64,000 nucleotides of DNA from positions 372,437 through 436,436 of the forward strand of contig CAXXPR010000002.1 in the NCBI GenBank assembly GCA_963665715.2, read 5' to 3'. Shown one piece after another: positions 1 through 64,000 of this stretch. Both the position numbers and the translations under genes were made by a program. The number at the start of each line of letters is the position of its first letter. Position 1 is the first letter of the stretch. This DNA is from Desulfatiglandales bacterium (GTDB taxonomy: Bacteria > Desulfobacterota > DSM-4660 > Desulfatiglandales > HGW-15). The notes under the pieces are model-generated. The model was not told the DNA's origin. It searched no databases and saw only the letters and a program-made list of their open reading frames with translations.

Positions 1-91
1 TGGACACCCCGCAGAGGTCTGCGCCGCCGTAACAGCACCAGTTGCATAAAAAGCCCAGTATTCTTGGGTTATAGTTGACTGTTTTGCTCAT
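1..91 (-). CDS. mvhD: MvhD/BamF-like [2Fe-2S] subunit, 5' part only (runs off the window)
   Basis: Not in the ORF track. Manual translation from ATG at 91 gives MSKTVNYNPRILGFLCNWCCYGGADLCGVS, the MvhD/FlpD N-terminal signature; lies directly downstream of hdrA/bamE. Confidence 0.85.
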   Translation of the reverse strand, partial: MSKTVNYNPRILGFLCNWCCYGGADLCGVS

Positions 92-176
92 TGTTATCTT
101 TTCCCCTCCCCCAGCACCCAATGTTGCTCACTTAAGCTTGATTGTATATTTACTGAAATACAAAAGCTTAAATTTC

Positions 177-275
177 ACCACAGAGAGCACGGAGGACACG
201 GAGAAAACCCTTTATTATTAAAAATTAAAAACATTATCTTTTGTTTTTCTCCGTGCTCTCCGTGTCCTCCGTGGT
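177..275. repeat. Intergenic inverted repeat built of 9-nt units (cacggagga-like)
   Basis: Arms accacagagagcacggaggacacggagaaaa (177-207) and ttttctccgtgctctccgtgtcctccgtggt (245-275) are near reverse complements around an AT-rich spacer. Confidence 0.85.
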
Positions 276-348
276 TAACTAAAAAGAATTAAAATAATCA
301 AATTGGTACTAAGTCGAGAGTATTAATTAGATCCACACCCTAGGCTCT

Positions 349-3300
349 TTATTCATCTCCAATGGCGTTATCAAAATGGTTCTCAACTTTATTTATTAAA
401 AACAATGCATCAATCTGCGATGATATTTCATCATCTGTAAAGTGCCTTAAAAAGACAGCTCCTGTAGGGCACCTGGAATTACACAATCCGTCTCCCTTGC
501 ACAATACCGGGTTAACTCTTGCTTTTTTACCTGCAGGTGTTTCGGCAAACGCTATTGCACCGTATGAGCATACTGAAATACATGCTCCGCATGACACGCA
601 GTCATCTTCATTTACACTGCATACTGATCCGGATGCTGTTACAGCATCTCTTGTAAGGACTGTGGCTGCTCTTCCGGCGGCTCCGTATGCCTGGCTGATT
701 GCTTCGGATATATGTTTTGGGTAATGGGCGGTACCGCATAAAAATACGCCTTCTGCGGCAAAATCTACGGGCCTGAGCTTTACATGAGCTTCTGTGAAAA
801 AGCCGTCTGCTCCAAGTGTCACTTTAAAAAATCTGGAAATACTCTCATTTGATTGTGACGGCACAACCGCTGCCGCAAGAACCAGCAGGTCGGCATCTAT
901 TGCCAGCTCTGTTCCAAGAACATAATCTTTTACTGCGACTCTTAATATCTGGTCATTTTCAACGGCTTCTACCATGGGCTTTTCTTCAGTTTCATAACGG
1001 ATGAATCTTACATCAAGTTCTGCTGCCTTTCTGTAGTAATCTTCTTTAAACCCGTATGTCCGCATATCTCTGAACAGGATCGTAATATCAATATCAGGAT
1101 TGATTTCTTTCATCTTAATGGCATTTTTTATGGAGTGACTGCAGCATACACGGCTGCAGTAGTTTCTTTCTTTATTTCTGCAGCCCACACACTGGATCAT
1201 GACCATGGTTTTTGCGTTTAATATGTTTTCATCTTCCAGGTCTATTCTTTCGCCCAGCTCTATATTTGTAACTACATTAGGGTTTTTTCCATACAGGTAT
1301 TCAGTCGGGGAATATTCATCAGCTCCTGTAGCAATGACGGCAATACCGTGTTTTATTTCTTTAGACATATTTCCGTATTTTACGTTTGTGGTAAAATTTC
1401 CGACATAGCCTGTGGTAGCAGTAATAACTGCCTCATTATATACATGGATGGAAGGATTTCTGTAGACTCTCCATATCAGGCTCTCCAGGAAGCTTTTTAC
1501 ATCATAGCCTTCAAGGGTGTAGTGGATTCTTTTTGCCATGCCGCCAAGTTCAGGTTCTTTTTCAAGCAGATATATTTCAAAGCCCTGATCAGCTAAACTC
1601 AAGGCAGCTGTCATGCCGGAAACACCTCCGCCGATAACAAGACCTCTTTTATCTACAGGCAGTTCATACTCACTTAATGGTTCCAATAGAGCTGTTCTGG
1701 CAACGGACATCCTTATAATTTCCTTAGCTTTTAAAGTCGCTTCTTTAGGTTCCTTTGAATGAACCCAGGAGCAGTGTTCTCTTATGTTGGCCATTTCAAA
1801 AAAATAGGGGTTAATACCACCTTCGCGGCAGGTGTCCCTGAAAAGAGGTTCATGAGTTCTCGGGGTGCATGCTGCAACAACAACTCTGTTAAGCCCCTTT
1901 TCTTTTATCTGGTTTGCAATCTGCTGTGCATTATCCGTTGAACAGGCGAAAAGACTTTCCTGTGCATGTACAACATTGGGAAGTGTTGCTGCATAATCCA
2001 CAACATCAGGCACATCAACAACTCTTCCTATATTGGCTCCGCAGTGACATACAAATACACCTACCTTAGGCATTTCACCTTCTGTATTTCTTTCTTCAGG
2101 GTAAACTCTTTCTTTATCGAGCTTTCCCCTGCGGTATGAAAGCAGTTTGCCCGAAAGAGCGCATGCTCCGCTTGCTGTTACAACGGATTCCGGAATATCT
2201 ATCGGGCCCTGAAATGCCCCGCTTACAAATATTCCGGGCCTGGTTGTTTCTATGGGATTAAAGGGATTTGTTTTACAGAAATTGTGCTCATTTAGTTCAA
2301 TACCGAATGTACTGGAAATATTTTGAACTCCTTCAGGCGGGTTAAGCCCTACAGATAATACCACAAGATCAAACTCTTCTTCTTTTACCCCTTCATCATA
2401 TGTTGAGTATTTTACTGTTACGTTTTTTGTTATCGGGTCTTCTTTTCCGATAGAGACATAGCTTCTTATAAATCTAATATCAGGGAGGTTTTCCGTCCTC
2501 TGATAAAATCTTTCAAAATCTTTTCCGAATGAGCGTATGTCATTATGAAAGACTGTACACTCAGCATCTGCGTGGTGATCCTTGGTAAGAATAACCTGTT
2601 TCTGTGTGTAGGCGCAGCACACTGCAGAGCAGTAGCTGTTGTCGCCCGGTGTAACACGTCTTGAACCCACACATTGAATCCAGGCAATTTTATGAGGGTG
2701 TTTGTGGTCGGAAGGTCTTAATATTTCTCCTTCAAATGGACCTGTTGCACATAAGAGCCTCTCATAATCAAGGCTTGTTACTACATTTTGTAATTTTCCA
2801 TAGCCGTAGTCGTTCTTTAAACCGGGGTTAAATACATCATATCCGGGAGAAAGGACTATTGACCCCACTTCTATTTCGACCCTCTCCGGTTCCTGGTGCA
2901 GATCTATGGCTTCGTTCTTACATGCACCAACGCATATGTTGCATTTTTCATCCTTAAAGTAGAGGCACGTATCTGTATCCACATAGGTTATCAAGGGAAC
3001 TGCCTGAGAAAAGTAGATATGGATAGCCTTGTTCATGGAGAGGTTCTGGTTGTATGGGTCGGGTATTTTAACAGGACAGTATTCTACACAGGTGTTGCAG
3101 CCTGTACATTTATCCTCTATCACGTATCTCGGCTTTTTTATGAGGCTTACAGTAAAACTGCCAGCCTCGCCTTCGACTCTTTCAACCTCGGTATAGGAGA
3201 GGATATCAATATTCGGGTGTCGATCACATTCTATAAACTTCGGCGATTCTATGCACATGGAGCAGTCATTGGTAGGGAAAGTCTTGTCCAGCTGACTCAT

Positions 3301-3441
3301 TTTTCCGCCGATTGCAGGGGCTTTATCCACCAGGAATACTTTAAAGCCTGTCTGGGCAAGATCAAGAGCAGCCTGTATGCCGCTTATGCCTGCACCAACG
3401 ATCATTACATCGCCGTAGTTGTTAGAGTTTTGTTTTTTCAT
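349..3441 (-). CDS. hdrA: Large HdrA-like flavo-iron-sulfur protein (BamE-type, two FAD domains)
   Basis: Two Rossmann motifs (VGAGISG, IGGGVSG), DKTFPTNDCSMC, two QCVG..R..YCS.VCC motifs, CxxCxxCxxxC ferredoxin motifs. Start moved to ATG 3441 because the longer ORF only reads through a REPIN. Confidence 0.93.
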   Translation of the reverse strand: MKKQNSNNYGDVMIVGAGISGIQAALDLAQTGFKVFLVDKAPAIGGKMSQLDKTFPTNDCSMCIESPKFIECDRHPNIDILSYTEVERVEGEAGSFTVSLIKKPRYVIEDKCTGCNTCVEYCPVKIPDPYNQNLSMNKAIHIYFSQAVPLITYVDTDTCLYFKDEKCNICVGACKNEAIDLHQEPERVEIEVGSIVLSPGYDVFNPGLKNDYGYGKLQNVVTSLDYERLLCATGPFEGEILRPSDHKHPHKIAWIQCVGSRRVTPGDNSYCSAVCCAYTQKQVILTKDHHADAECTVFHNDIRSFGKDFERFYQRTENLPDIRFIRSYVSIGKEDPITKNVTVKYSTYDEGVKEEEFDLVVLSVGLNPPEGVQNISSTFGIELNEHNFCKTNPFNPIETTRPGIFVSGAFQGPIDIPESVVTASGACALSGKLLSYRRGKLDKERVYPEERNTEGEMPKVGVFVCHCGANIGRVVDVPDVVDYAATLPNVVHAQESLFACSTDNAQQIANQIKEKGLNRVVVAACTPRTHEPLFRDTCREGGINPYFFEMANIREHCSWVHSKEPKEATLKAKEIIRMSVARTALLEPLSEYELPVDKRGLVIGGGVSGMTAALSLADQGFEIYLLEKEPELGGMAKRIHYTLEGYDVKSFLESLIWRVYRNPSIHVYNEAVITATTGYVGNFTTNVKYGNMSKEIKHGIAVIATGADEYSPTEYLYGKNPNVVTNIELGERIDLEDENILNAKTMVMIQCVGCRNKERNYCSRVCCSHSIKNAIKMKEINPDIDITILFRDMRTYGFKEDYYRKAAELDVRFIRYETEEKPMVEAVENDQILRVAVKDYVLGTELAIDADLLVLAAAVVPSQSNESISRFFKVTLGADGFFTEAHVKLRPVDFAAEGVFLCGTAHYPKHISEAISQAYGAAGRAATVLTRDAVTASGSVCSVNEDDCVSCGACISVCSYGAIAFAETPAGKKARVNPVLCKGDGLCNSRCPTGAVFLRHFTDDEISSQIDALFLINKVENHFDNAIGDE

Positions 3442-3488
3442 TAGCCATTTCCTAAAAAAACGATTTTGATCAACCGGGGTCCGTCTTT

Positions 3489-3569
3489 GTAGGGGCACAG
3501 CGTGCTGTGCCCGCGTATTTACCGGATTCCACATCTCCCGGTAAATGGCACGGCACGCCGTGCCCCTAC
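3489..3569. repeat. GTAG-type REP doublet (REPIN)
   Basis: gtaggggcacagcgtgctgtgccc (3489-3512) and inverted ggcacggcacgccgtgcccctac (3547-3569); each arm is self-palindromic and the spacer pairs (tttaccgg/ccggtaaa). Confidence 0.85.
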
Positions 3570-3591
3570 GGTTTTATTCATTGATCTCATA

Positions 3592-4743
3592 TTAAATCAC
3601 CGCCTCAACAATCTCGGTTATATCCATAATACTTATTTTATCCTCAGCATCCAGCGTAAGCCTGCTGTCTTCAAAGTTTGCTATGCAGTAGGGGCATGCA
3701 GTTACAAGGATTTCCGCTCCTGCATCAATTGCCTGCTCGACCCTGATATCGCAGAACCTTTCACCCTTTGGCGTTTCCATCCATATTCTTCCTCCACCGC
3801 CTCCGCAGCAGAGACTCTCCTCATGGGATTCGGGCAGTTCAGTAAATATCAGTCCGGGTATTTTATTAAGAATCTCTCTGGGCTCATCATATATATTGTT
3901 ATGTCTTCCCAGGTAGCACGGGTCATGATAGGTAACTTTTCTCTCAAATCCTTTACTGAATTTGAGTTTTCCCTCTTCAAGCAGCTGAAAGATAAGCTGT
4001 GTAATATGAATAATATCAAAGTTCACCCTGAAATCAGGGTATTCATTTTTAAATGTGTGATAACAGTGGGGAGATGAGACAATTATCTTTTTTACTCCGC
4101 TGTCTATAAATGTTTTAATATTTTCCTTTGCGAGTTTTCTAAAAAGGTCCTCATCTCCTGTTTTACGTATGCTTTCTCCGCAGCAGTTTTCTTTCGTGCC
4201 AAGTATTCCAAAATCCACCCCGGCGTTTTTTAATATAGATGCTGTTGCTTTTGCCGCCTTTTTAAGTCTCGGATCGTAGCTCAGGTAACAGCCGCTGAAG
4301 TACAGATACTCCATCTCTTCGGTGAACTGTTTTACACCTGTTCCTTCGGACCAGTTTGCACGGTTTTTTCTCTCTTCATTAAGCGGGTTTCCTTCACCTA
4401 CCAGGCTTGCGCTTATTCCTTTTACCGGTTTTGCTGTTGCCGGAAAGACTCCGTATTCTGTTGCTATCCTTCTTAATGCCACACCTGAATCAATCTGCCT
4501 TACATCCCTCGGGCACTGGCTCGGGCATCTTCCGCATGTGGTGCATAGCCATATGTCTTCACTTTCTATCTCGGTCATGCCGAATGCCGCCTGTCTTACT
4601 ATTTTTCTCATGCTGAAATCTCTTACCCTGTTCCAGGGGCAGACAGTGTCACATAAACCGCACTGGAAACACATTTTAAATGCATCTCCGCCGCTTTCCT
4701 TTATTACATCTGCAATCTCTTTATAGTCGGCTATGTTTTCCAC
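3592..4743 (-). CDS. bamD: HdrC/HdrD-like Fe-S protein with CCG domains (BamD-type)
   Basis: CFQCGLCDTVCP, CTTCGRCPSQCP, ENCCG, YHDPCYLGR, LCCGGGGG, TACPYC; position between bamC and bamE homologs. Confidence 0.85.
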   Translation of the reverse strand: MENIADYKEIADVIKESGGDAFKMCFQCGLCDTVCPWNRVRDFSMRKIVRQAAFGMTEIESEDIWLCTTCGRCPSQCPRDVRQIDSGVALRRIATEYGVFPATAKPVKGISASLVGEGNPLNEERKNRANWSEGTGVKQFTEEMEYLYFSGCYLSYDPRLKKAAKATASILKNAGVDFGILGTKENCCGESIRKTGDEDLFRKLAKENIKTFIDSGVKKIIVSSPHCYHTFKNEYPDFRVNFDIIHITQLIFQLLEEGKLKFSKGFERKVTYHDPCYLGRHNNIYDEPREILNKIPGLIFTELPESHEESLCCGGGGGRIWMETPKGERFCDIRVEQAIDAGAEILVTACPYCIANFEDSRLTLDAEDKISIMDITEIVEAVI

Positions 4744-4747
4744 TTTT

Positions 4748-5293
4748 CTATTCCCCTGACATTCTGCTGAAGGTTTCCATTACCTTTTTCTTTCCATATC
4801 TTTTTACAAGCAGTTTAAAGGCCGCTTCCATATCATGATGACCTGTATCGTCTATCAATACTTCTTCTTCCCTCTCTTCGTAGGTAAGCGCTTCAAACTT
4901 GCATGCGTCAACACACATGGGTTTTTCAAGCGGCGGGTAGTCTTCGCACATGTCGCACTTTAAAGGCAGGCCGGAATCCGGCTCCTTGAAATAATCCCGG
5001 GACGGGCATGAGGCAGGGCAGAAGGCGCATTCTGAATATTCCTTTTCGTCTATCACATAAAGGTTTCTTCCGTTGCATTCCGCCTGAATATATCCCCCGG
5101 CACGTATGGGTACATACTGATCTCTTAATTCATCCATGAAAACACGTATTCTAGCCCTGTTGGGATTTATGCTGCTGTATTTGGGTACGGCATGAAAAGC
5201 GGAACATGCCATTTCACATGACCTGCATCCTGTGCAGTTATTGATGTTTACTTTTATCTCTTTAATGATTTTTGTTTTTTTGTCAGGCATCAT
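4748..5293 (-). CDS. bamC: 4Fe-4S electron-transfer subunit (BamC-type)
   Basis: CTGCRSCEMAC, CAFCPASCPSR..FKEPDSGLPLKCDMC, PMCVDAC; overlaps the bamB stop. Confidence 0.85.
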   Translation of the reverse strand: MMPDKKTKIIKEIKVNINNCTGCRSCEMACSAFHAVPKYSSINPNRARIRVFMDELRDQYVPIRAGGYIQAECNGRNLYVIDEKEYSECAFCPASCPSRDYFKEPDSGLPLKCDMCEDYPPLEKPMCVDACKFEALTYEEREEEVLIDDTGHHDMEAAFKLLVKRYGKKKVMETFSRMSGE

Positions 5294-7275
5294 GCTGCAG
5301 CTTCCTCCTCTATTTCAGGGGGATTATTTACAGTAGTAACAGGAGGCGGAACTTTTTCTTCTCCGGTGAGTATCCCGGTTTTGATAAACTCCCTGCTCAC
5401 AAAATCAAGGTCAAGGTATTCCAGTGTCTCCTTTGCCGGGATTCCCTCTTTGGTCCATCCCTTAAATGCATAGTAATCATCAAGGAGGTTCTGCTCAAAG
5501 TCTTCATCCCTTACTGCCCAGTGGTCTTCCGGCGGACGCTCATGTTCTCTTCGTAATCCTCTTTTATTATTTACGGCCCGCACAAGGTTTCTGATCCTTT
5601 GAAAGCATTTCCACAGTTTTGCCCTGTCAAAATTGATGCCTGTTGCAAGGGTTAAGATTTCAGGTATGTTGTTCATATGAAAGCCGATTCCTCCTTCCCC
5701 TGCAAACTGGCCCCTGAATGACGATACAAACCCGCACAGGCCTATGGAGTCATCAATGTAATGCATTGCCTCATTCCAGTCCGTAATGGCGCACGATGCT
5801 TCGTTGGAAATGTCATTACGCTTTTCCCACTCCATAAAATATTTAATAAACCTGTCGTCAGGTACTGCTTCCCACTGTTCTATGAATTTTCTTCTTTCTT
5901 CCATGGTAGGAAGCGGATCCTGGGGAAAAGATCCTTCAATCTGGGTGATGGCCATTTTTTCGCCGGTTGCAATCATTAAAAAATAGGGCGGATTGAGTTT
6001 TCCTAATTTTATGGGAAGCTGTTCAAATTTTTTTGTGGTGTTGTGGTCATACTTTTCTGCTCCGTTACCTATCTTTCTCGCTGCATGCCATACTCCATCT
6101 GCAAGTATGTCTCCTATGCCTTCTCTTCTTACCACCTTTTCCATAAGGTAAAAGAACCTGTCCCCGCTGTCTTCAGGAAAGTCCGGAAGGTCTTTATCTG
6201 TAAGGATACCTGCCTCATAAAGTTCTACTGCAAAGGCAAATACCTGGGGGGTAGAATATGAATCAAGGCCGTATTCCTGGGCAATACCCAGTATCTCATA
6301 GGTGAAGTCGAGTTCCTTAAAGGCTGCCATATGGTAGGTGTCTTTACCGTAGCATTTATAGCCGAATCTTTTTTTACCCGGCCACTTTATCACGTTTCTG
6401 CACTTTTTGGGGCAGTTGTAACAGCTTGTCTGGCGGTCCATGTGGTCGTACTTTAAATTTTTCCAGCGTTCTTCAAGCTCGTCGCTCCAGAAGCCTCTTC
6501 TTCTTGTACGGGCATTTCCCCATGCAAAGTTGTTATGATGAAAGCTGTCATCCTCGTCTACCGCCATCCAGTCTCCGCATCCGTCGCTTTGTGCTATTTT
6601 TTTATGGACGGCCGTACAGATCTCAAACAACTCCTTCGGGCTGGCAATATTGATATCTTTTGTGCCTCGAACTGCAATGGCCTTTATTTTTTTATCGCCC
6701 ATAACAGGTCCCGGACCTCTCGCAGCGCTTGAATGACCATGGTCCATTGATGCAGTATAAACCCTGTTTTCGCCTGCAAGACCGATAGCCACCACCTGGA
6801 CCTTGTCATCCTTTAATTCCTTTTTAAGAAGGTCGCCTGTTTCCGTGCAGCCTTTACCGGCAAGGTGAGCTGCATCACGGATTTCTACAGTGTCATTATT
6901 GATATAGATATAGGAAAGCTTCGGGGCCTTGCCCCTTAATATGATCTTGTCATATCCTGCGTGTTTCATTTCAGGACCGAAGAACCCTCCCATGAGCGAG
7001 TGTGCCATCAGATTTGTCTGGGGTGAAATAGTGTTTACGGCAACCCTGTTTGCCGCGGGTACAGGTGTCGCGTGTAAAAGCCCGGCGCTGAATATAAGAA
7101 GGTTGTCGGGTGAGAATGCGTCGCAGTCTGCAGGAACTCTTTCAAAGATTATCTTTGCCGCAGTTCCCTGGCCCCCCAGAAACAGTTCTGTGTCTTTAGG
7201 GTCTGTTTCAACCTTTTCTATGTTCCCCCTGGTGAGGTCAATCTCCAGATTAATTCCTGTTTCCGAGTATCTCAT
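5290..7275 (-). CDS. bamB: Tungstopterin aldehyde:ferredoxin oxidoreductase-family protein, BamB-like (class II benzoyl-CoA reductase catalytic subunit or paralog)
   Basis: MRYSETG N-terminus, WGNARTRR, SCYNCPKKC, KC (putative W-ligand Cys), TQIEG, DW.E.MHYIDD, all recalled from BamB; bamBCDE gene order. Confidence 0.85.
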   Translation of the reverse strand: MRYSETGINLEIDLTRGNIEKVETDPKDTELFLGGQGTAAKIIFERVPADCDAFSPDNLLIFSAGLLHATPVPAANRVAVNTISPQTNLMAHSLMGGFFGPEMKHAGYDKIILRGKAPKLSYIYINNDTVEIRDAAHLAGKGCTETGDLLKKELKDDKVQVVAIGLAGENRVYTASMDHGHSSAARGPGPVMGDKKIKAIAVRGTKDINIASPKELFEICTAVHKKIAQSDGCGDWMAVDEDDSFHHNNFAWGNARTRRRGFWSDELEERWKNLKYDHMDRQTSCYNCPKKCRNVIKWPGKKRFGYKCYGKDTYHMAAFKELDFTYEILGIAQEYGLDSYSTPQVFAFAVELYEAGILTDKDLPDFPEDSGDRFFYLMEKVVRREGIGDILADGVWHAARKIGNGAEKYDHNTTKKFEQLPIKLGKLNPPYFLMIATGEKMAITQIEGSFPQDPLPTMEERRKFIEQWEAVPDDRFIKYFMEWEKRNDISNEASCAITDWNEAMHYIDDSIGLCGFVSSFRGQFAGEGGIGFHMNNIPEILTLATGINFDRAKLWKCFQRIRNLVRAVNNKRGLRREHERPPEDHWAVRDEDFEQNLLDDYYAFKGWTKEGIPAKETLEYLDLDFVSREFIKTGILTGEEKVPPPVTTVNNPPEIEEEAAA

Positions 7276-7335
7276 CTTTACCTCCTTTTACTTAAAAGAT
7301 GAAATCTTTTGAAAAAGAAAATTATCAGAGCGCGG

Positions 7336-8103
7336 TCAGTTGATCATAGAGAATCTGCAGTTGATTTCATCTGCTGTTTTTAAAAGAAATTCGGAAACGC
7401 CTTTTTTTGCATTGTTTTTAAATTCCTGTTTAAGGCCTACTGTCCATATTGCAGCCTGAAGGTCTTCGCGGTTTGTAATAACCGGAACCGCTGCAGCTAT
7501 AAGGCCTTCTATGTATTCTTCCATATCCCAGGCAATGCCTGTTTCACGGACTTTTAATATCTCTTTTTTAAACAGGCTTTTATCCGTAATGGTTTTTTGC
7601 GTGTATTTTTTTATGCTGTTTTTATGAAGGATTTCACCTATCTGATCATCAGGAAGCTGTGATAGGAGCACTTTTCCTGCAACACCTGCAAACACGGATA
7701 TTTTCATTCCGATTTCAGAGGATATTTTAATCTTCTGAGCCCTGTCGGCTTTATCTATTATAATGACATCATTTCCAGACAGGATTCCGAAAAAGGATGA
7801 AAGCTTATGTTCTCTGTTAATATTTTCAAGAAAGGGGTGAACTGTCTGGATCAGGTCCGATCCGACTGAAGCTGCATTTCCAAGTGTAAAAAGTTTTATT
7901 CCGGGGTAAAACAGTCCGTCAGATCTTTTTTCCAGTACTCCTATATTGTTGAGTGTATGCAGAATGTTAAAAACTGTGCTTTTATTAAGGTCAAGTTCCC
8001 TGACGATTTCGGTAAATCCGAGGGGTCGCTTTTTTTCCGTTATCAGCTCCAGAATAGAAAAGCATTTATCAATGGCAGGAACACGTTTGTAGTTTATAGG
8101 CAT
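7336..8103 (-). CDS. IclR-family transcriptional regulator
   Basis: N-terminal VPAIDKCFSILE..LNKSTVFNILHTL HTH; C-terminal G.AGKVLL and EEYIEGL.AAAVPV motifs. Confidence 0.93.
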   Translation of the reverse strand: MPINYKRVPAIDKCFSILELITEKKRPLGFTEIVRELDLNKSTVFNILHTLNNIGVLEKRSDGLFYPGIKLFTLGNAASVGSDLIQTVHPFLENINREHKLSSFFGILSGNDVIIIDKADRAQKIKISSEIGMKISVFAGVAGKVLLSQLPDDQIGEILHKNSIKKYTQKTITDKSLFKKEILKVRETGIAWDMEEYIEGLIAAAVPVITNREDLQAAIWTVGLKQEFKNNAKKGVSEFLLKTADEINCRFSMIN

Positions 8104-8167
8104 TTTAATCCTGAATCATACTGTTAAATAATTGTCAGAAAATACTTAAAAACCCATGTTATGCTAA

Positions 8168-8199
8168 ATGATCTCTATAGAGAACATATGATCTCTATA
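8168..8199. promoter_or_regulatory. Probable IclR operator (palindrome plus direct repeat)
   Basis: atgatctctatagagaacat (8168-8187) is a near-perfect palindrome; atgatctctata is repeated at 8168 and 8188; a minus-strand TTGACA lies at 8220-8225. Confidence 0.55.
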
Positions 8200-8417
8200 A
8201 AAGTAAATTTCACCGCTTTTGTCAAGTTTTAATTTTGTCAGCAGAACATGTCGGCTCCTGAATGCTTTCATTCAAAAACGCCTGTTTTGGCGTGAACACT
8301 GCTTGATTATTTTTTTGCTAAGAAGTATTCTCAAAAGAATCATCTTCTTCTAATATAGTTTTAATAAAGATATAATTATATCTCGAGAAATATAGTCCAT
8401 TTATTCCGGGTGGCTCC

Positions 8418-9809
8418 ATGAATACACACACAGATATTGAAAAAGGTTTTTCGAAAGAAAATATAGCCATGATAGAGAAAAGGATTGCTGAAAAAATTAA
8501 GGATTATGAAGAATATTCCTTTAATAAAACTCAGGACTGTTCTCTTAAGACCTTTTTTGATCTGTCGCAGGAATTTAAAAACAAGTTTGATATCTACTGC
8601 ATCTGTGTGCTGATACCCAAGGTGTTTTTTAAATATGAATGCATACTTTACCTGATGAACCCTGAGGGTGATCTCAGAATTGCGTGCAACTCACGAAGTA
8701 TTTTAGATGAAACAAAAGACCGGGTGTGTGAAATCCCGGTTTTTATTGAAAAGCCCCAGGTGTCGGGCAGTTCATACTTTGTACCGGTTAAGGGTAATGC
8801 TGCTTTATCACAGGATCTGCCAGACAAACTTAAAAACGGAGTTTTCGGGATTTTTGAGATCTGCGGAGGCAGTGATCTTTCTGATAATATGAAATTCTTT
8901 TTTGAAAAGTATGTAAACAGGATCGGCTTTCATCTTCATAACCGTATGATCAACGAGAAAAACAGGGAGCATCTTGCCTTTATCGGAAGCCTTGTTAATG
9001 ACATAGGTCATAACATTATAGTTCCCAACATGTTTTTTAAACTGTTTTTCAGAAGACTGCAGGGTAAAATGGACAGAGCCGGTGAGATAGCAAGGGATCT
9101 GAAGGAAAAAGCCAATCTTCGTCCGGAGGAGATCGATGAAGTTGCAGCCCGCCAGATACACAGCCTTACAGAAGAACAGGAATATATTTATGAATCCATG
9201 GATGAGCAGTTTCAGCAGATACTGTCACATTATGAGCAGACAAGTCTTTTCCTTGAAACACTTTTAAGGCGCTCCCATTTTGAGCAGGGGCGCTATGTAC
9301 TGGAGCCCAGGCTTATCAATATAAACGAAAAAATAATCAAACCACAGCTTAGCCGGTATCTTCCCAGGCTGCGTGAAAGAAACATTTCTGTTGATAATCA
9401 GGTAGCGGTAAACCCGGATAAAGAAGTTATGATTTCAGCGGATGTGGGTCTTATTTCACAGGCCTATGCAAATCTTTTTTCAAATGCTGTAAAATATACA
9501 AGGGAAGTAAAAGGTGAAGACGGTAAAACCGAAAAATATATATCCTTCAAGATGGAAACGTTAGACGATTTTTTTGGAGAAGGAAAACCGGGTGTAAAGC
9601 TTAACATGTTCAGTACCGGTGCTCCCATGCCTGATGAAGATACAAAGGGACTTTTTCAGGAAGGCTACAGGGGAACAAACACAGATGGAGAATACGGCAC
9701 CGGGCACGGTCTTCAGTTTATCAAGGAAGTGGTTGAACTGCACAATGGTGTTGCAGGGCATGAGTCTCTGCCGAACGGGAATGATTTTTATTTTGTGCTC
9801 CCGGCATAA
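8418..9809 (+). CDS. Cytoplasmic sensor histidine kinase (orphan)
   Basis: H-box-like DIGHNII.PN, N-box NLFSNAVKY, F-box LFQEGYRG, G2 GTGHGL; no obvious transmembrane helix. Confidence 0.8.
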   Translation: MNTHTDIEKGFSKENIAMIEKRIAEKIKDYEEYSFNKTQDCSLKTFFDLSQEFKNKFDIYCICVLIPKVFFKYECILYLMNPEGDLRIACNSRSILDETKDRVCEIPVFIEKPQVSGSSYFVPVKGNAALSQDLPDKLKNGVFGIFEICGGSDLSDNMKFFFEKYVNRIGFHLHNRMINEKNREHLAFIGSLVNDIGHNIIVPNMFFKLFFRRLQGKMDRAGEIARDLKEKANLRPEEIDEVAARQIHSLTEEQEYIYESMDEQFQQILSHYEQTSLFLETLLRRSHFEQGRYVLEPRLININEKIIKPQLSRYLPRLRERNISVDNQVAVNPDKEVMISADVGLISQAYANLFSNAVKYTREVKGEDGKTEKYISFKMETLDDFFGEGKPGVKLNMFSTGAPMPDEDTKGLFQEGYRGTNTDGEYGTGHGLQFIKEVVELHNGVAGHESLPNGNDFYFVLPA

Positions 9810-9829
9810 CTTTTTGTAGAGAATATTAG

Positions 9830-10204
9830 ATGCAGGTAGAAAGAAGAAAATACAGAAGGTTTGAGATACCGGGCGGGACTGCGAAGATAGTAAAGGCGCA
9901 GGGTTTTTCTTTGTTAAAACCTTTTACCTCGTCTTTTCCGCTTATGAATGCCTGTATGGGGGGCGTTAATATTCTCTGCAGCAAGGAGTTAAACACAGGT
10001 GATAATCTCCTTCTTGAATTAAACGCCCCTGGTGAGAAGGCCATAAGAGTCCGTGCAAAGGTTATATGGGCAAATCCGGTTCCCCTGAGCAACGATGTGC
10101 TGACAGGGTTTGAACTCGCATCCTTTGGTGACGACAGGAACCTTAATCCGCCGGAAGTAATGAACGTCCTGAGAAGGCTTTATGCAAAGTACGTAAAGTC
10201 GTAA
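9830..10204 (+). CDS. PilZ-domain protein
   Basis: ERRKYRR (RxxxR) and NACMGG (D/NxSxxG-like) motifs, AKVIW C-terminal strand. Confidence 0.75.
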   Translation: MQVERRKYRRFEIPGGTAKIVKAQGFSLLKPFTSSFPLMNACMGGVNILCSKELNTGDNLLLELNAPGEKAIRVRAKVIWANPVPLSNDVLTGFELASFGDDRNLNPPEVMNVLRRLYAKYVKS

Positions 10205-10222
10205 TTTAAAATATAACTCAAT

Positions 10223-10435
10223 CTAAGAAAAAAAATCTTCCTTTTCCCGGTCATGTTTTCTTTTATCTCTGTACCCGCGGCTATCGTTTTCTTTTGGTGA
10301 TTTCATCTTGTTTTTCCTGCAGGCATTGCATCTTTTGGGTATATCAAAACCTCTTGACTGCAGTTTTTCCTGCTCGCCGACTGTTACAATAAACTCGCTG
10401 TCACACTGGATACATCTTCTAATCTGGTCTTTCAT
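10223..10435 (-). CDS. Small zinc-ribbon protein (CxxC-x17-CxxC type)
   Basis: CIQCDSEF..T.GEQ....RGF..PKRCNACR; RBS aaggag before ATG 10435. Confidence 0.8.
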   Translation of the reverse strand: MKDQIRRCIQCDSEFIVTVGEQEKLQSRGFDIPKRCNACRKNKMKSPKENDSRGYRDKRKHDREKEDFFS

Positions 10436-10474
10436 AATCTTCTCCTTTGTACAAACCATGCCTTTCCCGCAAGA

Positions 10475-11848
10475 CTAGTAGGAAAGGAACTCACTTTCTC
10501 CCTTAAGTATTTTTAAATTTATTCCGTCATACCGGATAATCCGGGGTACAGGTTTAATAAAAGCCTGACGCAGAGAGTATGTGTATGCTCCCTGGTCAGG
10601 AATGATTATTATATCATTATTTTTTATGCTGCTGCCAAAAAGGTTTTTACCCCACACATCATCGGGTGTGCATAAGGGGCCGTAAACCGTGAATTCATTT
10701 TCTGTCATCGAAGGGTCGCTCAGATTTATTACCGGGATGTATTCGGTTAATGGGCGCTCCCATCCAAGTATGTTGATGCCTCCGTCAGTTACCGCATTTA
10801 CTCTTTCCTTGATATCGATTACTTTTACAAGTATATGCATGCTCTTCGTTGATATCCACCTGCCGGGTTCTGCATATATATTAAGATCTTTAAAGAATTG
10901 TCCCTGATTTTTCAAGGCTTCTGAGATTTTAAGAGCAAAGTAATCAAGACCGGTTGATTTCATATAGTAATGGCGGTTTTCAAACTTTGTGCCGGGCATA
11001 AGGGTTTTTATAACTCTTCCGGCTGTGGTGTTTTCAGGGTGGAGCCATTCTCCGTTATCAGGCCAGTAGCCTCCCCCTATATCAAAGAACCTGAAATCAC
11101 TTAGATAATCCTGCGGAATTTTATTTTTAAGATGCTGTGCAATATCTTCTATCAGTTTTACCTGTAATTCGGGTCCGAGATTCCAGCTGGTATGAAACTG
11201 TAATCCTGATGCCTTTATAAGGCCGTCTTCCGTAACTGTTTTTAAAAAAGAACCTGAATCTTCAAGCTTTATTCCGAATTTATTCCAGTAGCCCTGCCTC
11301 GGATTCCTGATTCTAATTCCTGCACAAATCCTGTCTGTTTCTCCGTTTTTTTTTCTTTTCAGCAGGGCTGCAAGCCTTTGATATTCTCCGGGGCTGTCCA
11401 GCATTATGGTAATTATGCTGCTGTTTGCCGCTGCAAGTTCAAGCTCTTCATCTCTTTTTCCCGGACCGCTGAATATAATCCTTCTGCATCCTGCTGCAAG
11501 GGCATTTTTAAGTTCAGTGCCGCTTGATACATCCAGGCCGTGACCCATATCCGAAACTTTACGTGCAATTTCAGGCAGATGATTGCTCTTCATTGCGTAG
11601 AACATATGGAAGTTTTCCAGTCGGCTTTTGAATGTACTGTAAAATCTGTCAACCGATGACTCAATTGATGTTTCATCATAAAAGTACTGGGGTGTTCCAA
11701 GCGCCTTTGCACTCTCAAGGTACAGCTCTTTTTTAAAGAGTATGTTCTGCACATATCTTTTAACATTGTTTTCCGGAAGCGGTCTGGCTGGACGGGAAAA
11801 TAGTCTGACCAGTGCTGAAGCGGCTTTATCCCTGAATGTGAGTTCCAT
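10475..11848 (-). CDS. Fold-type III PLP-dependent decarboxylase (diaminopimelate/ornithine decarboxylase family)
   Basis: YAMKSN (PLP Lys), DVSS, FSGPGK, KFG, DIGGG, EPGR, GPLCTPDD, GAY. Confidence 0.9.
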   Translation of the reverse strand: MELTFRDKAASALVRLFSRPARPLPENNVKRYVQNILFKKELYLESAKALGTPQYFYDETSIESSVDRFYSTFKSRLENFHMFYAMKSNHLPEIARKVSDMGHGLDVSSGTELKNALAAGCRRIIFSGPGKRDEELELAAANSSIITIMLDSPGEYQRLAALLKRKKNGETDRICAGIRIRNPRQGYWNKFGIKLEDSGSFLKTVTEDGLIKASGLQFHTSWNLGPELQVKLIEDIAQHLKNKIPQDYLSDFRFFDIGGGYWPDNGEWLHPENTTAGRVIKTLMPGTKFENRHYYMKSTGLDYFALKISEALKNQGQFFKDLNIYAEPGRWISTKSMHILVKVIDIKERVNAVTDGGINILGWERPLTEYIPVINLSDPSMTENEFTVYGPLCTPDDVWGKNLFGSSIKNNDIIIIPDQGAYTYSLRQAFIKPVPRIIRYDGINLKILKGESEFLSY

Positions 11849-11850
11849 GT

Positions 11851-13149
11851 TTAACAGGGGACAGAGTAGGTTACTTTTAATTTGTTTTGCATTTCATTAC
11901 ATACTGATATTGGAGATTCTTCTGCGTCGAGGGTTATGACACTGTAACCAATCAGTCTGTTGTCATAATCATCGGGAGGCAGAGTTATTGAATCCCCCGG
12001 CTTTTTTTTAAGCAGAATAAATTTTGTTCGCGAGTCTTTTATAATTTCTTCCGTATCAATCTTATCTATTATCCCTTCCCGATCCGAATAAAAATGAACA
12101 GTGGCATGCCTTCCTGCCGGTTCGGGAAATCCTTCCAGTGGCCCGTTACTGCCGGTCATTATATCCAGGTAGGTTATGAGAATATTAATTCCTGTTGAGG
12201 CTTTTATGAGGTCAGGAAGCGAATCCCCTCCGGGTCTTGGAGTGAGCTCTATTATACTGATCATATTGTCGTTTACAATAAAATCAGCCATAAAATAACC
12301 CCAGGAAAATCCGAGTGAGTTCGCCGCCTTCATCATGGCGGATTTTATATCGTCTTTTTTTATACTGGCCGGATAAACCGGCGGCATAAGATAGCCGGAT
12401 ATGGTTCCGAACTCGCAGGCTCTGTCTTTTATTTTTTCTGTTTCTCTTAAAATATGGATACTGCTGTTTTCCATAAAAAAGTCGCAGCTGTATTCAGGAC
12501 CGCTGACAAACTCTTCAACAATCCAGAACCTGCATGGATCAATCATTTCACGGGATACAGGGTCCATAAGGGGATAAAAAAGAGGATTTTCTTTCCTTTT
12601 TTCAAGCTGGGTCTTAATAATTTCCACAGCTTCTTCTATTTCTTTTTCATCTGTACAGTGAAATACAAGTTCGCTGCCGCTGCCGGTTAAGGGTTTTATA
12701 ACCGCATCACGATTGTATTTATTAAAAAGTTCGATGCTATAGGAAAGACCCGAGGCAAGTTCGCACTCAGGGGTCTTAACCCTCTCGTTCATCCAGAGCC
12801 TGCTTGATAAAAATTTATTTCTTGCCTTGAGAACTGCATCCGGAGGCGGAAACGGGGAGTCAAAATATTCGGCCAGTCTGCCTGTAAGGTAAAGGGCTTC
12901 GCAGTCAAAACATGCAAAATACGGTTTAAGATTTGATGCAGCAATATATTTTATTAAAATGTTCAAAGTGCCGCTGTAGTCTTCAAGATTTGAAAAAAGA
13001 TGATCGGAATTATCTTTTTTTTCAAGCTCAGGAAAACCTTTAAACTTTGAGTCAAGGAGGAAAAGCATATGGTAAGGCTTTTCCTCCTCTTCTATTCTTA
13101 AAACATAGTCCGGAGTTGTACCAACAACAATTATCAGGTGCGGTTCCAT
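11851..13149 (-). CDS. ATP-grasp ligase (L-amino-acid ligase-like)
   Basis: RNK, VIKPLTGSGS, IVEEFVSGPEYSCD, IIELTPRPGG. Confidence 0.88.
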   Translation of the reverse strand: MEPHLIIVVGTTPDYVLRIEEEEKPYHMLFLLDSKFKGFPELEKKDNSDHLFSNLEDYSGTLNILIKYIAASNLKPYFACFDCEALYLTGRLAEYFDSPFPPPDAVLKARNKFLSSRLWMNERVKTPECELASGLSYSIELFNKYNRDAVIKPLTGSGSELVFHCTDEKEIEEAVEIIKTQLEKRKENPLFYPLMDPVSREMIDPCRFWIVEEFVSGPEYSCDFFMENSSIHILRETEKIKDRACEFGTISGYLMPPVYPASIKKDDIKSAMMKAANSLGFSWGYFMADFIVNDNMISIIELTPRPGGDSLPDLIKASTGINILITYLDIMTGSNGPLEGFPEPAGRHATVHFYSDREGIIDKIDTEEIIKDSRTKFILLKKKPGDSITLPPDDYDNRLIGYSVITLDAEESPISVCNEMQNKLKVTYSVPC

Positions 13150-13151
13150 CT

Positions 13152-14132
13152 TTAATGTGCTTCCAATCCTTCTAATACAGGCTCTGATAGTCTGATGTCG
13201 TACACAGGAGTCATGTCCTCCAGGTCCGGAGAAACGAGCTTGAGCAGCGGCTCTTCATCAAGGTGCCACAGCTTTTTCCAGTTGAAATCACCGCAGAGAA
13301 AATCCACCTTATTGATCCTGTTTTCCAGTGCATAATCAATATGGTTCATGTTCATGGCTTTCGCCAGTCCCTGTATCCTCGCAAACACCCCGCCCAGAAA
13401 TACTGTGTAGGTTCCGTTGTATACTGCTCCTACATCAACTGCCACGGTATTTCCTTCAATCTCGAGACTTACCATCCTGAGACAGTCCATCCGGTCAAGA
13501 AGCCTGATGATATCTCTGAAACTGTTTCTGAAACGGGAGTCCTGAAGGTAACTGTCCTCACCATAACGCTCGATGCTCATTTCAACAAGAAGTTCGAAGT
13601 CTTCAATCCGGTTTATATGAAAAACTGCCCCCATGCTCAGGATGTTATTAACATCTTTGAGTATGCTTTTATACTTCTTGCCGGAAAAACGGGAGCGGTA
13701 ATTCAGCTTTTCAAAATCAAGCCTGCCGGGATACATGACATAACCTGTTTCATCGGCAGATACATAATCGGGAAGGTAATCCGAATCGCAGTCAATATAC
13801 CTGAGGTAGGTCCTTTCGGTACAGGAAGCAAGAAGCCTGTAAAGTATATCACGGTTTATTGCGTATACAGGGGTTCTTTCCAGCCAGGTTTTGTTTTTCC
13901 ATATTTCTCCAGGAAAAAAAGCCGTGATATCCAGGCTGTCAATGTGAGACAGAGGAAGAACACCGTAAATATTTCCTCTTTCTTCCATGACATTAAAGCA
14001 GAACCTGTTATTAAAATAACGGTGAAAACACATCCTGAATTCCCAGAGGTCTGATACAGACTTTACAGGGATAAACGTTTTCCAGAGTTTTTCACATAAG
14101 TAGGGATCCGTAATTAACCGGTTCTCTATCAT
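13152..14132 (-). CDS. GNAT-family acyltransferase (CelD/BcsL/FemAB-like double fold)
   Basis: C-terminal LEIEG..VAV..G, GLAK, I.YA..N....VDFLCGDFNWKKLW pattern typical of Acetyltransf_6 proteins. Confidence 0.75.
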   Translation of the reverse strand: MIENRLITDPYLCEKLWKTFIPVKSVSDLWEFRMCFHRYFNNRFCFNVMEERGNIYGVLPLSHIDSLDITAFFPGEIWKNKTWLERTPVYAINRDILYRLLASCTERTYLRYIDCDSDYLPDYVSADETGYVMYPGRLDFEKLNYRSRFSGKKYKSILKDVNNILSMGAVFHINRIEDFELLVEMSIERYGEDSYLQDSRFRNSFRDIIRLLDRMDCLRMVSLEIEGNTVAVDVGAVYNGTYTVFLGGVFARIQGLAKAMNMNHIDYALENRINKVDFLCGDFNWKKLWHLDEEPLLKLVSPDLEDMTPVYDIRLSEPVLEGLEAH

Positions 14133-14512
14133 TTTCTGTGAAGAACCTGAAGGCGAACTTCTTCCGCATCAAAAAAGTTTTTTGCAAAGTCAGCTACTGT
14201 CTGTGAATCGTAATATTTGCAGCTGAAAACATCCAGGTATGTTGTGTTTGACTGGTTGGCAAAATGAGCTGATATAAGTGATGTTTCAATCAGCTGGGTC
14301 ATTGAGAAACCTGCAACTCTTTCATCTTCTCCAAAGTTTACAACAGTTGTCTCGCCAAAGCGTTTCATTTCAATCAGGTCGCAGAGTTCTGCAACAAATT
14401 TTTTAATGAGATCTGCATCTCTTATTTTATCAGGGTTACATCCGTAAAGGTCAACACATGAATGGATGCCCCATGGTGCCGGTTCTGTTACTGGTAATGT
14501 GCTTAAGTTCAT
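14129..14512 (-). CDS. speD: Pyruvoyl-dependent S-adenosylmethionine decarboxylase-family proenzyme
   Basis: G.H..VDLYGC, GFS..QLIETSLISAH (self-cleavage Ser), YLDVFSCK; single-domain 127 aa. Confidence 0.85.
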   Translation of the reverse strand: MNLSTLPVTEPAPWGIHSCVDLYGCNPDKIRDADLIKKFVAELCDLIEMKRFGETTVVNFGEDERVAGFSMTQLIETSLISAHFANQSNTTYLDVFSCKYYDSQTVADFAKNFFDAEEVRLQVLHRK

Positions 14513-14679
14513 ATCTTATCTCCTCTCCATGGCTGTAAGATCCAGGCCGATATCAAAAGGTTTAACCAGTGTCCATCCCGAAAGAATTAGAAAGCGGATG
14601 AACACCAACTATAAAATGTTTTCTGGATCATCTGTCAGAATAATCCAGTGTTGTGTTCTATCGAATCTAACAACGCAAA

Positions 14680-14694
14680 GCAATTAATGTGCCT
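14680..14694 (-). promoter_or_regulatory. Sigma54 promoter of the speD-like operon
   Basis: Minus strand AGGCAC-ATTAA-TTGC, exact GG-N10-GC spacing, ~170 nt upstream of the speD ATG. Confidence 0.7.
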
Positions 14695-14874
14695 GAAAAC
14701 GTAACTGCCTGATATTAAAACTGTAATGGATAATTATGTGTGAGAGTAGCGGAACCATCAGTTCCTGTTGGTGAAAGATAAGGAAAATATATGTTCCGGG
14801 TACGGTGGAAATGATTGTAAGGTCTTGATATTAAAAGGTGTTTAATGGTGGAACTGTTTGTTCCTGCAAATTGA

Positions 14875-14901
14875 AAAAGAGGAACTTTTAATTCCTCTTT
14901 T
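14875..14901 (-). terminator. Intrinsic terminator-like hairpin after uppP
   Basis: aaaagaggaa / ttcctctttt stem just past the uppP stop. Confidence 0.6.
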
Positions 14902-14911
14902 AGCTGTGCTT

Positions 14912-15730
14912 TTAAAAAAAGAAAATAATAGTAAGGCCCAGTGCCCAGCAGTAGGGGGCAAACCATGCAAAATTTCCTTTTTTTACCATTGTCATCAGAA
15001 GTTTAAGTGCAAAAAAACCGGTAATAGCTGCTGAGAAAAAGCCGATAGCCATGGGGAGTATTTCGACTGATCCAGGATTACTGTCTGCAACCTGGAGAAC
15101 CATCGCTCCTATAATAGCCGGAATAGATAAAAGAAAAGAGAACCTGCCCGCCAGTTCTCTGTCTATGCCGCAAAGCATGCCGCACACGATTGTAGAACCT
15201 GATCTTGAAATGCCGGGAGTAATTGCCAGACCCTGTGCGGTACCTACTGCCAGTGAAGATAAAAGCCCTACCTTTTTTCTTTTTGTATAACTGGAAGGCA
15301 TCAGTTTTGATATCAGTACAATGACACCTGTTATCATCAGCATCCATGCAGCTTTTTTGGGTTCCTCAAAAAGGCTTTCAAGTTTGTCTTTGAATACAAG
15401 GGCAATCAGGACAGTGGGTATTGTTCCTGTAACCACCCAGAGTGAGAGAAGGGCATGGGGCTTATCTTTTATTGATGAAAGCGTTTCTTTTTTATTTAAA
15501 AGTCCTGCCAGGTATTGGAAAGTTTCAGAAATCATTTCTTTAAGATCATCCCTGAAGAAAATGAATACTGCCAGGAGTGTTCCCATATGAAGGGTGATAT
15601 CCAGAAGAAGTTCCCCTTCATGTATATCCAGAAATTTCTGAAATATAACAAGGTGTCCTGAGCTGCTTACTGGTAAAAATTCCGTAAGCCCCTGAATGAT
15701 TCCAAGTATTAACGCTGAGATGCTGTCCAT
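14912..15730 (-). CDS. uppP: Undecaprenyl-diphosphate phosphatase
   Basis: GIIQGLTEFLPVSSSGH and PGISRSG motifs; hydrophobic. Confidence 0.97.
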   Translation of the reverse strand: MDSISALILGIIQGLTEFLPVSSSGHLVIFQKFLDIHEGELLLDITLHMGTLLAVFIFFRDDLKEMISETFQYLAGLLNKKETLSSIKDKPHALLSLWVVTGTIPTVLIALVFKDKLESLFEEPKKAAWMLMITGVIVLISKLMPSSYTKRKKVGLLSSLAVGTAQGLAITPGISRSGSTIVCGMLCGIDRELAGRFSFLLSIPAIIGAMVLQVADSNPGSVEILPMAIGFFSAAITGFFALKLLMTMVKKGNFAWFAPYCWALGLTIIFFF

Positions 15731-15949
15731 ATTAAATTCCGTTTTATTATTTTAATTATTAAATATCTAACAGGTTTACGAAGCGCTTTCAAAACATTTA
15801 ATTTTGATCTGTTGTCAGTTCGGCGTGGTTATTCCGGCGCTGAACTTTTCTCAAAGATTGATCTGACTCACGCTGTTCACTTGTTTTTTTTACTTCTCCT
15901 CTAATTGGAAGAAGCAGGTAAAGGATGCCTTTGCCGTTATTATGCCTGT

Positions 15950-17332
15950 TTACCTGTCTTTAAAAATCTTCCCGGGATTAAGAATATTATCAGGATCAAA
16001 AGAAGCTTTGATACGCTTCATAAGGTCAATGGCAGGTTTAGAAAGCTCCATCTCAAGGTATTCGGCCTTTGTTATTCCTATGCCGTGTTCTCCTGTGATT
16101 GTGCCTTTTAGATCAATAACCTTTTTAAAAAGTTCCCTTACTATCTTATCTCCGGTTTTCTTTTCATCCTCATTACTGCTGTCCATCAGTATATTAACGT
16201 GCATGTTGCCGTCCCCTGCATGTCCGTAGGAAGCAATGGGGAGCCCGTACTGATTACTCAGGTTTTCCAGAAACTCGACAAGGTCCGGTATGCGGTTTCT
16301 GGGTACAACTATGTCTTCACTTATTTTTGCGGGTTTTAATTCCAGCAGAGAAGTGGATATCTCCCTTCGGGCGGCCCAGAGTTTTTCCACCTCTTCAGTG
16401 TCTGAGGCCAGCCGAAAATCTATTGCCCCTGTCTTGCTGCATACCTCTTTTACCTTTTCTGCCTCAGTTACCGTAAGCTGCTCATTGCCATCCACCTCAA
16501 TAAGAAGTATTGCCGCAGTGTTTTCAGGTATATCAAATTCAAGCCTTGATCTTACGCAGGTAATTATAAACCTGTCTAAAAATTCAAGAGTGGCAGGTAT
16601 TACCCCGGCCTGTATTATCGCCGATACTGTTGACGCTGCTGCCCTCATGCTCTCAAAAAAAACAATCATTGTCTTTTTGGATTCAGGTTTCGGCATGAGT
16701 TTGACAGTTATGGATGTTATAACCGCAAGGGTTCCTTCGGAGCCTACAATAAGGCTTGTGAGATCATACCCTGCAACACCCTTCATTGTTTCAACACCGG
16801 TTTTTATTATCTCTCCGGTCGGAAGCACTACTGTAAGACCTAAAATATAGTCACCGGTTACGCCGTATTTTAGACCTCTTAAACCTCCGGCGCATTCCGC
16901 TACATTTCCTCCCATTGTAGAAACATCGGCGCTTGCCGGGTCCGGCGGGTAAAACAGACCCAGTTTTTCCACTTCTTTCTGGAAATCTTCGGTTATTACA
17001 AAGGGTTCTACCCTGGCTGTCAGATTTTCTCTGTCTATTTCAAGGATACGGCTGAATTTATCCATTGAAAGAACAAGGCCGCCTTTAACCGGCAGTGCTC
17101 CACCTGTTTTTCCGCTTCCGCCTCCCCTTGGTATCACGGGAAAATAAATTCTGTTTGCCAGTTTGAAAATTTCGGATATTTCTTCGGCAGTGGATGGTAA
17201 GGCCACGGCATCCGCCATGTATATAAGTTTGGTGCTGTCGGTTGAGTATTCTTCCAGGCCGTCTTTTTCTGTTAAAAGGCAGCCTGGTTTAAGGATGTTT
17301 TTTAACTCGGCGAGCGCCTGTTCCGGGATCAT
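15950..17332 (-). CDS. glcD: FAD-linked oxidase, GlcD/D-lactate dehydrogenase family
   Basis: PRGGGSG, YPPDPAS, GGNVAE.AGG..GLKYG, GSEGTL, GHAGDGNMH, GEHGIG, LNPGK. Confidence 0.88.
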   Translation of the reverse strand: MIPEQALAELKNILKPGCLLTEKDGLEEYSTDSTKLIYMADAVALPSTAEEISEIFKLANRIYFPVIPRGGGSGKTGGALPVKGGLVLSMDKFSRILEIDRENLTARVEPFVITEDFQKEVEKLGLFYPPDPASADVSTMGGNVAECAGGLRGLKYGVTGDYILGLTVVLPTGEIIKTGVETMKGVAGYDLTSLIVGSEGTLAVITSITVKLMPKPESKKTMIVFFESMRAAASTVSAIIQAGVIPATLEFLDRFIITCVRSRLEFDIPENTAAILLIEVDGNEQLTVTEAEKVKEVCSKTGAIDFRLASDTEEVEKLWAARREISTSLLELKPAKISEDIVVPRNRIPDLVEFLENLSNQYGLPIASYGHAGDGNMHVNILMDSSNEDEKKTGDKIVRELFKKVIDLKGTITGEHGIGITKAEYLEMELSKPAIDLMKRIKASFDPDNILNPGKIFKDR

Positions 17333-17333
17333 G

Positions 17334-17933
17334 TTAAATCCGGGTTCTGCTGTTAAAGGAGTGTTTGAGGGTCATGTAATCCATATATTTAAGGTCTCCT
17401 CCCACCGGTACACCAAGTGCGATTCTTGTAACCTTGATATTTTTTTTCATTAAAAGATCTGCCAGGTAGGATGATGTAGCCTCTCCCTGTGTGGAGGGAT
17501 TTATGGCAAGCACAACCTCTTCAACCTCTTCGCTGCTGCAGCGGGAGAGGAGTTCTCCTATTTTGATATCTTCCGGGCCGATTCCGTCCAGAGGAGAAAG
17601 AACACCATGCAGCACATGATATCTTCCCTTGAAAACTCCGGTTTCCTCTATGGCCAGCTGATCTCCGGGGCCTTCCACAACACAGATAATATTACTCTGG
17701 CGGCTGCTGTCATTACAGACTGCGCATGGATCTGTGTCGGTAAAGTTAAAACACACGGAGCAGAACTTAATCTGCTCCTTTACTTCGATCAGGCTTTTTA
17801 CAAGGCTTTCTGATAATTCCTTTTTACTGTTCAGAATATAAAGGGCCATTCTTGATGCGGATTTCTGACCGATTCCGGGAAGCCTTGAGAGCTGCCTGAT
17901 CAACCTTTCCAACGGTGGAGGGTATATATCCAT
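17334..17933 (-). CDS. recR: Recombination mediator RecR
   Basis: LPGIGQKSA.R, C4 zinc finger, ICVVE, YHVLHG..SPLDG, TOPRIM; dnaX-ybaB-recR order. Confidence 0.98.
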   Translation of the reverse strand: MDIYPPPLERLIRQLSRLPGIGQKSASRMALYILNSKKELSESLVKSLIEVKEQIKFCSVCFNFTDTDPCAVCNDSSRQSNIICVVEGPGDQLAIEETGVFKGRYHVLHGVLSPLDGIGPEDIKIGELLSRCSSEEVEEVVLAINPSTQGEATSSYLADLLMKKNIKVTRIALGVPVGGDLKYMDYMTLKHSFNSRTRI

Positions 17934-17940
17934 AATGCAG

Positions 17941-18270
17941 TTACATTAGTCCCGGTATATTGGGAAGGTTAAGACCTCCGGTCAGTTTTCCCATTTCATC
18001 GTTTACCATCTTTTTTGCACGTGCCATGCCGTCATTAACTGCTGCAAGTACCAGGTCCTGGAGCATTTCAACATCTTCAGGATCAACGACTTCCTTATCT
18101 ATACTGATAGATACCATTTCCTGGTTTCCATTAACAACAACGGTCACCATGCCGCCGCCTGATGTGGCTTCAATGGTTTTGTGCCCGAGTTCTTCCTGAA
18201 GCTTGGCCATTTTGTTCTGAAACTGCTGAGCCTGCTTCATTATATTTCCCATGTTTGGCATTCCCTTCAT
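17941..18270 (-). CDS. ybaB: YbaB/EbfC nucleoid-associated protein
   Basis: MKQAQQ.Q, SGGGMVTV, D.EMLQDLVLAAVND. Confidence 0.97.
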   Translation of the reverse strand: MKGMPNMGNIMKQAQQFQNKMAKLQEELGHKTIEATSGGGMVTVVVNGNQEMVSISIDKEVVDPEDVEMLQDLVLAAVNDGMARAKKMVNDEMGKLTGGLNLPNIPGLM

Positions 18271-18309
18271 TATCTTCCTCCTTATATATCAATTATATTT
18301 TGTTATAGT

Positions 18310-20013
18310 TTATGAGGCAGGATTCTTTTTCAGTTCCCCTTTAAATACACTGAGTACTTCCTTTACGGAATCAGGGATTTCCTGCCTTTCAATCATGTTG
18401 GGTCCTTCACCTTGTTTTACTGCTGATTTTTTTGGTGCCTTTACCGATACTTTAATGTCCTTTTCGTAGTATTCTCTGCAAAAGCTGTTCAGCTTGTCTG
18501 TATTTTCGGAGTCATTAAAATAACGCTCCGCAAAGGGTGAATCAGCCCTTTCCAATTCAATAATCGAGTCAGACTCTTTTATCAGTTTACAGCCCTTGAT
18601 GACCGCGGACATTCCTTTGCTGTTTGATGATACGTAGTCAAGAAGGCCTTTCCAGTTCCTGTTTGTGTTTGCAGGAGCTGCCGGTGAAGGTGCTGGCGCA
18701 GATGCCGGTGTCGGTTCAGGTGCCGGTGCTGTTTTTTCTGCAGGCTTTTCCGGCTGTGCCGCAGGACGGGACGGAATTTCCGGTTCCCAGATCGGTTCAG
18801 GTTCGGAAATTACAGATTCAGTTTTTTTTTTATATACCGGCTCATCATTTTGATGATCCGGCGCCCCGCTTCCTATTCTTTTTTCGAGGGCTTCAAGTTT
18901 CCGGAGGAGATCCCCTACAGACAGGAGTTCTCCCAGTCTTGAAAGCTTTATCATAATCGTCTCAAGCACCAGCCTTGAGTGAGATGTAAACCTGAAAGCC
19001 TCTTCTTTTGTAATCAATATATTAAGGCATTGCTGGAGTTTTTCAAGTCCTGCCTTTTTTGCCTGATCTTCAAGATCCTTTTTACTGTCTTCCGCAATAT
19101 CAAGAAGATCTTTGCCCGGAGCTGCCAGACATATCATCAGATTCCTGAAGTGATCCATCAGCGCCTTGTAAAATTCTTTTATGTCGTAGCCAAAGTGATA
19201 TATCTGGTCTACTATCTCTATACAGGCGTCTGACCTGCCGTCAATTATTGCTTCCGATGCTTTAAATATCAGCTCGCTGTCTATTATTCCCAGGATATCG
19301 GCAATATTTTCATTGTCTATTTTTGAGCCTGAAAAGGATATCACCTGGTCAAGAAGGCTTACTGCGTCTCTCATTCCGCCGTCAGCTTCTCTTGCTATCA
19401 GGGTAAGCCCCTGTTTTGATATATCTATGTTTTCTTCCGAGGTGATTTTTTCGAGCTGTTTTACAATGGTGTTTTGAGGGATTCTCTTGAAATCAAACCT
19501 CTGGCACCTTGAAAGAATGGTTATAGGGACCTTGTGAGGCTCTGTTGTTGCAAATATAAATTTTACATGCGCAGGCGGTTCTTCAAGGGTTTTTAACAGT
19601 GCATTAAAAGCCTGCAGCGTAAGCATGTGAACTTCATCTATTATATAGACTCTGAATCTTCCGGTAGAGGGCATATGCTTGATATTTTCCCTCAGTTCTC
19701 TTATTTCATCTATACCGCGGTTTGAAGCTCCGTCGATTTCCTGCACATCCATTGAAGATCCTGCAGAAATATCCAGGCATGACTCACATTTATTACAGGG
19801 ATTTCCTTCAATACTGTTTTTGCAGTTGATTGCCTTGGCAAGTATTCGTGCAATGGAGGTTTTTCCGACTCCCCTTGCACCGCTGAAAAGGTAGGCATGG
19901 TGAAGTCTGTCTGTGGTAATGGCATTTATGAGTGTTCTGGTAACATGCTCCTGACCCAGAACATCCTGAAATATTTGAGGTCGCCATTTTCTTGCAAAAA
20001 CTTCATACGCCAT
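18310..20013 (-). CDS. dnaX: DNA polymerase III subunit gamma/tau
   Basis: ARKWRPQ, GARGVGKT, DGASNRG, IIDEVHML, SRCQRF. Confidence 0.98.
   Translation of the reverse strand: MAYEVFARKWRPQIFQDVLGQEHVTRTLINAITTDRLHHAYLFSGARGVGKTSIARILAKAINCKNSIEGNPCNKCESCLDISAGSSMDVQEIDGASNRGIDEIRELRENIKHMPSTGRFRVYIIDEVHMLTLQAFNALLKTLEEPPAHVKFIFATTEPHKVPITILSRCQRFDFKRIPQNTIVKQLEKITSEENIDISKQGLTLIAREADGGMRDAVSLLDQVISFSGSKIDNENIADILGIIDSELIFKASEAIIDGRSDACIEIVDQIYHFGYDIKEFYKALMDHFRNLMICLAAPGKDLLDIAEDSKKDLEDQAKKAGLEKLQQCLNILITKEEAFRFTSHSRLVLETIMIKLSRLGELLSVGDLLRKLEALEKRIGSGAPDHQNDEPVYKKKTESVISEPEPIWEPEIPSRPAAQPEKPAEKTAPAPEPTPASAPAPSPAAPANTNRNWKGLLDYVSSNSKGMSAVIKGCKLIKESDSIIELERADSPFAERYFNDSENTDKLNSFCREYYEKDIKVSVKAPKKSAVKQGEGPNMIERQEIPDSVKEVLSVFKGELKKNPAS
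18810..18831 (-). other. A10 slippage/frameshift site in dnaX (candidate gamma-generating signal)
   Basis: Minus strand TAT AAA AAA AAA ACT GAA TCT GTA A; both alternative frames stop within 1-3 codons after the run. Confidence 0.65.
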
Positions 20014-20040
20014 GTCTTAGTTACTCTTCTATGAAAAAAA

Positions 20041-20134
20041 TGGCGGAGAGAGAGGGATTCGAACCCTCGGTACCGCTTGTGGCAGTACACACGATTTCCA
20101 GTCGTGCTCCTTCAGCCAGCTCGGACATCTCTCC
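20041..20134 (-). tRNA. tRNA-Ser(GGA)
   Basis: GGAGAGA/TCTCTCC acceptor stem with encoded CCA, anticodon loop CTGGAAA, long variable arm, GGTTCGAATCC T-loop. Confidence 0.97.
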
Positions 20135-20509
20135 GCAAAAAAACAGCGGTTAAAAATCTATTCTATTCTTGGACTTTTAAATTTCAACCAAATTCTGTGA
20201 CCTTCGAAAGCACAGGGACCGTTTTATAGCAGAAATAGTTTAATATGGAAAGGGTAAAAAATGGACTGAAAAGGAAAATAAATGATTAACTCAAAGTTTT
20301 TTTAATCGAGTGATTTAAAAAACGGGCCGCTGCATACAGCTGTATTGACATTTTTTTGACGGACTGCCTTTTAACAGGATGTTTATTATTTGGCATACCA
20401 AAAATGATCCTTTCATTTTTCCTGTTTTTTACCTGTAAAAATCTGGATATCTGCTGTTAACACAGCGAAACAGCCTGTATTGTTAAAATATTATTAAGTA
20501 GCATCCTTT

Positions 20510-20524
20510 TGGCACCTGGTTTGC
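20510..20524 (+). promoter_or_regulatory. Sigma54 promoter of the MCP gene
   Basis: TGGCAC-CTGGT-TTGC, consensus -24/-12, 70 nt before the ATG. Confidence 0.8.
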
Positions 20525-20594
20525 TAACCTTATGTGACGACTGTTTACACCTGAGCCTCATTATATTCAAATTATTGCTGAACGGAGATGTAGA

Positions 20595-22892
20595 ATGTTC
20601 TTAAAGAATTGCAGTCTGAATAAAAAAATTCTTCTGGCCTTTTTTGTTATAGGTATAATACCCTTTCTTGCTGCAGGATTTGTTTCCCTTCAAAAAGCGG
20701 AGTCCTCACTTCACAGACAATCCTTTAACCAGCTTGAAAGTATTCGTGAAATAAAAAAGAAGGAAATCGAAAAATATTTTACCACCCTTAAAAATCAGAT
20801 AATCACTTTTTCTGAAAACAGTATGGTTGTGGACGCAATGGAGCGTTTTGAGAACGCTTTTGAAAGTATTATTTCTGATAATAGTATTACAGCATCGGAT
20901 ATACTGCGTATGAGACAGGAACTTTCAGCTTATTACACAGATGATTTTGCAGAAGAGTATAAAAAGCAGGAGGATGCTTCACCTCCGGATATGAGGCGGA
21001 TTCTTGACCGTTTAAGCGATGAATCCATCATTCTGCAGTATTATTATATAAAAAGGAATTCTAACCCGCTCGGCTCAAAAGACAGGCTCATAAAATCCGA
21101 TGACGCCTCCTCATACAGTTCTTTCCACGCTAAAATTCACCCTGTAATAAGCAGCTACCGTGAAAAATTCGGTTATTACGACATTTTTTTAATCAGCGCC
21201 GAAACCGGCAGTATAGTTTACTCCGTTTTTAAGGAACTTGATTTTTCTACCTCTCTCTTAACGGGCCCCTATGCTGACACAAATTTTGCAGATGCCTATA
21301 GAAAGGCCCGTGATGATTCAGACAAAGACGCCTTTATTATCACGGACTTTGCAAGATATCTGCCTTCATACGATGCGCCTGCGGGTTTTATTGCAAGCCC
21401 TGTGTATAAAGAAAACAGATTACTGGGAGTTGCAGTCTTTCAGTTCCCCATTGATCAGCTCAATAAAATTATGAGCGAAAGAACAGGAATGGGTGATACC
21501 GGTGAAACCTACCTTGTAGGTCCGGATAAACTCATGCGTTCTGATTCATATCTTGAACCTGTTAACCACAGCGTAGCTGCATCATTTAAAAATCCGCAGA
21601 AAGGAACGGTTGATACAGCAGCTGTTCATGAGGCCTTTAAAGGCATAACCGGAAAGGATATAATACGGGACTATAACGGCAACAGCGTGCTGTCAGCGTA
21701 CACTTCTTTAAAATCCGGAGATATAAACTGGGCGCTGATTGCCGAGATAGATGAAGCCGAGGCATTTGCCCCTGTTAAATCCATGCAGCATCTCATTATG
21801 GTTATAGGTGTTACAGGTACGGTTATAATCATTTTTGCGGCGTTTTTCCTCTCCTGCCAGATAACAGGACCAATAAAAAAGGGCGTTCAGTTTGCTGAAT
21901 CAGTGGCAGGCGGCGATCTTACAGGAAGGCTTGAACTGGATCTGGGAGATGAAATCGGTTCGCTTTCAAAGGCCCTTAACCTTATGACCGAAAAGATAGG
22001 AAACATAATCAGCGATATAAAATCCAGCGCAAGGGTGCTTACAGCCTCATCCGGAGAAATGTCTGAAGCATCTTTTGTTATGTCCGAAAAGGCCATGGAA
22101 ACAAAGGAAAAGGCCCATTCTGTGGCATCATCTGCAGAAGAGATGAGTGCTAATATGAATACCGCTGCAGCCTCTTCGGAACAGGCATCAACAAATTTTC
22201 AGATTATTGCTTCTGCGGCAGAACAGATGGGATCAACAATAAAAGAAATCGCCCAGAATACCGAAAAGGCGAGAAGTATTTCGGGTAATGCTGTTGAAAC
22301 GACACAGAGAACATCCGATAGAGTAAATAATCTTCGTGCTGCTGCAGAAAGAATAGGAAAGGTAACCGCAGCTATAAAGGATATAATGGATCAGACAAAC
22401 CTGCTTGCGCTTAATGCAACAATAGAGGCGGCTAGGGCAGGGGAGGCCGGAAAAAGTTTTGGTGTTGTTGCAAATGAAATAAAAGAGCTTGCGTCCCAGA
22501 CATCCGATGCAAACAGTGAAATTAACCTAATTTTACAGGGTATGCAGGAAAGCACGGATGAAACAATAGAAGATATACTTTCTATCAGTAATGTCATAGA
22601 GGATGTGAACAGCATTGTAACAACAATTGCAGCGGCAGTTGAAGAACAGACAGCTGCAACCGATGAGATAGTCGATAATCTCAATCAGGCGGCAAGGGGT
22701 ATACAGGAAATAACCGAAGGCGTGGCAGCAAATTCCGCTGTTGCAGATGAAATATCAAAGGATATATCGGATGTGAACATCGTGTCAGGCGAGTTTAAGG
22801 ATCAAAGCAGTATAATAAATGTAAAGTCTGATGAACTTGCACAGGTTGCAGGAAATCTCAATAAAATGGTCGACAGGTTTAAGGTGGGGTAA
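20595..22892 (+). CDS. Methyl-accepting chemotaxis protein (Cache-type sensor, HAMP)
   Basis: Two transmembrane helices, GETYLVG Cache motif, DEIG.L HAMP, QTNLLALNATIEAARAGEAGK hairpin tip. Confidence 0.96.
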   Translation: MFLKNCSLNKKILLAFFVIGIIPFLAAGFVSLQKAESSLHRQSFNQLESIREIKKKEIEKYFTTLKNQIITFSENSMVVDAMERFENAFESIISDNSITASDILRMRQELSAYYTDDFAEEYKKQEDASPPDMRRILDRLSDESIILQYYYIKRNSNPLGSKDRLIKSDDASSYSSFHAKIHPVISSYREKFGYYDIFLISAETGSIVYSVFKELDFSTSLLTGPYADTNFADAYRKARDDSDKDAFIITDFARYLPSYDAPAGFIASPVYKENRLLGVAVFQFPIDQLNKIMSERTGMGDTGETYLVGPDKLMRSDSYLEPVNHSVAASFKNPQKGTVDTAAVHEAFKGITGKDIIRDYNGNSVLSAYTSLKSGDINWALIAEIDEAEAFAPVKSMQHLIMVIGVTGTVIIIFAAFFLSCQITGPIKKGVQFAESVAGGDLTGRLELDLGDEIGSLSKALNLMTEKIGNIISDIKSSARVLTASSGEMSEASFVMSEKAMETKEKAHSVASSAEEMSANMNTAAASSEQASTNFQIIASAAEQMGSTIKEIAQNTEKARSISGNAVETTQRTSDRVNNLRAAAERIGKVTAAIKDIMDQTNLLALNATIEAARAGEAGKSFGVVANEIKELASQTSDANSEINLILQGMQESTDETIEDILSISNVIEDVNSIVTTIAAAVEEQTAATDEIVDNLNQAARGIQEITEGVAANSAVADEISKDISDVNIVSGEFKDQSSIINVKSDELAQVAGNLNKMVDRFKVG

Positions 22893-22893
22893 A

Positions 22894-22929
22894 AGCAGCT
22901 CACAGCATTCAGCGGTCAGCTTTCAGCTT
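22894..22929. repeat. Heptamer tandem repeat (cagcNNN) between convergent genes
   Basis: cagctca-cagcatt-cagcggt-cagcttt-cagc; the 18-mer cagcggtcagctttcagc recurs exactly at 27664. Confidence 0.7.
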
Positions 22930-22963
22930 AAAGATTAAAAACTGCCCCGAAATGCGGTAATGT

Positions 22964-23455
22964 TTATTTGTCAGCTGAGATAATTACTCTGCCTCTTGAT
23001 GTAAAGGATATCCCCTGCTGTGTCTGGGTTCCGATCATTATTGATTCAACAATGGGCGGATTTACAGGCTCATCCGATTCCCACTTTACAATAAAATTTG
23101 CACCTGAACCCCCGCTTGTATCTTTTTCAGGGATAACATAGCGCAGAGAACCAAGCGGGTTTAACTTTACCGGTTTATTGATCTGTTTTTTCAGAAGTTT
23201 TCCTTCTGTCTCGTAATAGTCTGCAGCAGTGATTCTGATTTTTTTTGATGGATCAATATTTCGTATACTTAGTGTAACAGTAAGCAGAAAAGGTTTTTCT
23301 CTGCTTCCGCTGTATATGTGAGAATATGCAGGTACATAGATTGTCTGCCCCATGGACAGCCCCTTACCTGATTCTTCACTGTAAGCCGGAGCCTGAAACA
23401 GAAGACACAGAGATAATAAAAAACAGAAAAGTCCCGGAATGGTATTATTATTCAT
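22964..23455 (-). CDS. DUF3124-like exported protein
   Basis: Signal peptide; GQTIYVPAYSHIY, TLSIRN.D, GGSGANFIV.W, P.VESIMI, GISFTS.G. Confidence 0.85.
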   Translation of the reverse strand: MNNNTIPGLFCFLLSLCLLFQAPAYSEESGKGLSMGQTIYVPAYSHIYSGSREKPFLLTVTLSIRNIDPSKKIRITAADYYETEGKLLKKQINKPVKLNPLGSLRYVIPEKDTSGGSGANFIVKWESDEPVNPPIVESIMIGTQTQQGISFTSRGRVIISADK

Positions 23456-23529
23456 TGCTGCTCTCCTGTAAAAGATTAACAGAAAAAATATACCTGACTG
23501 TAAGCTATGCGGTCAAATATAATAATTTT

Positions 23530-23922
23530 TCAAAGGTCTTTAAAAAAGCTTTTAATCCAGACAAAACAGATAAGAAGTATTGCAACCCAGACTGCGGCTA
23601 TTACCGCCGCCGCCCGTTTACTGGCGGGTATTTTTACGGAATGTTCATCTTTATACCTTTCACGGTATTCTTCCCATATACTCTCAGGCACAAGTTTTAC
23701 AGCCAGCCATATACCAAGGGGCAGAAGGATGAGATCATCAAGATAACCAAGGACAGGTATAAAATCAGGGATCAGGTCAACTGGGCTCACTGCATAAGCA
23801 ATGACGCAGATCATAACAAGTTTGGGCAGCAGAGGGACACGCGGATCCCCTGCCGCCCTGTACAGTATATAGATATTGCGTTTTAGTTCACGCGCCCGTT
23901 GTTTTAAGGCGGATAAACTCAT
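23530..23922 (-). CDS. YkvA/DUF1232 membrane protein
   Basis: YAVSPVDLIPDFIPVLGYLDD signature. Confidence 0.92.
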   Translation of the reverse strand: MSLSALKQRARELKRNIYILYRAAGDPRVPLLPKLVMICVIAYAVSPVDLIPDFIPVLGYLDDLILLPLGIWLAVKLVPESIWEEYRERYKDEHSVKIPASKRAAAVIAAVWVAILLICFVWIKSFFKDL

Positions 23923-23937
23923 AATGACTCAAGATCC

Positions 23938-25311
23938 CTAAAAATATATCTGAAAGCGGGACATAAGGATATTTGCATCTGCCTCATCTATTAATACTCC
24001 TCCGCTGTTCCTGTCTTTTATGGTGGCCAGTATATAATTAAGATCCCATCTCAGGTTCGGGTTAAGATACCAGTTGAGCCCAAGTGTCCAGTTTGTTTCT
24101 TTTCCTCCCCTGATATTACTGTCGTTAAGATCAAGCACCGAATATCTCAGTGCAACCTCCCATGCTCCCCATCCGGATTTATTGAGATGAAAATCATTAT
24201 TTATCTTTACCCTTGTAAATTCTCCTCCTCCGTCGTCCATCTGCCTGTATGCACGGTTTTCACCTGTCAGAAAGTAACTGCAGAACAGATACCATGCAGA
24301 AAAATCTGGATCATCGGAACCCTGTGCATCCACCATGGTATACACATATTCTCCCTGGGCAGAAAATGGTCCTTTAACAAAACCTATTTCACCGCCTAAA
24401 AGGTCAATGGAATCTGCGCCTGCAATATTGCCTGTATCAGCCAGACGGACATCAGTAATATGAGTTTCCGGCCGTTCTCTGATCCTCAGCGTATTATCAT
24501 CTTTTCTGAACTGATGACTGTATGAAAAACCAAGGTGCAGAAGATTTCTGCCGTTGTCGCTGTTTATGGGCAGACCCGTGATTCTGCCGGTAATATCGTA
24601 ATCCGACCCGTCCTCAAATCCGTCGCCTGTATCATCCACATCCTTCATAAGGCTTAGTGACCAGGCCAGGTTTTTATTTTTAGTGCTGTTTATTATTTTA
24701 ATACCGGTGTTTCTTGTGGGGACAAGGGCTGAAGTCAGTCCTTTTTCCATAAAAACAAGATACATTGCGTTATTAAGATTTTCCATTGAAAATGGTTCTT
24801 TCTGGTGTCCGAACCTTACCTGGCCCAGGACCGGAATATTTTTCATACCGACCCACACATCCTTGAAATCGGCATCGCCACCAACAAAATCGTATTCAGC
24901 CCTGAATGTTATGTCGTTATAGATTGTTCCGGAAAATTCAATCCTTGCCTGCCTGAACTCTGTACCGCTTCCTTCGAGCAGGGTATCTCCAAATGCGTTC
25001 TCAAGCTTCTGATCCGCATCTATAACCGCCCAGTCGTTCAGTATCCTGCCTACAAATTTAACGTCAAAGGCTTTGTCATCACTGCTGAACCTGAAGCCGT
25101 TTTTCCACTGGATCTTTATTTCCTTTTCCTTTGTTTTGTCTGTAATCTGTTTTGACAGTTCCTCATACTGTGTGTCCGTAATAGCTTTGTTCTCGTGCAG
25201 CACTTTTAAAAGAGCAATATTGGGATCACTGTCAGTACCTGCAAATGAAGGTTTAATTGCCAGAATCAGCATTATGATTCCAAATGTGAGTGTCGCAGTA
25301 ATTTTTTTCAT
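23938..25311 (-). CDS. OprO/OprP-family anion-selective porin
   Basis: Signal peptide, FRQARI...G, G.QKEPFSME, LTGE.R.Y, GAWEVALRYS, TLGLNWY, terminal aromatic residue. Confidence 0.9.
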   Translation of the reverse strand: MKKITATLTFGIIMLILAIKPSFAGTDSDPNIALLKVLHENKAITDTQYEELSKQITDKTKEKEIKIQWKNGFRFSSDDKAFDVKFVGRILNDWAVIDADQKLENAFGDTLLEGSGTEFRQARIEFSGTIYNDITFRAEYDFVGGDADFKDVWVGMKNIPVLGQVRFGHQKEPFSMENLNNAMYLVFMEKGLTSALVPTRNTGIKIINSTKNKNLAWSLSLMKDVDDTGDGFEDGSDYDITGRITGLPINSDNGRNLLHLGFSYSHQFRKDDNTLRIRERPETHITDVRLADTGNIAGADSIDLLGGEIGFVKGPFSAQGEYVYTMVDAQGSDDPDFSAWYLFCSYFLTGENRAYRQMDDGGGEFTRVKINNDFHLNKSGWGAWEVALRYSVLDLNDSNIRGGKETNWTLGLNWYLNPNLRWDLNYILATIKDRNSGGVLIDEADANILMSRFQIYF

Positions 25312-25403
25312 AAGTTTTTTTTCCTCCCCCCGGATTTAAAAAAAATTAATAGTGTCCATCCGGAAAGAACAAATAACCGGATGGAGCATTGTGAATAAAA
25401 TAA

Positions 25404-25865
25404 TTACTTTTTTTTCTTTGGATAAAGATCGAATACAGAGGAGGGCATCTCCTCAATTTTTTTTATATTTTCATCCAGCTCCTTTTTTACACGTTCATCC
25501 TTTTTTCCCCAGGCTCCCTCGATTTTTTCAACAAGCTCATCGATCTCGCATGGTTTTGTCAGGTAGTCATAGGCCCCCAGTTTGAGGGCTTCAATTGCTG
25601 TATCCAGAGATCCGTGCCCGGTCAGTATCAGCACCTGGGTTAAAAGCCCCAGACTGGTAATTTCCTTAAGTGTTGCTATACCGTCCAGACCCGGCATTTT
25701 TATATCCAGGACAACAACATCAAAATCCTGTCTGTCCAGTTCCTTCAGTACTTCTTCTCCGCTGTTGACTGCTGTTACCCAGTATCCCCTGTTGTTTAAC
25801 AGTCTTGCCATATTACCGGCAAAAATGACTTCATCATCAGCCAGCAGTATTCTGCTTCCAATCAT
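25404..25865 (-). CDS. Single-domain response regulator
   Basis: ILLADDE, VLDIKMPG, LTGHG, YLTKP. Confidence 0.95.
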   Translation of the reverse strand: MIGSRILLADDEVIFAGNMARLLNNRGYWVTAVNSGEEVLKELDRQDFDVVVLDIKMPGLDGIATLKEITSLGLLTQVLILTGHGSLDTAIEALKLGAYDYLTKPCEIDELVEKIEGAWGKKDERVKKELDENIKKIEEMPSSVFDLYPKKKK

Positions 25866-25906
25866 ATTTGCCTCCCTTAGGGTCAGTAAAACCGCGTTTG
25901 CATTTA

Positions 25907-27640
25907 TTAATTCAGGTTGTCAGCTTCATGATCCAGGGGTGCAATGTCAAAGGGAAGAAACACTCTGAATTCCGTGCCTTTTCCGTAGACGCTCTGCACC
26001 GTGATATTCCCTCCCAGGTTCCGGACAATAGTGTGGCAGATGGAAAGTCCCAGACCTGTACCTTTTCCTGCAGGTTTTGTTGAATAGAACGGATCAAATA
26101 TATTTGCCATGTCCCTTTCATTGATTCCGCATCCGCTGTCTGCTATTGAAACTGAAACGCCGGATGGTGCTGTTTCCTTTCTTGTGGTTATGCTGATAGA
26201 GCCGATGGCCCTGTCGTTATGAGCATCAATGGCATTATTTATAAGGTTTAAAAATACCTGCTGCAGCTGTGAGATGTCGGATTTTATTTTCGGGAGTTTT
26301 TCATCGAGAGCTGCAGTAAACCTTATGCCGCCTGTCCTTGCGTCTCTTTCCATGAGCTCAATGATTTCCATAAGAAAGCTGTTTAGATCAACTGTCTCAA
26401 TGATTGATTTTGTTCTTCTTGAAAACCTTAAAAGATTATGGGTTATGCGTTTGCACCTGTTTGCCTGGACCGAAATCTGATCCATGGATACCATAAACTG
26501 TTTGGCAAACTCTTCGTCATTGATGTTCGTGTTCTCATACTGGTCCAGGAGAATCTGTCTTTCTGTCATTATTATGGCTATCGGATTATTTATCTCATGG
26601 GCCACACCGGCAGCCAGCTCTCCTATAGATGCAAGTTTGCCTGCCTGAAGCAGCTGTGAATTCAGGCTTTCCGCCTCCCTGTCTCTTGTCCTGATAATTT
26701 TAACCATATAACGGGTGATAAAGATTGTAACTATAAGGATGGTAAGTGCGCTTATATGAAGGAATATAAGGTTCATTTCAGTGGCATGATTTATCTCGGA
26801 AAACGCCTCATCATATTTCTGCCTTATAACAAGAAGCCATTCAGGATGTGAGAGCCATGACCTGCCGACTATATATTTATCGGAAGTTTCATCTGTGGCG
26901 TCAGCAAGGATATCTACAGCCGTACCGTTAAAATCACTGATATCAGCGGCTGATTTCTCCATTATCCTTCCGGAAAATCTGGAACTTGTCTGAAAGACTC
27001 CTTCCCTGTTTACAAGGTATACTTCTCCTGTTTCGCCTATCTTTACATTCTCGACAAGTGTTCTGAATACATCTGTGTTCACGGTTGCGCGTAAAATCCA
27101 TTTGCCGTCGGTATCAGGTCTTGCAACCGCTATGACAAAGTGAGGCTCGTTTCTGAAGCCCGTGAACATGTCGCTGATATAAATACCCTTCTGCATGACC
27201 TCTTTAAACCATGGCGTGTCGAGATAGTTTTTTTCCATGAGGTCGTAGGGGCCGATGTAGGCAAGATGATTTCCCCTGCTGCTGATAAGCCCTATGTCTG
27301 TTATGGTTCCTGAATCCCTGTTTATATTTTCAAATATGGACTGAAGATTGTCAGGAGCAAGAAGGAAATCCTTTGTGTTGGCATAGGCAATCAGTCTGAG
27401 TTTAGAGCTCTGTTCCATGAGAAACTGCTCAATAAAACGCCTGTGATTATCAACCTGGTCACTGAAGTTATGGGTTATTCTGGTCCTTGCAAAATGGGTG
27501 TAATATATTGCAAGCCCCCATCCTGCCAGGAGCAGCGGAACAAAAGAGCATATAACGGTGAGGAAGGTGAACTTTTTTAAAAGATATTTATAAAATGACT
27601 CTTTTTCTACTGGCGTCTGATTATTTTTATTATCTTTCAT
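25907..27640 (-). CDS. Cache-domain sensor histidine kinase (NtrB-like)
   Basis: Two TM helices, LAAGVAHEINNP, NLINNAIDA, DSGCG, FDPFYSTK, GTGLGL. Confidence 0.95.
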   Translation of the reverse strand: MKDNKNNQTPVEKESFYKYLLKKFTFLTVICSFVPLLLAGWGLAIYYTHFARTRITHNFSDQVDNHRRFIEQFLMEQSSKLRLIAYANTKDFLLAPDNLQSIFENINRDSGTITDIGLISSRGNHLAYIGPYDLMEKNYLDTPWFKEVMQKGIYISDMFTGFRNEPHFVIAVARPDTDGKWILRATVNTDVFRTLVENVKIGETGEVYLVNREGVFQTSSRFSGRIMEKSAADISDFNGTAVDILADATDETSDKYIVGRSWLSHPEWLLVIRQKYDEAFSEINHATEMNLIFLHISALTILIVTIFITRYMVKIIRTRDREAESLNSQLLQAGKLASIGELAAGVAHEINNPIAIIMTERQILLDQYENTNINDEEFAKQFMVSMDQISVQANRCKRITHNLLRFSRRTKSIIETVDLNSFLMEIIELMERDARTGGIRFTAALDEKLPKIKSDISQLQQVFLNLINNAIDAHNDRAIGSISITTRKETAPSGVSVSIADSGCGINERDMANIFDPFYSTKPAGKGTGLGLSICHTIVRNLGGNITVQSVYGKGTEFRVFLPFDIAPLDHEADNLN

Positions 27641-27663
27641 TTTTCACCTTCATTTTTGCATGG

Positions 27664-27730
27664 CAGCGGTCAGCTTTCAGCAGAATACATTTAAACGGAG
27701 TCTTAGCTGACGGCTGACAGCGGACTGCTG
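27664..27730. repeat. Inverted heptamer-repeat element
   Basis: cagcggtcagctttcagc ... gctgacggctgacagcggactgctg; same unit family as 22894-22929. Confidence 0.7.
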
Positions 27731-27768
27731 AAAGTTCCATCCATATTTTTTATTATTATGGATGGGCA

Positions 27769-28428
27769 TTAACTCATATTCATTTCATTTAAACGGTATG
27801 TCAGCATACCAAGCTCAATTGAAATATCCTGACTTGCAATAACCATATTGTCCGGGACTTTTACAGGCCTTGATGCCAGATAAATAGCCGCTTTGACTCC
27901 CAGCCTGCTAAGCCTGTCTATCATACTTTGAACCTCTGACGGAGGCAGTGCTATTATGGCAATATTGTCATGTTCAGGATCAAGGGTTTCTTCAAGATCG
28001 TCGATGTGAAAAATATTCACCTGCGCCGGTATATTCCCGCTCAGATCCGTGTTTTCACAATATATCTTGTTGATGTAAAAATTATTGGACTTCAGAGTAA
28101 GTGAACTCATCAGAACTTCACTGTACTGTGTACTTCCTATAACTACCAGGCCCCATCCTTTATCCATGCCTATGATTCGGCCCAGTTCATGTTTTAATCT
28201 GGTGACCTCATATCCCAGGCCCCTTACCCCGAAACATCCGAAGTAAGACAGGTCTTTCCTTACCTGGGCAGATATACGTCCATCAATTTCAGCCAGTTCG
28301 GTGGAAGTAATGTATCGTATGCCTTTTCTTTCAAGCAGGTTTAATGTTCTGAAATAAGTTGAAATCCTTCGAATACAGGGGTCCGATATTTTTATTGTTT
28401 TTATCTCCGCGCTGATATTGCTAACCAT
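27769..28428 (-). CDS. rex: Rex-family redox-sensing repressor homolog with degenerate dinucleotide-binding loop
   Basis: RRISTY.R.L, S.ELA, AQVRKDLSYFG.FG.RG.GY.V winged helix; VIGSTQYS replaces GxGxxG. Confidence 0.85.
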   Translation of the reverse strand: MVSNISAEIKTIKISDPCIRRISTYFRTLNLLERKGIRYITSTELAEIDGRISAQVRKDLSYFGCFGVRGLGYEVTRLKHELGRIIGMDKGWGLVVIGSTQYSEVLMSSLTLKSNNFYINKIYCENTDLSGNIPAQVNIFHIDDLEETLDPEHDNIAIIALPPSEVQSMIDRLSRLGVKAAIYLASRPVKVPDNMVIASQDISIELGMLTYRLNEMNMS

Positions 28429-28496
28429 TTGTTAAATTCCTTGCTGTAAAATTTAATAACATTTCAGGTGCCGTAGGTTCCCTGCCAGGTTATATG

Positions 28497-28511
28497 GCAA
28501 AGTCCATGCCA
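28497..28511 (-). promoter_or_regulatory. Sigma54 promoter upstream of the rex-like gene
   Basis: Minus strand TGGCAT-GGACT-TTGC. Confidence 0.75.
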
Positions 28512-28729
28512 TGGTTTGAATAAAAAAACAGATGTGTAACGACCTGAAAATACATGAAAAAAAATAATAGAATAAAATCAGGGCTGCCTGAGAAAATGGT
28601 TTGTAATCAATTTGCAGACAGTGAGTGGGTATTGGGGGTTTCTATGTGCTGCGGGGTTGCCGGGGTATTTCTGCGGGATTCTGTTTTTTTGGGGGCCTTT
28701 AAAGCGGCGCAGGGCGCAGGGAAAAGCTT

Positions 28730-31069
28730 TTAAAAAACCTTAAGGCACTTCCAGTACTCCTTTTGGATCTCAATTGCTTTATTAAGCCCAGGCAGGCCTG
28801 CCGGGTTTTCTTTTTTTACTCTTTCAATTTTATCAGGGGGAAGAGTGGGGATGCCTGCAAGCTCCTGCATTACCCTTGATCCGCATTTTTTAATTCCGTT
28901 TATACTGTAGCCTCCTTCCATCACAAACAGGATTCTGCCTCCGCACAGTTTATCTGCAAGCTCCTTTAACATCCTTGTCATTAACGCATATCCTTCAGGT
29001 GATACATTCATCTTTCCAAGGGGGTCTTCATGAAAAAGATCAAATCCGATAGACACCATAATAATATCCGGTCTGTACTCTTCTGCCACCGGGCAAAGCA
29101 GAAAGTAGAACACCTTCTGGTAATCCAGGTCGCTTAATCCCATGTGCAGGGGGACATTAACAGTGTATCCTTTTCCTTCTCCGTTTCCTGTTTCACCAAG
29201 CTTTCCTGTGCCGGGAAAGCATGGAAACTGATGTGCCGAAAAATAAAGTACATCTTTCCTGTTATAAAATATTTTCTGTGTGCCGTTTCCATGGTGAAGG
29301 TCTATGTCAACAATCAGTACCCTCTTTGCGTTGTAATGCCTTAATGCATACTCGGCACCAAGTGCAGTGTTGTTAAAAATACAAAAGCCCATTGCCCTGT
29401 CCGGTTCCGCATGGTGCCCCGGAGGCCTGATAAATGCGATGCCCGGGGAGCCTGCCGCTGTGCTGTAAAGTGTGTCAATGAGGCTGAAGACCCCTCCTGC
29501 TGCTAGCTTTGCTGTAATGTATGTCTGTGCCGTTGTCTGTGTGTCAGGGTCAAGAGATGATATTTCAATCCCTGATGTTTTTGCCACTTTTTCAATGTAT
29601 TCTTTATTATGGCACCACAGCAGTTCATCGGCACTCGCCTGCCTGGGTGTTATGAGGGTTATCCTGTCAAAAAGATAATCCGCAGAAAGTATTTCCCTAA
29701 CTGCAGGTATTCTTTTGGAACTTTCAAGATGGAAGACCCCCTTGAGGTGCTCTTCATACCGGGCATCCCACACTACCGGTATCTCTCCTGCGCCGTTTAG
29801 AATAACAGGTGTTGTTCTGATGCTGCCTTCCTCTTTTAATCCATCAAGCAGCATTGTTGATTCCGGTATCTTCCCGGAATATTTATGGAGAAGATTCTTT
29901 GCCTCTGTTCTTAAAAACGCGTTTTTACCGGGGCCTATACATGTTGAAACAATTAGCACCGCTGCCTTTCTTTTAATGTCCTCTGCGCGGTGATGTTTTT
30001 TAAGATACCTGAACTGTGCCCTGATAATTTTTTCCATGGCCTTTTCCAGGTTTTGCGGCATGGCAGAAAGATTCATGGCCATAACTGTTATGTACAGGAG
30101 CAGTTTGCCCTGGGGCGTTTTAAGAAGGTAGCTGTAGGGGTGCCTGTAGCTGAATCCTATTGATCTGTAAAAATCGGCTGCGCCTGATTCTGCATTCAAA
30201 TATATTTCGTGAGCACGGGGCCATATCTCTTTCCACAAAAGCCATGTCCCTGCAATTATGAATGTACCGGTCCCTTTTATTCTCGGGTACATGGCTGTTT
30301 CAGGCGCTGCCGGCTTACTGTTGACAGTTGCTATATACTTTACCTCTATCACCTGGCTCATGTGCCTGTACCTTTTATCAAGCAGAATTATTCCTGTAAT
30401 TCTACCTTCTGTGACTGCGGCATAAAGCATGCAGGACATTTCCGAGATAAGAATGCTGATAAGAAAGCGGACATGAAAGTACTCAAGCTGCAGTTCTGCA
30501 GCCTGTTTTAAAGAATCAAATGAAAAAGGAAAAGGTATGAAATGAATTGTTTTACCCGGGCTTACCTCTGTACTGTAAAGGGGATCATGTTCTTCAATTT
30601 TTATCAGGCTGTCAGAGGAGGGTTCAAGCCCCTTAAGAATATCAATGACCTGTTCAGCAGACTGCCGGTGTCTTTTTATTAGAAGTGAAGATTCGGTTTT
30701 TCTGATATCTTCGACTGCCCTGTTTATTTCAAAGTTAACAAGTGTTTCAATACCTGCCCGATGAATTCTTTTTGCTGCTGACATAAAGTCAATATCCGTT
30801 TCTGCTGTCTGCAGCTTATATTTTTCAGCCAGTTCTCCGTATTTAATTACAAGCCTTTCTTCGATGGATTCTGTACCATGGCTGAAAATACTTTCCCTGT
30901 TTATTAATACTTTTTCACCTTCAAAGAAAAAGTGAAGGTCTTTTATGTTTTGAGTTTCCTGGGGAAGTATACTGCCTGTGCGCAGTAATTCTGTAAGACC
31001 GTAACCGGTTTCAGGGTCTCTTGAAGAAATGGCTGATACTGCTCTTTGCAGCAGATCCGTTGTAATCAT
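28730..31069 (-). CDS. Zn-dependent deacetylase (HDAC/AcuC/AphA family) fused to an N-terminal GNAT-like domain
   Basis: C-terminal RPPGHHA, GFCIFNN, DIDLHHGNGTQ, SIGFD, EGGY; residues ~215-306 carry YIAT..PRIKGTGT (motif A) and IYLNA...AADFYRSIGF (motif B). Confidence 0.85.
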   Translation of the reverse strand: MITTDLLQRAVSAISSRDPETGYGLTELLRTGSILPQETQNIKDLHFFFEGEKVLINRESIFSHGTESIEERLVIKYGELAEKYKLQTAETDIDFMSAAKRIHRAGIETLVNFEINRAVEDIRKTESSLLIKRHRQSAEQVIDILKGLEPSSDSLIKIEEHDPLYSTEVSPGKTIHFIPFPFSFDSLKQAAELQLEYFHVRFLISILISEMSCMLYAAVTEGRITGIILLDKRYRHMSQVIEVKYIATVNSKPAAPETAMYPRIKGTGTFIIAGTWLLWKEIWPRAHEIYLNAESGAADFYRSIGFSYRHPYSYLLKTPQGKLLLYITVMAMNLSAMPQNLEKAMEKIIRAQFRYLKKHHRAEDIKRKAAVLIVSTCIGPGKNAFLRTEAKNLLHKYSGKIPESTMLLDGLKEEGSIRTTPVILNGAGEIPVVWDARYEEHLKGVFHLESSKRIPAVREILSADYLFDRITLITPRQASADELLWCHNKEYIEKVAKTSGIEISSLDPDTQTTAQTYITAKLAAGGVFSLIDTLYSTAAGSPGIAFIRPPGHHAEPDRAMGFCIFNNTALGAEYALRHYNAKRVLIVDIDLHHGNGTQKIFYNRKDVLYFSAHQFPCFPGTGKLGETGNGEGKGYTVNVPLHMGLSDLDYQKVFYFLLCPVAEEYRPDIIMVSIGFDLFHEDPLGKMNVSPEGYALMTRMLKELADKLCGGRILFVMEGGYSINGIKKCGSRVMQELAGIPTLPPDKIERVKKENPAGLPGLNKAIEIQKEYWKCLKVF

Positions 31070-31138
31070 ATTATTATTCCGGGAGCTGGTTGTTTCCCGT
31101 TATTTTAAATAAACATTTCTCTTCAGACAAGACATGTT

Positions 31139-31171
31139 AAACGGCCTCTCTAAAAAAAAGAGAGGCCGTTT
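31139..31171. terminator. GC-rich hairpin between the REC-CBS and GNAT-HDAC genes
   Basis: aaacggcctctc / gagaggccgttt perfect 12-bp stem. Confidence 0.55.
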
Positions 31172-31294
31172 CTCTCAAGGAGACTTATGCCAAGTTATGT
31201 TGTACTGTGAGGTTTCAGTACGTCTTCCCTGAAAATATCGAAAAAAAGCCGGTGGCATTTTTCCGAAACCTTTATATATTCTTTTTTTCTGCAG

Positions 31295-32134
31295 CTATTC
31301 CCCCTTATCAAGATAATAGAGGATATCCTTAAGGCGGACTATTCCCTTAAGATATCCGAAATCTATAACCGGAAGGTAATGAATGCTGTTACTGATCATC
31401 AGCTCTGCAGCGCTGTTTATCCTGTCATCAAAGTAAAGATATAGACCCTGATGCGCGCTCATGTTGTCTTTAACTTTTTTATCCGGAAGCCATCCCGGAT
31501 TTTTTAAAAGGTCTTTCCATTCCACCTTTTTATTTATGTTCTCTTCTGCCGCTCTTATAAGGTCGCTTCTGGTTATTACTCCGCAGAGCATTCCTTCAAA
31601 ATCCGTAACATGCAGCCTTTCCCTGGCAGTACCTGACTGTGCCGGGTCAAACAGCTCAAGTGCTTTTACAAGGGGGCTTTCTTTTACAAGCGGGGTGAAC
31701 CGGATATTGCTCAGATCCCGTATTCTTTTTCTGGGCCACAGAACCGGATTTTTTCTTATCTGTTTTGCCTTTGCTGTTTCACGGATTTTGTCCGCCAGAA
31801 GTTCAATATCCTCAACCGGCTTAAAAAGATAATCAAAGGCCCCTTCACGTATTGCTCTGTTTCCTGTTTCAACATCCGCATACCCTGTGAGCATGATTAC
31901 TTCTGTGTGAGGTGATAATTTCTTAAGGCGCATCAGTAATTCTATGCCGTTCATGCCCGGCATTTTTATATCCGAGATGATTACATCAAACTGCTCTTGT
32001 AAAACTTTTTGAAGTGCGTCTTCTCCATTATATTCTGCCGCAGCTTGAAACCCTCTTGAGTTTAGAAGCCGGGCAAGATTATCTGCCAGATATCTTTCAT
32101 CATCTACTATGAGTACATTGATGGAACTTTTCAC
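31295..32134 (-). CDS. Response regulator with C-terminal CBS pair (REC-CBS)
   Basis: LIVDDE, ISDIKMPG, LTGY, YLFKP; CBS motifs LCGVITRSDL and LPVID...LKGIVRLKDIL. Confidence 0.88.
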   Translation of the reverse strand: MKSSINVLIVDDERYLADNLARLLNSRGFQAAAEYNGEDALQKVLQEQFDVIISDIKMPGMNGIELLMRLKKLSPHTEVIMLTGYADVETGNRAIREGAFDYLFKPVEDIELLADKIRETAKAKQIRKNPVLWPRKRIRDLSNIRFTPLVKESPLVKALELFDPAQSGTARERLHVTDFEGMLCGVITRSDLIRAAEENINKKVEWKDLLKNPGWLPDKKVKDNMSAHQGLYLYFDDRINSAAELMISNSIHYLPVIDFGYLKGIVRLKDILYYLDKGE

Positions 32135-32160
32135 AACTGTCCCTTCTGCATTGCTTTATA

Positions 32161-32559
32161 CTAATTTTTATACATATGAAAAGCAAAAGTCAGGATCAGA
32201 ATAAGCAGCGCCCCGCACACAGTGTGTCCCCATTTGCCTTTTTTTACGGGCTTCGGATTATTTTCTCCCTTCGGGTTTTCAAGGTAAAGGTGCAGTCTTA
32301 AAACCGAATTATAAATCCAGTTCCAGGTCAGACTTATTATAAAAAGGACAGACAGAGCAAAAAGCAGGTGATGTCCGTTAAAGCCGGCAGACTTTAGCTT
32401 TTGGCCTATACCAGACGGGTTCAGCGGGCCTTCGGCTGTACCAAAAAATCCGAGGTAGTAAAGGCCAATGGATATGGCCAGGACTATCATGTTGTAACCG
32501 AATTTTCTTATCTGATTCTTTGTATTATCCGGGTAACCGGAATTGTCTCTGTTTTTCAT
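32161..32559 (-). CDS. Small membrane protein, hypothetical
   Basis: Three hydrophobic segments; co-oriented between the TauE and REC-CBS genes; start at 32559 chosen from an RBS-like aaggt. Confidence 0.65.
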   Translation of the reverse strand: MKNRDNSGYPDNTKNQIRKFGYNMIVLAISIGLYYLGFFGTAEGPLNPSGIGQKLKSAGFNGHHLLFALSVLFIISLTWNWIYNSVLRLHLYLENPKGENNPKPVKKGKWGHTVCGALLILILTFAFHMYKN

Positions 32560-32583
32560 AACATTACCTTTCATTTTTTTAAA

Positions 32584-32625
32584 AGGGCCGCCCGAAGTCA
32601 GAGGATTCATTTTGAGGGCGGCCCT
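32584..32625 (-). terminator. Hairpin downstream of the TauE/SafE gene
   Basis: agggccgccc / gggcggccct 10-bp stem with a short T run after it on the minus strand. Confidence 0.5.
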
Positions 32626-32643
32626 GTATCTACAGGGGGAGGG

Positions 32644-33696
32644 CTAGACACCGAGAGCTTTCATTACGTCGGGGGCCATCCTGTAGGATATAAAGGCAAC
32701 CATCAGCAGACAGTAGATCGGTACAACCCAGTTCCAGAATTTCTGCGGGAAGACCCTTGTTGCATAGGGTGCCAGAATTGCCGATCCAAGTGCCGCAAGC
32801 ATCATGGAGGGCATCAGTATAAAGTCCAGTTTAGTGCCTGTTGAGAGCATTATGAACCATACAATTGCAGCAACGGAGCTGACCGTTCCTTCCGAAATTG
32901 CTGTAACGGCAAGCTGCGCCTTTATAGGAATACCTGAGATAAGGCCGCCGATGGTAACAACCGGGCCGTATCCGCCGCCGCCGATCCCCTTGTTGAATCC
33001 TGCCAGAAACGCAAAAATACCCATTCGTTTAGGTCTGTATTCCCGTTTTCTGTCCTGTGTTTTAGCCTGGTAAACTGCCACCAGACCCATTACAAGCATT
33101 AAAAATGTTACGTAAACTTTTATCCATACCTTGGCTACTTTAAAAACTGCATAAACCGATGTTATTGAAAAAACAACCGCAAGTATCCCAAGGCCTGAAA
33201 TTAAAAGCCACAGCTTGATAGTTTCCGACATGGGGTTTAACTTCCATTCCACGTTTTCAAACTCCCTGTGCAGAAAGGTTCCTACAATCCCGCATGTGGC
33301 CTGCTGGAGCATAATGGTCGGTACAACCTGCAGCGGTGTAAAACCCATTACCATAAGCATGGGGCTCATGATTGTTCCAAAGCCCATACCTGCCGAAGCG
33401 TCCATAAATTCAAAGAACAGTCCGAGCACTACAACGTACCAGATAAGATGCCACTGGTTGGTGCCTACAAGCCCGTGACTTGTGTTGTATGCTGAATCAG
33501 CCGCCCTGCCTGTTGCCTCAAAGGGGTTGCCCGCAAGCCAGCAGGCAATACCAAAGACAATTGCAAGGGCTATAAAACCTCCAAATGCGCTTACCAGATG
33601 CCTCTTTTCAGGGATAGCCCGTTCAAGGATCGTTTTCTTTGTTTCCTCAACCTTCTGGGAAACCTCAAACCCGGTTACTTTACTCATTTCCGACAT
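32644..33696 (-). CDS. TauE/SafE (TSUP) family anion permease
   Basis: EFMDASAGMGFG and GFNKGIGGGGYGPVVT repeat motifs, many TM helices; AGGAGG RBS before ATG 33696. Confidence 0.9.
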   Translation of the reverse strand: MSEMSKVTGFEVSQKVEETKKTILERAIPEKRHLVSAFGGFIALAIVFGIACWLAGNPFEATGRAADSAYNTSHGLVGTNQWHLIWYVVVLGLFFEFMDASAGMGFGTIMSPMLMVMGFTPLQVVPTIMLQQATCGIVGTFLHREFENVEWKLNPMSETIKLWLLISGLGILAVVFSITSVYAVFKVAKVWIKVYVTFLMLVMGLVAVYQAKTQDRKREYRPKRMGIFAFLAGFNKGIGGGGYGPVVTIGGLISGIPIKAQLAVTAISEGTVSSVAAIVWFIMLSTGTKLDFILMPSMMLAALGSAILAPYATRVFPQKFWNWVVPIYCLLMVAFISYRMAPDVMKALGV

Positions 33697-33808
33697 TGTT
33701 ACCTCCTTTACATTGACCAATGTTATAAGTTCTGCTGTGAGCTCCTGTTGTATACTCTTTTATTAATATGATAGATCCGCATGAGCAGTTATCATGATGT
33801 TCCATTAA

Positions 33809-33823
33809 TCAAGATATATGCCA
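33809..33823 (-). promoter_or_regulatory. Possible sigma54 promoter of the TauE operon
   Basis: Minus strand TGGCAT-ATATC-TTGA (one deviation at -12). Confidence 0.5.
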
Positions 33824-34108
33824 TCGGTTTATGTGCGGTTGAGATTACGGCGTGTGCACCATAACTGTTTGAAAACAAAACTGAAATGCGGGAGCCTGGT
33901 TTCTGGTGATAAATGCCGGGTGAAATTTTAACCGGCCTTATGTACTCTTTCAGGTGACCGGCTGAGGATTATGTGAAACAATCTGTGGACATATCAGGTA
34001 TTGAAAATTAATTAATATATAACGGGTATTACAAAACGTCAGTATAACCGCTTAATTTGTCAGGTAAATTTATTATTAACGGTTTGAATGAACAGCTGCA
34101 CAGGATTC

Positions 34109-34123
34109 AGGCATCCTTTTTGC
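34109..34123 (+). promoter_or_regulatory. Sigma54 promoter of the antiporter gene
   Basis: AGGCAT-CCTTT-TTGC, GG-N10-GC, 60 nt before the ATG. Confidence 0.65.
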
Positions 34124-34182
34124 TCTGTATTGTAATTCAATAACTGCGTTATGATTCACACACGGATAAAAGGAGACAGTCT

Positions 34183-35217
34183 ATGTGGTTACAGGTAATA
34201 TTGTTGATCGTAGGATTTGTAATGCTTTACTACGGAGCGGAATGGCTGGTGAAGGGCTCTGCCAATCTGGCAAGAAGCCTGGGAATTTCACCCATAGTAA
34301 TCGGTCTCACGGTAGTGGCATTCGGCACATCTGCGCCTGAACTTGTAGTAAGTGTTATTTCATCTCTGGCAGGAAAGAGTATGATTGCTGTAGGTAATGT
34401 AGTTGGAAGCAACATCTGCAATATCGCACTTGTGCTCGGCGCTTCAGCCTTTCTTGTTCCTCTAAAGGCCGATAAATCCGTAATAAAACGGGATATACCT
34501 CTTATGCTTGCAATATCCCTTTATCTGCTTTTCATTACACTGGATTCAAGTATATCAAGGTTTGAAGGAGCGACCCTTTTTGCCGGTGTAATAGCTTACA
34601 CCATATTCAACTATTATATTTCGGCAAAGGAATCAAAGCTTGCAGTTTCCGGGATGTCTGCCGGGGCAGGTGCGGCAGGTTTTGATGAATATGAACACGC
34701 TGCAGAGCTTTATGATGAATCCGCGCAGGAGATTGAAGATATAGGTATTGTAGATTCCAGGGGTAAACAGATACTGCTCATAATAGCGGGTATTGCCTGC
34801 GTGGTAATAGGCGCCCAGGTACTTATTGATGCGGCAGTAATTATAATGAAAAGTTTCGGTGTAAGTGAAAAGTTTATAGGTCTTACTATCGTCGCACTGG
34901 GTACATCTCTGCCGGAACTTGCCACATCGGTAGTGGCAGCCCTCAGAAAGGAAATGGACATAAGCATAGGCAACCTTATAGGCAGCAATGTGTTTAATAT
35001 CCTTTCAGTCATCGGAATGGCCGGCATGGTGCGCCCTGTGCCCATACCGGGAGGCTTTATTGAAAGCGGTCTTGTCTATGACTACATCGTTATGATGTTT
35101 ACGAGTTTTCTGCCCTGGATCATAATGCGGAAAGATTACACCATAGGCCGCAAAGGCGGCGGATTGCTGCTTGCATGTTACATAGGCTATATTGCCTATC
35201 TTATTTATATGCGATAA
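34183..35217 (+). CDS. Calcium/sodium antiporter (YrbG/CaCA family)
   Basis: Duplicated alpha repeats GTSAPEL..GNVVGSN and GTSLPEL..GNLIGSN. Confidence 0.95.
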   Translation: MWLQVILLIVGFVMLYYGAEWLVKGSANLARSLGISPIVIGLTVVAFGTSAPELVVSVISSLAGKSMIAVGNVVGSNICNIALVLGASAFLVPLKADKSVIKRDIPLMLAISLYLLFITLDSSISRFEGATLFAGVIAYTIFNYYISAKESKLAVSGMSAGAGAAGFDEYEHAAELYDESAQEIEDIGIVDSRGKQILLIIAGIACVVIGAQVLIDAAVIIMKSFGVSEKFIGLTIVALGTSLPELATSVVAALRKEMDISIGNLIGSNVFNILSVIGMAGMVRPVPIPGGFIESGLVYDYIVMMFTSFLPWIIMRKDYTIGRKGGGLLLACYIGYIAYLIYMR

Positions 35218-35242
35218 CCGGATGATAAAACGCGGCAGGAAA

Positions 35243-35446
35243 ATGGAAGCTCCAAAGGTTAAGGCTGTTATGAAAAGATATTCAGGGGGCGTTACCTCAA
35301 AAATAACGGTAAAGCCCTCTGATAAACTTACTGATGCAGTAAAAAGAATGCTTTTTTACAATGCCTCCAGTCTCACGGTTGAAGAGGAAGGCTGCCCCGT
35401 GGGAGTGCTTAAGCTTAAGGATGCATTAAAGGAGCTGGGGCTGTGA
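35243..35446 (+). CDS. Small single-CBS-domain protein
   Basis: V.AVM, TVKPSD.L.DAV..M, L.V.E...PVGVL...DAL; start uncertain (35222 or 35243). Confidence 0.7.
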   Translation: MEAPKVKAVMKRYSGGVTSKITVKPSDKLTDAVKRMLFYNASSLTVEEEGCPVGVLKLKDALKELGL

Positions 35447-36856
35447 ATCCTCCCTGCCTTTTTCTCTATAGTCTTCCGCTTCAAGACCAACCTGCTTCAT
35501 AAGCCTGTGCATGTACTGACGCTGTATTCCTGCTGTTTCGGCAGCCTGGCTGATATTTCCTCTGGTGTCCTTTAAACGTGCCTCTATATACTGCCGGAAA
35601 AACATCAGCATGAATTCATCCCTTGCTTCTCTAAATGGCTTTTTAAGTATTTCCTCATCAAGCACAGAAAGATCATTTGCGTGATCCTCATTTTTCATCT
35701 GCAGGTCAGCCATGTCCAGAGTGTCTGATCTGCAGAATATGACAGCTCTTTCCATCATGTTTTCCAGCTCGCGTATGTTGCCGCAAAAATCGTTGGTGCA
35801 CAGCTTTGCAGAAGCTCTTCCCGAAATCCCCTTTATGTTTTTCTGGTAGAGCAGAGAATATTTTTTAAGGAAATGATGGGCCAGCATGGGTATGTCTTCG
35901 CGGCGTTCCCTCAGTGCAGGTGTTTCAAGTCTTACCACATTAAGCCTGTAAAAAAGGTCTTCCCTGAATGTTCCCTTCTGAATATCCTCCTCAAGATTGT
36001 GATTTGTGGCAGCAATAAAGCGGATATCAGCCTTTTGAGTATGTGTGCTCCCAACAGGCTTGTATTCTCCTTCCTGTATCAGCCTTAACAGTTTTGTCTG
36101 CATCAGAGGATTAAGGTCGCCTATCTCATCCAGAAAAAGCGTTCCCCCGTCAGCCATGGTGACAAGACCTTTTTTATCCTTCCATGCACCTGTGAAGGCT
36201 CCCTTTACATGGCCGAAGAGTTCACTTTCAATAACGTTTTCTGTTATTGCAGTACAGTTGACCGTTACATAGGGGCCTGACTTTCTAGTGCTGAGCTGAT
36301 GCAGCGCACGTGCTACCAGTTCCTTTCCCGTACCGCTTTCTCCTGTCACAAGCACGGTTGCAGTGGTAGGCGCGACCTGGGTTATGTCATCTATGAGTTT
36401 ATTGATTATCCCTGAAGAACCGATAATTGAAGGTATCCCGTGTTTTTTACCGAGTTCTTTTCTAAGGGCAATATTCTCTGAAACAATGTTTTTCCATTTA
36501 ATAACCTTCTCTACTGTAAGTACAATCCGCTCTCTCTGAAAGGGCTTTGTTATATAGTCAAAGGCTCCTTCTCTTATTGCTTCAACCGCAGTATCTATGG
36601 TGGCATATGCTGTAATCATAATTACGGAAATATCCGGTCTTACGGCCTTCATTTTTTTTAAAAGATCAAGCCCGCTCATGCCCGGCATTTTCATGTCCAG
36701 TATTACAAGGTCAAACTTGTTTTTTTCAAAGAGTACCAGTGCCTTTTCAGGATTATTTTCTGTAGTGACACTGTTTCCTGTATCTTCTTCTATTATGCGC
36801 GATAACAGGAGGAGCATGTCCTTTTCATCGTCAACAATAAGTACGCTCCCTTTCAT
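35426..36856 (-). CDS. Sigma54-dependent response regulator (NtrC family: REC-AAA+-Fis HTH)
   Basis: GESGTGKE, ESELFGH.KGAFTGA, LFLDEIG, FREDLFYRL, GNIRELEN, GNISQAA. Confidence 0.97.
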   Translation of the reverse strand: MKGSVLIVDDEKDMLLLLSRIIEEDTGNSVTTENNPEKALVLFEKNKFDLVILDMKMPGMSGLDLLKKMKAVRPDISVIMITAYATIDTAVEAIREGAFDYITKPFQRERIVLTVEKVIKWKNIVSENIALRKELGKKHGIPSIIGSSGIINKLIDDITQVAPTTATVLVTGESGTGKELVARALHQLSTRKSGPYVTVNCTAITENVIESELFGHVKGAFTGAWKDKKGLVTMADGGTLFLDEIGDLNPLMQTKLLRLIQEGEYKPVGSTHTQKADIRFIAATNHNLEEDIQKGTFREDLFYRLNVVRLETPALRERREDIPMLAHHFLKKYSLLYQKNIKGISGRASAKLCTNDFCGNIRELENMMERAVIFCRSDTLDMADLQMKNEDHANDLSVLDEEILKKPFREARDEFMLMFFRQYIEARLKDTRGNISQAAETAGIQRQYMHRLMKQVGLEAEDYREKGREDSQPQLL

Positions 36857-38983
36857 TTATTCTCCCCTTTCATAAACAGGCAGTTTAAGTTTAATAAGCG
36901 TGCCGTGTTTTGTTTTTGAGACCATGGGTGAATCCGCAGACACGCTGTGGCACTCAATGTTTCCGCCGTATTTAGTTATAATGCCGTAAACAATGGCAAG
37001 ACCGAGGCCGGTTCCTTCACCTTCCGGCTTGGTGGTATAAAAGGGCTCAAAAATTCTGTCCATATCTTCGACCGAAATACCCGTGCCTGTGTCTCTTATC
37101 TCTATTACCGCCTTTTTCCTGTTTTCATTAAAGCGTGAACAAAGGGAGAGTGTGCCTCCTCCCTTCATTGCATAGACTGCATTGTTTATAAGGTTTAAGA
37201 TAACCTGCTGCAGTTCCCCGGGGTCTCCCTTGATCATCGGGATAGTATCGTCAAGGTCATATTCAAGCCGGATATTATCCATTTCAAGTGTGTGAGATAC
37301 AATCTTGAATATATCTCTTATCTGGCTGTTGATGTCGGCCTTAACATCCCTGTTTTCACCGAAACGTGCAAAACGGAGCAGGTTTTCCACAACCTGTTTG
37401 CAGTGCATTCCCTGTCTTTCAATAATTTTAAGGTCGTCATATATTCGGGAACCTTTTTCGGATTTTCTGATCAGGTCATCGGTAAACCCGAGTATAACCC
37501 CAAGCGGGTTGTTTACCTCATGAGCCACACCGGCTGCCAGGGTACCTATTGAGGCAAGCTTCTCCGTATTGATCATCTGAAGTTCCATGTTTTTTTCACG
37601 GGTAACATCCCTTGCTATACAGAGAACTGTACCTACTGTTCCTGATTCTTCCCGTATGGGCATAAAGTTGATGTTAAGCCAGAGTTTGTCTTCTTCGGTC
37701 TCAATAAAAAATTCTTTCCGTATGCTTTTGCCGTGTTTGTAAACATGCTCCAGGATTACCCTGTGTTCCTTTGACGTGTCCTCAGGAAAGACCGCCTGGA
37801 GATCCTTGCCCTTGAAGTCGTCAGGGAATCCTCCGAAAAATGCAGCGGTAAAGCTGTTCATGGAAACAAGGATGCCTTCCCTGTTAAGAGTGTAGATAAA
37901 GTCTTCGGCACTTTCCACAAGCGACCTGTATTTTTCTTCCGACCTTTTAAGCATGCCGGTACGCACTTCAATAATGCTTTCCAGTTTCCTGTTCCACCGC
38001 CTCTCGTTAAAAAATATTGCCCCGGCCGAAAGAACAAGAATCAGGATTATCACTGCATGGGAAAGAAACCGCCACAGGTAAGTTCTGTTTATGTATTCAT
38101 CAATTTCAGCAGAAGGTGCAGCTACAGCCACAGACCAGCTGATAACAGGATCTTTAGATATGCTCACCGGCGCATAGGCTATCAGTTTTTCAATCTGCCC
38201 GGTAATGCCCCTGTGCCATCCGGATGTATATACGCCAGAGCCTTCAAGCCCTTTGAGCATATTGTTTTCCTGAATAAAATTAATATTTTTATGAGAAATA
38301 TCCGGGTCTCTTTTGTCCCTTGCCATGAACGCATTTTGACCGATAAACCCGGTAAAGGGGTGAAAAAGAAATAAGCCGTCCCCATCAATGAGCCATGCAT
38401 AGCCTGTTTTGCCTGAACGTGTTTCCCTTAAAAACCGCGCCAGAAATCCGGGTACATCAAGCTCAAAGGTGAGGAGCCTGTCAGGTTTTACTGATTTTAA
38501 CAGCACCATGTTTTTACTGTCCATCATATAAACAGAAGGAAATGTTCTGCTGTTTTTATGGATTTTGATTTTAAAATCCTGAACCGGTGATTTTTTTAAA
38601 GTCTTCCACTGATGGGAGTAGTCATAGGACGAACATTGAAAGGATGAAAGATCATAGATACTGATTTTGTAAATTCCGTCTTTTATTATCCGGGTAAAGG
38701 TGTTTTTCAGATATCTCCGGGTCTCAGGTTCATCTGCATCACGGATTACAGATGCGGCAAGATCCATTTCATTTTTTAAAAACTCAAGTTCCTGCTCTAT
38801 ATTCCATTTTATATTTCTGGCAATAACAAGCTGTTCTTCGTTGAACTGTGCTTTGGATATATTCCTGAGATTCCTGCTGGACCGAAGGTCAATAAACCCG
38901 CTTACGCCCAGAATAATAAGCGTACTGATTATGAGCGCAGATACAATTTTTAATGTCCTGCCTTTAAATAGTGAAACTGACAA
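36857..38983 (-). CDS. Cache-PAS sensor histidine kinase
   Basis: GKTGYAWLID Cache motif, SEEKYRSLVE PAS, AHEVNNP, NLINNA, DTGTG, GTGLGL; adjacent to the NtrC-type gene. Confidence 0.95.
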   Translation of the reverse strand: MSVSLFKGRTLKIVSALIISTLIILGVSGFIDLRSSRNLRNISKAQFNEEQLVIARNIKWNIEQELEFLKNEMDLAASVIRDADEPETRRYLKNTFTRIIKDGIYKISIYDLSSFQCSSYDYSHQWKTLKKSPVQDFKIKIHKNSRTFPSVYMMDSKNMVLLKSVKPDRLLTFELDVPGFLARFLRETRSGKTGYAWLIDGDGLFLFHPFTGFIGQNAFMARDKRDPDISHKNINFIQENNMLKGLEGSGVYTSGWHRGITGQIEKLIAYAPVSISKDPVISWSVAVAAPSAEIDEYINRTYLWRFLSHAVIILILVLSAGAIFFNERRWNRKLESIIEVRTGMLKRSEEKYRSLVESAEDFIYTLNREGILVSMNSFTAAFFGGFPDDFKGKDLQAVFPEDTSKEHRVILEHVYKHGKSIRKEFFIETEEDKLWLNINFMPIREESGTVGTVLCIARDVTREKNMELQMINTEKLASIGTLAAGVAHEVNNPLGVILGFTDDLIRKSEKGSRIYDDLKIIERQGMHCKQVVENLLRFARFGENRDVKADINSQIRDIFKIVSHTLEMDNIRLEYDLDDTIPMIKGDPGELQQVILNLINNAVYAMKGGGTLSLCSRFNENRKKAVIEIRDTGTGISVEDMDRIFEPFYTTKPEGEGTGLGLAIVYGIITKYGGNIECHSVSADSPMVSKTKHGTLIKLKLPVYERGE

Positions 38984-39354
38984 TTTATGTGTTACCCTTA
39001 AAAATAATAATTATACGGACTCTTTCCATGGTCAAACAATCCGCAGATATCTGAAAGAAAATATAATCGCAAAGCCCGTGCCATATAATTGAAATGCTTT
39101 AATGGCGTAAAGTGGTGTATTTACATGGAATTTGATGATAGTGGGAAAGGGGACGCTGCTGGAAATGTTTAACCATTGTAAAGGCTTTTTACAATGTGGA
39201 AAACATGGGGCAGGTATATCCACAAGTTAGTTATCTTTACAGTCTGAAAAGAATATTTACATGACCTGTTGTCTACACATGAAATAATGATCCTCCCCGG
39301 CAGTTAAAACCCCTGTAAACCTGTCATACAGCGTGCTGTTACTTTTGCAGGTGC

Positions 39355-39369
39355 TGGCATAGTAATTGC
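39355..39369 (+). promoter_or_regulatory. Sigma54 promoter of the RR/HK pair
   Basis: TGGCAT-AGTAA-TTGC, 38 nt before the ATG. Confidence 0.8.
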
Positions 39370-39406
39370 TTTTTCTGATTTTACTATTCTTAAAAGGAGA
39401 TTTCAC

Positions 39407-39910
39407 ATGCAGGAAAAAATCAATCTACTGATTATAGATGATGAGGAAGATTTTCTTGATACCATTGCTAAAAGGCTCGAAATGCGGGGTTTTGATGTTA
39501 CAACGGCATCGGATGGATACAAGGCGCTTGAGGCTGTAAAATCAAAAAAATATGATATTGCCCTGCTTGATTTAAAAATGCCGGGACTGGACGGCTTTGA
39601 AGTTTTAAGGGAGTTAAAGAGGGAGCATAAATATATAGAGGTTATTATCCTGACTGCCCACGGCTCGGTGGAAGCAGCCTTTGACTGCTCAAAGCTGGGC
39701 GCCTACGGTTTTCTTACAAAACCCTACAGGTTTGAAGAGCTCATCAGTAATATAAAAGATGCATATGAAACAAGGCTTAAAAAGAAATTTGAAAATGATG
39801 ATGACATGTTGCAGAAGGTGTATGCCAGACTTGCAGGGATTCCCCTGGAAGCGGAAAGCGCTCTTGATATGCTGGAGGAACTGCGGAAGCTTGATAATGA
39901 TGAAAAGTAA
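39407..39910 (+). CDS. Single-domain response regulator with short C-terminal helix
   Basis: LIIDDE, LLDLKMPG, LTAHG, LTKP. Confidence 0.93.
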   Translation: MQEKINLLIIDDEEDFLDTIAKRLEMRGFDVTTASDGYKALEAVKSKKYDIALLDLKMPGLDGFEVLRELKREHKYIEVIILTAHGSVEAAFDCSKLGAYGFLTKPYRFEELISNIKDAYETRLKKKFENDDDMLQKVYARLAGIPLEAESALDMLEELRKLDNDEK

Positions 39911-39924
39911 AACCTGAAAATCAT

Positions 39925-41586
39925 ATGAATGAAACAAACGACAATCCCTTAAAGGACAAAAGGTACCGGGAATTAAGAAGGCAGTACCTTGTAAAGCTTA
40001 TCCTTGCCTACATAGCCCCGTCCCTTATACTGATTGTCTTTTTCATATACCAGTATATCTCCCTTGCACATGCAGGTCAGGTGCAGCATCTGCTTTCGGT
40101 TGCAGAAAGTCAGTCAAAAATACTTGATATCTTTTTAAAGGAAAGAGTCGGTAACCTCATAAATCTAATAGATACAAGTTTTACCGTTGCAGGGCATAAT
40201 GCTGAAGAAGTTAAAAATTATTATGATGATTTAAAAAGAAACAGCGGATCATTTATTGATGTCGGCTTTTTTTACGGGTCAGGCATTCAGGAAAATTATT
40301 ACGGGCCTGAAAGTTTTCTGGTGAACAGGGACTACAGCTCCGAAGAGTGGTTTAAAAAGCTGCTTGCTCAGAAAAAAAGATATACCATAACCGATATCTA
40401 CCCCGGGTTAAGGAACAAGCCTCATTTTACTATCGGCGTTAAAAAGATTGCAGGCAGCAGAACACATGTTGTCAAATCTTCACTCGATCCGGAAAAAATA
40501 TACGGATACCTCACTGCTGCCGAAAAATCCATGGATGTAAAAATATCAATCGTGAACAGGGAAGGGGAGTATCAGCTTCCCCATGTGTCAGGCAGGGCAG
40601 TGTCGCGGGATTTTTTCAGGTTAAACAAAGAGAACTCAAGTAAAGGTATTGTAAAAAAAGTAAAAGGGGAAAACGGAAGCCTCTTTGCCTGGTGCCTGCT
40701 AACAGAAACAGACTGGGCGGTAATTGTTGCTCCTGACAGGCCTGTAACCTTAAAAAGTATTTTTATTGAATACTGCAATGTGATTTCTGCTTCCTTTTTT
40801 ATTCTTGTTGTGCTGTGTGTGGTTGTATTTTTCAGGTCAAAAACAATGGTGATAGATGAGTATAATAAGGATCTGGTCAAGTCCCAGCTCGAGCAGGCAT
40901 CAAAGCTTGCCACCATAGGAGAACTGTCCGCAGGAATTGCCCACGAAATAGGCAACCCGCTTAACATAATAGCTAATGAAGTGGGCATGATGCAGGATTA
41001 TGCAGACCCTTCCTTTAAAACAGGCATGACCCTTCAGGATATGGAACCGCATTTTCAGAAAATTCTAAACTCGGTTTTCAGGTGTAAAGATATAACCCGA
41101 AAGCTTTTAACCTTTGTGAGGAGCGATAAAATCCACTTAAAGGAATGTGATATTAATAATGTGCTTGATGATCTGCTGGACGGATTTTTTGAAAAAGAAC
41201 TGTCTCTTAAAAATATAGAGCTCATAAGAAATTACAAAGCCGGTAATTCAAAGGTTAAGATAGATGCCAACCAGATAAGTCAGGTGATAGTAAACCTTAT
41301 TACAAACGCGGCCGACGCCATAGAAAAAAACGGCACCATCACAATCGGTACTGAAATGAAAAACAACTGTGTAAGCATATCAGTTACAGACACAGGAAGC
41401 GGGATAAGCCAGGAGAAGATAGATAAAATATTTATTCCTTTCTTCACAACCAAGCCTGCAGGAAAAGGTACAGGTCTGGGCCTGTCTGTCAGCTATGGAA
41501 TAGTTGAAAACCACGGCGGCAGAATCAAAGTGGAAAGCATCCCTGGAAAAGGCAGCATATTTACAGTAGAACTCCCGTCGGCCTGA
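39925..41586 (+). CDS. Cache-domain sensor histidine kinase (paralog of 25907..27640)
   Basis: AHEIGNP, NLITNAADA, DTGSG, PFFTTK, GTGLGL; shares the WF.....YI.D...G.RN.PHF.I.V periplasmic motif with the 25907 kinase. Confidence 0.95.
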   Translation: MNETNDNPLKDKRYRELRRQYLVKLILAYIAPSLILIVFFIYQYISLAHAGQVQHLLSVAESQSKILDIFLKERVGNLINLIDTSFTVAGHNAEEVKNYYDDLKRNSGSFIDVGFFYGSGIQENYYGPESFLVNRDYSSEEWFKKLLAQKKRYTITDIYPGLRNKPHFTIGVKKIAGSRTHVVKSSLDPEKIYGYLTAAEKSMDVKISIVNREGEYQLPHVSGRAVSRDFFRLNKENSSKGIVKKVKGENGSLFAWCLLTETDWAVIVAPDRPVTLKSIFIEYCNVISASFFILVVLCVVVFFRSKTMVIDEYNKDLVKSQLEQASKLATIGELSAGIAHEIGNPLNIIANEVGMMQDYADPSFKTGMTLQDMEPHFQKILNSVFRCKDITRKLLTFVRSDKIHLKECDINNVLDDLLDGFFEKELSLKNIELIRNYKAGNSKVKIDANQISQVIVNLITNAADAIEKNGTITIGTEMKNNCVSISVTDTGSGISQEKIDKIFIPFFTTKPAGKGTGLGLSVSYGIVENHGGRIKVESIPGKGSIFTVELPSA

Positions 41587-41594
41587 TAAACCTG

Positions 41595-41894
41595 CTAACG
41601 ATATTTCAGCCGGTTGTTTCCTGCAATACTGTTTCCCATGGTTCCGTCATTTAACTGAACAACCCTGTTCAGATAACTGTCCGCATCAAGCTGAGACTTT
41701 TTTTTCAGCTTTTCTTTATCTTCCTTAAAGCCTTTTAATGCCTCAATATCGTTTTTTACTGCGCTCGCGTAACCGTTTAAAAATGCCACTCTGATAATGT
41801 CATACTGATACTTGTCCAGTTCTGCTGATAATGAGGTCGGGAAGATAAATGAATAAGCTATAACAAAAACTGCCAGCAGTTTTATTTTAGCCAT
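41595..41894 (-). CDS. Small exported helical protein (paralog 1)
   Basis: Signal peptide ending SLSA; YDIIRVAFLNGY motif shared with its neighbour; GGAGGG RBS. Confidence 0.7.
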   Translation of the reverse strand: MAKIKLLAVFVIAYSFIFPTSLSAELDKYQYDIIRVAFLNGYASAVKNDIEALKGFKEDKEKLKKKSQLDADSYLNRVVQLNDGTMGNSIAGNNRLKYR

Positions 41895-42060
41895 TTTTCC
41901 CTCCTTCATAAAAAAATATACATCTATCCATCATAAGATGGTTAAAACAATGTCAGATTTTTTCTGGAGTGTTCAGCTGTAAATTAAAATTGTGTCCGCC
42001 CGGGTTAAAGCATGAGACTGTGAAGGTATGTGTGTACTGCAGATATAAAGTGGAACTTAC

Positions 42061-42375
42061 TTATAGCGTTAATGTGTTTGATCCGCTGTAAACGGGTTTT
42101 TTGCTTTTTCTTTTTTCCGTTTTATCCTGGTTTAATAATGTTACTTTCTCCATATAATTTTCTACTGCATTTCTGGAAAAATACTCCATCTTTTTTTCGT
42201 CCAGTTTTAAAGCCTGTATTGTATCCATATCGCTTTTAAGGGCATTAACATATCCGTTCATAAAAGCGATCTTGATTATTTCAAACTGGGCGTCTGAAAG
42301 ATTTGCAGATAAAGAGGAAGGAAAAATAATCATGCATACAGCAATAAATACAATTATCGGTTTCAGATTTTTCAT
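42061..42375 (-). CDS. Small exported helical protein (paralog 2)
   Basis: Signal peptide ending SLSA; FEIIKIAFMNGY motif; AGGAGG RBS. Confidence 0.7.
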   Translation of the reverse strand: MKNLKPIIVFIAVCMIIFPSSLSANLSDAQFEIIKIAFMNGYVNALKSDMDTIQALKLDEKKMEYFSRNAVENYMEKVTLLNQDKTEKRKSKKPVYSGSNTLTL

Positions 42376-42575
42376 TATTCCCTCCTTTTTGATTTATTAA
42401 ACTGTGTTCACCCTTTTATTCCCTGAAGATAATATCGGAAGATAACCGGCAACAGTTTAAAAAAAATCTCATTAGTGACCAAAATAAAGTGTTGTAATTC
42501 CAGTAAAAGATAATTTTCTTTACAAAATATTTTATCCCCGCCGTACAATAAAAGCCGATTACGCGGGAATCAGCA

Positions 42576-42695
42576 TTCGTAGAGACAGGTCTTTGACCTG
42601 TCTTGAAAGAGGGCAAGCAGCTTCAATAGCTGTCTGCAGCCATGCATCACGGATTTGCCACCATTAAAGACGGGTTAAAAACCCGTCTCTACGAA
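42576..42695. repeat. Second GTAG-type REP doublet (REPIN)
   Basis: ttcgtagagacaggtctttgacctgtctt and inverted aagacgggttaaaaacccgtctctacgaa; compensatory changes in the internal hairpins. Confidence 0.85.
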
Positions 42696-42995
42696 AATAA
42701 AAAAAGCCCGATTCCGTCTCTATATAACATTATGACATGCCCTGTTTATGGGAATGACGAAAACAAGATCGCAATATTAAGTAATTTTGAATAATTTAAC
42801 ATTATTATTTTGAATTTAAAATATTTTTTTAGGTAAAAAATCTCATTTTCATAACTTTTGCTGCTCTGCACAAGGTTTGCTAACCACCTTACTTTACAAT
42901 GGTTTCGGTGATCGAACAGCTAATATATAGATTTACATGAAAGAAAAATACTGATACAAAGCACTAAAAATTCTACAGGGTATCAGGATTGGTTA

Positions 42996-43397
42996 ATGGC
43001 ATTAATTGAAAAAGAAGTACTTGGCGATCAGGGCATCACAGTATTCAGAGTCAATGGCAAGGTTGATTTGGATGAGGTTATTGGTGAGATTTCAGCTTTT
43101 TACAAAGGCGATTTTACAAACCATACCATGTGGGATTTGACCGATGCAGATGTAACTGACTTAACCCGTGAAGAAATAGAAAAAATAGTGTCACATGCAA
43201 AAGATTTCGGTCATCTGAGAGATAACGGCAAGACCGCTTTTATAATGCCTTCAGCCCTTAAATACGGTTTGGGGCGCATGTACGACTCAATGGCCCAGGT
43301 GCTCAGCCACCCGATAACTCACGGTGTTTTTAAAGTTTATGATGATGCTGTAGACTGGGTTAATAAAATTGAGCAAAAAGAAATTCAGGATATTTAA
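42996..43397 (+). CDS. Hypothetical STAS/SpoIIAA-like alpha/beta protein
   Basis: G.V...E, WDL..AD, KTAFI.....YGL.RMY, VF...DDA..W pattern. Confidence 0.65.
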   Translation: MALIEKEVLGDQGITVFRVNGKVDLDEVIGEISAFYKGDFTNHTMWDLTDADVTDLTREEIEKIVSHAKDFGHLRDNGKTAFIMPSALKYGLGRMYDSMAQVLSHPITHGVFKVYDDAVDWVNKIEQKEIQDI

Positions 43398-43898
43398 TAA
43401 ACCTGCCTCACATAATTAAAAGTATCAGCTGTTTTAAATTTTTCCCTTCCATTTCCTGTATCTCCAAAAAAAATAAGCGGATCAGCTGCTGTCTGTATAC
43501 CTGTTCCCTTTAATGCAGATAACCATCTTGTCTGGGAGGGTGTATTTTTTAATAAAAATACGGTTATATCATTATCTGCATAATACATCGGGGATAACAG
43601 GCTGTACGAGTGACAGAAAGTTCCGCCGCTCTCAGAGGTAAAACCAGCACCTTGCATCCGCTTATTTTTGGCAGTTCCGGAATAAGCATCCTTAAAAGTT
43701 TACAGCATGTTTATTTCCGGACGGACTGAAAGTCCGTAAGTAAATAGGATTAACAACATGTATAAGCATGATCTGTGCCAGTATTGGCGGTGAGTATGTT
43801 TAATCGTTATATCAACAGGTTACAGGTTTAGTAAGGCATATTGAGAAAAGAGATGAAAAATACCGTTGGTATTTGAAGCCAGATGTTAGCTTTTTTGA

Positions 43899-44315
43899 TT
43901 ATTCTCCGATGATTTTTACCAGCACTCTTTTCTTTCTTCTTCCGTCAAATTCACCATAGAATATCTGCTCCCATGTTCCAAAGTCCAGCCGGCCCTCTGT
44001 TACTGCCACTGTTACTTCTCGTCCCATGATCTGTCTTTTCATGTGAGCATCCGCATTGTCTTCACCTACATTATGCCTGTATTGAGAAACCGGAGCATGG
44101 GGGGCAAGTTTTTCCAGCCATTTTTCATAGTCGTAGTGCAGACCTGATTCATCATCATTAATAAACACAGAAGCTGTTATGTGCATGGCATTGCATAGCA
44201 GCAGGCCCTCTTTGATTCCGCTTTCTCTTAAGCATTCTTCAACCTCAGGGGTTATGTTAATGAATGCACGCCTTGTAGATACTTCAAACCATAATTCTTT
44301 TCTAAATGATTTCAT
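43899..44315 (-). CDS. yjbQ: YjbQ / UPF0047 family protein
   Basis: [38 protein letters not shown]. Confidence 0.95.
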
Positions 44316-44390
44316 TTTATTACCTCCGGATATTTATAATAAACTCTGCTCCCATGATGTCCAGTTTTTTATAAAGAAAGCCCTGCTGGT

Positions 44391-44524
44391 GACGATAGCT
44401 GTTTTATCTTGATATTAATAAAAATTACACCTATTAATAAAAGTCTATTCAGTCTCACATACAAAGCATAAAGATCCTGAAACACCACAGGGCCTTTTCA
44501 TATAAATTTTACAAAGTTTTTTTT
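44391..44524. repeat. ~134 bp direct repeat, copy 1
   Basis: gacgatagctgtttt...aaagatcctgaaacacc.caggg...tataaatttt; about 10 substitutions plus a small indel versus 54120-54253 (counted by eye). Confidence 0.92.
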
Positions 44525-44601
44525 AGGCATCTTTCACCTTAACGAAAGACCTGTTTTATTTTTAAGTGCACAATTTATCATTAACGATTTGGTATTGTTT
44601 C

Positions 44602-44693
44602 GATTAACAAAAAAAACAGAACCCCGGAAAAAAAAGTTTCTATATATAGAAACTTTATAAATGCCTGCTAGGCGGGTTAATAACATGTTATAG
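44602..44693 (+). other. Degenerate attC or attI-like site ahead of the first cassette
   Basis: gattaac ... central palindrome aaagtttctatatatagaaacttt ... gggttaat-aacat-GTTATAG ending 9 nt before the ATG. Confidence 0.4.
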
Positions 44694-44702
44694 GAGTCAA
44701 GA

Positions 44703-45344
44703 ATGAATAAAATCATTTCATACCTCCCTTCTTTTTTGATTTTCTTTGGAGCTATCTGCGCTGCTATTGGTGGGCTTTGGACTACCCTTCGAGACACTAA
44801 TGATAAAAAAGAGTTTGAACAGAAACTTAATTCTAAAAATGAAAAAATAATTGAACTAAATGATGAAATCAAAAAATATACAGTTGGTGGAGATAACTAT
44901 CCTTTTATACAAGAATATATTGAAAAAGATAAGTGTCATTTTTCAATTTTTAATAATTCACCTAATATGTTACCTCTTTATGATGTCAATGTTTTACTTA
45001 TAAATCATGATTTAAAGAAAAAAATTGACGATGATAAAAGCATACCTCTAGTGAATAAAATGTATTTGTTAGAAAGGGAAGCGTTTAAAAGAATTTATGT
45101 TGGGTATTTGCCAGGAATTAGTGGCTTAGCCCATATTGATACTGTTGCGCTTCCTCCAAAAGAAAAAGAAATAAGATATGAAATACATATGACGGCAAGA
45201 AATACTTCTGTAGTACAAGATGTAATTATTTATTACGACAATGAATACAAACGTTACCATACAAAATCAAAACTTATAAAAGATGGCATTGAATTGTTTA
45301 ATACAATAAAGCCTAAACAAACAATAAACCCGACCAGGCGATAA
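44703..45344 (+). CDS. Hypothetical membrane-anchored protein (gene cassette 1)
   Basis: AT-rich ORF, N-terminal TM helix then coiled segment; ends inside an attC-like site. Confidence 0.75.
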   Translation: MNKIISYLPSFLIFFGAICAAIGGLWTTLRDTNDKKEFEQKLNSKNEKIIELNDEIKKYTVGGDNYPFIQEYIEKDKCHFSIFNNSPNMLPLYDVNVLLINHDLKKKIDDDKSIPLVNKMYLLEREAFKRIYVGYLPGISGLAHIDTVALPPKEKEIRYEIHMTARNTSVVQDVIIYYDNEYKRYHTKSKLIKDGIELFNTIKPKQTINPTRR

Positions 45345-45377
45345 AACGCCGCCTGGCCGTTTATCATGTCGTTAGTT
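45312..45377 (+). other. Integron attC-like recombination site
   Basis: R'' cctaaac, L'' ataaac, stem ccaggcg/cgcctgg, L' gtttat, R' GTTAGTT with attC-like spacing. Confidence 0.75.
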
Positions 45378-45384
45378 GCAGACT

Positions 45385-46092
45385 ATGAATAAAAATATAA
45401 TTTACCAAATAATAATTTTATTCTTTCTAACTGGATGCACATCAAGGCTCACAGAATATCCGGTCCTTGATGATTACTCAGTACTGGAACCGTCTGTTGT
45501 GATTGCCGTTCCTCAGAGAGTATGGGAACTTGAACCATTAAAGTTATCTGAAAATTGTTTAAGTGGTGAATATATATGTATTGATATTGACCCACCACCT
45601 CTTGGGTTTGAATATAACATCATAAAACTGATCTATGGTCCATCTTTACCAAAAACAGTAGAAGTAGCAACAACAAGTCATATAGGCATAGAACTTTACA
45701 ATACAAATAAGAAAACAAAGAAATACCCAGTCCTTATGGTTATAGGTTCAAAAGATGATAATTACATTTTGCCCAGAAATCATGTCGGCCCCATAGTAAA
45801 GCTGGTTGACGGAAATTATGTTGTGCCTATAGATCCTTTTTATGGAGAAAATACTCTATGGTGGTTTCCTTGTTATATAACTCAAGAAATCAAGCCTATT
45901 CAATTTGGTGAGTCTATAGAGTCTTTTAGCATTCCATTGGAAGAAGCTTCTGATGAAGAATTAAAATCAAAATATGCGAAAATTATAGGTGATAAAGTTG
46001 TTCCAACCCATGGAATATATTTAAAGGACATAAAAGCTTATCTTGAGAAGAATGCACCTAAAATAGAAGATTTTGAATGTGATAGAGATTAA
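45385..46092 (+). CDS. Hypothetical lipoprotein (gene cassette 2)
   Basis: MNKNIIYQIIILFFLTG-C lipobox; bracketed by GTTAGTT (45371) and its exact complement AACTAAC (46097). Confidence 0.8.
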   Translation: MNKNIIYQIIILFFLTGCTSRLTEYPVLDDYSVLEPSVVIAVPQRVWELEPLKLSENCLSGEYICIDIDPPPLGFEYNIIKLIYGPSLPKTVEVATTSHIGIELYNTNKKTKKYPVLMVIGSKDDNYILPRNHVGPIVKLVDGNYVVPIDPFYGENTLWWFPCYITQEIKPIQFGESIESFSIPLEEASDEELKSKYAKIIGDKVVPTHGIYLKDIKAYLEKNAPKIEDFECDRD

Positions 46093-46096
46093 AGAC

Positions 46097-46130
46097 AACT
46101 AACAATTTAATAAACGCGGATTTGGCGTAA
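46097..46130 (+). other. Truncated attC (left half only)
   Basis: AACTAAC-aattta-ATAAAC-gcgga, then no L'/R' half; aaaaggggtca follows at 46135. Confidence 0.6.
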
Positions 46131-46271
46131 ATATAAAAGGGGTCATCCATTAAAGGGTTAGTCAAGAGAAAAAACACCTCTCCAATAAAAACTATTCCCT
46201 ATTTTTTGAATGGCGTTTTACTTCCGCACACCACCGATGTAAGTTCATTCCTACTTTGCGCCCGAGAATGA

Positions 46272-47318
46272 AAAAGGGGTCAAGTCTGCTTTTGACTCTT
46301 GCGCACTAATTTAACAGGCGAAATCTATTATGACAAGACCACTGAGAATTCAGTATCCAGATGCATGGTATCACATAATGAATCGAGGCAGACGTGGGGA
46401 TACTATATTCAAAAGCAAAGATGATTTATCAACCTTTATTGAACTTCTTAAAGAATTAAGTGAAGTGTTTAATGTAAGGGTTGCCGCCTATTGTCTCATG
46501 TCAAACCACTATCATCTGCTGGTGCAAACTCCGGATGCCAATATATCAAGAGCGATGAGACATTTAAACGGTGTTTATACCCAGCGATATAATAAGGTCC
46601 ATGGTTATGACGGCCCGCTTTTTAGGGGCAGGTATAAATCCATACTCGTTGAACTGGACAGCTATGTACTGGAACTTGTCAGGTACATACATAAAAACCC
46701 ATTAAAAGCAGGCATTGTTAATGATATAGAGAAATATCAATGGAGCACACATAAGGCATATTTATCAAATGCAAAAAAATGGGAATGGCTGAATAAAGAT
46801 TATATTTTAAAATTATTTTCCAGTTCAAAACCCGAAAGCCTCCGCCTGTACAAACATTTTGTACTCAACGAAATTCCGGGTGATATAAACAATATATTCA
46901 CCCGAAAAAATCTTCCTGCTGTCATAGGCAGTAAGACTTTTATAGACAGGGTAAAAGAAAAGTTTTTTAACAGTAATGATTTTGAGGAAATCCCTGAAAT
47001 AAAAAGCCTTGCACCTGATATTAACAGGATAATAAAAACTGTCTGCAGGAATTATGGAATCAATGAAAAAGAATTGTATATTACGAAAAGAGGCTATTTC
47101 AATGAACCTCGTAATGTCGCTATTTACCTTATAAGATACCTGCGAAACGATACACTGAAAAATGTTGGTGAATATTTCGGGATCGATAAATACAGCACTG
47201 TAAGCAGCATTATTGAAAGAGTTAAATATAAGATGAATGCAGATAAGACATTTAATAAAAGAGTATTGTTGATAAAGGGTGAGAGTGATAAGAGTCAAAG
47301 GCAGACTTGACCCCTTTT
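46272..47318 (+). mobile_element. HUH/Y1 nuclease element bounded by 29 bp inverted repeats (STIR-like)
   Basis: Left aaaaggggtcaagtctgcttttgactctt (46272-46300); right aagagtcaaaggcagacttgacccctttt (47290-47318); one mismatch; each has an internal gtcaa/ttgac hairpin. Confidence 0.85.
46330..47310 (+). CDS. Y1 HUH transposase (TnpA-REP/RAYT-like) with C-terminal DnaA_C-like HTH
   Basis: RPLRI.YP.AWYH..NRG, AYCLMSNHYHLL (HUH), GPLFRGRYKS, RYIH.NP (catalytic Tyr), YQWS; C-terminal RNVAIYL...TL..VG..FG...YSTVS. Confidence 0.93.
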   Translation: MTRPLRIQYPDAWYHIMNRGRRGDTIFKSKDDLSTFIELLKELSEVFNVRVAAYCLMSNHYHLLVQTPDANISRAMRHLNGVYTQRYNKVHGYDGPLFRGRYKSILVELDSYVLELVRYIHKNPLKAGIVNDIEKYQWSTHKAYLSNAKKWEWLNKDYILKLFSSSKPESLRLYKHFVLNEIPGDINNIFTRKNLPAVIGSKTFIDRVKEKFFNSNDFEEIPEIKSLAPDINRIIKTVCRNYGINEKELYITKRGYFNEPRNVAIYLIRYLRNDTLKNVGEYFGIDKYSTVSSIIERVKYKMNADKTFNKRVLLIKGESDKSQRQT

Positions 47319-47495
47319 AAAAGCGTTATCAATAAAATTTTAACACCCCCCCCTCCCGTTCATTAGATATATCGCATTAAATTAGTTGACTCTAATTATT
47401 ACTTATTATATTGCTAATACAGTAATTTTTAAAAATGAAAAAGTGGCTTGTGATATAAAACAGCTGCATATGGATATTTTCAGGTATACATTATA

Positions 47496-48434
47496 ATGGA
47501 AAAAAATCGATCTGTTGCCTCACTCTCTTCAAAAGTTGCCGGCCATCTTGTTAACCGTCTTCCCGAACAGATCGGAAGCGGTGGTATTTTCATCGACACC
47601 TTTGCCTCGGGCCTGCGGCTGCTGTACTGCAACCAGCAGTTCAAAGTAAAGGTTAGCCTTTCCGGTGAAACAACGGATTGGTGGGCCGGGATCAGCTTCA
47701 GCTTAAAAGGCCATTCCATAGTACACGCCTCAACGCTTCACGGCGATTTTGCCGGTGAAACCGGAAAAAGCAGGCTCTTTTTCTTTCCAGGGACCACGGT
47801 CCTGTCAGAGGATTTCAGTCCAGGCCACCGGGTTAAAATCAATATTATGTTTGACGCAAAGGTATTATTTGATTGCGCAAGGGATGATGAAGAGGCCTTT
47901 CTTCCCTTATTACAGGGATTCAAAGACCAGGCTCCCTATGTTGATCACGACATAATCCTGCCCCGGATGCACCAGGCTTTGAATCAAATCCTCGTCTGCC
48001 CCTACACCGGAAAAACCCGGGACTTGTTCCTTGAAAGCAAGGTTATGGAACTAATAACCTATAAACTGGAACAGATCCGGACCAGGACCCGTCCTTCTTC
48101 GCGACAGCATGGTATTCCCCCCTATGACATCGAACGGATACGCCATGCTGCCAGGTGCCTGCTCCAAAATCCGGCTGACCCTCCGGACATAACAACCCTT
48201 GCCGCAGCCGCAGGAATGAGCCGAAGCAAGTTTTACAAATGCTTCAAACAGGTTTTCGGACATTCCCCCCTGGATCACCTGCGCAACCATCGCCTCCAGC
48301 TGGCCCAAAATTTATTAACCGGGGGAAAACACAACGTCACCGAGACAGCCTTTGCCGTGGGCTATAACAATTTGAGCCATTTTACTAAAATTTTTACCGC
48401 CGAATTCGGAGTTCCTCCTCATAAAATGTCCTGA
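47496..48434 (+). CDS. AraC-family regulator (PchR/YbtA-like)
   Basis: LFLESKVMEL, LA...GMS.SK....FKQVFG, NVTETAFAVGY.NLSHF...F...FG..P. Confidence 0.93.
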   Translation: MEKNRSVASLSSKVAGHLVNRLPEQIGSGGIFIDTFASGLRLLYCNQQFKVKVSLSGETTDWWAGISFSLKGHSIVHASTLHGDFAGETGKSRLFFFPGTTVLSEDFSPGHRVKINIMFDAKVLFDCARDDEEAFLPLLQGFKDQAPYVDHDIILPRMHQALNQILVCPYTGKTRDLFLESKVMELITYKLEQIRTRTRPSSRQHGIPPYDIERIRHAARCLLQNPADPPDITTLAAAAGMSRSKFYKCFKQVFGHSPLDHLRNHRLQLAQNLLTGGKHNVTETAFAVGYNNLSHFTKIFTAEFGVPPHKMS

Positions 48435-48465
48435 TCCATCCCGCCCTGACTGATATCAGACTTAT

Positions 48466-48498
48466 ACAAATACGCTAATTTTTTGGACAAATACGTTA
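48466..48498 (+). promoter_or_regulatory. Probable AraC-type tandem binding site
   Basis: acaaatacgcta (48466) and acaaatacgtta (48487): direct repeats with 21 bp period upstream of the receptor gene. Confidence 0.6.
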
Positions 48499-48599
48499 GC
48501 GCATTTTTCATAATTTGACTATACAAACTAAAGTAGACAGCTTTAATAAATTTAGACACCTAACCATAAAAGGACACAAATGAATTGAAAGGATTGATA

Positions 48600-50591
48600 A
48601 TGAAAAAAATAATAGTTTTATGCTTCATAACATTGTTTATACTTTTTCAAAACATATACGCCGAAGACAACTCATTGGAATCGGATAATGAATTGAAACT
48701 GGAAGGGCTAACTGTAACGGCAAATAAAACGGAGGAAAATGTACAGGAAGTACCTATCTCTATAACTGTATTTAATGAGATTGAAATAGAAGACAGTAAA
48801 ATAGAATCAGTTCAGGATGTTGCTTCGTACACCCCCAATTTCGCTTTAATAAATAAAGCAGGAGGGGTTTTTACGCCTACAATACGAGGTATTTCCAATT
48901 CCCTGCCTAACGGCACTCTTACTTCACAGTCATCAAGTATAATTATTGACGGTATCCCGGTATCAGTTGCAAAAGGATTTGATGTAACTCTGCTGGATAT
49001 AGAAAGGATTGAAGTATTAAAAGGCCCCCAGGGAACACTATATGGAAAAGAGGCAGAAGCCGGAGTTATCAATATTATCACAAAAAAACCCGATAACGAA
49101 ATAAGAGGAAAAATAGGAATTGAACTTGGAGAAGATAATAAAAGACAATATATTTTTAGTGCAAGCGGCCCTGTTGCAGAAGATAAGTTATATATAGGAT
49201 TATCGGCAAAACATTATGAAAAAGACGGACTTATAAAAAATACGCTTTTTGGTGGATACACCGATGACAGGGAACATAACTACGGGAGACTCCACTTAAG
49301 ATATACCCCTACCGATAACCTTGAGATATCTTTAATATCATCTTTAATTAAATATGATGATGGAAATATTAATTATGTTATGCCCTATGTTCCGAGAGAT
49401 AATGGTGTAAGTACAAATGAGCAAGGTTATGATAAAACAGTTACAACAACACATGTCTTAAAAGTATCATATGATATAAATAACTACCTTTTAGAATCTA
49501 TTACAACCTATCGAAATGTAAATACGGATGCTTTACAAGACTATACTGTTTACCCCAATTTTATTTATGACAGGGATCATGATAAATACTCACAAGAGTT
49601 CAGGCTGAGTAATGATAGCGATATTTTTAAATGGGTAGCAGGAATTTATGCAGATAAAAGGGATGTTGATGATTTGTCACATTGGGTAACCGGATTTCCC
49701 CCTGTTTTATCAACAACAAAGGGTGATTCATTAGGCGTTTTTATCCATACTGACTATGCTATCAATGATAAACTCTCTTTTATTTCGGGAGTCAGGTACG
49801 ATAAAGACAATAAGGAATATGAAGAATCCACTACAAAACTGGATTTATCCGATGATGAGATATCTCCAAAAGTTTCTTTAAAATATCAGCATGATAAAAA
49901 TAATATGTATTATGCAACCATTTCAAAAGGGTATCGTGCAGGAGGTTTTCATGCCAGTGCACTAAGTGGTTATTCAAAACAATATGACAAAGAGACCCTA
50001 TGGAATTATGAAGCAGGGGCAAAAAACCGCTTTTTTAACAGGAGACTTATAGTAAACAGTTCCATCTTTTATATGGATATAGACGATATGCAGGTAAGAA
50101 TTAATCCTATTCCAGGCTCGTATAGTTCTTATGTAAATAATGCAGCAAAAGCGACTTCAAAAGGTTTTGAAATAGGATTAAACGGAAAACTAAGCGACAC
50201 GATAGATCTTTTTGCTTCTTATGGATATGCAGATATTACCTTTGATGAGTATAAGGATGCAAATGGTGATTATAGCGGTAATAATAATACATATGCTCCA
50301 GCATATAATTATAATATAGGTGTCCAATACAGGAGTGAACAAGGGTATTTTGCAAGAGTTGACGTAAACGGTTATGGAAGAACATATTTTAATGCCACCA
50401 ATACCAGCAGCAGAGATCCTTATAGACTTGTAAATATGAAAATAGGATATGAAGCTGATAATTATGATATTTATCTGTACGGGAAAAATATCTTTGATAA
50501 AGAATATGATTCCATCGACATGATGAATGCCAATGGAGTTATATATTCCGAATCAAGAGAGATCGGCGTACAACTGGCGTACAGGTTTTAG
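48600..50591 (+). CDS. TonB-dependent outer-membrane receptor (siderophore/metallophore type)
   Basis: Signal peptide, TVTANK, IERIEVLKGPQGTLYG....GVINIIT plug motif, NIFDKEY, terminal YRF. Confidence 0.95.
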   Translation: MKKIIVLCFITLFILFQNIYAEDNSLESDNELKLEGLTVTANKTEENVQEVPISITVFNEIEIEDSKIESVQDVASYTPNFALINKAGGVFTPTIRGISNSLPNGTLTSQSSSIIIDGIPVSVAKGFDVTLLDIERIEVLKGPQGTLYGKEAEAGVINIITKKPDNEIRGKIGIELGEDNKRQYIFSASGPVAEDKLYIGLSAKHYEKDGLIKNTLFGGYTDDREHNYGRLHLRYTPTDNLEISLISSLIKYDDGNINYVMPYVPRDNGVSTNEQGYDKTVTTTHVLKVSYDINNYLLESITTYRNVNTDALQDYTVYPNFIYDRDHDKYSQEFRLSNDSDIFKWVAGIYADKRDVDDLSHWVTGFPPVLSTTKGDSLGVFIHTDYAINDKLSFISGVRYDKDNKEYEESTTKLDLSDDEISPKVSLKYQHDKNNMYYATISKGYRAGGFHASALSGYSKQYDKETLWNYEAGAKNRFFNRRLIVNSSIFYMDIDDMQVRINPIPGSYSSYVNNAAKATSKGFEIGLNGKLSDTIDLFASYGYADITFDEYKDANGDYSGNNNTYAPAYNYNIGVQYRSEQGYFARVDVNGYGRTYFNATNTSSRDPYRLVNMKIGYEADNYDIYLYGKNIFDKEYDSIDMMNANGVIYSESREIGVQLAYRF

Positions 50592-50605
50592 AATAATGGG
50601 GAAAT

Positions 50606-50743
50606 GGGGTCGGGCCAAGGTAACCTATTGCAATTAAATTAAAAACATTGGTGAGCCCCCTTGTTTTGGGGGCTATATAGACTTTTTTATGTCAAAAAAG
50701 AACGATATAGAAAAATAATCAAAAGGTTAGCCTGGCCCGACCC
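50606..50743. repeat. GGGGTC-ended inverted-repeat element (non-coding, MITE-like)
   Basis: gggtcgggccaaggtaacct vs aggttagcctggcccgaccc (18/20 complementary); internal hairpin agccccc/gggggct. Confidence 0.75.
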
Positions 50744-50967
50744 TGTTTTACTTTTCTCAATTTTCACTTTGGCGATATGGTTGATATAAAACGACCTCCT
50801 GAACTCTCGCGGGGCATTTCACAACTATTCACCTCTACACTCTCGTCTGTGGAAAACAGATCAAACCGTTTGACTATGTGATATTGTAGACAGAAGGGCT
50901 TAAAACGGTACCGCTCCAGGTAGTGAAATCCGAAAAGAATGCCCCCTTTTTACGTTTGTCTAAAACA

Positions 50968-51006
50968 TTGACAGGTGTACCTAGTTGGCGTACGATATGA
51001 CGTACG
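50968..51006 (+). promoter_or_regulatory. Sigma70 promoter and autoregulatory operator of the TA operon
   Basis: TTGACA-17 nt-TACGAT with three GTAC-centred repeats overlapping it. Confidence 0.75.
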
Positions 51007-51026
51007 TTTAAGCTGGAGGAAATAAA

Positions 51027-51269
51027 ATGTCTACAGTAACAGCAACTGAAGCAAGAAAAAGACTCTATACCCTGGTCGATGAAGTAGCTGAGTCCCATGA
51101 TCCAATTAAAATTGTGGGTAAAAGAAACTCAGCAGTCCTATTGTCCGAAGAAGACTGGCGAGCCATACAGGAAACACTATATTTAACATCAATACCGAAA
51201 ATGAGAGAATCTATTCACAAGGGTTTAAATACGCCCATCGAGGAATGCGAAGAGGAGCTTGACTGGTGA
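51027..51269 (+). CDS. yefM: Phd/YefM-family antitoxin
   Basis: TATEAR..LY.L.DEV..SH.PI.I.GKR..AVL.SEEDW.AIQETLYL. Confidence 0.95.
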   Translation: MSTVTATEARKRLYTLVDEVAESHDPIKIVGKRNSAVLLSEEDWRAIQETLYLTSIPKMRESIHKGLNTPIEECEEELDW

Positions 51270-51529
51270 CCTGGCGTTTGGTCTACACAAAACAAGCAAA
51301 AAAAGATGCAAAAAAGCTTTCCCGTTCGGGCTTAAAGCCTCAAGCAGAAAAACTTCTCTCTATTTTACAGGAAGACCCATATCGAATACCTCCGCCATAT
51401 GAAAGACTAGTTGGAGATCTTGCAGGTGCATGTTCCCGAAGGATTAATATTCAACATAGGATTGTGTATCAAATTCTTGATGATATAAAAACCGTTAAAG
51501 TAATTCGTATGTGGACACATTATGAATAA
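51266..51529 (+). CDS. yoeB: Txe/YoeB-family toxin
   Basis: P...PPPYE.L.GDL.GA.SRRINIQHR.VY.......VKV.RMWTHYE; 4 nt overlap with the antitoxin. Confidence 0.95.
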   Translation: MTWRLVYTKQAKKDAKKLSRSGLKPQAEKLLSILQEDPYRIPPPYERLVGDLAGACSRRINIQHRIVYQILDDIKTVKVIRMWTHYE

Positions 51530-51681
51530 AAATACTGGAGAACATCATAATTAAGCGGGACCGGCTGGTTTTCCTGCCGATTGAAATCCAGCAATATAAA
51601 TAGTCTTAGTACTTTAACTGCCATCTATACATTAACCCGACAGCCCCCTTGTTCAGCAGGTCACGGAATAATAAATGCTTT

Positions 51682-51759
51682 TGTCTGTGTCAGTCTGCGA
51701 GTGTCTGCGGTTAAAAAAAAAGCTTTTAAAGCATGATTAACCGCAGACTAACCCAGACA
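51682..51759. repeat. Inverted repeat of ~10-nt units (gtctgcg-like)
   Basis: tgtctgtgtcagtctgcgagtgtctgcggttaa ... ttaaccgcagactaacccagaca. Confidence 0.7.
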
Positions 51760-51762
51760 TTT

Positions 51763-51876
51763 ATGAAAAGCGGTCAAACCTGCCTTTGACTCTTGTTCAT
51801 CAATTTAATGAGCTAACCGGGGGCTGTCCTCGACATGGTATAAACCAGGCCATAACTTGACCCCTTTTTTCATCTC
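51763..51876. mobile_element. Non-autonomous/deleted derivative of the Y1 element
   Basis: atgaaaagcggtcaaacctgcctttgactcttg..aatttaa resembles the left end at 46268-46314; acttgaccccttttttcatctc is an inverted end ~100 bp away. Confidence 0.7.
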
Positions 51877-51986
51877 AGGTATACAGAGCCTTTTCCCGCA
51901 GCCGTAAAAATCATTTAGCTATAGAGTTGCGGGGCGTACAGCGTTCCGGGGGTTACCCGGAATTTAACCATGATAAGGATGTTTTT

Positions 51987-53960
51987 ATGTTGTATTGTCG
52001 TAAGCGTTATATCTGTTTTTTGATGTTTGTTTTACTGATTTGCACTGCAAGTGCTTCAGCAGCCGGTTTCCCTTTGCCGGTCAGTTTTGACAATGTGGTG
52101 TCGGTAAAAGAAAAACATCACGATTACGGCATGCTCAAGGGGCTTAAAAAACAATATTTTGGTGAGTATTGGGAAGAGAAATATTCCTTTTCCATTAAAA
52201 TGGCCAATGAAGAGCGCTTTACCCTCATGGCCGGCAGTATCCTCCGGTTTTTGGATAACCCGTCTTATACCTTTGAAAAGTACGGCTATCTTGAATTTGA
52301 GTATGAAGGCGAAGAGTATCTCATGCAGCTTCAGGCCTATGCAAAAACCGCCACAATTAAACTTGTTAAAAGCACGGGTTTTACGCCTTTTCTTTCTCTT
52401 AAAATGGACAAATGGCCCATGAAAGAAAAACTGGCAGCAAAGGCGGGTGATGTGCCATTGGTTCTGGTGGCGCCGCATTCCAAAGAGCTTGAAGTTACGC
52501 GGCTGCAATACAAAGCCTATGAAGAAAAATTGTTTCGGGCGGGTAAAGACACCCTGGATGCGAAGGGAAAGTTCTGGGATATCCGGTACGGCCTGAAAAA
52601 ATATACCAAACACAACCTGCTCCGCTACCGTGCTGTGCAGGATTATCGAACCATTCTTAAAAAAGAGGGCGCCCAAATCATCATGGACGGGGATGCCGGG
52701 TTTATCTTTGAACTCGATTTTGAGGGGAAGCATTTTGTCGGTGATTTTGAGGCCTATGATAACAGCATTGCATTGCAGGTTATCGAAGAAGAGGCCTTTT
52801 CCCAATCCCTGGTACTCTCTCCGGACAAACTTAAGTCGGAACTCGATGCCGGCGGTAAAGTAACTCTGGAAGGGGTCTATTTTGATACTGATAAGGCAAC
52901 TTTAAAAAAAGAGTCAGGCAAAGCGATTCTTTCTTCGGCATCCTTGTTAAAACAATACAGTGATCTTGTCATCGAGGTTCAGGGGCACACCGACAGCCAG
53001 GGTGATGACAGCCATAATATGGATCTTTCTTCCCGGCGTGCAAAATCCGTTGTCAATGCCCTTGTGGCAGAAGGGATTAATGAAACACGCCTCAGGGCCA
53101 AAGGGTATGGTGAAACAAGGCCTGTTGCGGATAATAGTACTGAAAAGGGGCGTGCCCGTAACCGCCGGGTGGAACTGCACCGGATCAGCGGCGGTACCGA
53201 GAGGATGATGATCAATATCGATTTTATCAAACCCCTGCCTGGTGCTGTAACTGAATCAGAACGCCGTTACAGGGACGGCTTTCTCATGGTTCATCACATG
53301 CCGCCTTACAGCAGTAAAAAAAGAACAGAAAAAATTACCGCACCCTCATACGATGTATACGATTATATCATTGAGCGAAATGGAAAGCGGGATAACAGTT
53401 TCAGCCCCACTGAGATTCTTGCGAACTACCGAAATATTCTTCCCGTGTCAGGCGCTAAACTGATTGGTGAAGATTCAAACAAGCTCTATTTCACATTTGC
53501 AGATCGCGGCGACAAACGTCCTCTCTATGGTGTGATTACCGCCTATGAAGGCCGGTACAAAGTGAGTGTTTATACACTCACTGCAAAAGAGGATGCGCCG
53601 CCTGCAGCAGATAAAATGGTACCCGAAAGCAGTGGGTGCAGTGACGCCATAGTAGGACAGTGGCAGGCAGACTACCAGGGCAGCAAACCCTATAATACTA
53701 AAAAGTCATATGCCTTTGTCACCAACGGTGTTATTGAAGCAGCTTCAGATCACATCACCATAGCAGCAGATGGTTCTGCACGGATGGAAGGGGCAAAGGA
53801 CGGTTATGATCTTTCCTGGAAAATTGACAATGGGGCTGTCCTGCTTTTGCACAAAGGGGAGACTGTAAGACAGATAACCTGTGTTAATGACTCAACCTTA
53901 TCTGTTTCCATGTATATTCTGGGAGAAGAACCCACTGTAGTGATCTATAAAAAGCAGTAA
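51987..53960 (+). CDS. Exported OmpA/MotB-type peptidoglycan-binding domain protein
   Basis: Signal peptide; central YFDTDKA.L, GHTDSQG....N..LS.RRA..V, GYGE..PVA.N....GRA.NRRVE. Confidence 0.9.
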   Translation: MLYCRKRYICFLMFVLLICTASASAAGFPLPVSFDNVVSVKEKHHDYGMLKGLKKQYFGEYWEEKYSFSIKMANEERFTLMAGSILRFLDNPSYTFEKYGYLEFEYEGEEYLMQLQAYAKTATIKLVKSTGFTPFLSLKMDKWPMKEKLAAKAGDVPLVLVAPHSKELEVTRLQYKAYEEKLFRAGKDTLDAKGKFWDIRYGLKKYTKHNLLRYRAVQDYRTILKKEGAQIIMDGDAGFIFELDFEGKHFVGDFEAYDNSIALQVIEEEAFSQSLVLSPDKLKSELDAGGKVTLEGVYFDTDKATLKKESGKAILSSASLLKQYSDLVIEVQGHTDSQGDDSHNMDLSSRRAKSVVNALVAEGINETRLRAKGYGETRPVADNSTEKGRARNRRVELHRISGGTERMMINIDFIKPLPGAVTESERRYRDGFLMVHHMPPYSSKKRTEKITAPSYDVYDYIIERNGKRDNSFSPTEILANYRNILPVSGAKLIGEDSNKLYFTFADRGDKRPLYGVITAYEGRYKVSVYTLTAKEDAPPAADKMVPESSGCSDAIVGQWQADYQGSKPYNTKKSYAFVTNGVIEAASDHITIAADGSARMEGAKDGYDLSWKIDNGAVLLLHKGETVRQITCVNDSTLSVSMYILGEEPTVVIYKKQ

Positions 53961-54119
53961 TACTAAAGGAAGGCTTTTCCAAATGATGGAATGCTGAATT
54001 GTCTTTCCTGGCGGACCAAATTAACTATCCGTTTTTTCGTGAAAAATATTATAAATACAGCTGTTGTTCATCCTTAGGCTGTTCTTTTCAGCCCATGGTA
54101 TTCCTGATATGGTGAAAAG

Positions 54120-54253
54120 GACGATAGCTGTTTTCTCTTGATATTAATAAAAATTATACTTATTAATAAAAGTCTGTTCAGTCTCACACTCAAAGCATAA
54201 AGATCCTGAAACACCGCAGGGTCTTTTTATATAAATTTTCAAAGTTATTTTTT
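54120..54253. repeat. ~134 bp direct repeat, copy 2
   Basis: Same orientation as, and near-identical to, 44391-44524. Confidence 0.92.
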
Positions 54254-54398
54254 GAGTCATTATTAAGTAATAATATAGATGGTTTTCAATGAGATGCTTG
54301 AACCGCTGGAGAAGATACTTTCCTTTTCGGTTCCTGGAGCGATGCGGTTGCAGCATCTTCGTCCTGCCAGATCACCAATTAAAAAAGGAGGCATTAAA

Positions 54399-54968
54399 AT
54401 GAAGATCGCACAGGATTTGATTGAAGGTCTCGTATCAATAATAAAGCTTGGGCCAAAACTAAATAACCAGCAGAGAGCCGAAATCAGAAAAATAGTAGGA
54501 GAACTTGGAGATGAGTTACAACGGGCATTAAAGATGTCTATAATGTATCTGGAAAAAGCTCCGAGGATATCTGATGATCAGGGATATTCTGACTATTTAT
54601 CCGGTGCTACCGGAAAACTCCTGAATGCTTTCAATGAATTTGAAATATGTTCAGGCATCTATGGGTTACATGATAAATTCAATCAGGCCTTTGATCCAGC
54701 GAAATATTCAGTCAATATAGGCAATATACAAAAGGTCCACGAATTGATTGACAGTTTAAGCAATGGAGAGCAGATGGTTATTGACGGGATGGATAAATTA
54801 ACCGAAGAGCTTAGAAATATGTCGTGGGATTTTGATTCTGCAACCGGCGAGGATAAAGAAGCCATAAGAACCCAGATAAACACTTATATAAAACTCAGCA
54901 TTAACAGTATTGAATCAGATAGAAAAAGTATAAAAAACACAGTCCGGGAAGTCATAAAAGTAATGTGA
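54399..54968 (+). CDS. Hypothetical all-helical protein
   Basis: AGGAGG RBS before ATG 54399; no recognisable motif. Confidence 0.65.
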   Translation: MKIAQDLIEGLVSIIKLGPKLNNQQRAEIRKIVGELGDELQRALKMSIMYLEKAPRISDDQGYSDYLSGATGKLLNAFNEFEICSGIYGLHDKFNQAFDPAKYSVNIGNIQKVHELIDSLSNGEQMVIDGMDKLTEELRNMSWDFDSATGEDKEAIRTQINTYIKLSINSIESDRKSIKNTVREVIKVM

Positions 54969-55048
54969 TCCTGAAAACATTGTTTGCCGAAAAGTCTGGT
55001 AAGATATCGGCTTTGCGTAAAACCGACGGCCTGGAGGAGAGTTATCTA

Positions 55049-55726
55049 ATGATTTCGCCTGATGAAATTAGAGAAAAATTTGGTGACGATTTTTTCGTTG
55101 ATGATCACACTTTCAAGCTGGGGATAGATCATCGTTTCACAAAACATTTTTCCGAAAGATTTCAAAATCGGAAAGTGCTTGAAACATGCACCGGTGCAGG
55201 CTTTACTACTATTGCTTTAGCTCGTGCTGCATCTCACGTTGTAACCGTGGATATAAATCCTTCTCACCAGATGCAGGCAAAAGAAAATATCTTCAGGGCG
55301 GGTTTAACCGACCGGGTAACATTTTTATCAGGAGATGTTTTAGACGAAAAGATACTTGGTGAACTTGATACAGTTGATGCTGCGTTTCTTGATCCAGACT
55401 GGGCAGATACTGACCATGATCATGAATATTGCTTTATTAATTCAAATACACTGCCTCCTGCAGATATGTTGTTTGAACGTATTTATCAAATTACCAAAAA
55501 TATTGCTTTGGTTTTACCTCCATATATAACCACAAAAGAATTTGAACAGCTCCCGGTACATGAGTGTGAAAGTTTATACCTTGGAGGAGGCCATGAGCTG
55601 TTCTGTCTTTATTTTGGTGAACTTGTTTCAAGTATAGGCGAAAGTGAATTTCACATAAATGGCATAGAAAATAAGATGTCCGTTAATATCATATCCGCCG
55701 GAGGTAATACCTGTGAAAATGTTTAA
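55049..55726 (+). CDS. Class I SAM-dependent methyltransferase, TGS1/RsmD-like
   Basis: VLETCTGAGFTTIALA, VVTVDI, F..GD, DAAFLDPDW, NIALVLP, CLYFGEL; GGAGGA RBS. Confidence 0.8.
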   Translation: MISPDEIREKFGDDFFVDDHTFKLGIDHRFTKHFSERFQNRKVLETCTGAGFTTIALARAASHVVTVDINPSHQMQAKENIFRAGLTDRVTFLSGDVLDEKILGELDTVDAAFLDPDWADTDHDHEYCFINSNTLPPADMLFERIYQITKNIALVLPPYITTKEFEQLPVHECESLYLGGGHELFCLYFGELVSSIGESEFHINGIENKMSVNIISAGGNTCENV

Positions 55727-56051
55727 AGACAAACCATATCGGAATATTATTGAATTTATCGATGCTGCGGCAGGTTCGGATGAATTGATGAGCTGGCTCA
55801 GGAATTTAGAAACTTTACCTGATAATCTTCGGAGTGATCATCTTGCCAGGATGAAAACAAAAATGACATCAAACAAAGAACCTGAAAAAATTATTGATAT
55901 TGTAGAATCGATTAATAAACCGAAGGTGTTATCTGCCATAAACCTTGTCATAAAAGATGTATATGATTCAGGTATGAAGGCAGATAAATATTTAAAAAGA
56001 AACAGTAACAAAAATTTTAATATTCTTATAAGTCTTATGACAGGCTGTTAG
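55713..56051 (+). CDS. Hypothetical protein
   Basis: GGAGGT RBS; overlaps the methyltransferase stop; no motif. Confidence 0.55.
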   Translation: MKMFKDKPYRNIIEFIDAAAGSDELMSWLRNLETLPDNLRSDHLARMKTKMTSNKEPEKIIDIVESINKPKVLSAINLVIKDVYDSGMKADKYLKRNSNKNFNILISLMTGC

Positions 56052-57831
56052 CGGTAGAATTATAGACAATGATTCGGTTTCTGCCTTCTTCTTTTGCTTT
56101 GTAAAGAGCATCATCAGCATTTTTCATTACTCTATCGATCGGATCTTCAAGTGATTCTATTTCCGCTATCCCGATACTGACAGTTACTGTCAGTTCTCCT
56201 GCAGGGGATTCAATATTCTCTCTGCTGATTCCTGATCTTATCCGTTCTAGCACTATTGCAGCATCACCCGGATCTGTTTCCGGAAACAGTACTGCAAACT
56301 CTTCACCGCCCCATCGGCAGCATGTATCTGTTGCCCTGATACCTTCATTGAGTACACGGGCAAATACTTTGAGAACTTCATCACCAATATCGTGACCGTG
56401 GGTATCATTTACCTGCTTGAAGTGATCCAGGTCCATCAGCGCAACACATGGAGGTCTTCTATTGTGTCTTGATGCAGTTTTTATCTCTTTATAAAATTCA
56501 TCATGAAATGCTCTTCTGTTAAAAAGACCTGTAAGAGTATCTGTTCTTGCTGCTGATGCAAGCGCAGCATTATCCTCCGTGAGCATCCTGTTGAATTTTT
56601 TAGTCATTACCTGGTGATATACAAAGGATATGAATGTAGATAAAAGCAGTATCTCCAGTGGGAACAGCAATGCTGTTTTCTGACTGAAAAAAGCCATCAG
56701 TCCAAGTCCTGCAAGTAATGCTGCTATACCGGCCAGAATGGGTATGCCTATCAGGTGCAGATGGGTCAGATCCTTTTTAAGCCAGGTAAACAGCCCCGGA
56801 AAGAGAGCTATACATACAAGAATAATATTCCAGATTTTTTTGTCCGGTTTTAATGCAAGTCCCTTATTTATGGTTTCATGTGCAATTGCCAGAACATAGG
56901 TCCCGGACATGGAGCCTCTGGGTGTGTTTACCCTGTCGGACAGGTAGGCAGTACTTCCTATAAATACAGTCTTGCCTTGAAAAAAACCTTCATCATCAAC
57001 ATCAGTTATTCCAAGGGCTGTCTGTGCAACCTCGAAAAATGGCAGGGCCAGGATAGAATTTGCATTTTCAGGAAAATACACATGCAGAGTGCCCATTGTG
57101 CCTACAGGAAGCTGAAGTTTCCCGGCTGTTAAAACTCCATGGTCCGGATTATAACTGTACCCTGTTTTATTATAGTCATCTTCGGCAATGCGCAGTGTAA
57201 GAGACGGAAGAAAATAATCATTGACCCTGTATATCAGGGGCAGCCGCCGTAAAATACCGTCAGGGTCAGATGCTGCTGTGACAACGCCAATTCCTGCACC
57301 ATCTTCTCCTCTTCCTACAATTCCGGATCGGGGCAGAATAACAGACTTCATTTCAATATAGGGCAATTCTGTTTGAGGCTGAAGTGAAAGATATTTGAGC
57401 CGTTCAATATCTTCACGGTCGGTCGTTACCTCGCCAACCGGTGAACTGGCTGCAAAAAAAACGATTTTATTTTTTAATACAGACCTGTAAAAGTCTTCAT
57501 CCTGTTCCCGCTGATCCGAAAAAATAATATCAAAGACAACGGCCTTTGCCCCTTTTTCACTCAGATAATCAAGGAGCCTGGCATAAATCCCGCGGTTATA
57601 GGGCCATGTTCCTATGTGCGGTTCCAGCTGCCTCAGGCTTTCATCATCAATGTCCAGAACAACAGAATCTGTAAAATAGTATTCATCAGCAGCCATCTGC
57701 TGAATGCGGTCACGGACACGGAAGTCAAGAGCCAGATGCAGCGATGTGAGGGATATCAGCCATGCCAGGATAAAAGACACAGGAAGTATCCATGATCTTA
57801 AAATTAATATTTTAACAGGACTTTTAATCAC
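56035..57831 (-). CDS. CHASE2-domain diguanylate cyclase
   Basis: DIDDESL...G.WPY.R, FDIIFS, DPDG.LRR CHASE2; three TM helices; D.LTGLFNRR, DLDHFK.VND..GH..GD, RATD I-site, GGEEF. Confidence 0.95.
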   Translation of the reverse strand: MIKSPVKILILRSWILPVSFILAWLISLTSLHLALDFRVRDRIQQMAADEYYFTDSVVLDIDDESLRQLEPHIGTWPYNRGIYARLLDYLSEKGAKAVVFDIIFSDQREQDEDFYRSVLKNKIVFFAASSPVGEVTTDREDIERLKYLSLQPQTELPYIEMKSVILPRSGIVGRGEDGAGIGVVTAASDPDGILRRLPLIYRVNDYFLPSLTLRIAEDDYNKTGYSYNPDHGVLTAGKLQLPVGTMGTLHVYFPENANSILALPFFEVAQTALGITDVDDEGFFQGKTVFIGSTAYLSDRVNTPRGSMSGTYVLAIAHETINKGLALKPDKKIWNIILVCIALFPGLFTWLKKDLTHLHLIGIPILAGIAALLAGLGLMAFFSQKTALLFPLEILLLSTFISFVYHQVMTKKFNRMLTEDNAALASAARTDTLTGLFNRRAFHDEFYKEIKTASRHNRRPPCVALMDLDHFKQVNDTHGHDIGDEVLKVFARVLNEGIRATDTCCRWGGEEFAVLFPETDPGDAAIVLERIRSGISRENIESPAGELTVTVSIGIAEIESLEDPIDRVMKNADDALYKAKEEGRNRIIVYNSTANSLS

Positions 57832-59017
57832 GTGACTCCACTGCGAATTTATGAAGAGTCGAAAACGGACCCTGTTTTTTATCTTTATCTATACCTGCGA
57901 TCCTCCAGAAATATTCACCCGGTTCAAGTTTTACAGACACACCCCTTATATTTCCCTTAAGTCCTTTTATCTCTTTTTCGATTGTTGAAAAGTCTTCGTC
58001 TGATGAAATCTGAAAGATGTAACTTTCTGCTTCAGTTGAAGGCTCCCAGTGAAATTTTATCTTTTTTCTTGTTATGATGTCGTTTCCTGCAGGCGACTGT
58101 GCTTCCGGAGGCATCGGATGGGCATCAAGAACAAATATCTGCTCTGCATTTTCTCCTTCAAGTCCGTTTTTGTCTATACTCCTGACTCTGAGCATGTAGC
58201 TGTTATCCGGCAGCTGTGTTAAATCAGCTGTGCTGCCTTCGAATACGCTGTCGTAAACAAGATACTCATAGGCGTCTCCGGTCATAAGCTGAACCCTGAA
58301 TTTTTCTGCGTTTCCACTGTCTGTCCAGTTCAGCTGAAGTGGGAGCCGGTTTTCGACAGGTTTTACAGGCGTAACATCCGGAGCACCGGGAAGAGCAGTG
58401 GCTGCTTCAGGCGGTTTTCCAACTTCGGCTGAAGTTCCGTACCCTGCAGGAAGTTCAACCTCTTTGCCCGCTGCAGAGGCCATGACAGTTCCTTCAAGCA
58501 CCATTGATCTTGTTCGGCCTGTGTCTCCGTCAACTGATACAATAAAGCTTGTTCCTCTTACAGCAAGCTGCATTGCAGGTGTTAAAACCCTGTACCTGGC
58601 TTTAAACCCCTTTTGTTTTTTTACATGGGATTCAACGCTTCCTCTGTCAACACGAACTGCTGTTTCTGTTTCACCGGTTTCTTTCGATTTAAGCAGTTCC
58701 TCCATAACAACAAGACTGTTTTCCGAAACAAGCAGTTTTGAGCTGTCTTCAAACTGAATGGTCAGACTGCTGGAGGGGCCGGTTTCTACCTTTTCACTTT
58801 TTGCAAGGAAATCACCCGTTTTGACAGGAGATTTTTCACCTGCTTTTATTTTTAGTGCCTCTCCCTGTATCCGGATTACTTTGGCCGCTGCCAATTCAGG
58901 ACTTTTAAGTCCGCTGCTGCAGGAAAAGAAAAAAACAATACCAGTAAGTATAAATCCTGCGATAAAAATTCCTGATTTAAATCTTTTTGATTTATTCCGG
59001 CTTTTTCTGCCTGACAT
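57824..59017 (-). CDS. FecR-domain lipoprotein with C-terminal Fn3-like domains
   Basis: Possible lipobox FFSC; ETG..S...I.F.D.S, TP....AVRGT.F.V, VLEG.V FecR motifs; Y..RVRSID..GLEG and YFWRI..ID Fn3 strands. Confidence 0.85.
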   Translation of the reverse strand: MSGRKSRNKSKRFKSGIFIAGFILTGIVFFFSCSSGLKSPELAAAKVIRIQGEALKIKAGEKSPVKTGDFLAKSEKVETGPSSSLTIQFEDSSKLLVSENSLVVMEELLKSKETGETETAVRVDRGSVESHVKKQKGFKARYRVLTPAMQLAVRGTSFIVSVDGDTGRTRSMVLEGTVMASAAGKEVELPAGYGTSAEVGKPPEAATALPGAPDVTPVKPVENRLPLQLNWTDSGNAEKFRVQLMTGDAYEYLVYDSVFEGSTADLTQLPDNSYMLRVRSIDKNGLEGENAEQIFVLDAHPMPPEAQSPAGNDIITRKKIKFHWEPSTEAESYIFQISSDEDFSTIEKEIKGLKGNIRGVSVKLEPGEYFWRIAGIDKDKKQGPFSTLHKFAVESRD

Positions 59018-59039
59018 AATAAACTCCTTTTAATTCTTA

Positions 59040-62000
59040 CTATAGTTCAAAAACGACCGCTTCCAGATCATCAATAACTATATCTTTCTTTTTCTGAAGT
59101 TCCACCAGCGCAAGGCCAAGAACAAGATCAGGTCTTGTTTCTGCAACCTCATGCGCAGCAGAATCTTCAGGTGTAATAGTTAAACCGAACTCGGATAAAG
59201 ATGCGTTGTATTTTAATGATGATCCGTTTTTAGCCTTCAGCTCTATACTGATATCAAAAATGTGATCACCCGGCTCAAAGTCTGATCCGTCAGCATCATC
59301 ATAGGGCATTACCGTCAGTTTACTGTCTTCATCCATGATTATGTATCCGCCGCCAGCTGTATCTGCCTGACCTTTTTTCTTTACAACTACAGCTACTGTA
59401 GTTGCCATCCCGGAAGATGAACTTCCGGCAGGTCTCTGGCGTTTTAACTGGAGAGTATTGCCTTCCATCGAAACCTTAACGTCAGGCATTGAAATTCCTG
59501 AAATAGTATTGCCGTCACCCGCTGTTAAGTCAAAACTGCCGTCTTCCACGATTTCCACTTTTGCAGGCTGCATGGGAGTTTCACCTGTGCCGCTCTCCTC
59601 TGTGTCTGCAGTTTCTGCATCATTATTTTCTGATCCTGGGGCTGAATCATTTCCTGAAACCGCACCGTCTTCTGCCGGCTCTGTTTCGGCTCCTTTGTTA
59701 CCTGAATCACCCGAAGCTTCTTCACCTGTGCTTCCACCGGCTTCTCCGGCTGCTTCTCCTGAGGATACTTCTGCCACTGCATCTGCACCGGTTTCTTCAG
59801 TGCTTCCGGCACCGTCTGAATCAGCATAGTCTGATTCAGGTGCATTTACGGCTTCATTGACTTCTTCTGCTCCTGAATCCGGGTCACTGCTTCCGTATGA
59901 ATCTTCACTGATATTTTCTGCACCGGCAGCTGTGTCTGATTCCGTTCCGATATCTGCACCTGTTTCTCTGCTGCCCGGTTCTTCTGTATCAGTTTCTTCT
60001 GTCCCTGGAATTATACCGGGGTTAATTTCATTACCGTCGGCAGGCAGAGTACCGGGAGGTAAATCATCATTCTTTTCAGTTTCTTCACTTCCCGTTTCAT
60101 CATCTGTATCTCCTGGAATTTCACTGCCTGTTTCAAATGAACCTTCAGTGTCCCCTGTTCCGGTTTCTACATCGTCGGGAGTGGGAATATCTGAAATATC
60201 AGGAAGAGGGTTGGCCGTACCGGTTTCCGTTCCTGTATCCCCTCCTTCAGTGGAAATTTCCTGCTCCGTAACTGTGCCTTCATCATTATCTCCGGCAGGT
60301 TCGGTTCCTGCTCCGCCTTCGGTTCCTGCAGGAGGTGATTCACCCGGGTCATTATTTACAGGGTTTGTGATGGTTAATGTGCCGTCTTCATAATCGATTT
60401 CATAATTGCTGCTTTCCAGACCATCGGGTGCAATAGTATAACTCCCTGCATCAACTGCGCCCTGGGAGGTTCCTCCGTATTCAAGTTCTCCTCCAAGGTC
60501 TGATTCATCTTCATCAGCTGCAAAGCCTTCGTATGTGACTCCGTTTCCTCCGCTGTATGCCGTTCCGTCGGAAGTTTTTGTTTCATCGTTTGCTGTAACA
60601 GTTAGAGATGCAGGTGTTATGTTTAATGCACCGTCTATAAATGTAAGTGTATAGTTTTCATCAGTGCCTTCTGCAGTGTGGATGTATTCACCTGCATTTA
60701 ACCCTGAACCGCCGCTTGTTGTAATTCCGTCCAGGACACTTACTGTTTCGCCGTTTACAAGGCCCTCTGCGGTGAAGCCTGTTACTGACTGGGTAAGTCC
60801 GTTATATATTGTGCTCATGCTGCTGGCAGTAACCGTTGCATTCGCTTTTTCGATAATAAGGTCGCCGTTAATATAGGTGATGCTGTAATTACCTGAAGCA
60901 AGACCATCCGGAGTCAGTATGTAAGACCCCGCATTTACCGCTCCCTGTGAAGTTCCTGTATAGATAAGATTTCCTGTAAGAACATCGCTGGTCTCATTGT
61001 TTACAAAACCGTTATAAGTAACACCGTTTCCTCCGCTGTATGCTATGCCGTCATAGGTTTTGCTGGCATCAGCAGCCGTGACCGTAAGTGCAGCCGGAGT
61101 AATTGTTTTCGCCCCGTCAATAAAAGTCAGTCTGTAATTTTCATCCGTCCCGTATGCAGTATGGATATATGTTCCGACATTTATGCCTGAACCGCCGCTT
61201 GTTGTGACTCCGTCAAGAACACTGACCGTCTCGCCATTTACAAGACCTTCTGCTGTAAAACCGGTTACAGCCAGTGTACGTCCGTTATAAACTGCCGTGC
61301 CGCTGTTAGCTGTTACTGTTGCTTCTGCTTTGTTAACGGTAAGGGCTCCGTTTTCATAATGTATTTCATAGTTGCCGCTTGTAAGACCGTATGGGGTTAT
61401 TACGTAATTTCCTGCATTTACAGCTCCCTGTGAAGTTCCGGTATAGGAAAGGTTTCCTCCGATAACATCGGCAGTTTCATTATTTACAAAACCTGCGTAT
61501 GTTATTCCGTTTCCGCCTGTGTAGGCCAGGCCGTTGTAGGTTTTACTGTCGTCGGCTGCAGTTACGGTGAGAGAGGCCGGTGTAACAGTAAGGTCTCCGG
61601 TATTGTATGTAATGCTGTAATTGGAGGCTGTGAATGTTCCTCCGGAAGCATTTTCTGCAGTAATATCTCCAATGTATGTTCCTGCAGAAGCGCCGGTATC
61701 TGTGTCATATCCTCCGATACTGCTTAATATAACAGAACCGATTGTTTCACCATTTTTAAGCCCGCTTGATGTAAAAGCTGCGGTACCGAGAGTAAGAGTA
61801 TCACCATAGGTTTTACTTCTGTCATCAGCTGTGATGGATAATTCTGCAGCATCAACTGTAAGGTCTCCGGTATTGTATGTAATACTGTAATTGGATGCAG
61901 TAAATGTTCCGCCCGAAGCGTTTCCTGCAGTAATATCTCCTGCGTATGTTCCTGCAGAAGCGGTTGTGTCTGTGTCATAACCTCCGGTGCTGCTTAAGAT

Positions 62001-64000
62001 AACAGAACCTACTGTTTCATTGTTTTTAAGTCCGTTTGTAGTAAAGGCCGTGGTGCCGAGCGCAAGGCTGTCGCCATAGGTTCTGCTTCTGTCATCAGCT
62101 GTTATGGTCAGTTCCGCAGTATTAACAGTAAGGTCTCCGGTATTGTATGTAATGCTGTAATTGGAAGCCGTAAATGTTCCACCCGAAGCGTTTCCTGCAG
62201 TAATATCTCCTGCGTATGTTCCTGCAGAAGCGGTTGTGTCTGTGTCATAACCTCCGGTGCTGCTTAAGATAACAGAACCAATTGTTTCATTGTTTTTAAG
62301 TCCGTTTGATGTAAAAGCAGTGGTGCCGAGCGTAAGGCTGTCGCCATAGGTTCTGCTTCTGTCATCAGCTGTAATGGACAATTCTGCAGTATTAACAGTA
62401 AGGTCTCCGGTATTGTATGTAATGCTGTAATTGGAGGCTGTGAATGTTCCTCCGGAAGCATTCTGTGCAGTAATATCTCCTGCGTATGTTCCTGCAGAAA
62501 CGGTTGTGTCTGTGTCATAACCTCCGGTGCTGCTTAAGATAACAGAACCAATTGTTTCATTGTTTTTAAGTCCGCTTGATGTAAAAGCAGTGGTGCCGAG
62601 CGCAAGGCTGTCACCATATGTTTTGCTTCTGTCATCAGCCGTGATGGACAGTTCTGCAGTATTAACAGTAAAGTCTCCGGTATTGTATGTAATGCTGTAA
62701 TTTGAAGCAGTGAATGTTCCGCCGGAAGCATTTTCTGCTGTAATATCACCTGCGTATGTTCCTGCAGGGGTGCCTGTGTCTAAATCATATCCTCCTGTAC
62801 TGCTTAAGGTAACAGCTCCAACTGTTTCATTATTCTTAAGCCCGGTTGCTGTAAAAGCGGTGGTGCCAAGAGAAAGGGTATCTCCATAGGTTTTGTTCCG
62901 GTTATCCGCCGTAATGGTTAAAGATGCAGGATTGATCGTAAGGGTTCCGTTTGCTGTTGTGAAATTATAATTACGGTCAGTCGCAAGAGTACCTGTACCC
63001 GCTGTAATAACAGCATTTCCAACAGCTGTTGCTGCAGCAGCGGTTGTTGAACCTGAAGCGCTGCCGCTTAAAATGCTGTCGGTCTCCCCGTTGATATATC
63101 CGCTTACCGTCTGAGTTAACTCGGGGTTGGCTGAGCCGTAGGCCCGTGACTTATTATCAGCTGTTACAGTCAGCGTTGCGGTCTGAGCAAAGGCAAAACG
63201 GTCTCCGGTGCCTGATACTGCGGTCGGATCAGCACTGTTATAAGTGGTGTTGTACCAGGGGACAGCAGTCAGGTCATCATAGGTGTTTAAACCCTGATTC
63301 TGGCTGTATACAATAAACCTTCCTGTGCCCGGGTTAAGATCTCCGCCTGCGCCTTCAATAAAGTTTTCACCTGCGGCCAGAACAATTGATGTGGAATTGT
63401 CATCACCCATATCGGCTGTGGCTGTGACAGTACCGTTAAGAAGAAGGTTGTTCCCGCTTTCAGCTGTAAGAGTTCCGACATTTGATGTGCCGAGTCTCAG
63501 TATTTCGGAATCATAAATAGTTACAGAACCTCCGTCAACGGTAAGGAGAGAGCCGCTGTTATCTGAGTCGAAAATATTTAATGCATGATCCAGAGTAACA
63601 GTCTGAGTGCCCGCATTGATATCCGTTGATCCTGCGACAGATAAAAATTCGGACTGGGATATTGCTCCTCCGCTTGTGAGCGTGAGGTTTTCGGCAGCTG
63701 TTACTGCTCCGTCAATGTTAATGCCCGAACCGGTCAAAAGTGTAAGACTGTCATTGAATGTAACCGTTCCCCCGATATTTACTGCCCCGGCATCTGCATG
63801 TCCTATGGTTATACCTGAAAAACCGTTCTGGATTTTACCAAGTTCCGTTGTGTCCAGATTCAGTGTTCCTGTTCCTCCTGCCAGACCAATAGTGGTGCCG
63901 GCCGTTTCCGTCTCTATAACCAGGGCGCCTGTTGAGGCGATGCTGGCAGTGGCATAATTCAGGTTAAGAGTGTCACCTGTGAGGGTGATGGTTCCGCCGC
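59040..64000 (-). CDS. Giant repeat adhesin (filamentous haemagglutinin/MBG-repeat type), 5'-truncated by the window edge
   Basis: Frame stays open from 63737 to the window end; repeated LT.TADD.SKTYG/Y.G and NY.I.Y..G.LT motifs; acidic C-terminal linker. Confidence 0.9.
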   Translation of the reverse strand, partial: GGTITLTGDTLNLNYATASIASTGALVIETETAGTTIGLAGGTGTLNLDTTELGKIQNGFSGITIGHADAGAVNIGGTVTFNDSLTLLTGSGINIDGAVTAAENLTLTSGGAISQSEFLSVAGSTDINAGTQTVTLDHALNIFDSDNSGSLLTVDGGSVTIYDSEILRLGTSNVGTLTAESGNNLLLNGTVTATADMGDDNSTSIVLAAGENFIEGAGGDLNPGTGRFIVYSQNQGLNTYDDLTAVPWYNTTYNSADPTAVSGTGDRFAFAQTATLTVTADNKSRAYGSANPELTQTVSGYINGETDSILSGSASGSTTAAAATAVGNAVITAGTGTLATDRNYNFTTANGTLTINPASLTITADNRNKTYGDTLSLGTTAFTATGLKNNETVGAVTLSSTGGYDLDTGTPAGTYAGDITAENASGGTFTASNYSITYNTGDFTVNTAELSITADDRSKTYGDSLALGTTAFTSSGLKNNETIGSVILSSTGGYDTDTTVSAGTYAGDITAQNASGGTFTASNYSITYNTGDLTVNTAELSITADDRSRTYGDSLTLGTTAFTSNGLKNNETIGSVILSSTGGYDTDTTASAGTYAGDITAGNASGGTFTASNYSITYNTGDLTVNTAELTITADDRSRTYGDSLALGTTAFTTNGLKNNETVGSVILSSTGGYDTDTTASAGTYAGDITAGNASGGTFTASNYSITYNTGDLTVDAAELSITADDRSKTYGDTLTLGTAAFTSSGLKNGETIGSVILSSIGGYDTDTGASAGTYIGDITAENASGGTFTASNYSITYNTGDLTVTPASLTVTAADDSKTYNGLAYTGGNGITYAGFVNNETADVIGGNLSYTGTSQGAVNAGNYVITPYGLTSGNYEIHYENGALTVNKAEATVTANSGTAVYNGRTLAVTGFTAEGLVNGETVSVLDGVTTSGGSGINVGTYIHTAYGTDENYRLTFIDGAKTITPAALTVTAADASKTYDGIAYSGGNGVTYNGFVNNETSDVLTGNLIYTGTSQGAVNAGSYILTPDGLASGNYSITYINGDLIIEKANATVTASSMSTIYNGLTQSVTGFTAEGLVNGETVSVLDGITTSGGSGLNAGEYIHTAEGTDENYTLTFIDGALNITPASLTVTANDETKTSDGTAYSGGNGVTYEGFAADEDESDLGGELEYGGTSQGAVDAGSYTIAPDGLESSNYEIDYEDGTLTITNPVNNDPGESPPAGTEGGAGTEPAGDNDEGTVTEQEISTEGGDTGTETGTANPLPDISDIPTPDDVETGTGDTEGSFETGSEIPGDTDDETGSEETEKNDDLPPGTLPADGNEINPGIIPGTEETDTEEPGSRETGADIGTESDTAAGAENISEDSYGSSDPDSGAEEVNEAVNAPESDYADSDGAGSTEETGADAVAEVSSGEAAGEAGGSTGEEASGDSGNKGAETEPAEDGAVSGNDSAPGSENNDAETADTEESGTGETPMQPAKVEIVEDGSFDLTAGDGNTISGISMPDVKVSMEGNTLQLKRQRPAGSSSSGMATTVAVVVKKKGQADTAGGGYIIMDEDSKLTVMPYDDADGSDFEPGDHIFDISIELKAKNGSSLKYNASLSEFGLTITPEDSAAHEVAETRPDLVLGLALVELQKKKDIVIDDLEAVVFEL
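61578..62927 (-). repeat. Five tandem 270 bp (90 aa) intragenic repeats
   Basis: gtaa.gtctccggtattgtatgtaat recurs at 61588, 61858, 62128, 62398 and 62668. Confidence 0.95.

Follow-up and report, generated by a model that had tools for sequence, protein, structure and literature searches.

The window analysed here, a 64,000-nt stretch of a Desulfatiglandales genome, encodes a 779-residue protein that joins a GNAT-fold domain and a class-II-type zinc deacetylase (HDAC) domain in one chain and is co-inherited with a set of signalling genes. In gene order, the module comprises a TauE transporter, a small membrane protein, the REC-CBS response regulator, a histidine kinase that this genome has lost, the GNAT-HDAC enzyme, a dCache kinase and a stand-alone receiver. 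Taken as a whole, it is in our view best explained as a two-enzyme chain whose deacetylase is bound by REC-CBS, with phosphorylation, and possibly nucleotide, setting the direction of the reaction, a reading to which we assign a probability of about one half. To our knowledge, nearly all described cases of reversible bacterial acetylation involve GNAT writers and erasers (sirtuins and a few zinc deacetylases) that are separate proteins, and the coordination of writer and eraser is largely an open question. No paper on the GNAT-HDAC architecture was found in the literature searched, in keeping with the initial annotation, a reading of the DNA letters alone that had not recognised it as characterised.

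Domain layout of the GNAT-HDAC protein

The gene and its regions lie on the reverse strand of the window:

28730..31069 (-), GNAT-HDAC gene P0001, 779 aa (ORF and translation)
30581..31069 (-), N-terminal domain, residues 1-163; modelled as helices with a long helical hairpin and a small sheet of three strands
30113..30580 (-), GNAT-fold domain, residues 164-319, from model and structure searches
29831..30112 (-), post-GNAT helical region, residues 320-413, from modelled secondary structure; carries an IPE motif with P402
29750..29830 (-), low-confidence linker, residues 414-440 (pLDDT <50 in the model)
28733..29749 (-), class-II-type zinc deacetylase domain, residues 441-779, from Pfam and PDB sequence matches

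The start codon is backed by a nearly invariant M1 and I2 in the alignment of relatives. The intact zinc-deacetylase motifs first noted in the C-terminal part of the reading frame proved to belong to a near-complete Pfam Hist_deacetyl domain (PF00850; residues 447-736, profile positions 1-297 of 298, E 1.9e-90, 303.7 bits against a cut-off of 27.9), with the HDAC motifs RPPGHHAE (548-555), DIDLHHGNG (588-596), GFDLFHEDPLG (675-685) and EGGYS (718-722). None of the residues H552, H553, D588, D590, H592, D677 and Y721 varies among 40 fused relatives, and H552, H553, D590, H592, D677 and Y721 align with HDAC6 motifs; we take H552/H553, D590-x-H592 and D677 to be the metal-site set (tandem His, Asp-x-His, Asp) and Y721 to be the catalytic tyrosine. 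The best PDB matches are HDAC6, HDAC15 and HDAH; the best 60 sequence matches extend to HDA1, HDAC10 and HDAC4/7 types and include no chain under the name AcuC of Bacillus. At the HDAC6 gatekeeper position (K in CD1, L in CD2) the protein has L684, the leucine that marks it, judging from its sequence, as a putative deacetylase of the acetyl-lysine type. The polyamine deacetylase character of HDAC10 stems from a glutamate at this position (PMC5454378).

The region from 164 to 319 models with the GNAT order β1-α1-α2-β2-β3-β4-α3-β5-α4-β6-β7 (strands at 165-179, 215-248, 288-292 and 307-316; helices at 184-208, 267-282 and 295-304). Foldseek gave Ard1 as the best match (E 2e-4, target TM about 0.6), and VIA-align against 48,161 chains returned Z of 10.5-11.8 among the 50 matches listed, whose titles name acetyltransferases, GNAT toxins and GNAT-like domains, apart from a few without a fold name. 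The acetyl-CoA-binding motifs that had prompted the GNAT assignment, placed at about 260-306, sit at 262-269 (PRIKGTGT) and 297-306 (AADFYRSIGF). Immediately before helix 267-282, R263-I-K-G266-T-G268 matches the pyrophosphate-binding motif A, which we take to read (R/Q)-x-x-G-x-(G/A) at the start of α3; position 263 is R or K in relatives, and E242, G266, G268, E294 and Y301 are invariant in the 40 fused relatives. E242 on β4 and Y301 on α4 presumably occupy the positions that are usually catalytic in GNAT enzymes. Profile searches see this domain only faintly: the window protein reaches no Pfam GNAT model at E≤1, weak matches occur in 20 of 30 relatives for Acetyltransf_10 (best 9e-4) and in 15 of 30 for Acetyltransf_7, and a family profile matches PDB GNATs only at E≥0.09. 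On the strength of the model, the region folds as a divergent GNAT acyltransferase with its catalytic residues kept and with putative activity.

Ahead of it, an unassigned N-terminus is indeed present, at about 163 residues rather than the ~200 first estimated, and the further helical stretch 320-413 follows the GNAT domain. The N-terminal 440 residues have no Pfam match of their own at E≤1 and no NCBIfam match; their structure model has a mean pLDDT of 81.9 and a pTM of 0.82. Modelled in isolation, residues 1-163 reach a pLDDT of 90.7; a wide VIA search returned generic helical hairpins only (Z≤7.3, covering residues 92-163), and an ESM Atlas search gave no usable match. The model thus describes a helical domain that is private to the family, with no fold that could be assigned. 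In the post-GNAT region, P402 is invariant in a 24-row alignment of the window's N-terminal part with short N-terminal-domain proteins (A5), and in the alignment of relatives both this residue and E403 hardly vary.

Fusion, fission and distribution

The family is small, with 87 representatives among 1.84 billion proteins, and in this survey it was seen almost only in Desulfobacterota-type genomes. Its architecture recurs all the same: of 60 related loci, 32 have the GNAT and HDAC parts fused and another 21 encode them in adjacent same-strand genes, where the first gene ends at linker 414-440 (~425-465 aa, followed by ~350 aa). In a quick tree, a branch with 100% SH-aLRT parts the HDACs adjacent to the N-terminal domain from 10 stand-alone HDAC paralogues, taken from the window's own genome, one genome of the same genus and eight other module-carrying genomes. 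Both the fused and adjacent arrangements and this separate branching argue that writer and eraser belong together.

A search of the 123 genomes of the order with at least 90% completeness turned up the N-terminal domain in 16, and the linker-plus-CBS part of REC-CBS in those 16 and one more (17 in all). In five genomes of the same genus that have no enzyme gene, the search for REC-CBS matched receiver domains and nothing else.

The REC-CBS partner and the gene neighbourhood

The neighbouring features of the window are:

31295..32134 (-), REC-CBS response regulator P0002, 279 aa, from Pfam; REC at 31760-32134, CBS pair at 31298-31717
31730..31750 (-), conserved linker N-P-V-L-W-P-R, residues 129-135 of REC-CBS, from alignment and complex model
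32161..32610 (-), small membrane protein, 149 aa, a conserved cluster member (ORF)
32644..33720 (-), TauE/SafE (TSUP) transporter, a conserved cluster member (Pfam PF01925, E 1.1e-19)
31139..31171 (-), hairpin between the REC-CBS and GNAT-HDAC genes, perfect 13-bp stem with a 7-nt U loop
31102..31130 (-), sigma-70-like promoter candidate for the GNAT-HDAC gene, a consensus match only (TTGTCT-17-TAAAAT)
27769..28428 (-), Rex-type redox-sensing repressor (NCBIfam NF003995 at 166.7 bits, cut-off 126)
25907..27640 (-), dCache histidine kinase HK1, conserved downstream partner (Pfam)
25404..25865 (-), stand-alone receiver protein, 153 aa, conserved after HK1 (Pfam)
35243..35446 (+), single-CBS protein, 67 aa, adjoining a Na/Ca exchanger gene (Pfam CBS, E 6.1e-6 on an 84-aa ORF)

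As first described, the upstream gene encodes a receiver fused to a CBS pair (Pfam Response_reg, residues 7-114, E 5.2e-31; CBS, two stretches, E 1e-13), and no ACT domain was matched in Pfam. The receiver has the acidic pocket, the phospho-acceptor aspartate and the conserved threonine and lysine (D11, D12, D55, T83 and K105, all invariant in 42 sequences), and tandem CBS motifs form a Bateman module. In the linker between them, P130 and W133 are invariant across the same 42 sequences, and L132 and R135 are conserved in at least 90%. The linkage to the enzyme is conserved, though rarely as direct adjacency: a same-strand REC-CBS gene lies upstream in 41 of the 43 loci with at least 3200 nt of upstream room, but a kinase-type gene stands between the two in 44 of the 45 loci that hold REC-CBS, with a gap of more than 1400 nt in 34 and of 700-1400 nt in 10. 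The window genome lacks the histidine kinase gene usually found there.

In 28 of 36 loci, the REC-CBS gene is preceded by one for the 149-residue membrane protein, which has no significant Pfam family. Downstream of the enzyme, HK1 is found in 33 of the 45 loci with room for it and is followed in many loci by the stand-alone receiver (matches at 61-72% identity). The Rex-type gene, found among the 60 loci only in L001, is an insertion limited to the window's lineage. The lone CBS protein at 35243, also picked out at the outset, has tblastn matches over ~59 or more of its 67 residues in 18 loci, on the strand opposite to the enzyme gene.

The hairpin between the two genes, suspected from the start of separating their transcripts, exists, with a centroid energy of -23 kcal/mol and a z of -3.3. 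The full 13-bp stem is not followed by a U tract; an alternative is a shorter 5-bp stem with T8. The intergenic sequence of the nearest relative, L001, does not have the hairpin and carries a similar promoter-like element (TTGTGT, 17 nt, TAAAAT). The REC-CBS and enzyme genes of the window are parted by this strong hairpin and by a site resembling a promoter, a point against the reading that we favour.

A predicted contact at the deacetylase active site

The pairing envisaged in the initial annotation also emerges from complex modelling, in which two REC-CBS chains were folded with HDAC residues 430-779 only, alongside three controls. The PVLWPR linker and the α4-α5 face of the receiver are predicted to sit on the mouth of the deacetylase active site, with an ipSAE of 0.66 against 0.00 for the best control. 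Among solved complexes, 58 of 80 attain this ipSAE mark, as do 2 of 110 mismatched pairs; the counts apply only roughly here because custom alignments were used and three chains were folded. Runs share at least 82% of contacts, the partner pLDDT is at least 90, and the modelled interface comprises H553, 560-562, H592, 615-627 and L684 on the HDAC side and 92-101, 119-142 and 273-274 on the REC-CBS side. Most of this surface is universal active-site rim, and positions conserved only in enzyme-linked HDACs are not enriched at it (4 of 31, against 33 of 308 elsewhere), so the docking could reflect a general liking of HDAC pockets for any loop, or a memory of solved HDAC-peptide complexes.

In the mechanism that we favour, the GNAT-HDAC chain would add and remove an acetyl (or other acyl) group on one common target, putatively a protein. 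REC-CBS would bind the deacetylase through its α4-β5-α5 face and the invariant PVLWPR linker and cover the entrance to the active site; phosphorylation of D55 by kinases of the cluster, and possibly binding of adenine nucleotides to the CBS pair, would decide whether removal is blocked, and with it the net direction. A narrower version, in which the chain is a lysine acetyltransferase and deacetylase, PVLWPR plugs the eraser site in the manner of a pseudo-substrate and kinases and adenylate jointly set target acetylation, is one that we put forward tentatively, as somewhat less than an even bet.

Alternative readings of the module

CBS pairs regulate many channels and transporters, and REC-CBS might mainly gate the TauE-type transporter or the 149-residue membrane protein, with the enzyme under some other control, such as that of acyl-CoA levels or the stand-alone receiver. 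The gene layout speaks for such a role: the TauE, membrane-protein and REC-CBS genes of the window are packed (gaps of 33 and 26 nt), and 225 nt with the hairpin precede the enzyme gene. In 32 of 36 loci TauE, a neighbour that the initial annotation had mentioned, is encoded no more than 3.5 kb upstream of REC-CBS, and its genome distribution follows the cluster, with strong matches (E≤1e-57) in 14 of 16 enzyme-carrying genomes plus genome G118. This co-occurrence is almost as tight as that of REC-CBS and, like the intervening kinase-type gene, counts against seating REC-CBS on the deacetylase. Yet four of the 36 loci keep REC-CBS, the kinase and the enzyme without an adjacent TauE gene, genome G082 has enzyme and REC-CBS with no TauE match at E≤1e-30, and the complex model favours the deacetylase contact; transporter gating as the main role of REC-CBS seems to us unlikely. 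Gating of the transporter and control of the deacetylase by REC-CBS are not mutually exclusive.

Two further readings, each of which we consider improbable, concern the chemistry of the enzyme itself. Deacetylation followed by acylation is the logic of the lipid A, Nod factor and mycothiol pathways, and an N-acetylated amine (a polyamine, or an amino-sulfonate moved by TauE) might be deacetylated here, the GNAT domain then re-acylating the product or something akin to it. In favour are the conservation of both catalytic sets, the fixed place in the module of a TSUP/TauE transporter and of two dCache sensor kinases, whose sensing domains are of the small-molecule type, and PDB matches that include small-molecule enzymes of the HDAC family (HDAC10, propanil hydrolase and dimethoate hydrolase); but neither the related loci nor the window ORFs revealed conserved biosynthetic or catabolic genes for such compounds in the module, whose remainder is signal-transduction machinery, and the gatekeeper is the leucine of acetyl-lysine deacetylases rather than the glutamate of HDAC10. 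Alternatively, the GNAT domain could bind acyl-CoA as a sensor or scaffold and serve to tune the deacetylase or to target it, making the protein an eraser with a regulatory head. Its marked divergence (no Pfam match for the window protein, sub-threshold profile matches) and its position between two private helical regions would suit that role, as would the non-transferase GNAT folds among the structural matches (GNAT-like decarboxylase domains of SxtA and GphF), whereas the invariance of E242 and Y301 along with R/K263-x-x-G266-x-G268 reaches beyond the CoA-binding loop and points to a transferase.

Comparison with known systems

The initial annotation likened the locus to a rewired Bacillus AcuA/AcuB/AcuC switch, which controls acetyl-CoA synthetase, and the likeness stands for the kinds of parts encoded together (a GNAT, a CBS protein and a zinc deacetylase). 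It extends to the modelled contact: AMP-bound AcuB (a CBS pair with ACT) binds AcuC, inhibits it and keeps substrates from reaching its active site (PMC13121692), and REC-CBS occupies a site of this kind in our model. There are also differences. Writer and eraser are here joined in one chain or encoded side by side; the deacetylase looks class-II (HDAC6/HDAH-like) from its PDB matches and so is probably not of the class-I-like AcuC type; a receiver replaces ACT, with the predicted contact made through the receiver face and linker; and TauE, the small membrane protein and two or three kinases are additional members. A scan of 47 of the window's 48 ORFs of at least 90 aa (all but the open-ended one at 59040-63998) showed no AMP-binding enzyme, acyl-CoA synthetase or acsA-type gene. 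The system is therefore analogous to AcuABC and not orthologous.

HDAH of Alcaligenes/Bordetella FB188, HdaH of Pseudomonas and the eukaryotic HDAC6 domains share the catalytic domain (E about 1e-58 to single domains) and align in all catalytic motifs, but they lack the 440-residue N-terminal extension, and the module HDACs form their own branch relative to stand-alone paralogues. Pat/PatZ and the cAMP-regulated mycobacterial Pat likewise join a GNAT to large regulatory regions and tie it to cellular signals; their erasers are separate sirtuins, and their regulatory domains, NDP-forming CoA-ligase-like or cNMP-binding, are unrelated to residues 1-163. GGDEF-EAL proteins, Rel/SpoT, GlnE and bifunctional histidine kinases place writer and eraser in one chain whose direction is set by an input, with chemistry and folds different from those of GNAT-HDAC; in the literature searched, we found no acetylation example of this logic.

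Residues 1-440, for which there is no Pfam or NCBIfam model, would define a new protein family. The predicted interface is concrete and mutable (L132/W133 against the active-site rim), the naturally fused and split versions allow comparison, and if the model holds, crosstalk between phosphorylation and acetylation would be directly testable with three purified proteins. Were the plugged-eraser version true, the module would hard-wire two-component signalling directly to the acetylation of proteins, and its enzyme would be the second known bacterial classical deacetylase under CBS control, after AcuB-AcuC. The family may thus represent a natural fusion of both activities with a dedicated phospho-sensing, and possibly nucleotide-sensing, partner.

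Domain architecture of the GNAT-HDAC enzyme

The initial annotation described an acetyltransferase and a deacetylase within one reading frame, and the ORF call, the Pfam assignment and the positions of the motifs confirm this arrangement.

28730-31069 (-): GNAT-HDAC enzyme, a single 779-aa ORF

PF00850 (residues 447-736, E = 1.9e-90, 303.7 bits against a cut-off of 27.9) is the sole Pfam domain in the enzyme, which matched no NCBIfam model. Comparison with PDB sequences places the deacetylase domain nearest to class-II enzymes, at about 1e-58 to 1e-63 for single HDAC6 domains, Arabidopsis HDAC15 and the bacterial HDAH and about 1e-57 for HDAC10. In the alignment with HDAC6, the RPPGHHA, D-x-D-x-HHGNG, GFD...DP(L)G and EGGY motifs all line up with the enzyme.

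Residues 1-440 matched no Pfam model. An AlphaFold2 model of this N-terminal part, built from a 30-row alignment (mean pLDDT 81.9, pTM 0.82), shows the GNAT order of strands and helices over residues of about 164-319, a helical segment at 320-413 and a low-confidence linker at 414-440. For the GNAT region Foldseek returned six PDB matches at E ≤ 0.001, the top ones being N-terminal acetyltransferases (Ard1, E = 2e-4, target TM about 0.6), while VIA-align found 209 of 48,161 chains with Z ≥ 8 to the N-terminal model; the best 50 of these (Z 10.5-11.8) each aligned over 164-319 and carry titles of acetyltransferases, GNAT toxins or GNAT-like domains, apart from a few that name no fold. The GNAT fold that had been claimed from short motifs, which correspond to R263-x-x-G266-x-G268 at the start of helix α3 and A297..F300-Y301..G305-F306 in α4, is borne out over residues 164-319. 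Judged by sequence, this GNAT domain is very divergent: Pfam GNAT matches were weak and found in 20 of 30 relatives (best 9e-4), the family profile reached PDB GNATs at E values of 0.09-0.9 with six of the 16 listed matches labelled acetyltransferase, and acetyltransferase clusters in the ESM Atlas ranked behind the family's own cluster.

Residues 1-163, folded alone, gave a pLDDT of 90.7. We left this segment unassigned, its VIA matches being generic helical hairpins alone (Z ≤ 7.3), among which histidine-kinase DHp hairpins tie with de novo bundles; an ESM Atlas search with the same residues gave no usable match. Many relatives carry an H-E-I-D-x-A motif at residues 111-118 (window about 30716-30739, -), at the start of a long helical hairpin, that recalls a kinase H-box. 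Its E114 and A118 are nearly invariant and its histidine is not, the window protein and close relatives having F or Y instead.

Fusion, fission and phylogeny of the deacetylase

Searching with the N-terminal 440 aa alone retrieved 36 proteins, most of about 780-815 aa with the deacetylase and some of about 431-465 aa without it, and of 1.84 billion cluster representatives scanned exhaustively, 87 matched this N-terminal family at E ≤ 0.001, so that the family is small. A pattern scan limited to one genome per species yielded 60 related loci, mostly from MAGs named as Desulfobacterales/Desulfobacteraceae; Desulfarculia, Syntrophobacteraceae and Desulfatiglandales are also represented, and the bins of a few loci bear broader or unusual names. 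In 32 of the 60 a single ORF encodes both the N-terminal part and the deacetylase, which lie in adjacent same-strand ORFs in 21 loci and are cut by a contig end in 6. L057 (7001-8392), a second copy in the MAG that also holds L051, is the only locus with an N-terminal part lacking the deacetylase: its 463-aa N-terminal/GNAT homologue is followed by no deacetylase over 7 kb and is not preceded by a gene for REC-CBS, the response regulator described below.

In a tree of deacetylase domains, a branch with 100% SH-aLRT support parts 57 enzyme-linked rows from 10 stand-alone paralogues, taken from the window's genome, another genome of its genus and eight further genomes with the module. This was a quick maximum-likelihood tree with a midpoint root, its careful search unfinished, and six of its rows duplicate loci already present. 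As 20 of the 22 rows with split genes cluster in a single group of 21 and the lineages that branch off first carry the fusion, the split largely reflects a single evolutionary event rather than assembly noise, the two enzymes having stayed together either way. The window's own genome encodes, on another contig, a second class-II-type deacetylase of about 355-367 aa (G000:C1:726851-727891), which stands alone and falls in the separate stand-alone branch.

A conserved neighbourhood and a missing kinase

Three neighbouring genes frame the comparison of loci.

31295-32134 (-): REC-CBS, Pfam receiver domain plus CBS pair, upstream of the enzyme gene
27769-28428 (-): Rex redox repressor gene, downstream of the enzyme gene
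35243-35446 (+): 67-aa single-CBS protein, half a Bateman module

The typical locus runs from a sigma-54 activator and its kinase through a Na/Ca exchanger (often with the 67-aa single-CBS gene), the TauE transporter and a small membrane protein to REC-CBS, a histidine kinase, the N-terminal/GNAT part with the HDAC, a dCache histidine kinase and a stand-alone receiver. Synteny between GNAT-HDAC and REC-CBS, proposed from the window, recurs widely: of the 43 informative loci, those with at least 3,200 nt of upstream sequence, 41 have a REC-CBS gene preceding the enzyme gene on the same strand, the two others being L053, which is broken up, and L057. Relatives of REC-CBS retain D11, D12, D55, T83 and K105, and P130 and W133 of the linker (consensus PVLWPR) are invariant.

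The gap between REC-CBS and the enzyme gene exceeds 1,400 nt in 34 loci, where it is occupied by a dCache- and HATPase-containing kinase of about 560 aa, and measures 700-1,400 nt in 10, where it holds a protein of about 340 aa; the L012 copy of the latter has a HATPase domain and that of L002 gave no match in a Pfam scan. Among related loci only L001, the nearest relative, has a gap below 700 nt, and that in the window is likewise short (225 nt). Searches of the window and of its 7.6-Mb genome detected no orthologue of this kinase, the best match being the downstream dCache kinase HK1 at 32-36% identity. The lineage of the window and L001 has lost, at the position of 31070-31294, the kinase that stands between the two genes in 44 of 45 related loci, and has gained the rex gene.

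The rex gene occurs here in the window and L001 only. In the window the Rex operator consensus occurs 7 times with 3 mismatches, where 5.8 occurrences would be expected, and never with fewer; no link between Rex and the enzyme gene was found. By tblastn the 67-aa CBS protein has matches of at least about 59/67 residues in 18 loci, on the strand opposite to the enzyme gene; weaker partial matches hit the REC-CBS gene. In the window its gene and the convergent sigma-54 activator gene share about 20 nt, at the 3' end of the latter.

Candidate transcription signals

A hairpin had been suggested to separate the transcripts of REC-CBS and the enzyme; it exists and is stable.

31139-31171 (-): 13-bp hairpin between the REC-CBS and enzyme genes

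No U tract follows the full 13-bp stem, and a weaker alternative consists of a 5-bp stem and T8. The hairpin is absent in L001, with which the window shares a promoter-like TTGTCT-17-TAAAAT and a leader before the start codon, and on this basis the enzyme gene may have its own promoter. The sigma-54 consensus is not enriched in the window (30 matches against 33.7 expected) and has no match between REC-CBS and the enzyme; five matches of the -24/-12 type lie about 50-90 nt upstream of other genes.

28496-28511 (-): upstream of rex
34109-34124 (+): upstream of the Na/Ca exchanger gene
39068-39083 (-): upstream of the PAS/dCache kinase-NtrC operon
39355-39370 (+): upstream of a receiver gene
20510-20525 (+): perfect match, upstream of a chemoreceptor gene

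Elsewhere in the window, genes for an Orn/DAP/Arg-type decarboxylase, an ATP-grasp enzyme, an Acetyltransf_6 (FemAB-like GNAT) protein and an AdoMet decarboxylase form a run at 10475-14512 (-) that looks like a modified-polyamine pathway, 14 kb from the enzyme gene with housekeeping genes between. A row at 349-8103 (-) comprises an HdrA-like flavoprotein with Fe-S domains (1061 aa), a CCG-domain Fe-S protein, a small ferredoxin-like ORF, an aldehyde:ferredoxin oxidoreductase and an IclR regulator. A 326-aa ORF with an IS200-like Y1 transposase domain and a DnaA C-terminal helix-turn-helix (46330-47310, +) sits in a low-GC stretch of about 42000-51000 (0.33-0.38 against about 0.42-0.45 elsewhere).

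Predicted contact of REC-CBS with the deacetylase

We modelled two REC-CBS chains (42-row alignment) with the HDAC domain alone (enzyme residues 430-779, 40-row alignment), a stoichiometry that mirrors the published AcuB2-AcuC arrangement. Co-folding of the pair, as the initial annotation had suggested, placed REC-CBS on the rim of the HDAC tunnel with an ipSAE score of 0.66 (runs 0.67, 0.66 and 0.66; contact agreement at least 82%, partner pLDDT at least 90), against 0.00 for the best of three controls. Of 80 solved complexes 58 reach this mark, as do 2 of 110 mismatched pairs, counts that are rough here given the custom alignments and three chains; the score supports binding without showing it.

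On REC-CBS the modelled interface comprises residues 92-101 and 119-127, linker residues 130-142 and residues 273-274. The first two segments lie on the α4-β5-α5 side, the phosphorylation-responsive face of receiver domains. On the HDAC it comprises 442-448, 503-511, H553, 560-562, H592, 615-627, L684 and 764-771, which line the substrate tunnel and its rim; L132 of REC-CBS would enter this tunnel. As the basic residues preceding the linker are not kept as lysine, the model fits a plug better than a substrate. The predicted HDAC interface consists mostly of residues common to all such deacetylases and shows no enrichment of positions conserved specifically in the subfamily (4/31 interface against 33/308 other positions), a neutral result; solved HDAC-peptide complexes could bias the model.

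Distribution and alternative readings

Across 123 genomes of the order that are at least 90% complete, the N-terminal 440 aa, used alone as the enzyme query, matched in 16; the count is 11 among the 93 high-quality genomes, 11 among the 69 genera and 1 among the 7 other same-genus genomes. By comparison, a profile of alignment A1 matches 196 of 201 genomes of the order, mostly via its HDAC columns, and so counts ordinary HDAC genes and is uninformative on the fusion. The linker-plus-CBS part of REC-CBS matched in 17 of the 123, namely the 16 enzyme carriers and G118, a 480-contig assembly, and shares a contig with the enzyme in most of the 17. TauE gave strong matches (E ≤ 1e-57) in 14 of the 16 enzyme genomes and G118, and weak ones (about 1e-32) in two further genomes. 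In five genomes of the same genus that lack the enzyme, REC-CBS had receiver-domain matches alone and TauE had none. Judged by this co-distribution of enzyme, REC-CBS and TauE, the whole module is gained and lost as a unit, which supports a common function of its genes.

Because all three travel together, the profiles fit REC-CBS serving either the enzyme or TauE; that it acts mainly on the TauE-type transporter is the less likely reading, the modelled contact supporting the HDAC as partner. Slightly less probable still is a GNAT-HDAC pair acting on small molecules. L684 of the enzyme aligns with the 'gatekeeper' position, a lysine in HDAC6 CD1, a leucine in CD2 and, according to PMC5454378, a glutamate in the polyamine deacetylase HDAC10; the residue at this position hints at an acetyl-lysine-type pocket rather than one of HDAC10 type. 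We regard a purely sensory GNAT domain as equally improbable: columns invariant in 40 fused relatives include E242, G266, G268, E294 and Y301 of the GNAT, a set that also holds in the 24-row alignment A5 (the window's N-terminal part and short N-terminal-domain proteins). In the deacetylase, H552, H553, D588, D590, H592, D677 and Y721 are likewise invariant in the 40 fused relatives. These positions presumably have the catalytic roles familiar from their superfamilies.

Returning to REC-CBS as a partner of the enzyme, the closest analogue is AcuABC, in which, according to PMC13121692, acetyl-CoA synthetase is the target of both AcuA (GNAT) and AcuC (Zn deacetylase), and AMP-bound AcuB (Bateman module plus ACT) binds AcuC (IC50 about 38 nM), blocking access to its active site; the same source reports no AcuB-AcuC structure, its authors having obtained no crystals. 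The initial annotation saw a resemblance to a rewired AcuABC switch. The parts list, and perhaps the control logic, are indeed shared, but our system departs from AcuABC in the features compared: there is no ACT domain and no synthetase among 47 of the 48 window ORFs of at least 90 aa, the best PDB sequence matches of the deacetylase are of class-II type, and curated models do not recognise the GNAT. We therefore treat it as an analogue of AcuABC, not a member. Full-text searches of the literature, covering main texts, turned up no description of the GNAT-HDAC fusion or the REC-CBS partnership, and neither a GNAT fusion nor the term 'Desulf' was found in the main text of PMC11532494, a survey from 2024 of classical deacylases in bacteria. 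The interpretation in the initial annotation is partly supported: the enzyme represents a conserved, uncharacterised family of putative writer-plus-eraser enzymes tied to a two-component module, and direct control of the eraser by REC-CBS has support at the level of the model.

Follow-up and report, generated by a model that had tools for sequence, protein, structure and literature searches.

A gene for a Y1 nuclease, framed by short inverted repeats, stands beside integron-like cassettes in the window, the 64,000-nucleotide stretch of DNA analysed here, and related repeat ends recur between the unrelated genes that follow it. The question raised by this locus is whether the nuclease and its repeats move neighbouring genes or only themselves. 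The initial annotation favoured the former, a single-stranded DNA gene-capture or shuffling platform with GGGGTC-ended repeats as cassette-like module junctions. We consider it highly probable that the locus instead consists of an intact TIRtron, repeat satellites of two families and the scar of an IS1111-type element, with no capture or shuffling of neighbouring genes.

The nuclease gene and its terminal repeats

The window holds one intact TIRtron, of about 1.05 kb, at 46265-47318. Its TIRYT gene (46330-47310, plus strand) encodes a protein of 326 amino acids that combines an HUH/Y1 nuclease domain with a DnaA domain-IV-like helix-turn-helix (HTH). Pfam searches matched Y1_Tnp to residues 11-123 (E 2.1e-13) and Bac_DnaA_C to residues 231-298 (E 1.7e-12, 47.6 bits against a cut-off of 31.5). 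H60, H62 and Y119 are invariant across nine aligned sequences, as are the motifs NHYHLL and RYIHxNP. A search of the PDB with the single TIRYT protein returned nothing at E <= 0.01, so a profile search was needed; the TIRYT profile matched the TnpArep structure 4er8 over residues 1-142 (E 8.6e-5), 2xm3 and 2xma (E about 2.5e-4), and the DnaA structures 8btg and 1j1v. The best NCBIfam match of the protein was REP_Tyr_transpos, which at 66.5 bits falls short of the cut-off of 80, while transpos_IS200 scored 20.9, below its cut-off of 55.

The left terminal inverted repeat (46265-46300, plus strand) comprises a core at 46272-46300 and a conserved ATGAAAAA lead-in, and the right one (47290-47318, minus strand) overlaps the 3' end of the gene. 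The two arms, 29 nt each, are complementary at 28 of 29 positions (97%). The left arm ends 29 nt before the start codon; the right arm supplies the final six codons (KSQRQT) together with the TGA stop (47308-47310), just as had been described for this Y1+HTH gene. Allowing up to three mismatches, the 64-kb window has three occurrences of the 29-mer, where 0.00 are expected, and four of AAAGGGGTCA, where 0.10 are expected, all four within the stretch flagged by the initial annotation. A possible decayed inverted copy of the TIRtron leader, the segment from the left repeat to the start codon, was delimited partly by eye at 47364-47400 (minus strand); it is weak, with 74% complementarity between 46305-46327 and 47364-47386.

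The repeats had also been called hairpin-forming. Folding of a single repeat gave -2.3 to -2.6 kcal/mol (z -0.25 to -0.5), equalled in 57-74 of 200 shuffles, and the hairpin within the repeat is not preserved in the sister variant GGGGTCAAATCTCCTATTAGCTC. IS608-style hairpin recognition may therefore not apply. The gene-less pair at 50602-50748, as a single strand, folds at -33.1 kcal/mol (z -6.2).

Relation to known elements

The element of the window is a TIRtron with its TIRYT gene (Di Nocera 2013), a class equal to TnpA_REP subclass 2.1.2 (Quentin 2018), in line with the earlier remark that such repeat-flanked Y1 subclasses are known from bioinformatics only. The portions of PMC3733652 and PMC6006769 drawn on here report RAYT-like genes lying between terminal inverted repeats of the consensus GGGGWSAS, repeats that overlap the 3' end of the gene, dispersed solo and dimeric copies and, in subclass 2.1.2, a Bac_DnaA_C tail. 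The window and its genome share most of these traits: an HUH/Y1 gene between terminal inverted repeats, a right repeat lying over the gene end, a Bac_DnaA_C-like tail, and scattered solo and dimeric repeats. The start of the repeat resembles the GGGGWSAS type: it reads GGGGTCAA and agrees with the consensus at seven of eight positions, having A rather than S at the eighth. The family stands apart from the published descriptions in its unusual degree of conservation across many Thermodesulfobacteriota genomes and as the specific target of an IS1111-type element, of which those portions of the two papers make no mention.

REPtrons (RAYT/TnpA_REP genes with REP/BIME or REPIN repeats; structure 4er8) share a homologous nuclease domain and a gene placed between short inverted repeats, copies of which occur as gene-less pairs as well. 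They differ from the window element in that the latter has no GTAG-tagged palindromes, eight repeats rather than hundreds, an additional HTH domain, and whole units that are multi-copy in a congener. The TnpA proteins of the IS200/IS605 family (IS608, ISDra2) have the same HUH/Y1 fold and motifs and presumably the same single-stranded 'peel and paste' chemistry. IS200/IS605 elements carry subterminal hairpins without terminal inverted repeats, and their TnpA is about 130-150 amino acids long with no HTH tail, whereas the window element has terminal inverted repeats and a 326-residue protein with an HTH.

Gene-less satellites belong to two repeat families

The satellites of the window are heterogeneous: a decayed dimer of the same family, a dimer of a second family, and an 11-nt stub beside an IS remnant. 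The first, a MITE-like element of 114 bp at 51766-51879, confirms the gene-less mini-element noted earlier. On the left, 43 nt (51766-51808) match the left end of the TIRtron at 81% identity, and on the right, 25 nt (51855-51879) show 84% complementarity to 46261-46285; of the right repeat, the outer part alone is preserved.

The second, a pair spanning 147 bp at 50602-50748, is a genuine inverted repeat (50602-50630 and 50720-50748, 83% complementary), but its ends, which had been grouped with those of the TIRtron, form a separate repeat family, GGGGTCGGRCCAAG, with the motif GGGGTCGGGCCARG. Y1 genes lie between GGGGTCGGRCCA repeats of this family in two congeners, G010 (locus L060) and G009 (L061); none was found in the genome from which the window derives, where the motif has at least nine further copies. 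The matches used were confined to exact and GGGGTCGGACCAAG-type ones whose alignment and context had been inspected, and GGGGTCGGGCCARG with one mismatch does no better than its reversed control in most genomes (12 against 10 in G000). Two further features share the spacer after YoeB, an unrelated repeat of 107 nt and a hairpin.

The scar of a repeat-targeting IS1111-type element

The repeat end reported at 46135 is a match of 11-12 nt only. It consists of an outer stub, AAAAGGGGTCA (46135-46145, plus strand), which matches the outer part of the repeat exactly; what follows is the 119-nt right-end remnant of an IS1111-type (IS110-family) element (46146-46264, minus strand). The remnant is 91-92% identical to C2:3219734-3219858 in the same genome, the end of a full element whose gene encodes 347 amino acids with DEDD_Tnp_IS110 and Transposase_20 domains (Pfam). 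Other genomes preserve the right-end unit at 17 loci, several of which lie at the ends of contigs. Of 18 aligned loci, 15 have the same stub in front of the unit, with no more than one mismatch in GGGGTCA.

Full copies of the element, among them those in L043, L046 and L109, have a short left end (about 110 nt), a long right end (about 470 nt) and subterminal inverted repeats of about 12 nt. With the DEDD recombinase and site-specific insertion, these are features of the IS1111 group, and they were found on the full copies, not on the window remnant. In L046, L003, L109 and L114 the left end adjoins the inner half of the repeat, and all four junctions fall at the same TGA. Footprints of 14-16 nt were found inside repeats, one in L003 and two in L117. 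A search of the window for the left end of the element gave only a chance match with three mismatches at 34517.

Among IS1111-group elements that target repeats are IS4321/IS5075 (Tn21 ends), IS621 (REP) and the IS1111-attC group, and the right end is the source of a bridge/seek RNA (PMC11208160); the family is reported to be RNA-guided. The full copies resemble this group in their DEDD and Transposase_20 recombinase and in a fixed insertion position within a repeated target, and differ in that the target is the TIRtron repeat; we found no report, in the literature searched, of an IS1111-type element with this target. Within the right end lie AGGGGTCA, which is the complement of the target half plus core, and ATGGATGAC, identical to the element's own terminus. 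Rfam searches found nothing relevant, either on the whole window at gathering scores or on 45800-52200 at E <= 1, the matches being one tRNA elsewhere and one chance snoRNA.

Two other readings of this segment were considered. That the 46135 unit might be a small RNA or a TIRtron end was rejected once full copies of the IS had been found, and a gene C-terminus in the conserved GATCTGCACCAGTCA segment was dropped, since this segment is part of the IS right end, which is non-coding. One arrangement counts against our explanation: in the window, L024 and L018, a full repeat lies directly inside right-end stubs of differing length.

Copy number and movement of the TIRtron family

The 7.6-Mb genome holds a single intact copy of the TIRtron gene, one decayed relative (67% and 61% amino acid identity, with stops) and eight copies of the repeat, and thus offers no support for current activity there. 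Eight of its 13 paralogous Y1 loci have flanking inverted repeats of their own, 17-32 nt long. GGGGAC, GGGACG or GGGTCA stands at or near the outer end in seven of these eight, and of the eighth a 17-nt inner part alone was detected.

Other genomes contain multi-copy relatives. In the congener G005 two TIRtron families are present in two and three copies with differing flanks, the copies being 1047 bp at 99.2% identity and 1040 bp at 98.4% identity; both families have moved as units of about 1.04 kb without cargo. G010, the closest congener with a good assembly, shows about 75% identity and is syntenic for 30030-38991 of the window only; this synteny breaks off near 38991, some 7 kb away from any repeat. 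Compared with five congeners, window positions 51880-64000 gave one 326-nt match, elsewhere on the G010 chromosome. The repeat was also found in MAGs labelled Verrucomicrobiota, Methylomirabilales and Dehalococcoidia, which suggests horizontal spread.

The low copy number in its own genome could instead reflect a domesticated, vertically kept RAYT-like system in the style of REPIN-RAYT, serving the host through a small population of REP-like repeats instead of acting as a selfish insertion element. Such a system would agree with the single intact gene and eight repeats, with a repeat kept to 0-3 mismatches across genera while TIRYT genes are only 68-73% identical (DNA), with the predominance of gene-less dimers in public genomes and with REP_Tyr_transpos as best NCBIfam match. 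The G005 families, however, behave as whole-unit transposons, the closest complete congener shows no synteny at the locus, the occurrence in other phyla points to horizontal spread, and the REP_Tyr_transpos score is below its cut-off. We regard domestication as unlikely.

Contents of repeat pairs and neighbouring modules

Public genomes yielded 120 repeat copies in 72 distinct loci, 43 of which hold one copy. Tabulation of adjacent convergent repeats in these loci gave 23 pairs, and 16 of them span 60-154 bp. The others span 299, 798, 872, 1036, 1044, 1657 and 2012 bp: the 872-bp pair encloses a broken Y1 gene, those of 1036 and 1044 bp a Y1 gene, that of 1657 bp an IS110-family transposase and that of 2012 bp a partial Y1 gene. 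In this survey, which covers pairs up to about 6 kb apart, no recognisable non-transposase gene was seen in any of the 23 pairs, with the contents of the 798- and 2012-bp pairs not settled.

Upstream of the stub, a complete attC-like site (45315-45377, plus strand), an imperfect palindrome, closes the cassette before the ORF at 45376-46092. Over 52 nt it is 92% identical to C2:1693191-1693242 in the same genome. An integron integrase gene lies about 1.1 kb from that copy; it scores 469 bits with TIGR02249, for which the cut-off is 265. An attC had been reported as cut off at 46135, and it is plausible that the IS remnant is butted against a truncated site: by layout comparison, 46096-46128 (plus strand) would be a first half, with AACnAAC, AAT..AAAC and a GC-rich arm in the same order as in 45315-45377. 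No second half was found in the window, and matches in the genome were only unrelated or distant.

The placement of repeats at module junctions is the observation on which the gene-capture reading was built, and it stands in part. Repeats of one or other family lie in three of the module spacers, the modules differ in GC content, and the YefM-YoeB module recurs in three other genomes at 78-80% identity. The left repeat at 46272 and the mini-element end at 51879 converge around 5.6 kb with four cargo genes. In L090 and L070, four same-orientation repeats are spaced between successive genes and resemble module junctions, which counts against our explanation. However, the sharpest break in GC content within the flagged stretch, from 49% to 34% at the AraC/TonB junction, has no such repeat, and the repeats at the junctions belong to two families and an IS scar, one of them sharing the post-YoeB spacer with the unrelated 107-nt repeat and hairpin. 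The AraC-TonB and OmpA modules offer no moved copy for comparison, their only DNA-level match in 40 relatives being 91 nt at 71% in the TonB gene. An intergenic position is expected of any tolerated small repeat, synteny with G010 is lost about 7 kb from the repeats, the multi-copy relatives carry no cargo, and the convergent pairs in public genomes hold short dimers, Y1 genes or an IS110 transposase. A platform for capturing or shuffling genes is thus very improbable.

Assembled contigs from sequencing runs were examined for joints. The stretch is present as contigs in two runs, both of one sample, and as low-depth pieces in another; no RNA run containing it is listed. No joint was found at repeat edges in these contigs, which cannot show rare circles; the joints that did occur have short sides (21-37 nt), are of low stringency and all lie away from repeat edges.

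The span 46265-51879 encloses the Y1 gene, AraC, the TonB-dependent receptor and YefM-YoeB. There is a very small chance that TIRYT and its repeats do more than move themselves. The distant convergent repeats at 46265 and 51879 would then be handled together as a single-stranded unit, host genes would now and then be carried by TIRtrons into regions rich in cassettes, and the arrays in L090 and L070 would be the residue.

Proposed mechanism and implications

We know of no TIRtron-class enzyme that has been tested biochemically so far. In the most likely mechanism, modelled on IS608 TnpA and E. coli TnpA_REP, TIRYT would recognise the conserved repeat, cut single-stranded DNA at its outer edge through Tyr119 and a His60/His62 metal site, and move the gene together with its repeats; gene-less repeat pairs would be moved in trans. 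The satellites are most likely by-products of the window TIRtron family and of the second such family, and the repeats occupy intergenic spacers in the manner of REP-like elements. The stub at 46135-46145 was most likely left when an IS1111-type element inserted at the fixed TGA inside a repeat, and the 119 nt of right end are all that remains of it.

This account removes the tempting reading of the locus as a second gene-capture system, which is unsupported. TIRtrons are widespread, and the family described here is a well-defined substrate, with a repeat of about 30 nt that varies by only a few mismatches across many Thermodesulfobacteriota, 1.04-kb copies that moved recently in one congener, and dimers that occur naturally without a gene. 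For annotators, fragments ending in GGGGTCA may be IS scars rather than TIRtron ends. The IS1111-type element, specialised on one position of the repeat, is a clean natural case of one mobile element parasitising another.

The Y1 gene and its terminal repeats

The TIRYT open reading frame (46330–47310, forward strand) encodes a 326-aa protein in which Pfam identified a Y1_Tnp domain (residues 11–123, E 2.1e-13) and a Bac_DnaA_C domain (residues 231–298, E 1.7e-12). REP_Tyr_transpos was the top NCBIfam model at 66.5 bits, under its 80-bit cut-off, and transpos_IS200 scored 20.9 against a cut-off of 55. H60 and H62 (NHYHLL) and Y119 (RYIHxNP) were invariant when the protein was aligned with eight relatives. 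The single sequence gave no match as a structure-search query; the profile of the nine-sequence alignment was needed, its N-terminal part matching E. coli TnpArep (4er8, E 8.6e-5) and ISDra2 TnpA (2xm3, E 2.5e-4) and its C-terminal part matching DnaA domain IV structures (8btg, E 5.8e-9; 1j1v, E 1.5e-6).

The gene lies between two 29-nt repeat arms, 46272–46300 and 47290–47318, which are complementary at 28 of 29 positions. The TGA stop and the codons for the final six residues, KSQRQT, fall within the right arm, and these coordinates agree with the initial annotation of a Y1+HTH gene framed by 29 bp inverted repeats with its stop codon inside the right one. The KSQRQT C-terminus was found in five of the seven HTH-bearing sequences of the alignment, so this gene–repeat overlap is conserved. 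In the 64-kb window the 29-mer occurs three times with up to three mismatches (0.00 expected) and AAAGGGGTCA four times (0.10 expected), the latter always within the flagged stretch, 46135–51876. Comparison of many copies showed that repeat conservation reaches outward to approximately ATGAAAAAGGGG, which explains the complementarity seen past 29 nt. The repeats had also been described as hairpin-forming. This suits the inverted pair at 50602–50748, which folds strongly, but only weakly the single repeat, whose 5–6 bp hairpin is no more stable than those of shuffled sequences and is absent from the sister repeat variant; the repeat may thus be recognised by sequence on duplex DNA, without a hairpin. 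A likely decayed copy of the TIRtron leader (left repeat to start codon) lies inverted at 47364–47400, 46 nt beyond the right repeat, and hints at an older second insertion here.

In PMC3733652, TIRtrons/TIRYTs are RAYT-like genes with terminal inverted repeats in place of REPs; GGGGWSAS is common to many of the repeats, certain repeats overlap the 3' end of the gene, and solo, dimeric or grouped repeats are present in some genomes. PMC6006769 equates TIRtrons/TIRYTs with TnpA_REP subclass 2.1 and places a Bac_DnaA_C-like tail in group 2.1.2. The window element agrees with these descriptions in every listed trait but the motif, where its repeat reads GGGGTCAA and matches at seven of eight positions. 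Judged by its sequence, it is an ordinary TIRtron, of known class and predicted function. An overview-level literature search, including 2018 onward, found no experimental work on TIRYT activity.

Paralogues and mobile units

The genome that carries the window (7.63 Mb, contigs C1 and C2) contains 14 matches to the TIRYT protein, of which the window copy alone is close. The next full-length paralogues are 38–40% identical, and a broken relative with stops lies at C2:5100137–5100645 (67% and 61% identity). Eight of 13 paralogous Y1 loci examined have flanking inverted repeats of their own (17–32 nt); in seven of them GGGGAC, GGGACG or GGGTCA is found at the outer end or close to it, and in the eighth just a 17-nt inner part was detected. 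The other five, three of them fragments, gave matches of at most 10 nt. The window's repeat is scarce in this genome, with eight copies at up to seven mismatches, three of them inside the window. Four copies (C1:416965, C1:420909, C2:826676 and C2:1448040) are each followed by one shared unit of ~200 nt, with a GGATTCC..GGAATGACG hairpin and a terminator-like stem at its end, which may be a longer non-autonomous element with one TIRtron repeat. Another, C2:2066917–2066941, sits exactly where an IS200/IS605-type tnpA frame (MENTQSLKHSVWDCKYH...) stops after ~33 codons.

Of 40 relatives, G005 and G002 contain homologues of the entire TIRtron unit at the DNA level. G005 contains two TIRtron families, one with 1047-bp copies at 99.2% identity and a truncated third copy, the other with 1040-bp copies at 98.4% identity. 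The copies end sharply (TAAAGGGGTC...GACCCCTT), with no target duplication visible. Near-identical copies with sharp ends in different flanks show that the unit of gene and repeats moves without cargo, and that it did so recently in G005.

Repeats across public genomes

The 25-nt repeat core occurs with zero to three mismatches in other genera, both within the same family and in neighbouring ones, frequently as a convergent pair spaced by 12–22 nt (loci L033, L035, L036 and L040) or 98 nt (L039). A public scan of one genome per species recovered at least 129 stretches with the repeat. Among the matches listed, these were mainly in MAGs labelled Desulfobacterales or Thermodesulfobacteriota, with one match each labelled Verrucomicrobiota, Methylomirabilales, Dehalococcoidia and CSSED10-310; removal of six loci duplicating a contig left 72 loci with 120 repeat copies. 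A single copy was present in 43 of the 72 loci, and neighbouring repeats formed 23 adjacent convergent, 17 same-orientation and 8 divergent pairs. Sixteen convergent pairs spanned 60–154 bp, and the others 299, 798, 872, 1036, 1044, 1657 and 2012 bp. Full Y1 genes lay inside the 1036-bp and 1044-bp pairs, a broken Y1 gene inside the 872-bp pair, a partial Y1 match inside the 2012-bp pair and an IS110-family transposase inside the 1657-bp pair. In none of the 23 convergent pairs (repeats up to ~6 kb apart; the 798-bp pair had no assignment) could a cargo gene be recognised. Arrays of the L090 type, with four same-orientation repeats, one behind each gene, reflect a REP-like habit of 3' spacer location and give no evidence of rearrangement.

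Gene-less dimers in the window

The left 43 nt of 51766–51879 are 81% identical to the TIRtron left end including the leader, and its right end has kept no more of the repeat than its outer part. Its size resembles that of the L039 dimer with the 98-nt spacer. It is a decayed gene-less dimer of the window's TIRtron family, and the relationship of this mini-element (annotated at 51763–51876, ~110 bp) to the TIRtron ends was borne out.

The ends at 50606 and 50743 had likewise been taken as related; they form a genuine inverted pair (50602–50748), but its sequence, GGGGTCGGGCCAAGG, belongs to a different repeat family. Nine further copies in the same genome, mostly with conserved adjoining bases, were found among the matches listed. 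The motif flanks Y1 genes in the relatives G010 and G009 (282 and 263 aa, Y1_Tnp only), and no close homologue of these is present in the window's genome (best 29% identical); the pair is thus an orphaned dimer in this genome, derived from a second TIRtron family.

An IS1111-type scar at 46135

At 46135 the match to the repeat, noted as a related end, extends over TAAAAGGGGTCA only; the following 119 nt (46146–46264) are instead the right-end remnant of an IS1111-type (IS110-family) element, 91–92% identical to C2:3219734–3219858. This unit is conserved, chiefly over its first ~47 nt, at 17 loci in many genera, several at contig ends. In the copy in the same genome and in L012 it sits downstream of an IS110-family transposase gene with DEDD_Tnp_IS110 and Transposase_20 domains. 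The full copy spans C2:3218238–3219858 (L043 1238–2859). Comparison of two full copies placed the left end, TGATAATCATATAAAGGG, ~110 nt ahead of the gene and the right end, ...CCCTTTAATGGATGACCCC, ~470 nt past it, with subterminal inverted repeats of ~12 nt. PMC11208160 gives this layout for the IS1111 group, with the bridge RNA within the right end; here the right end includes AGGGGTCA and ATGGATGAC segments that could be part of a guide RNA.

In L046 the left and right flanks of the IS together restore a complete repeat, AAGCTAATAGGAGACT / TGA / CCCCTTT, and in L003 the IS interrupts both repeats of one TIRtron at the same TGA. L109 and L114 contain further left-end junctions beside the inner half of a repeat, giving four left-end junctions within repeats in several genera. 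Bare 14–16-nt footprints occupy the TGA position in L003 (right repeat) and L117 (twice). GGGGTCA was exact at 9 of 18 aligned right-end junctions, had one mismatch at 6 and was more divergent at 3, including the full copy in the window's genome. Where the right repeat is hit, the target TGA is the TIRYT stop codon. A known mechanism gains a new example in this IS1111-type element, which targets TIRtron repeats.

Because the IS inserts at a fixed repeat position, the window stub is the outer fragment of an IS-split repeat. The inner half of that repeat and everything else of the IS are gone, and no left end of the IS is present in the window. In the window, L024 and L018, a complete repeat directly adjoins the inner side of the IS right-end stub (~126, ~55 and ~95 nt long, respectively) and has the same orientation, an arrangement that may reflect repeat-mediated deletions or re-insertion. 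At L109 5990–7660, a ~60-nt duplication of a repeat dimer flanks the IS, the left flank stopping at one repeat's TGA and the right flank beginning at the other's.

The repeat at 46135 had been proposed to cut off an attC. The complete attC-like site at 45315–45377 shares the layout of its first half with the adjoining 46096–46128, and the family of that complete site has a copy in another part of the genome, ~1.1 kb from a bona fide integron integrase gene. The cut-off is therefore plausible, and the cut adjoins an IS scar as well as the repeat stub. The two integron integrase genes (C2:1694397–1695341 and C2:4163378–4164319; 469 and 463 bits, above the TIGR02249 cut-off) are far from the window cassettes, which thus form an integrase-less attC cluster.

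Module junctions and mechanism

Repeats are present in three spacers at module junctions, as annotated, but they comprise two families plus the IS scar. The spacer behind YoeB additionally contains an unrelated 107-nt repeat, shared with several congeners, and a separate hairpin. The 107-nt repeat (51541–51647), directly behind YefM-YoeB and unrelated to the GGGGTC repeats, recurs at 76–83% identity in G005 (two copies), G010 (at least four), G001 (three), G003 and once in the same genome (C2:6294515); it may be the attC of a toxin-antitoxin cassette. A separate inverted repeat of 18–22 nt (GTCTGCGGTTAA...TTAACCGCAGAC) at 51682–51759 has the 107-nt repeat on one side and the mini-element on the other.

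The sharpest GC break in the flagged stretch separates AraC (49%) from the TonB receptor (33–35%), and no TIRtron-type repeat is present there. This AraC-type regulator and the adjacent TonB-dependent receptor (47496–50591) differ by ~15 points in GC though they are an apparent functional pair. Synteny with G010 stops near 38991, ~7 kb from the nearest repeat, in a coarse comparison at ~75% identity. The initial annotation had proposed a platform for gene capture or shuffling and a tabulation of what lies between repeat pairs. In the 72 public loci the assigned pairs were short dimers, Y1 genes (full, broken or partial) and an IS110 transposase. With no recognisable cargo in the convergent pairs, cargo-free units in G005 and a GC break without a repeat, gene capture by the repeats is not supported.

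The comparisons establish the protein's domains with their invariant catalytic residues, the conservation of the repeats, recent movement of whole units in G005, the gene-less dimers and IS insertion at one repeat position. By analogy with IS608 TnpA and TnpA_REP, the Y1 protein would catalyse single-strand cleavage at the repeat edge, with the HTH tail as a putative repeat-binding module, and may move the gene-less dimers in trans.
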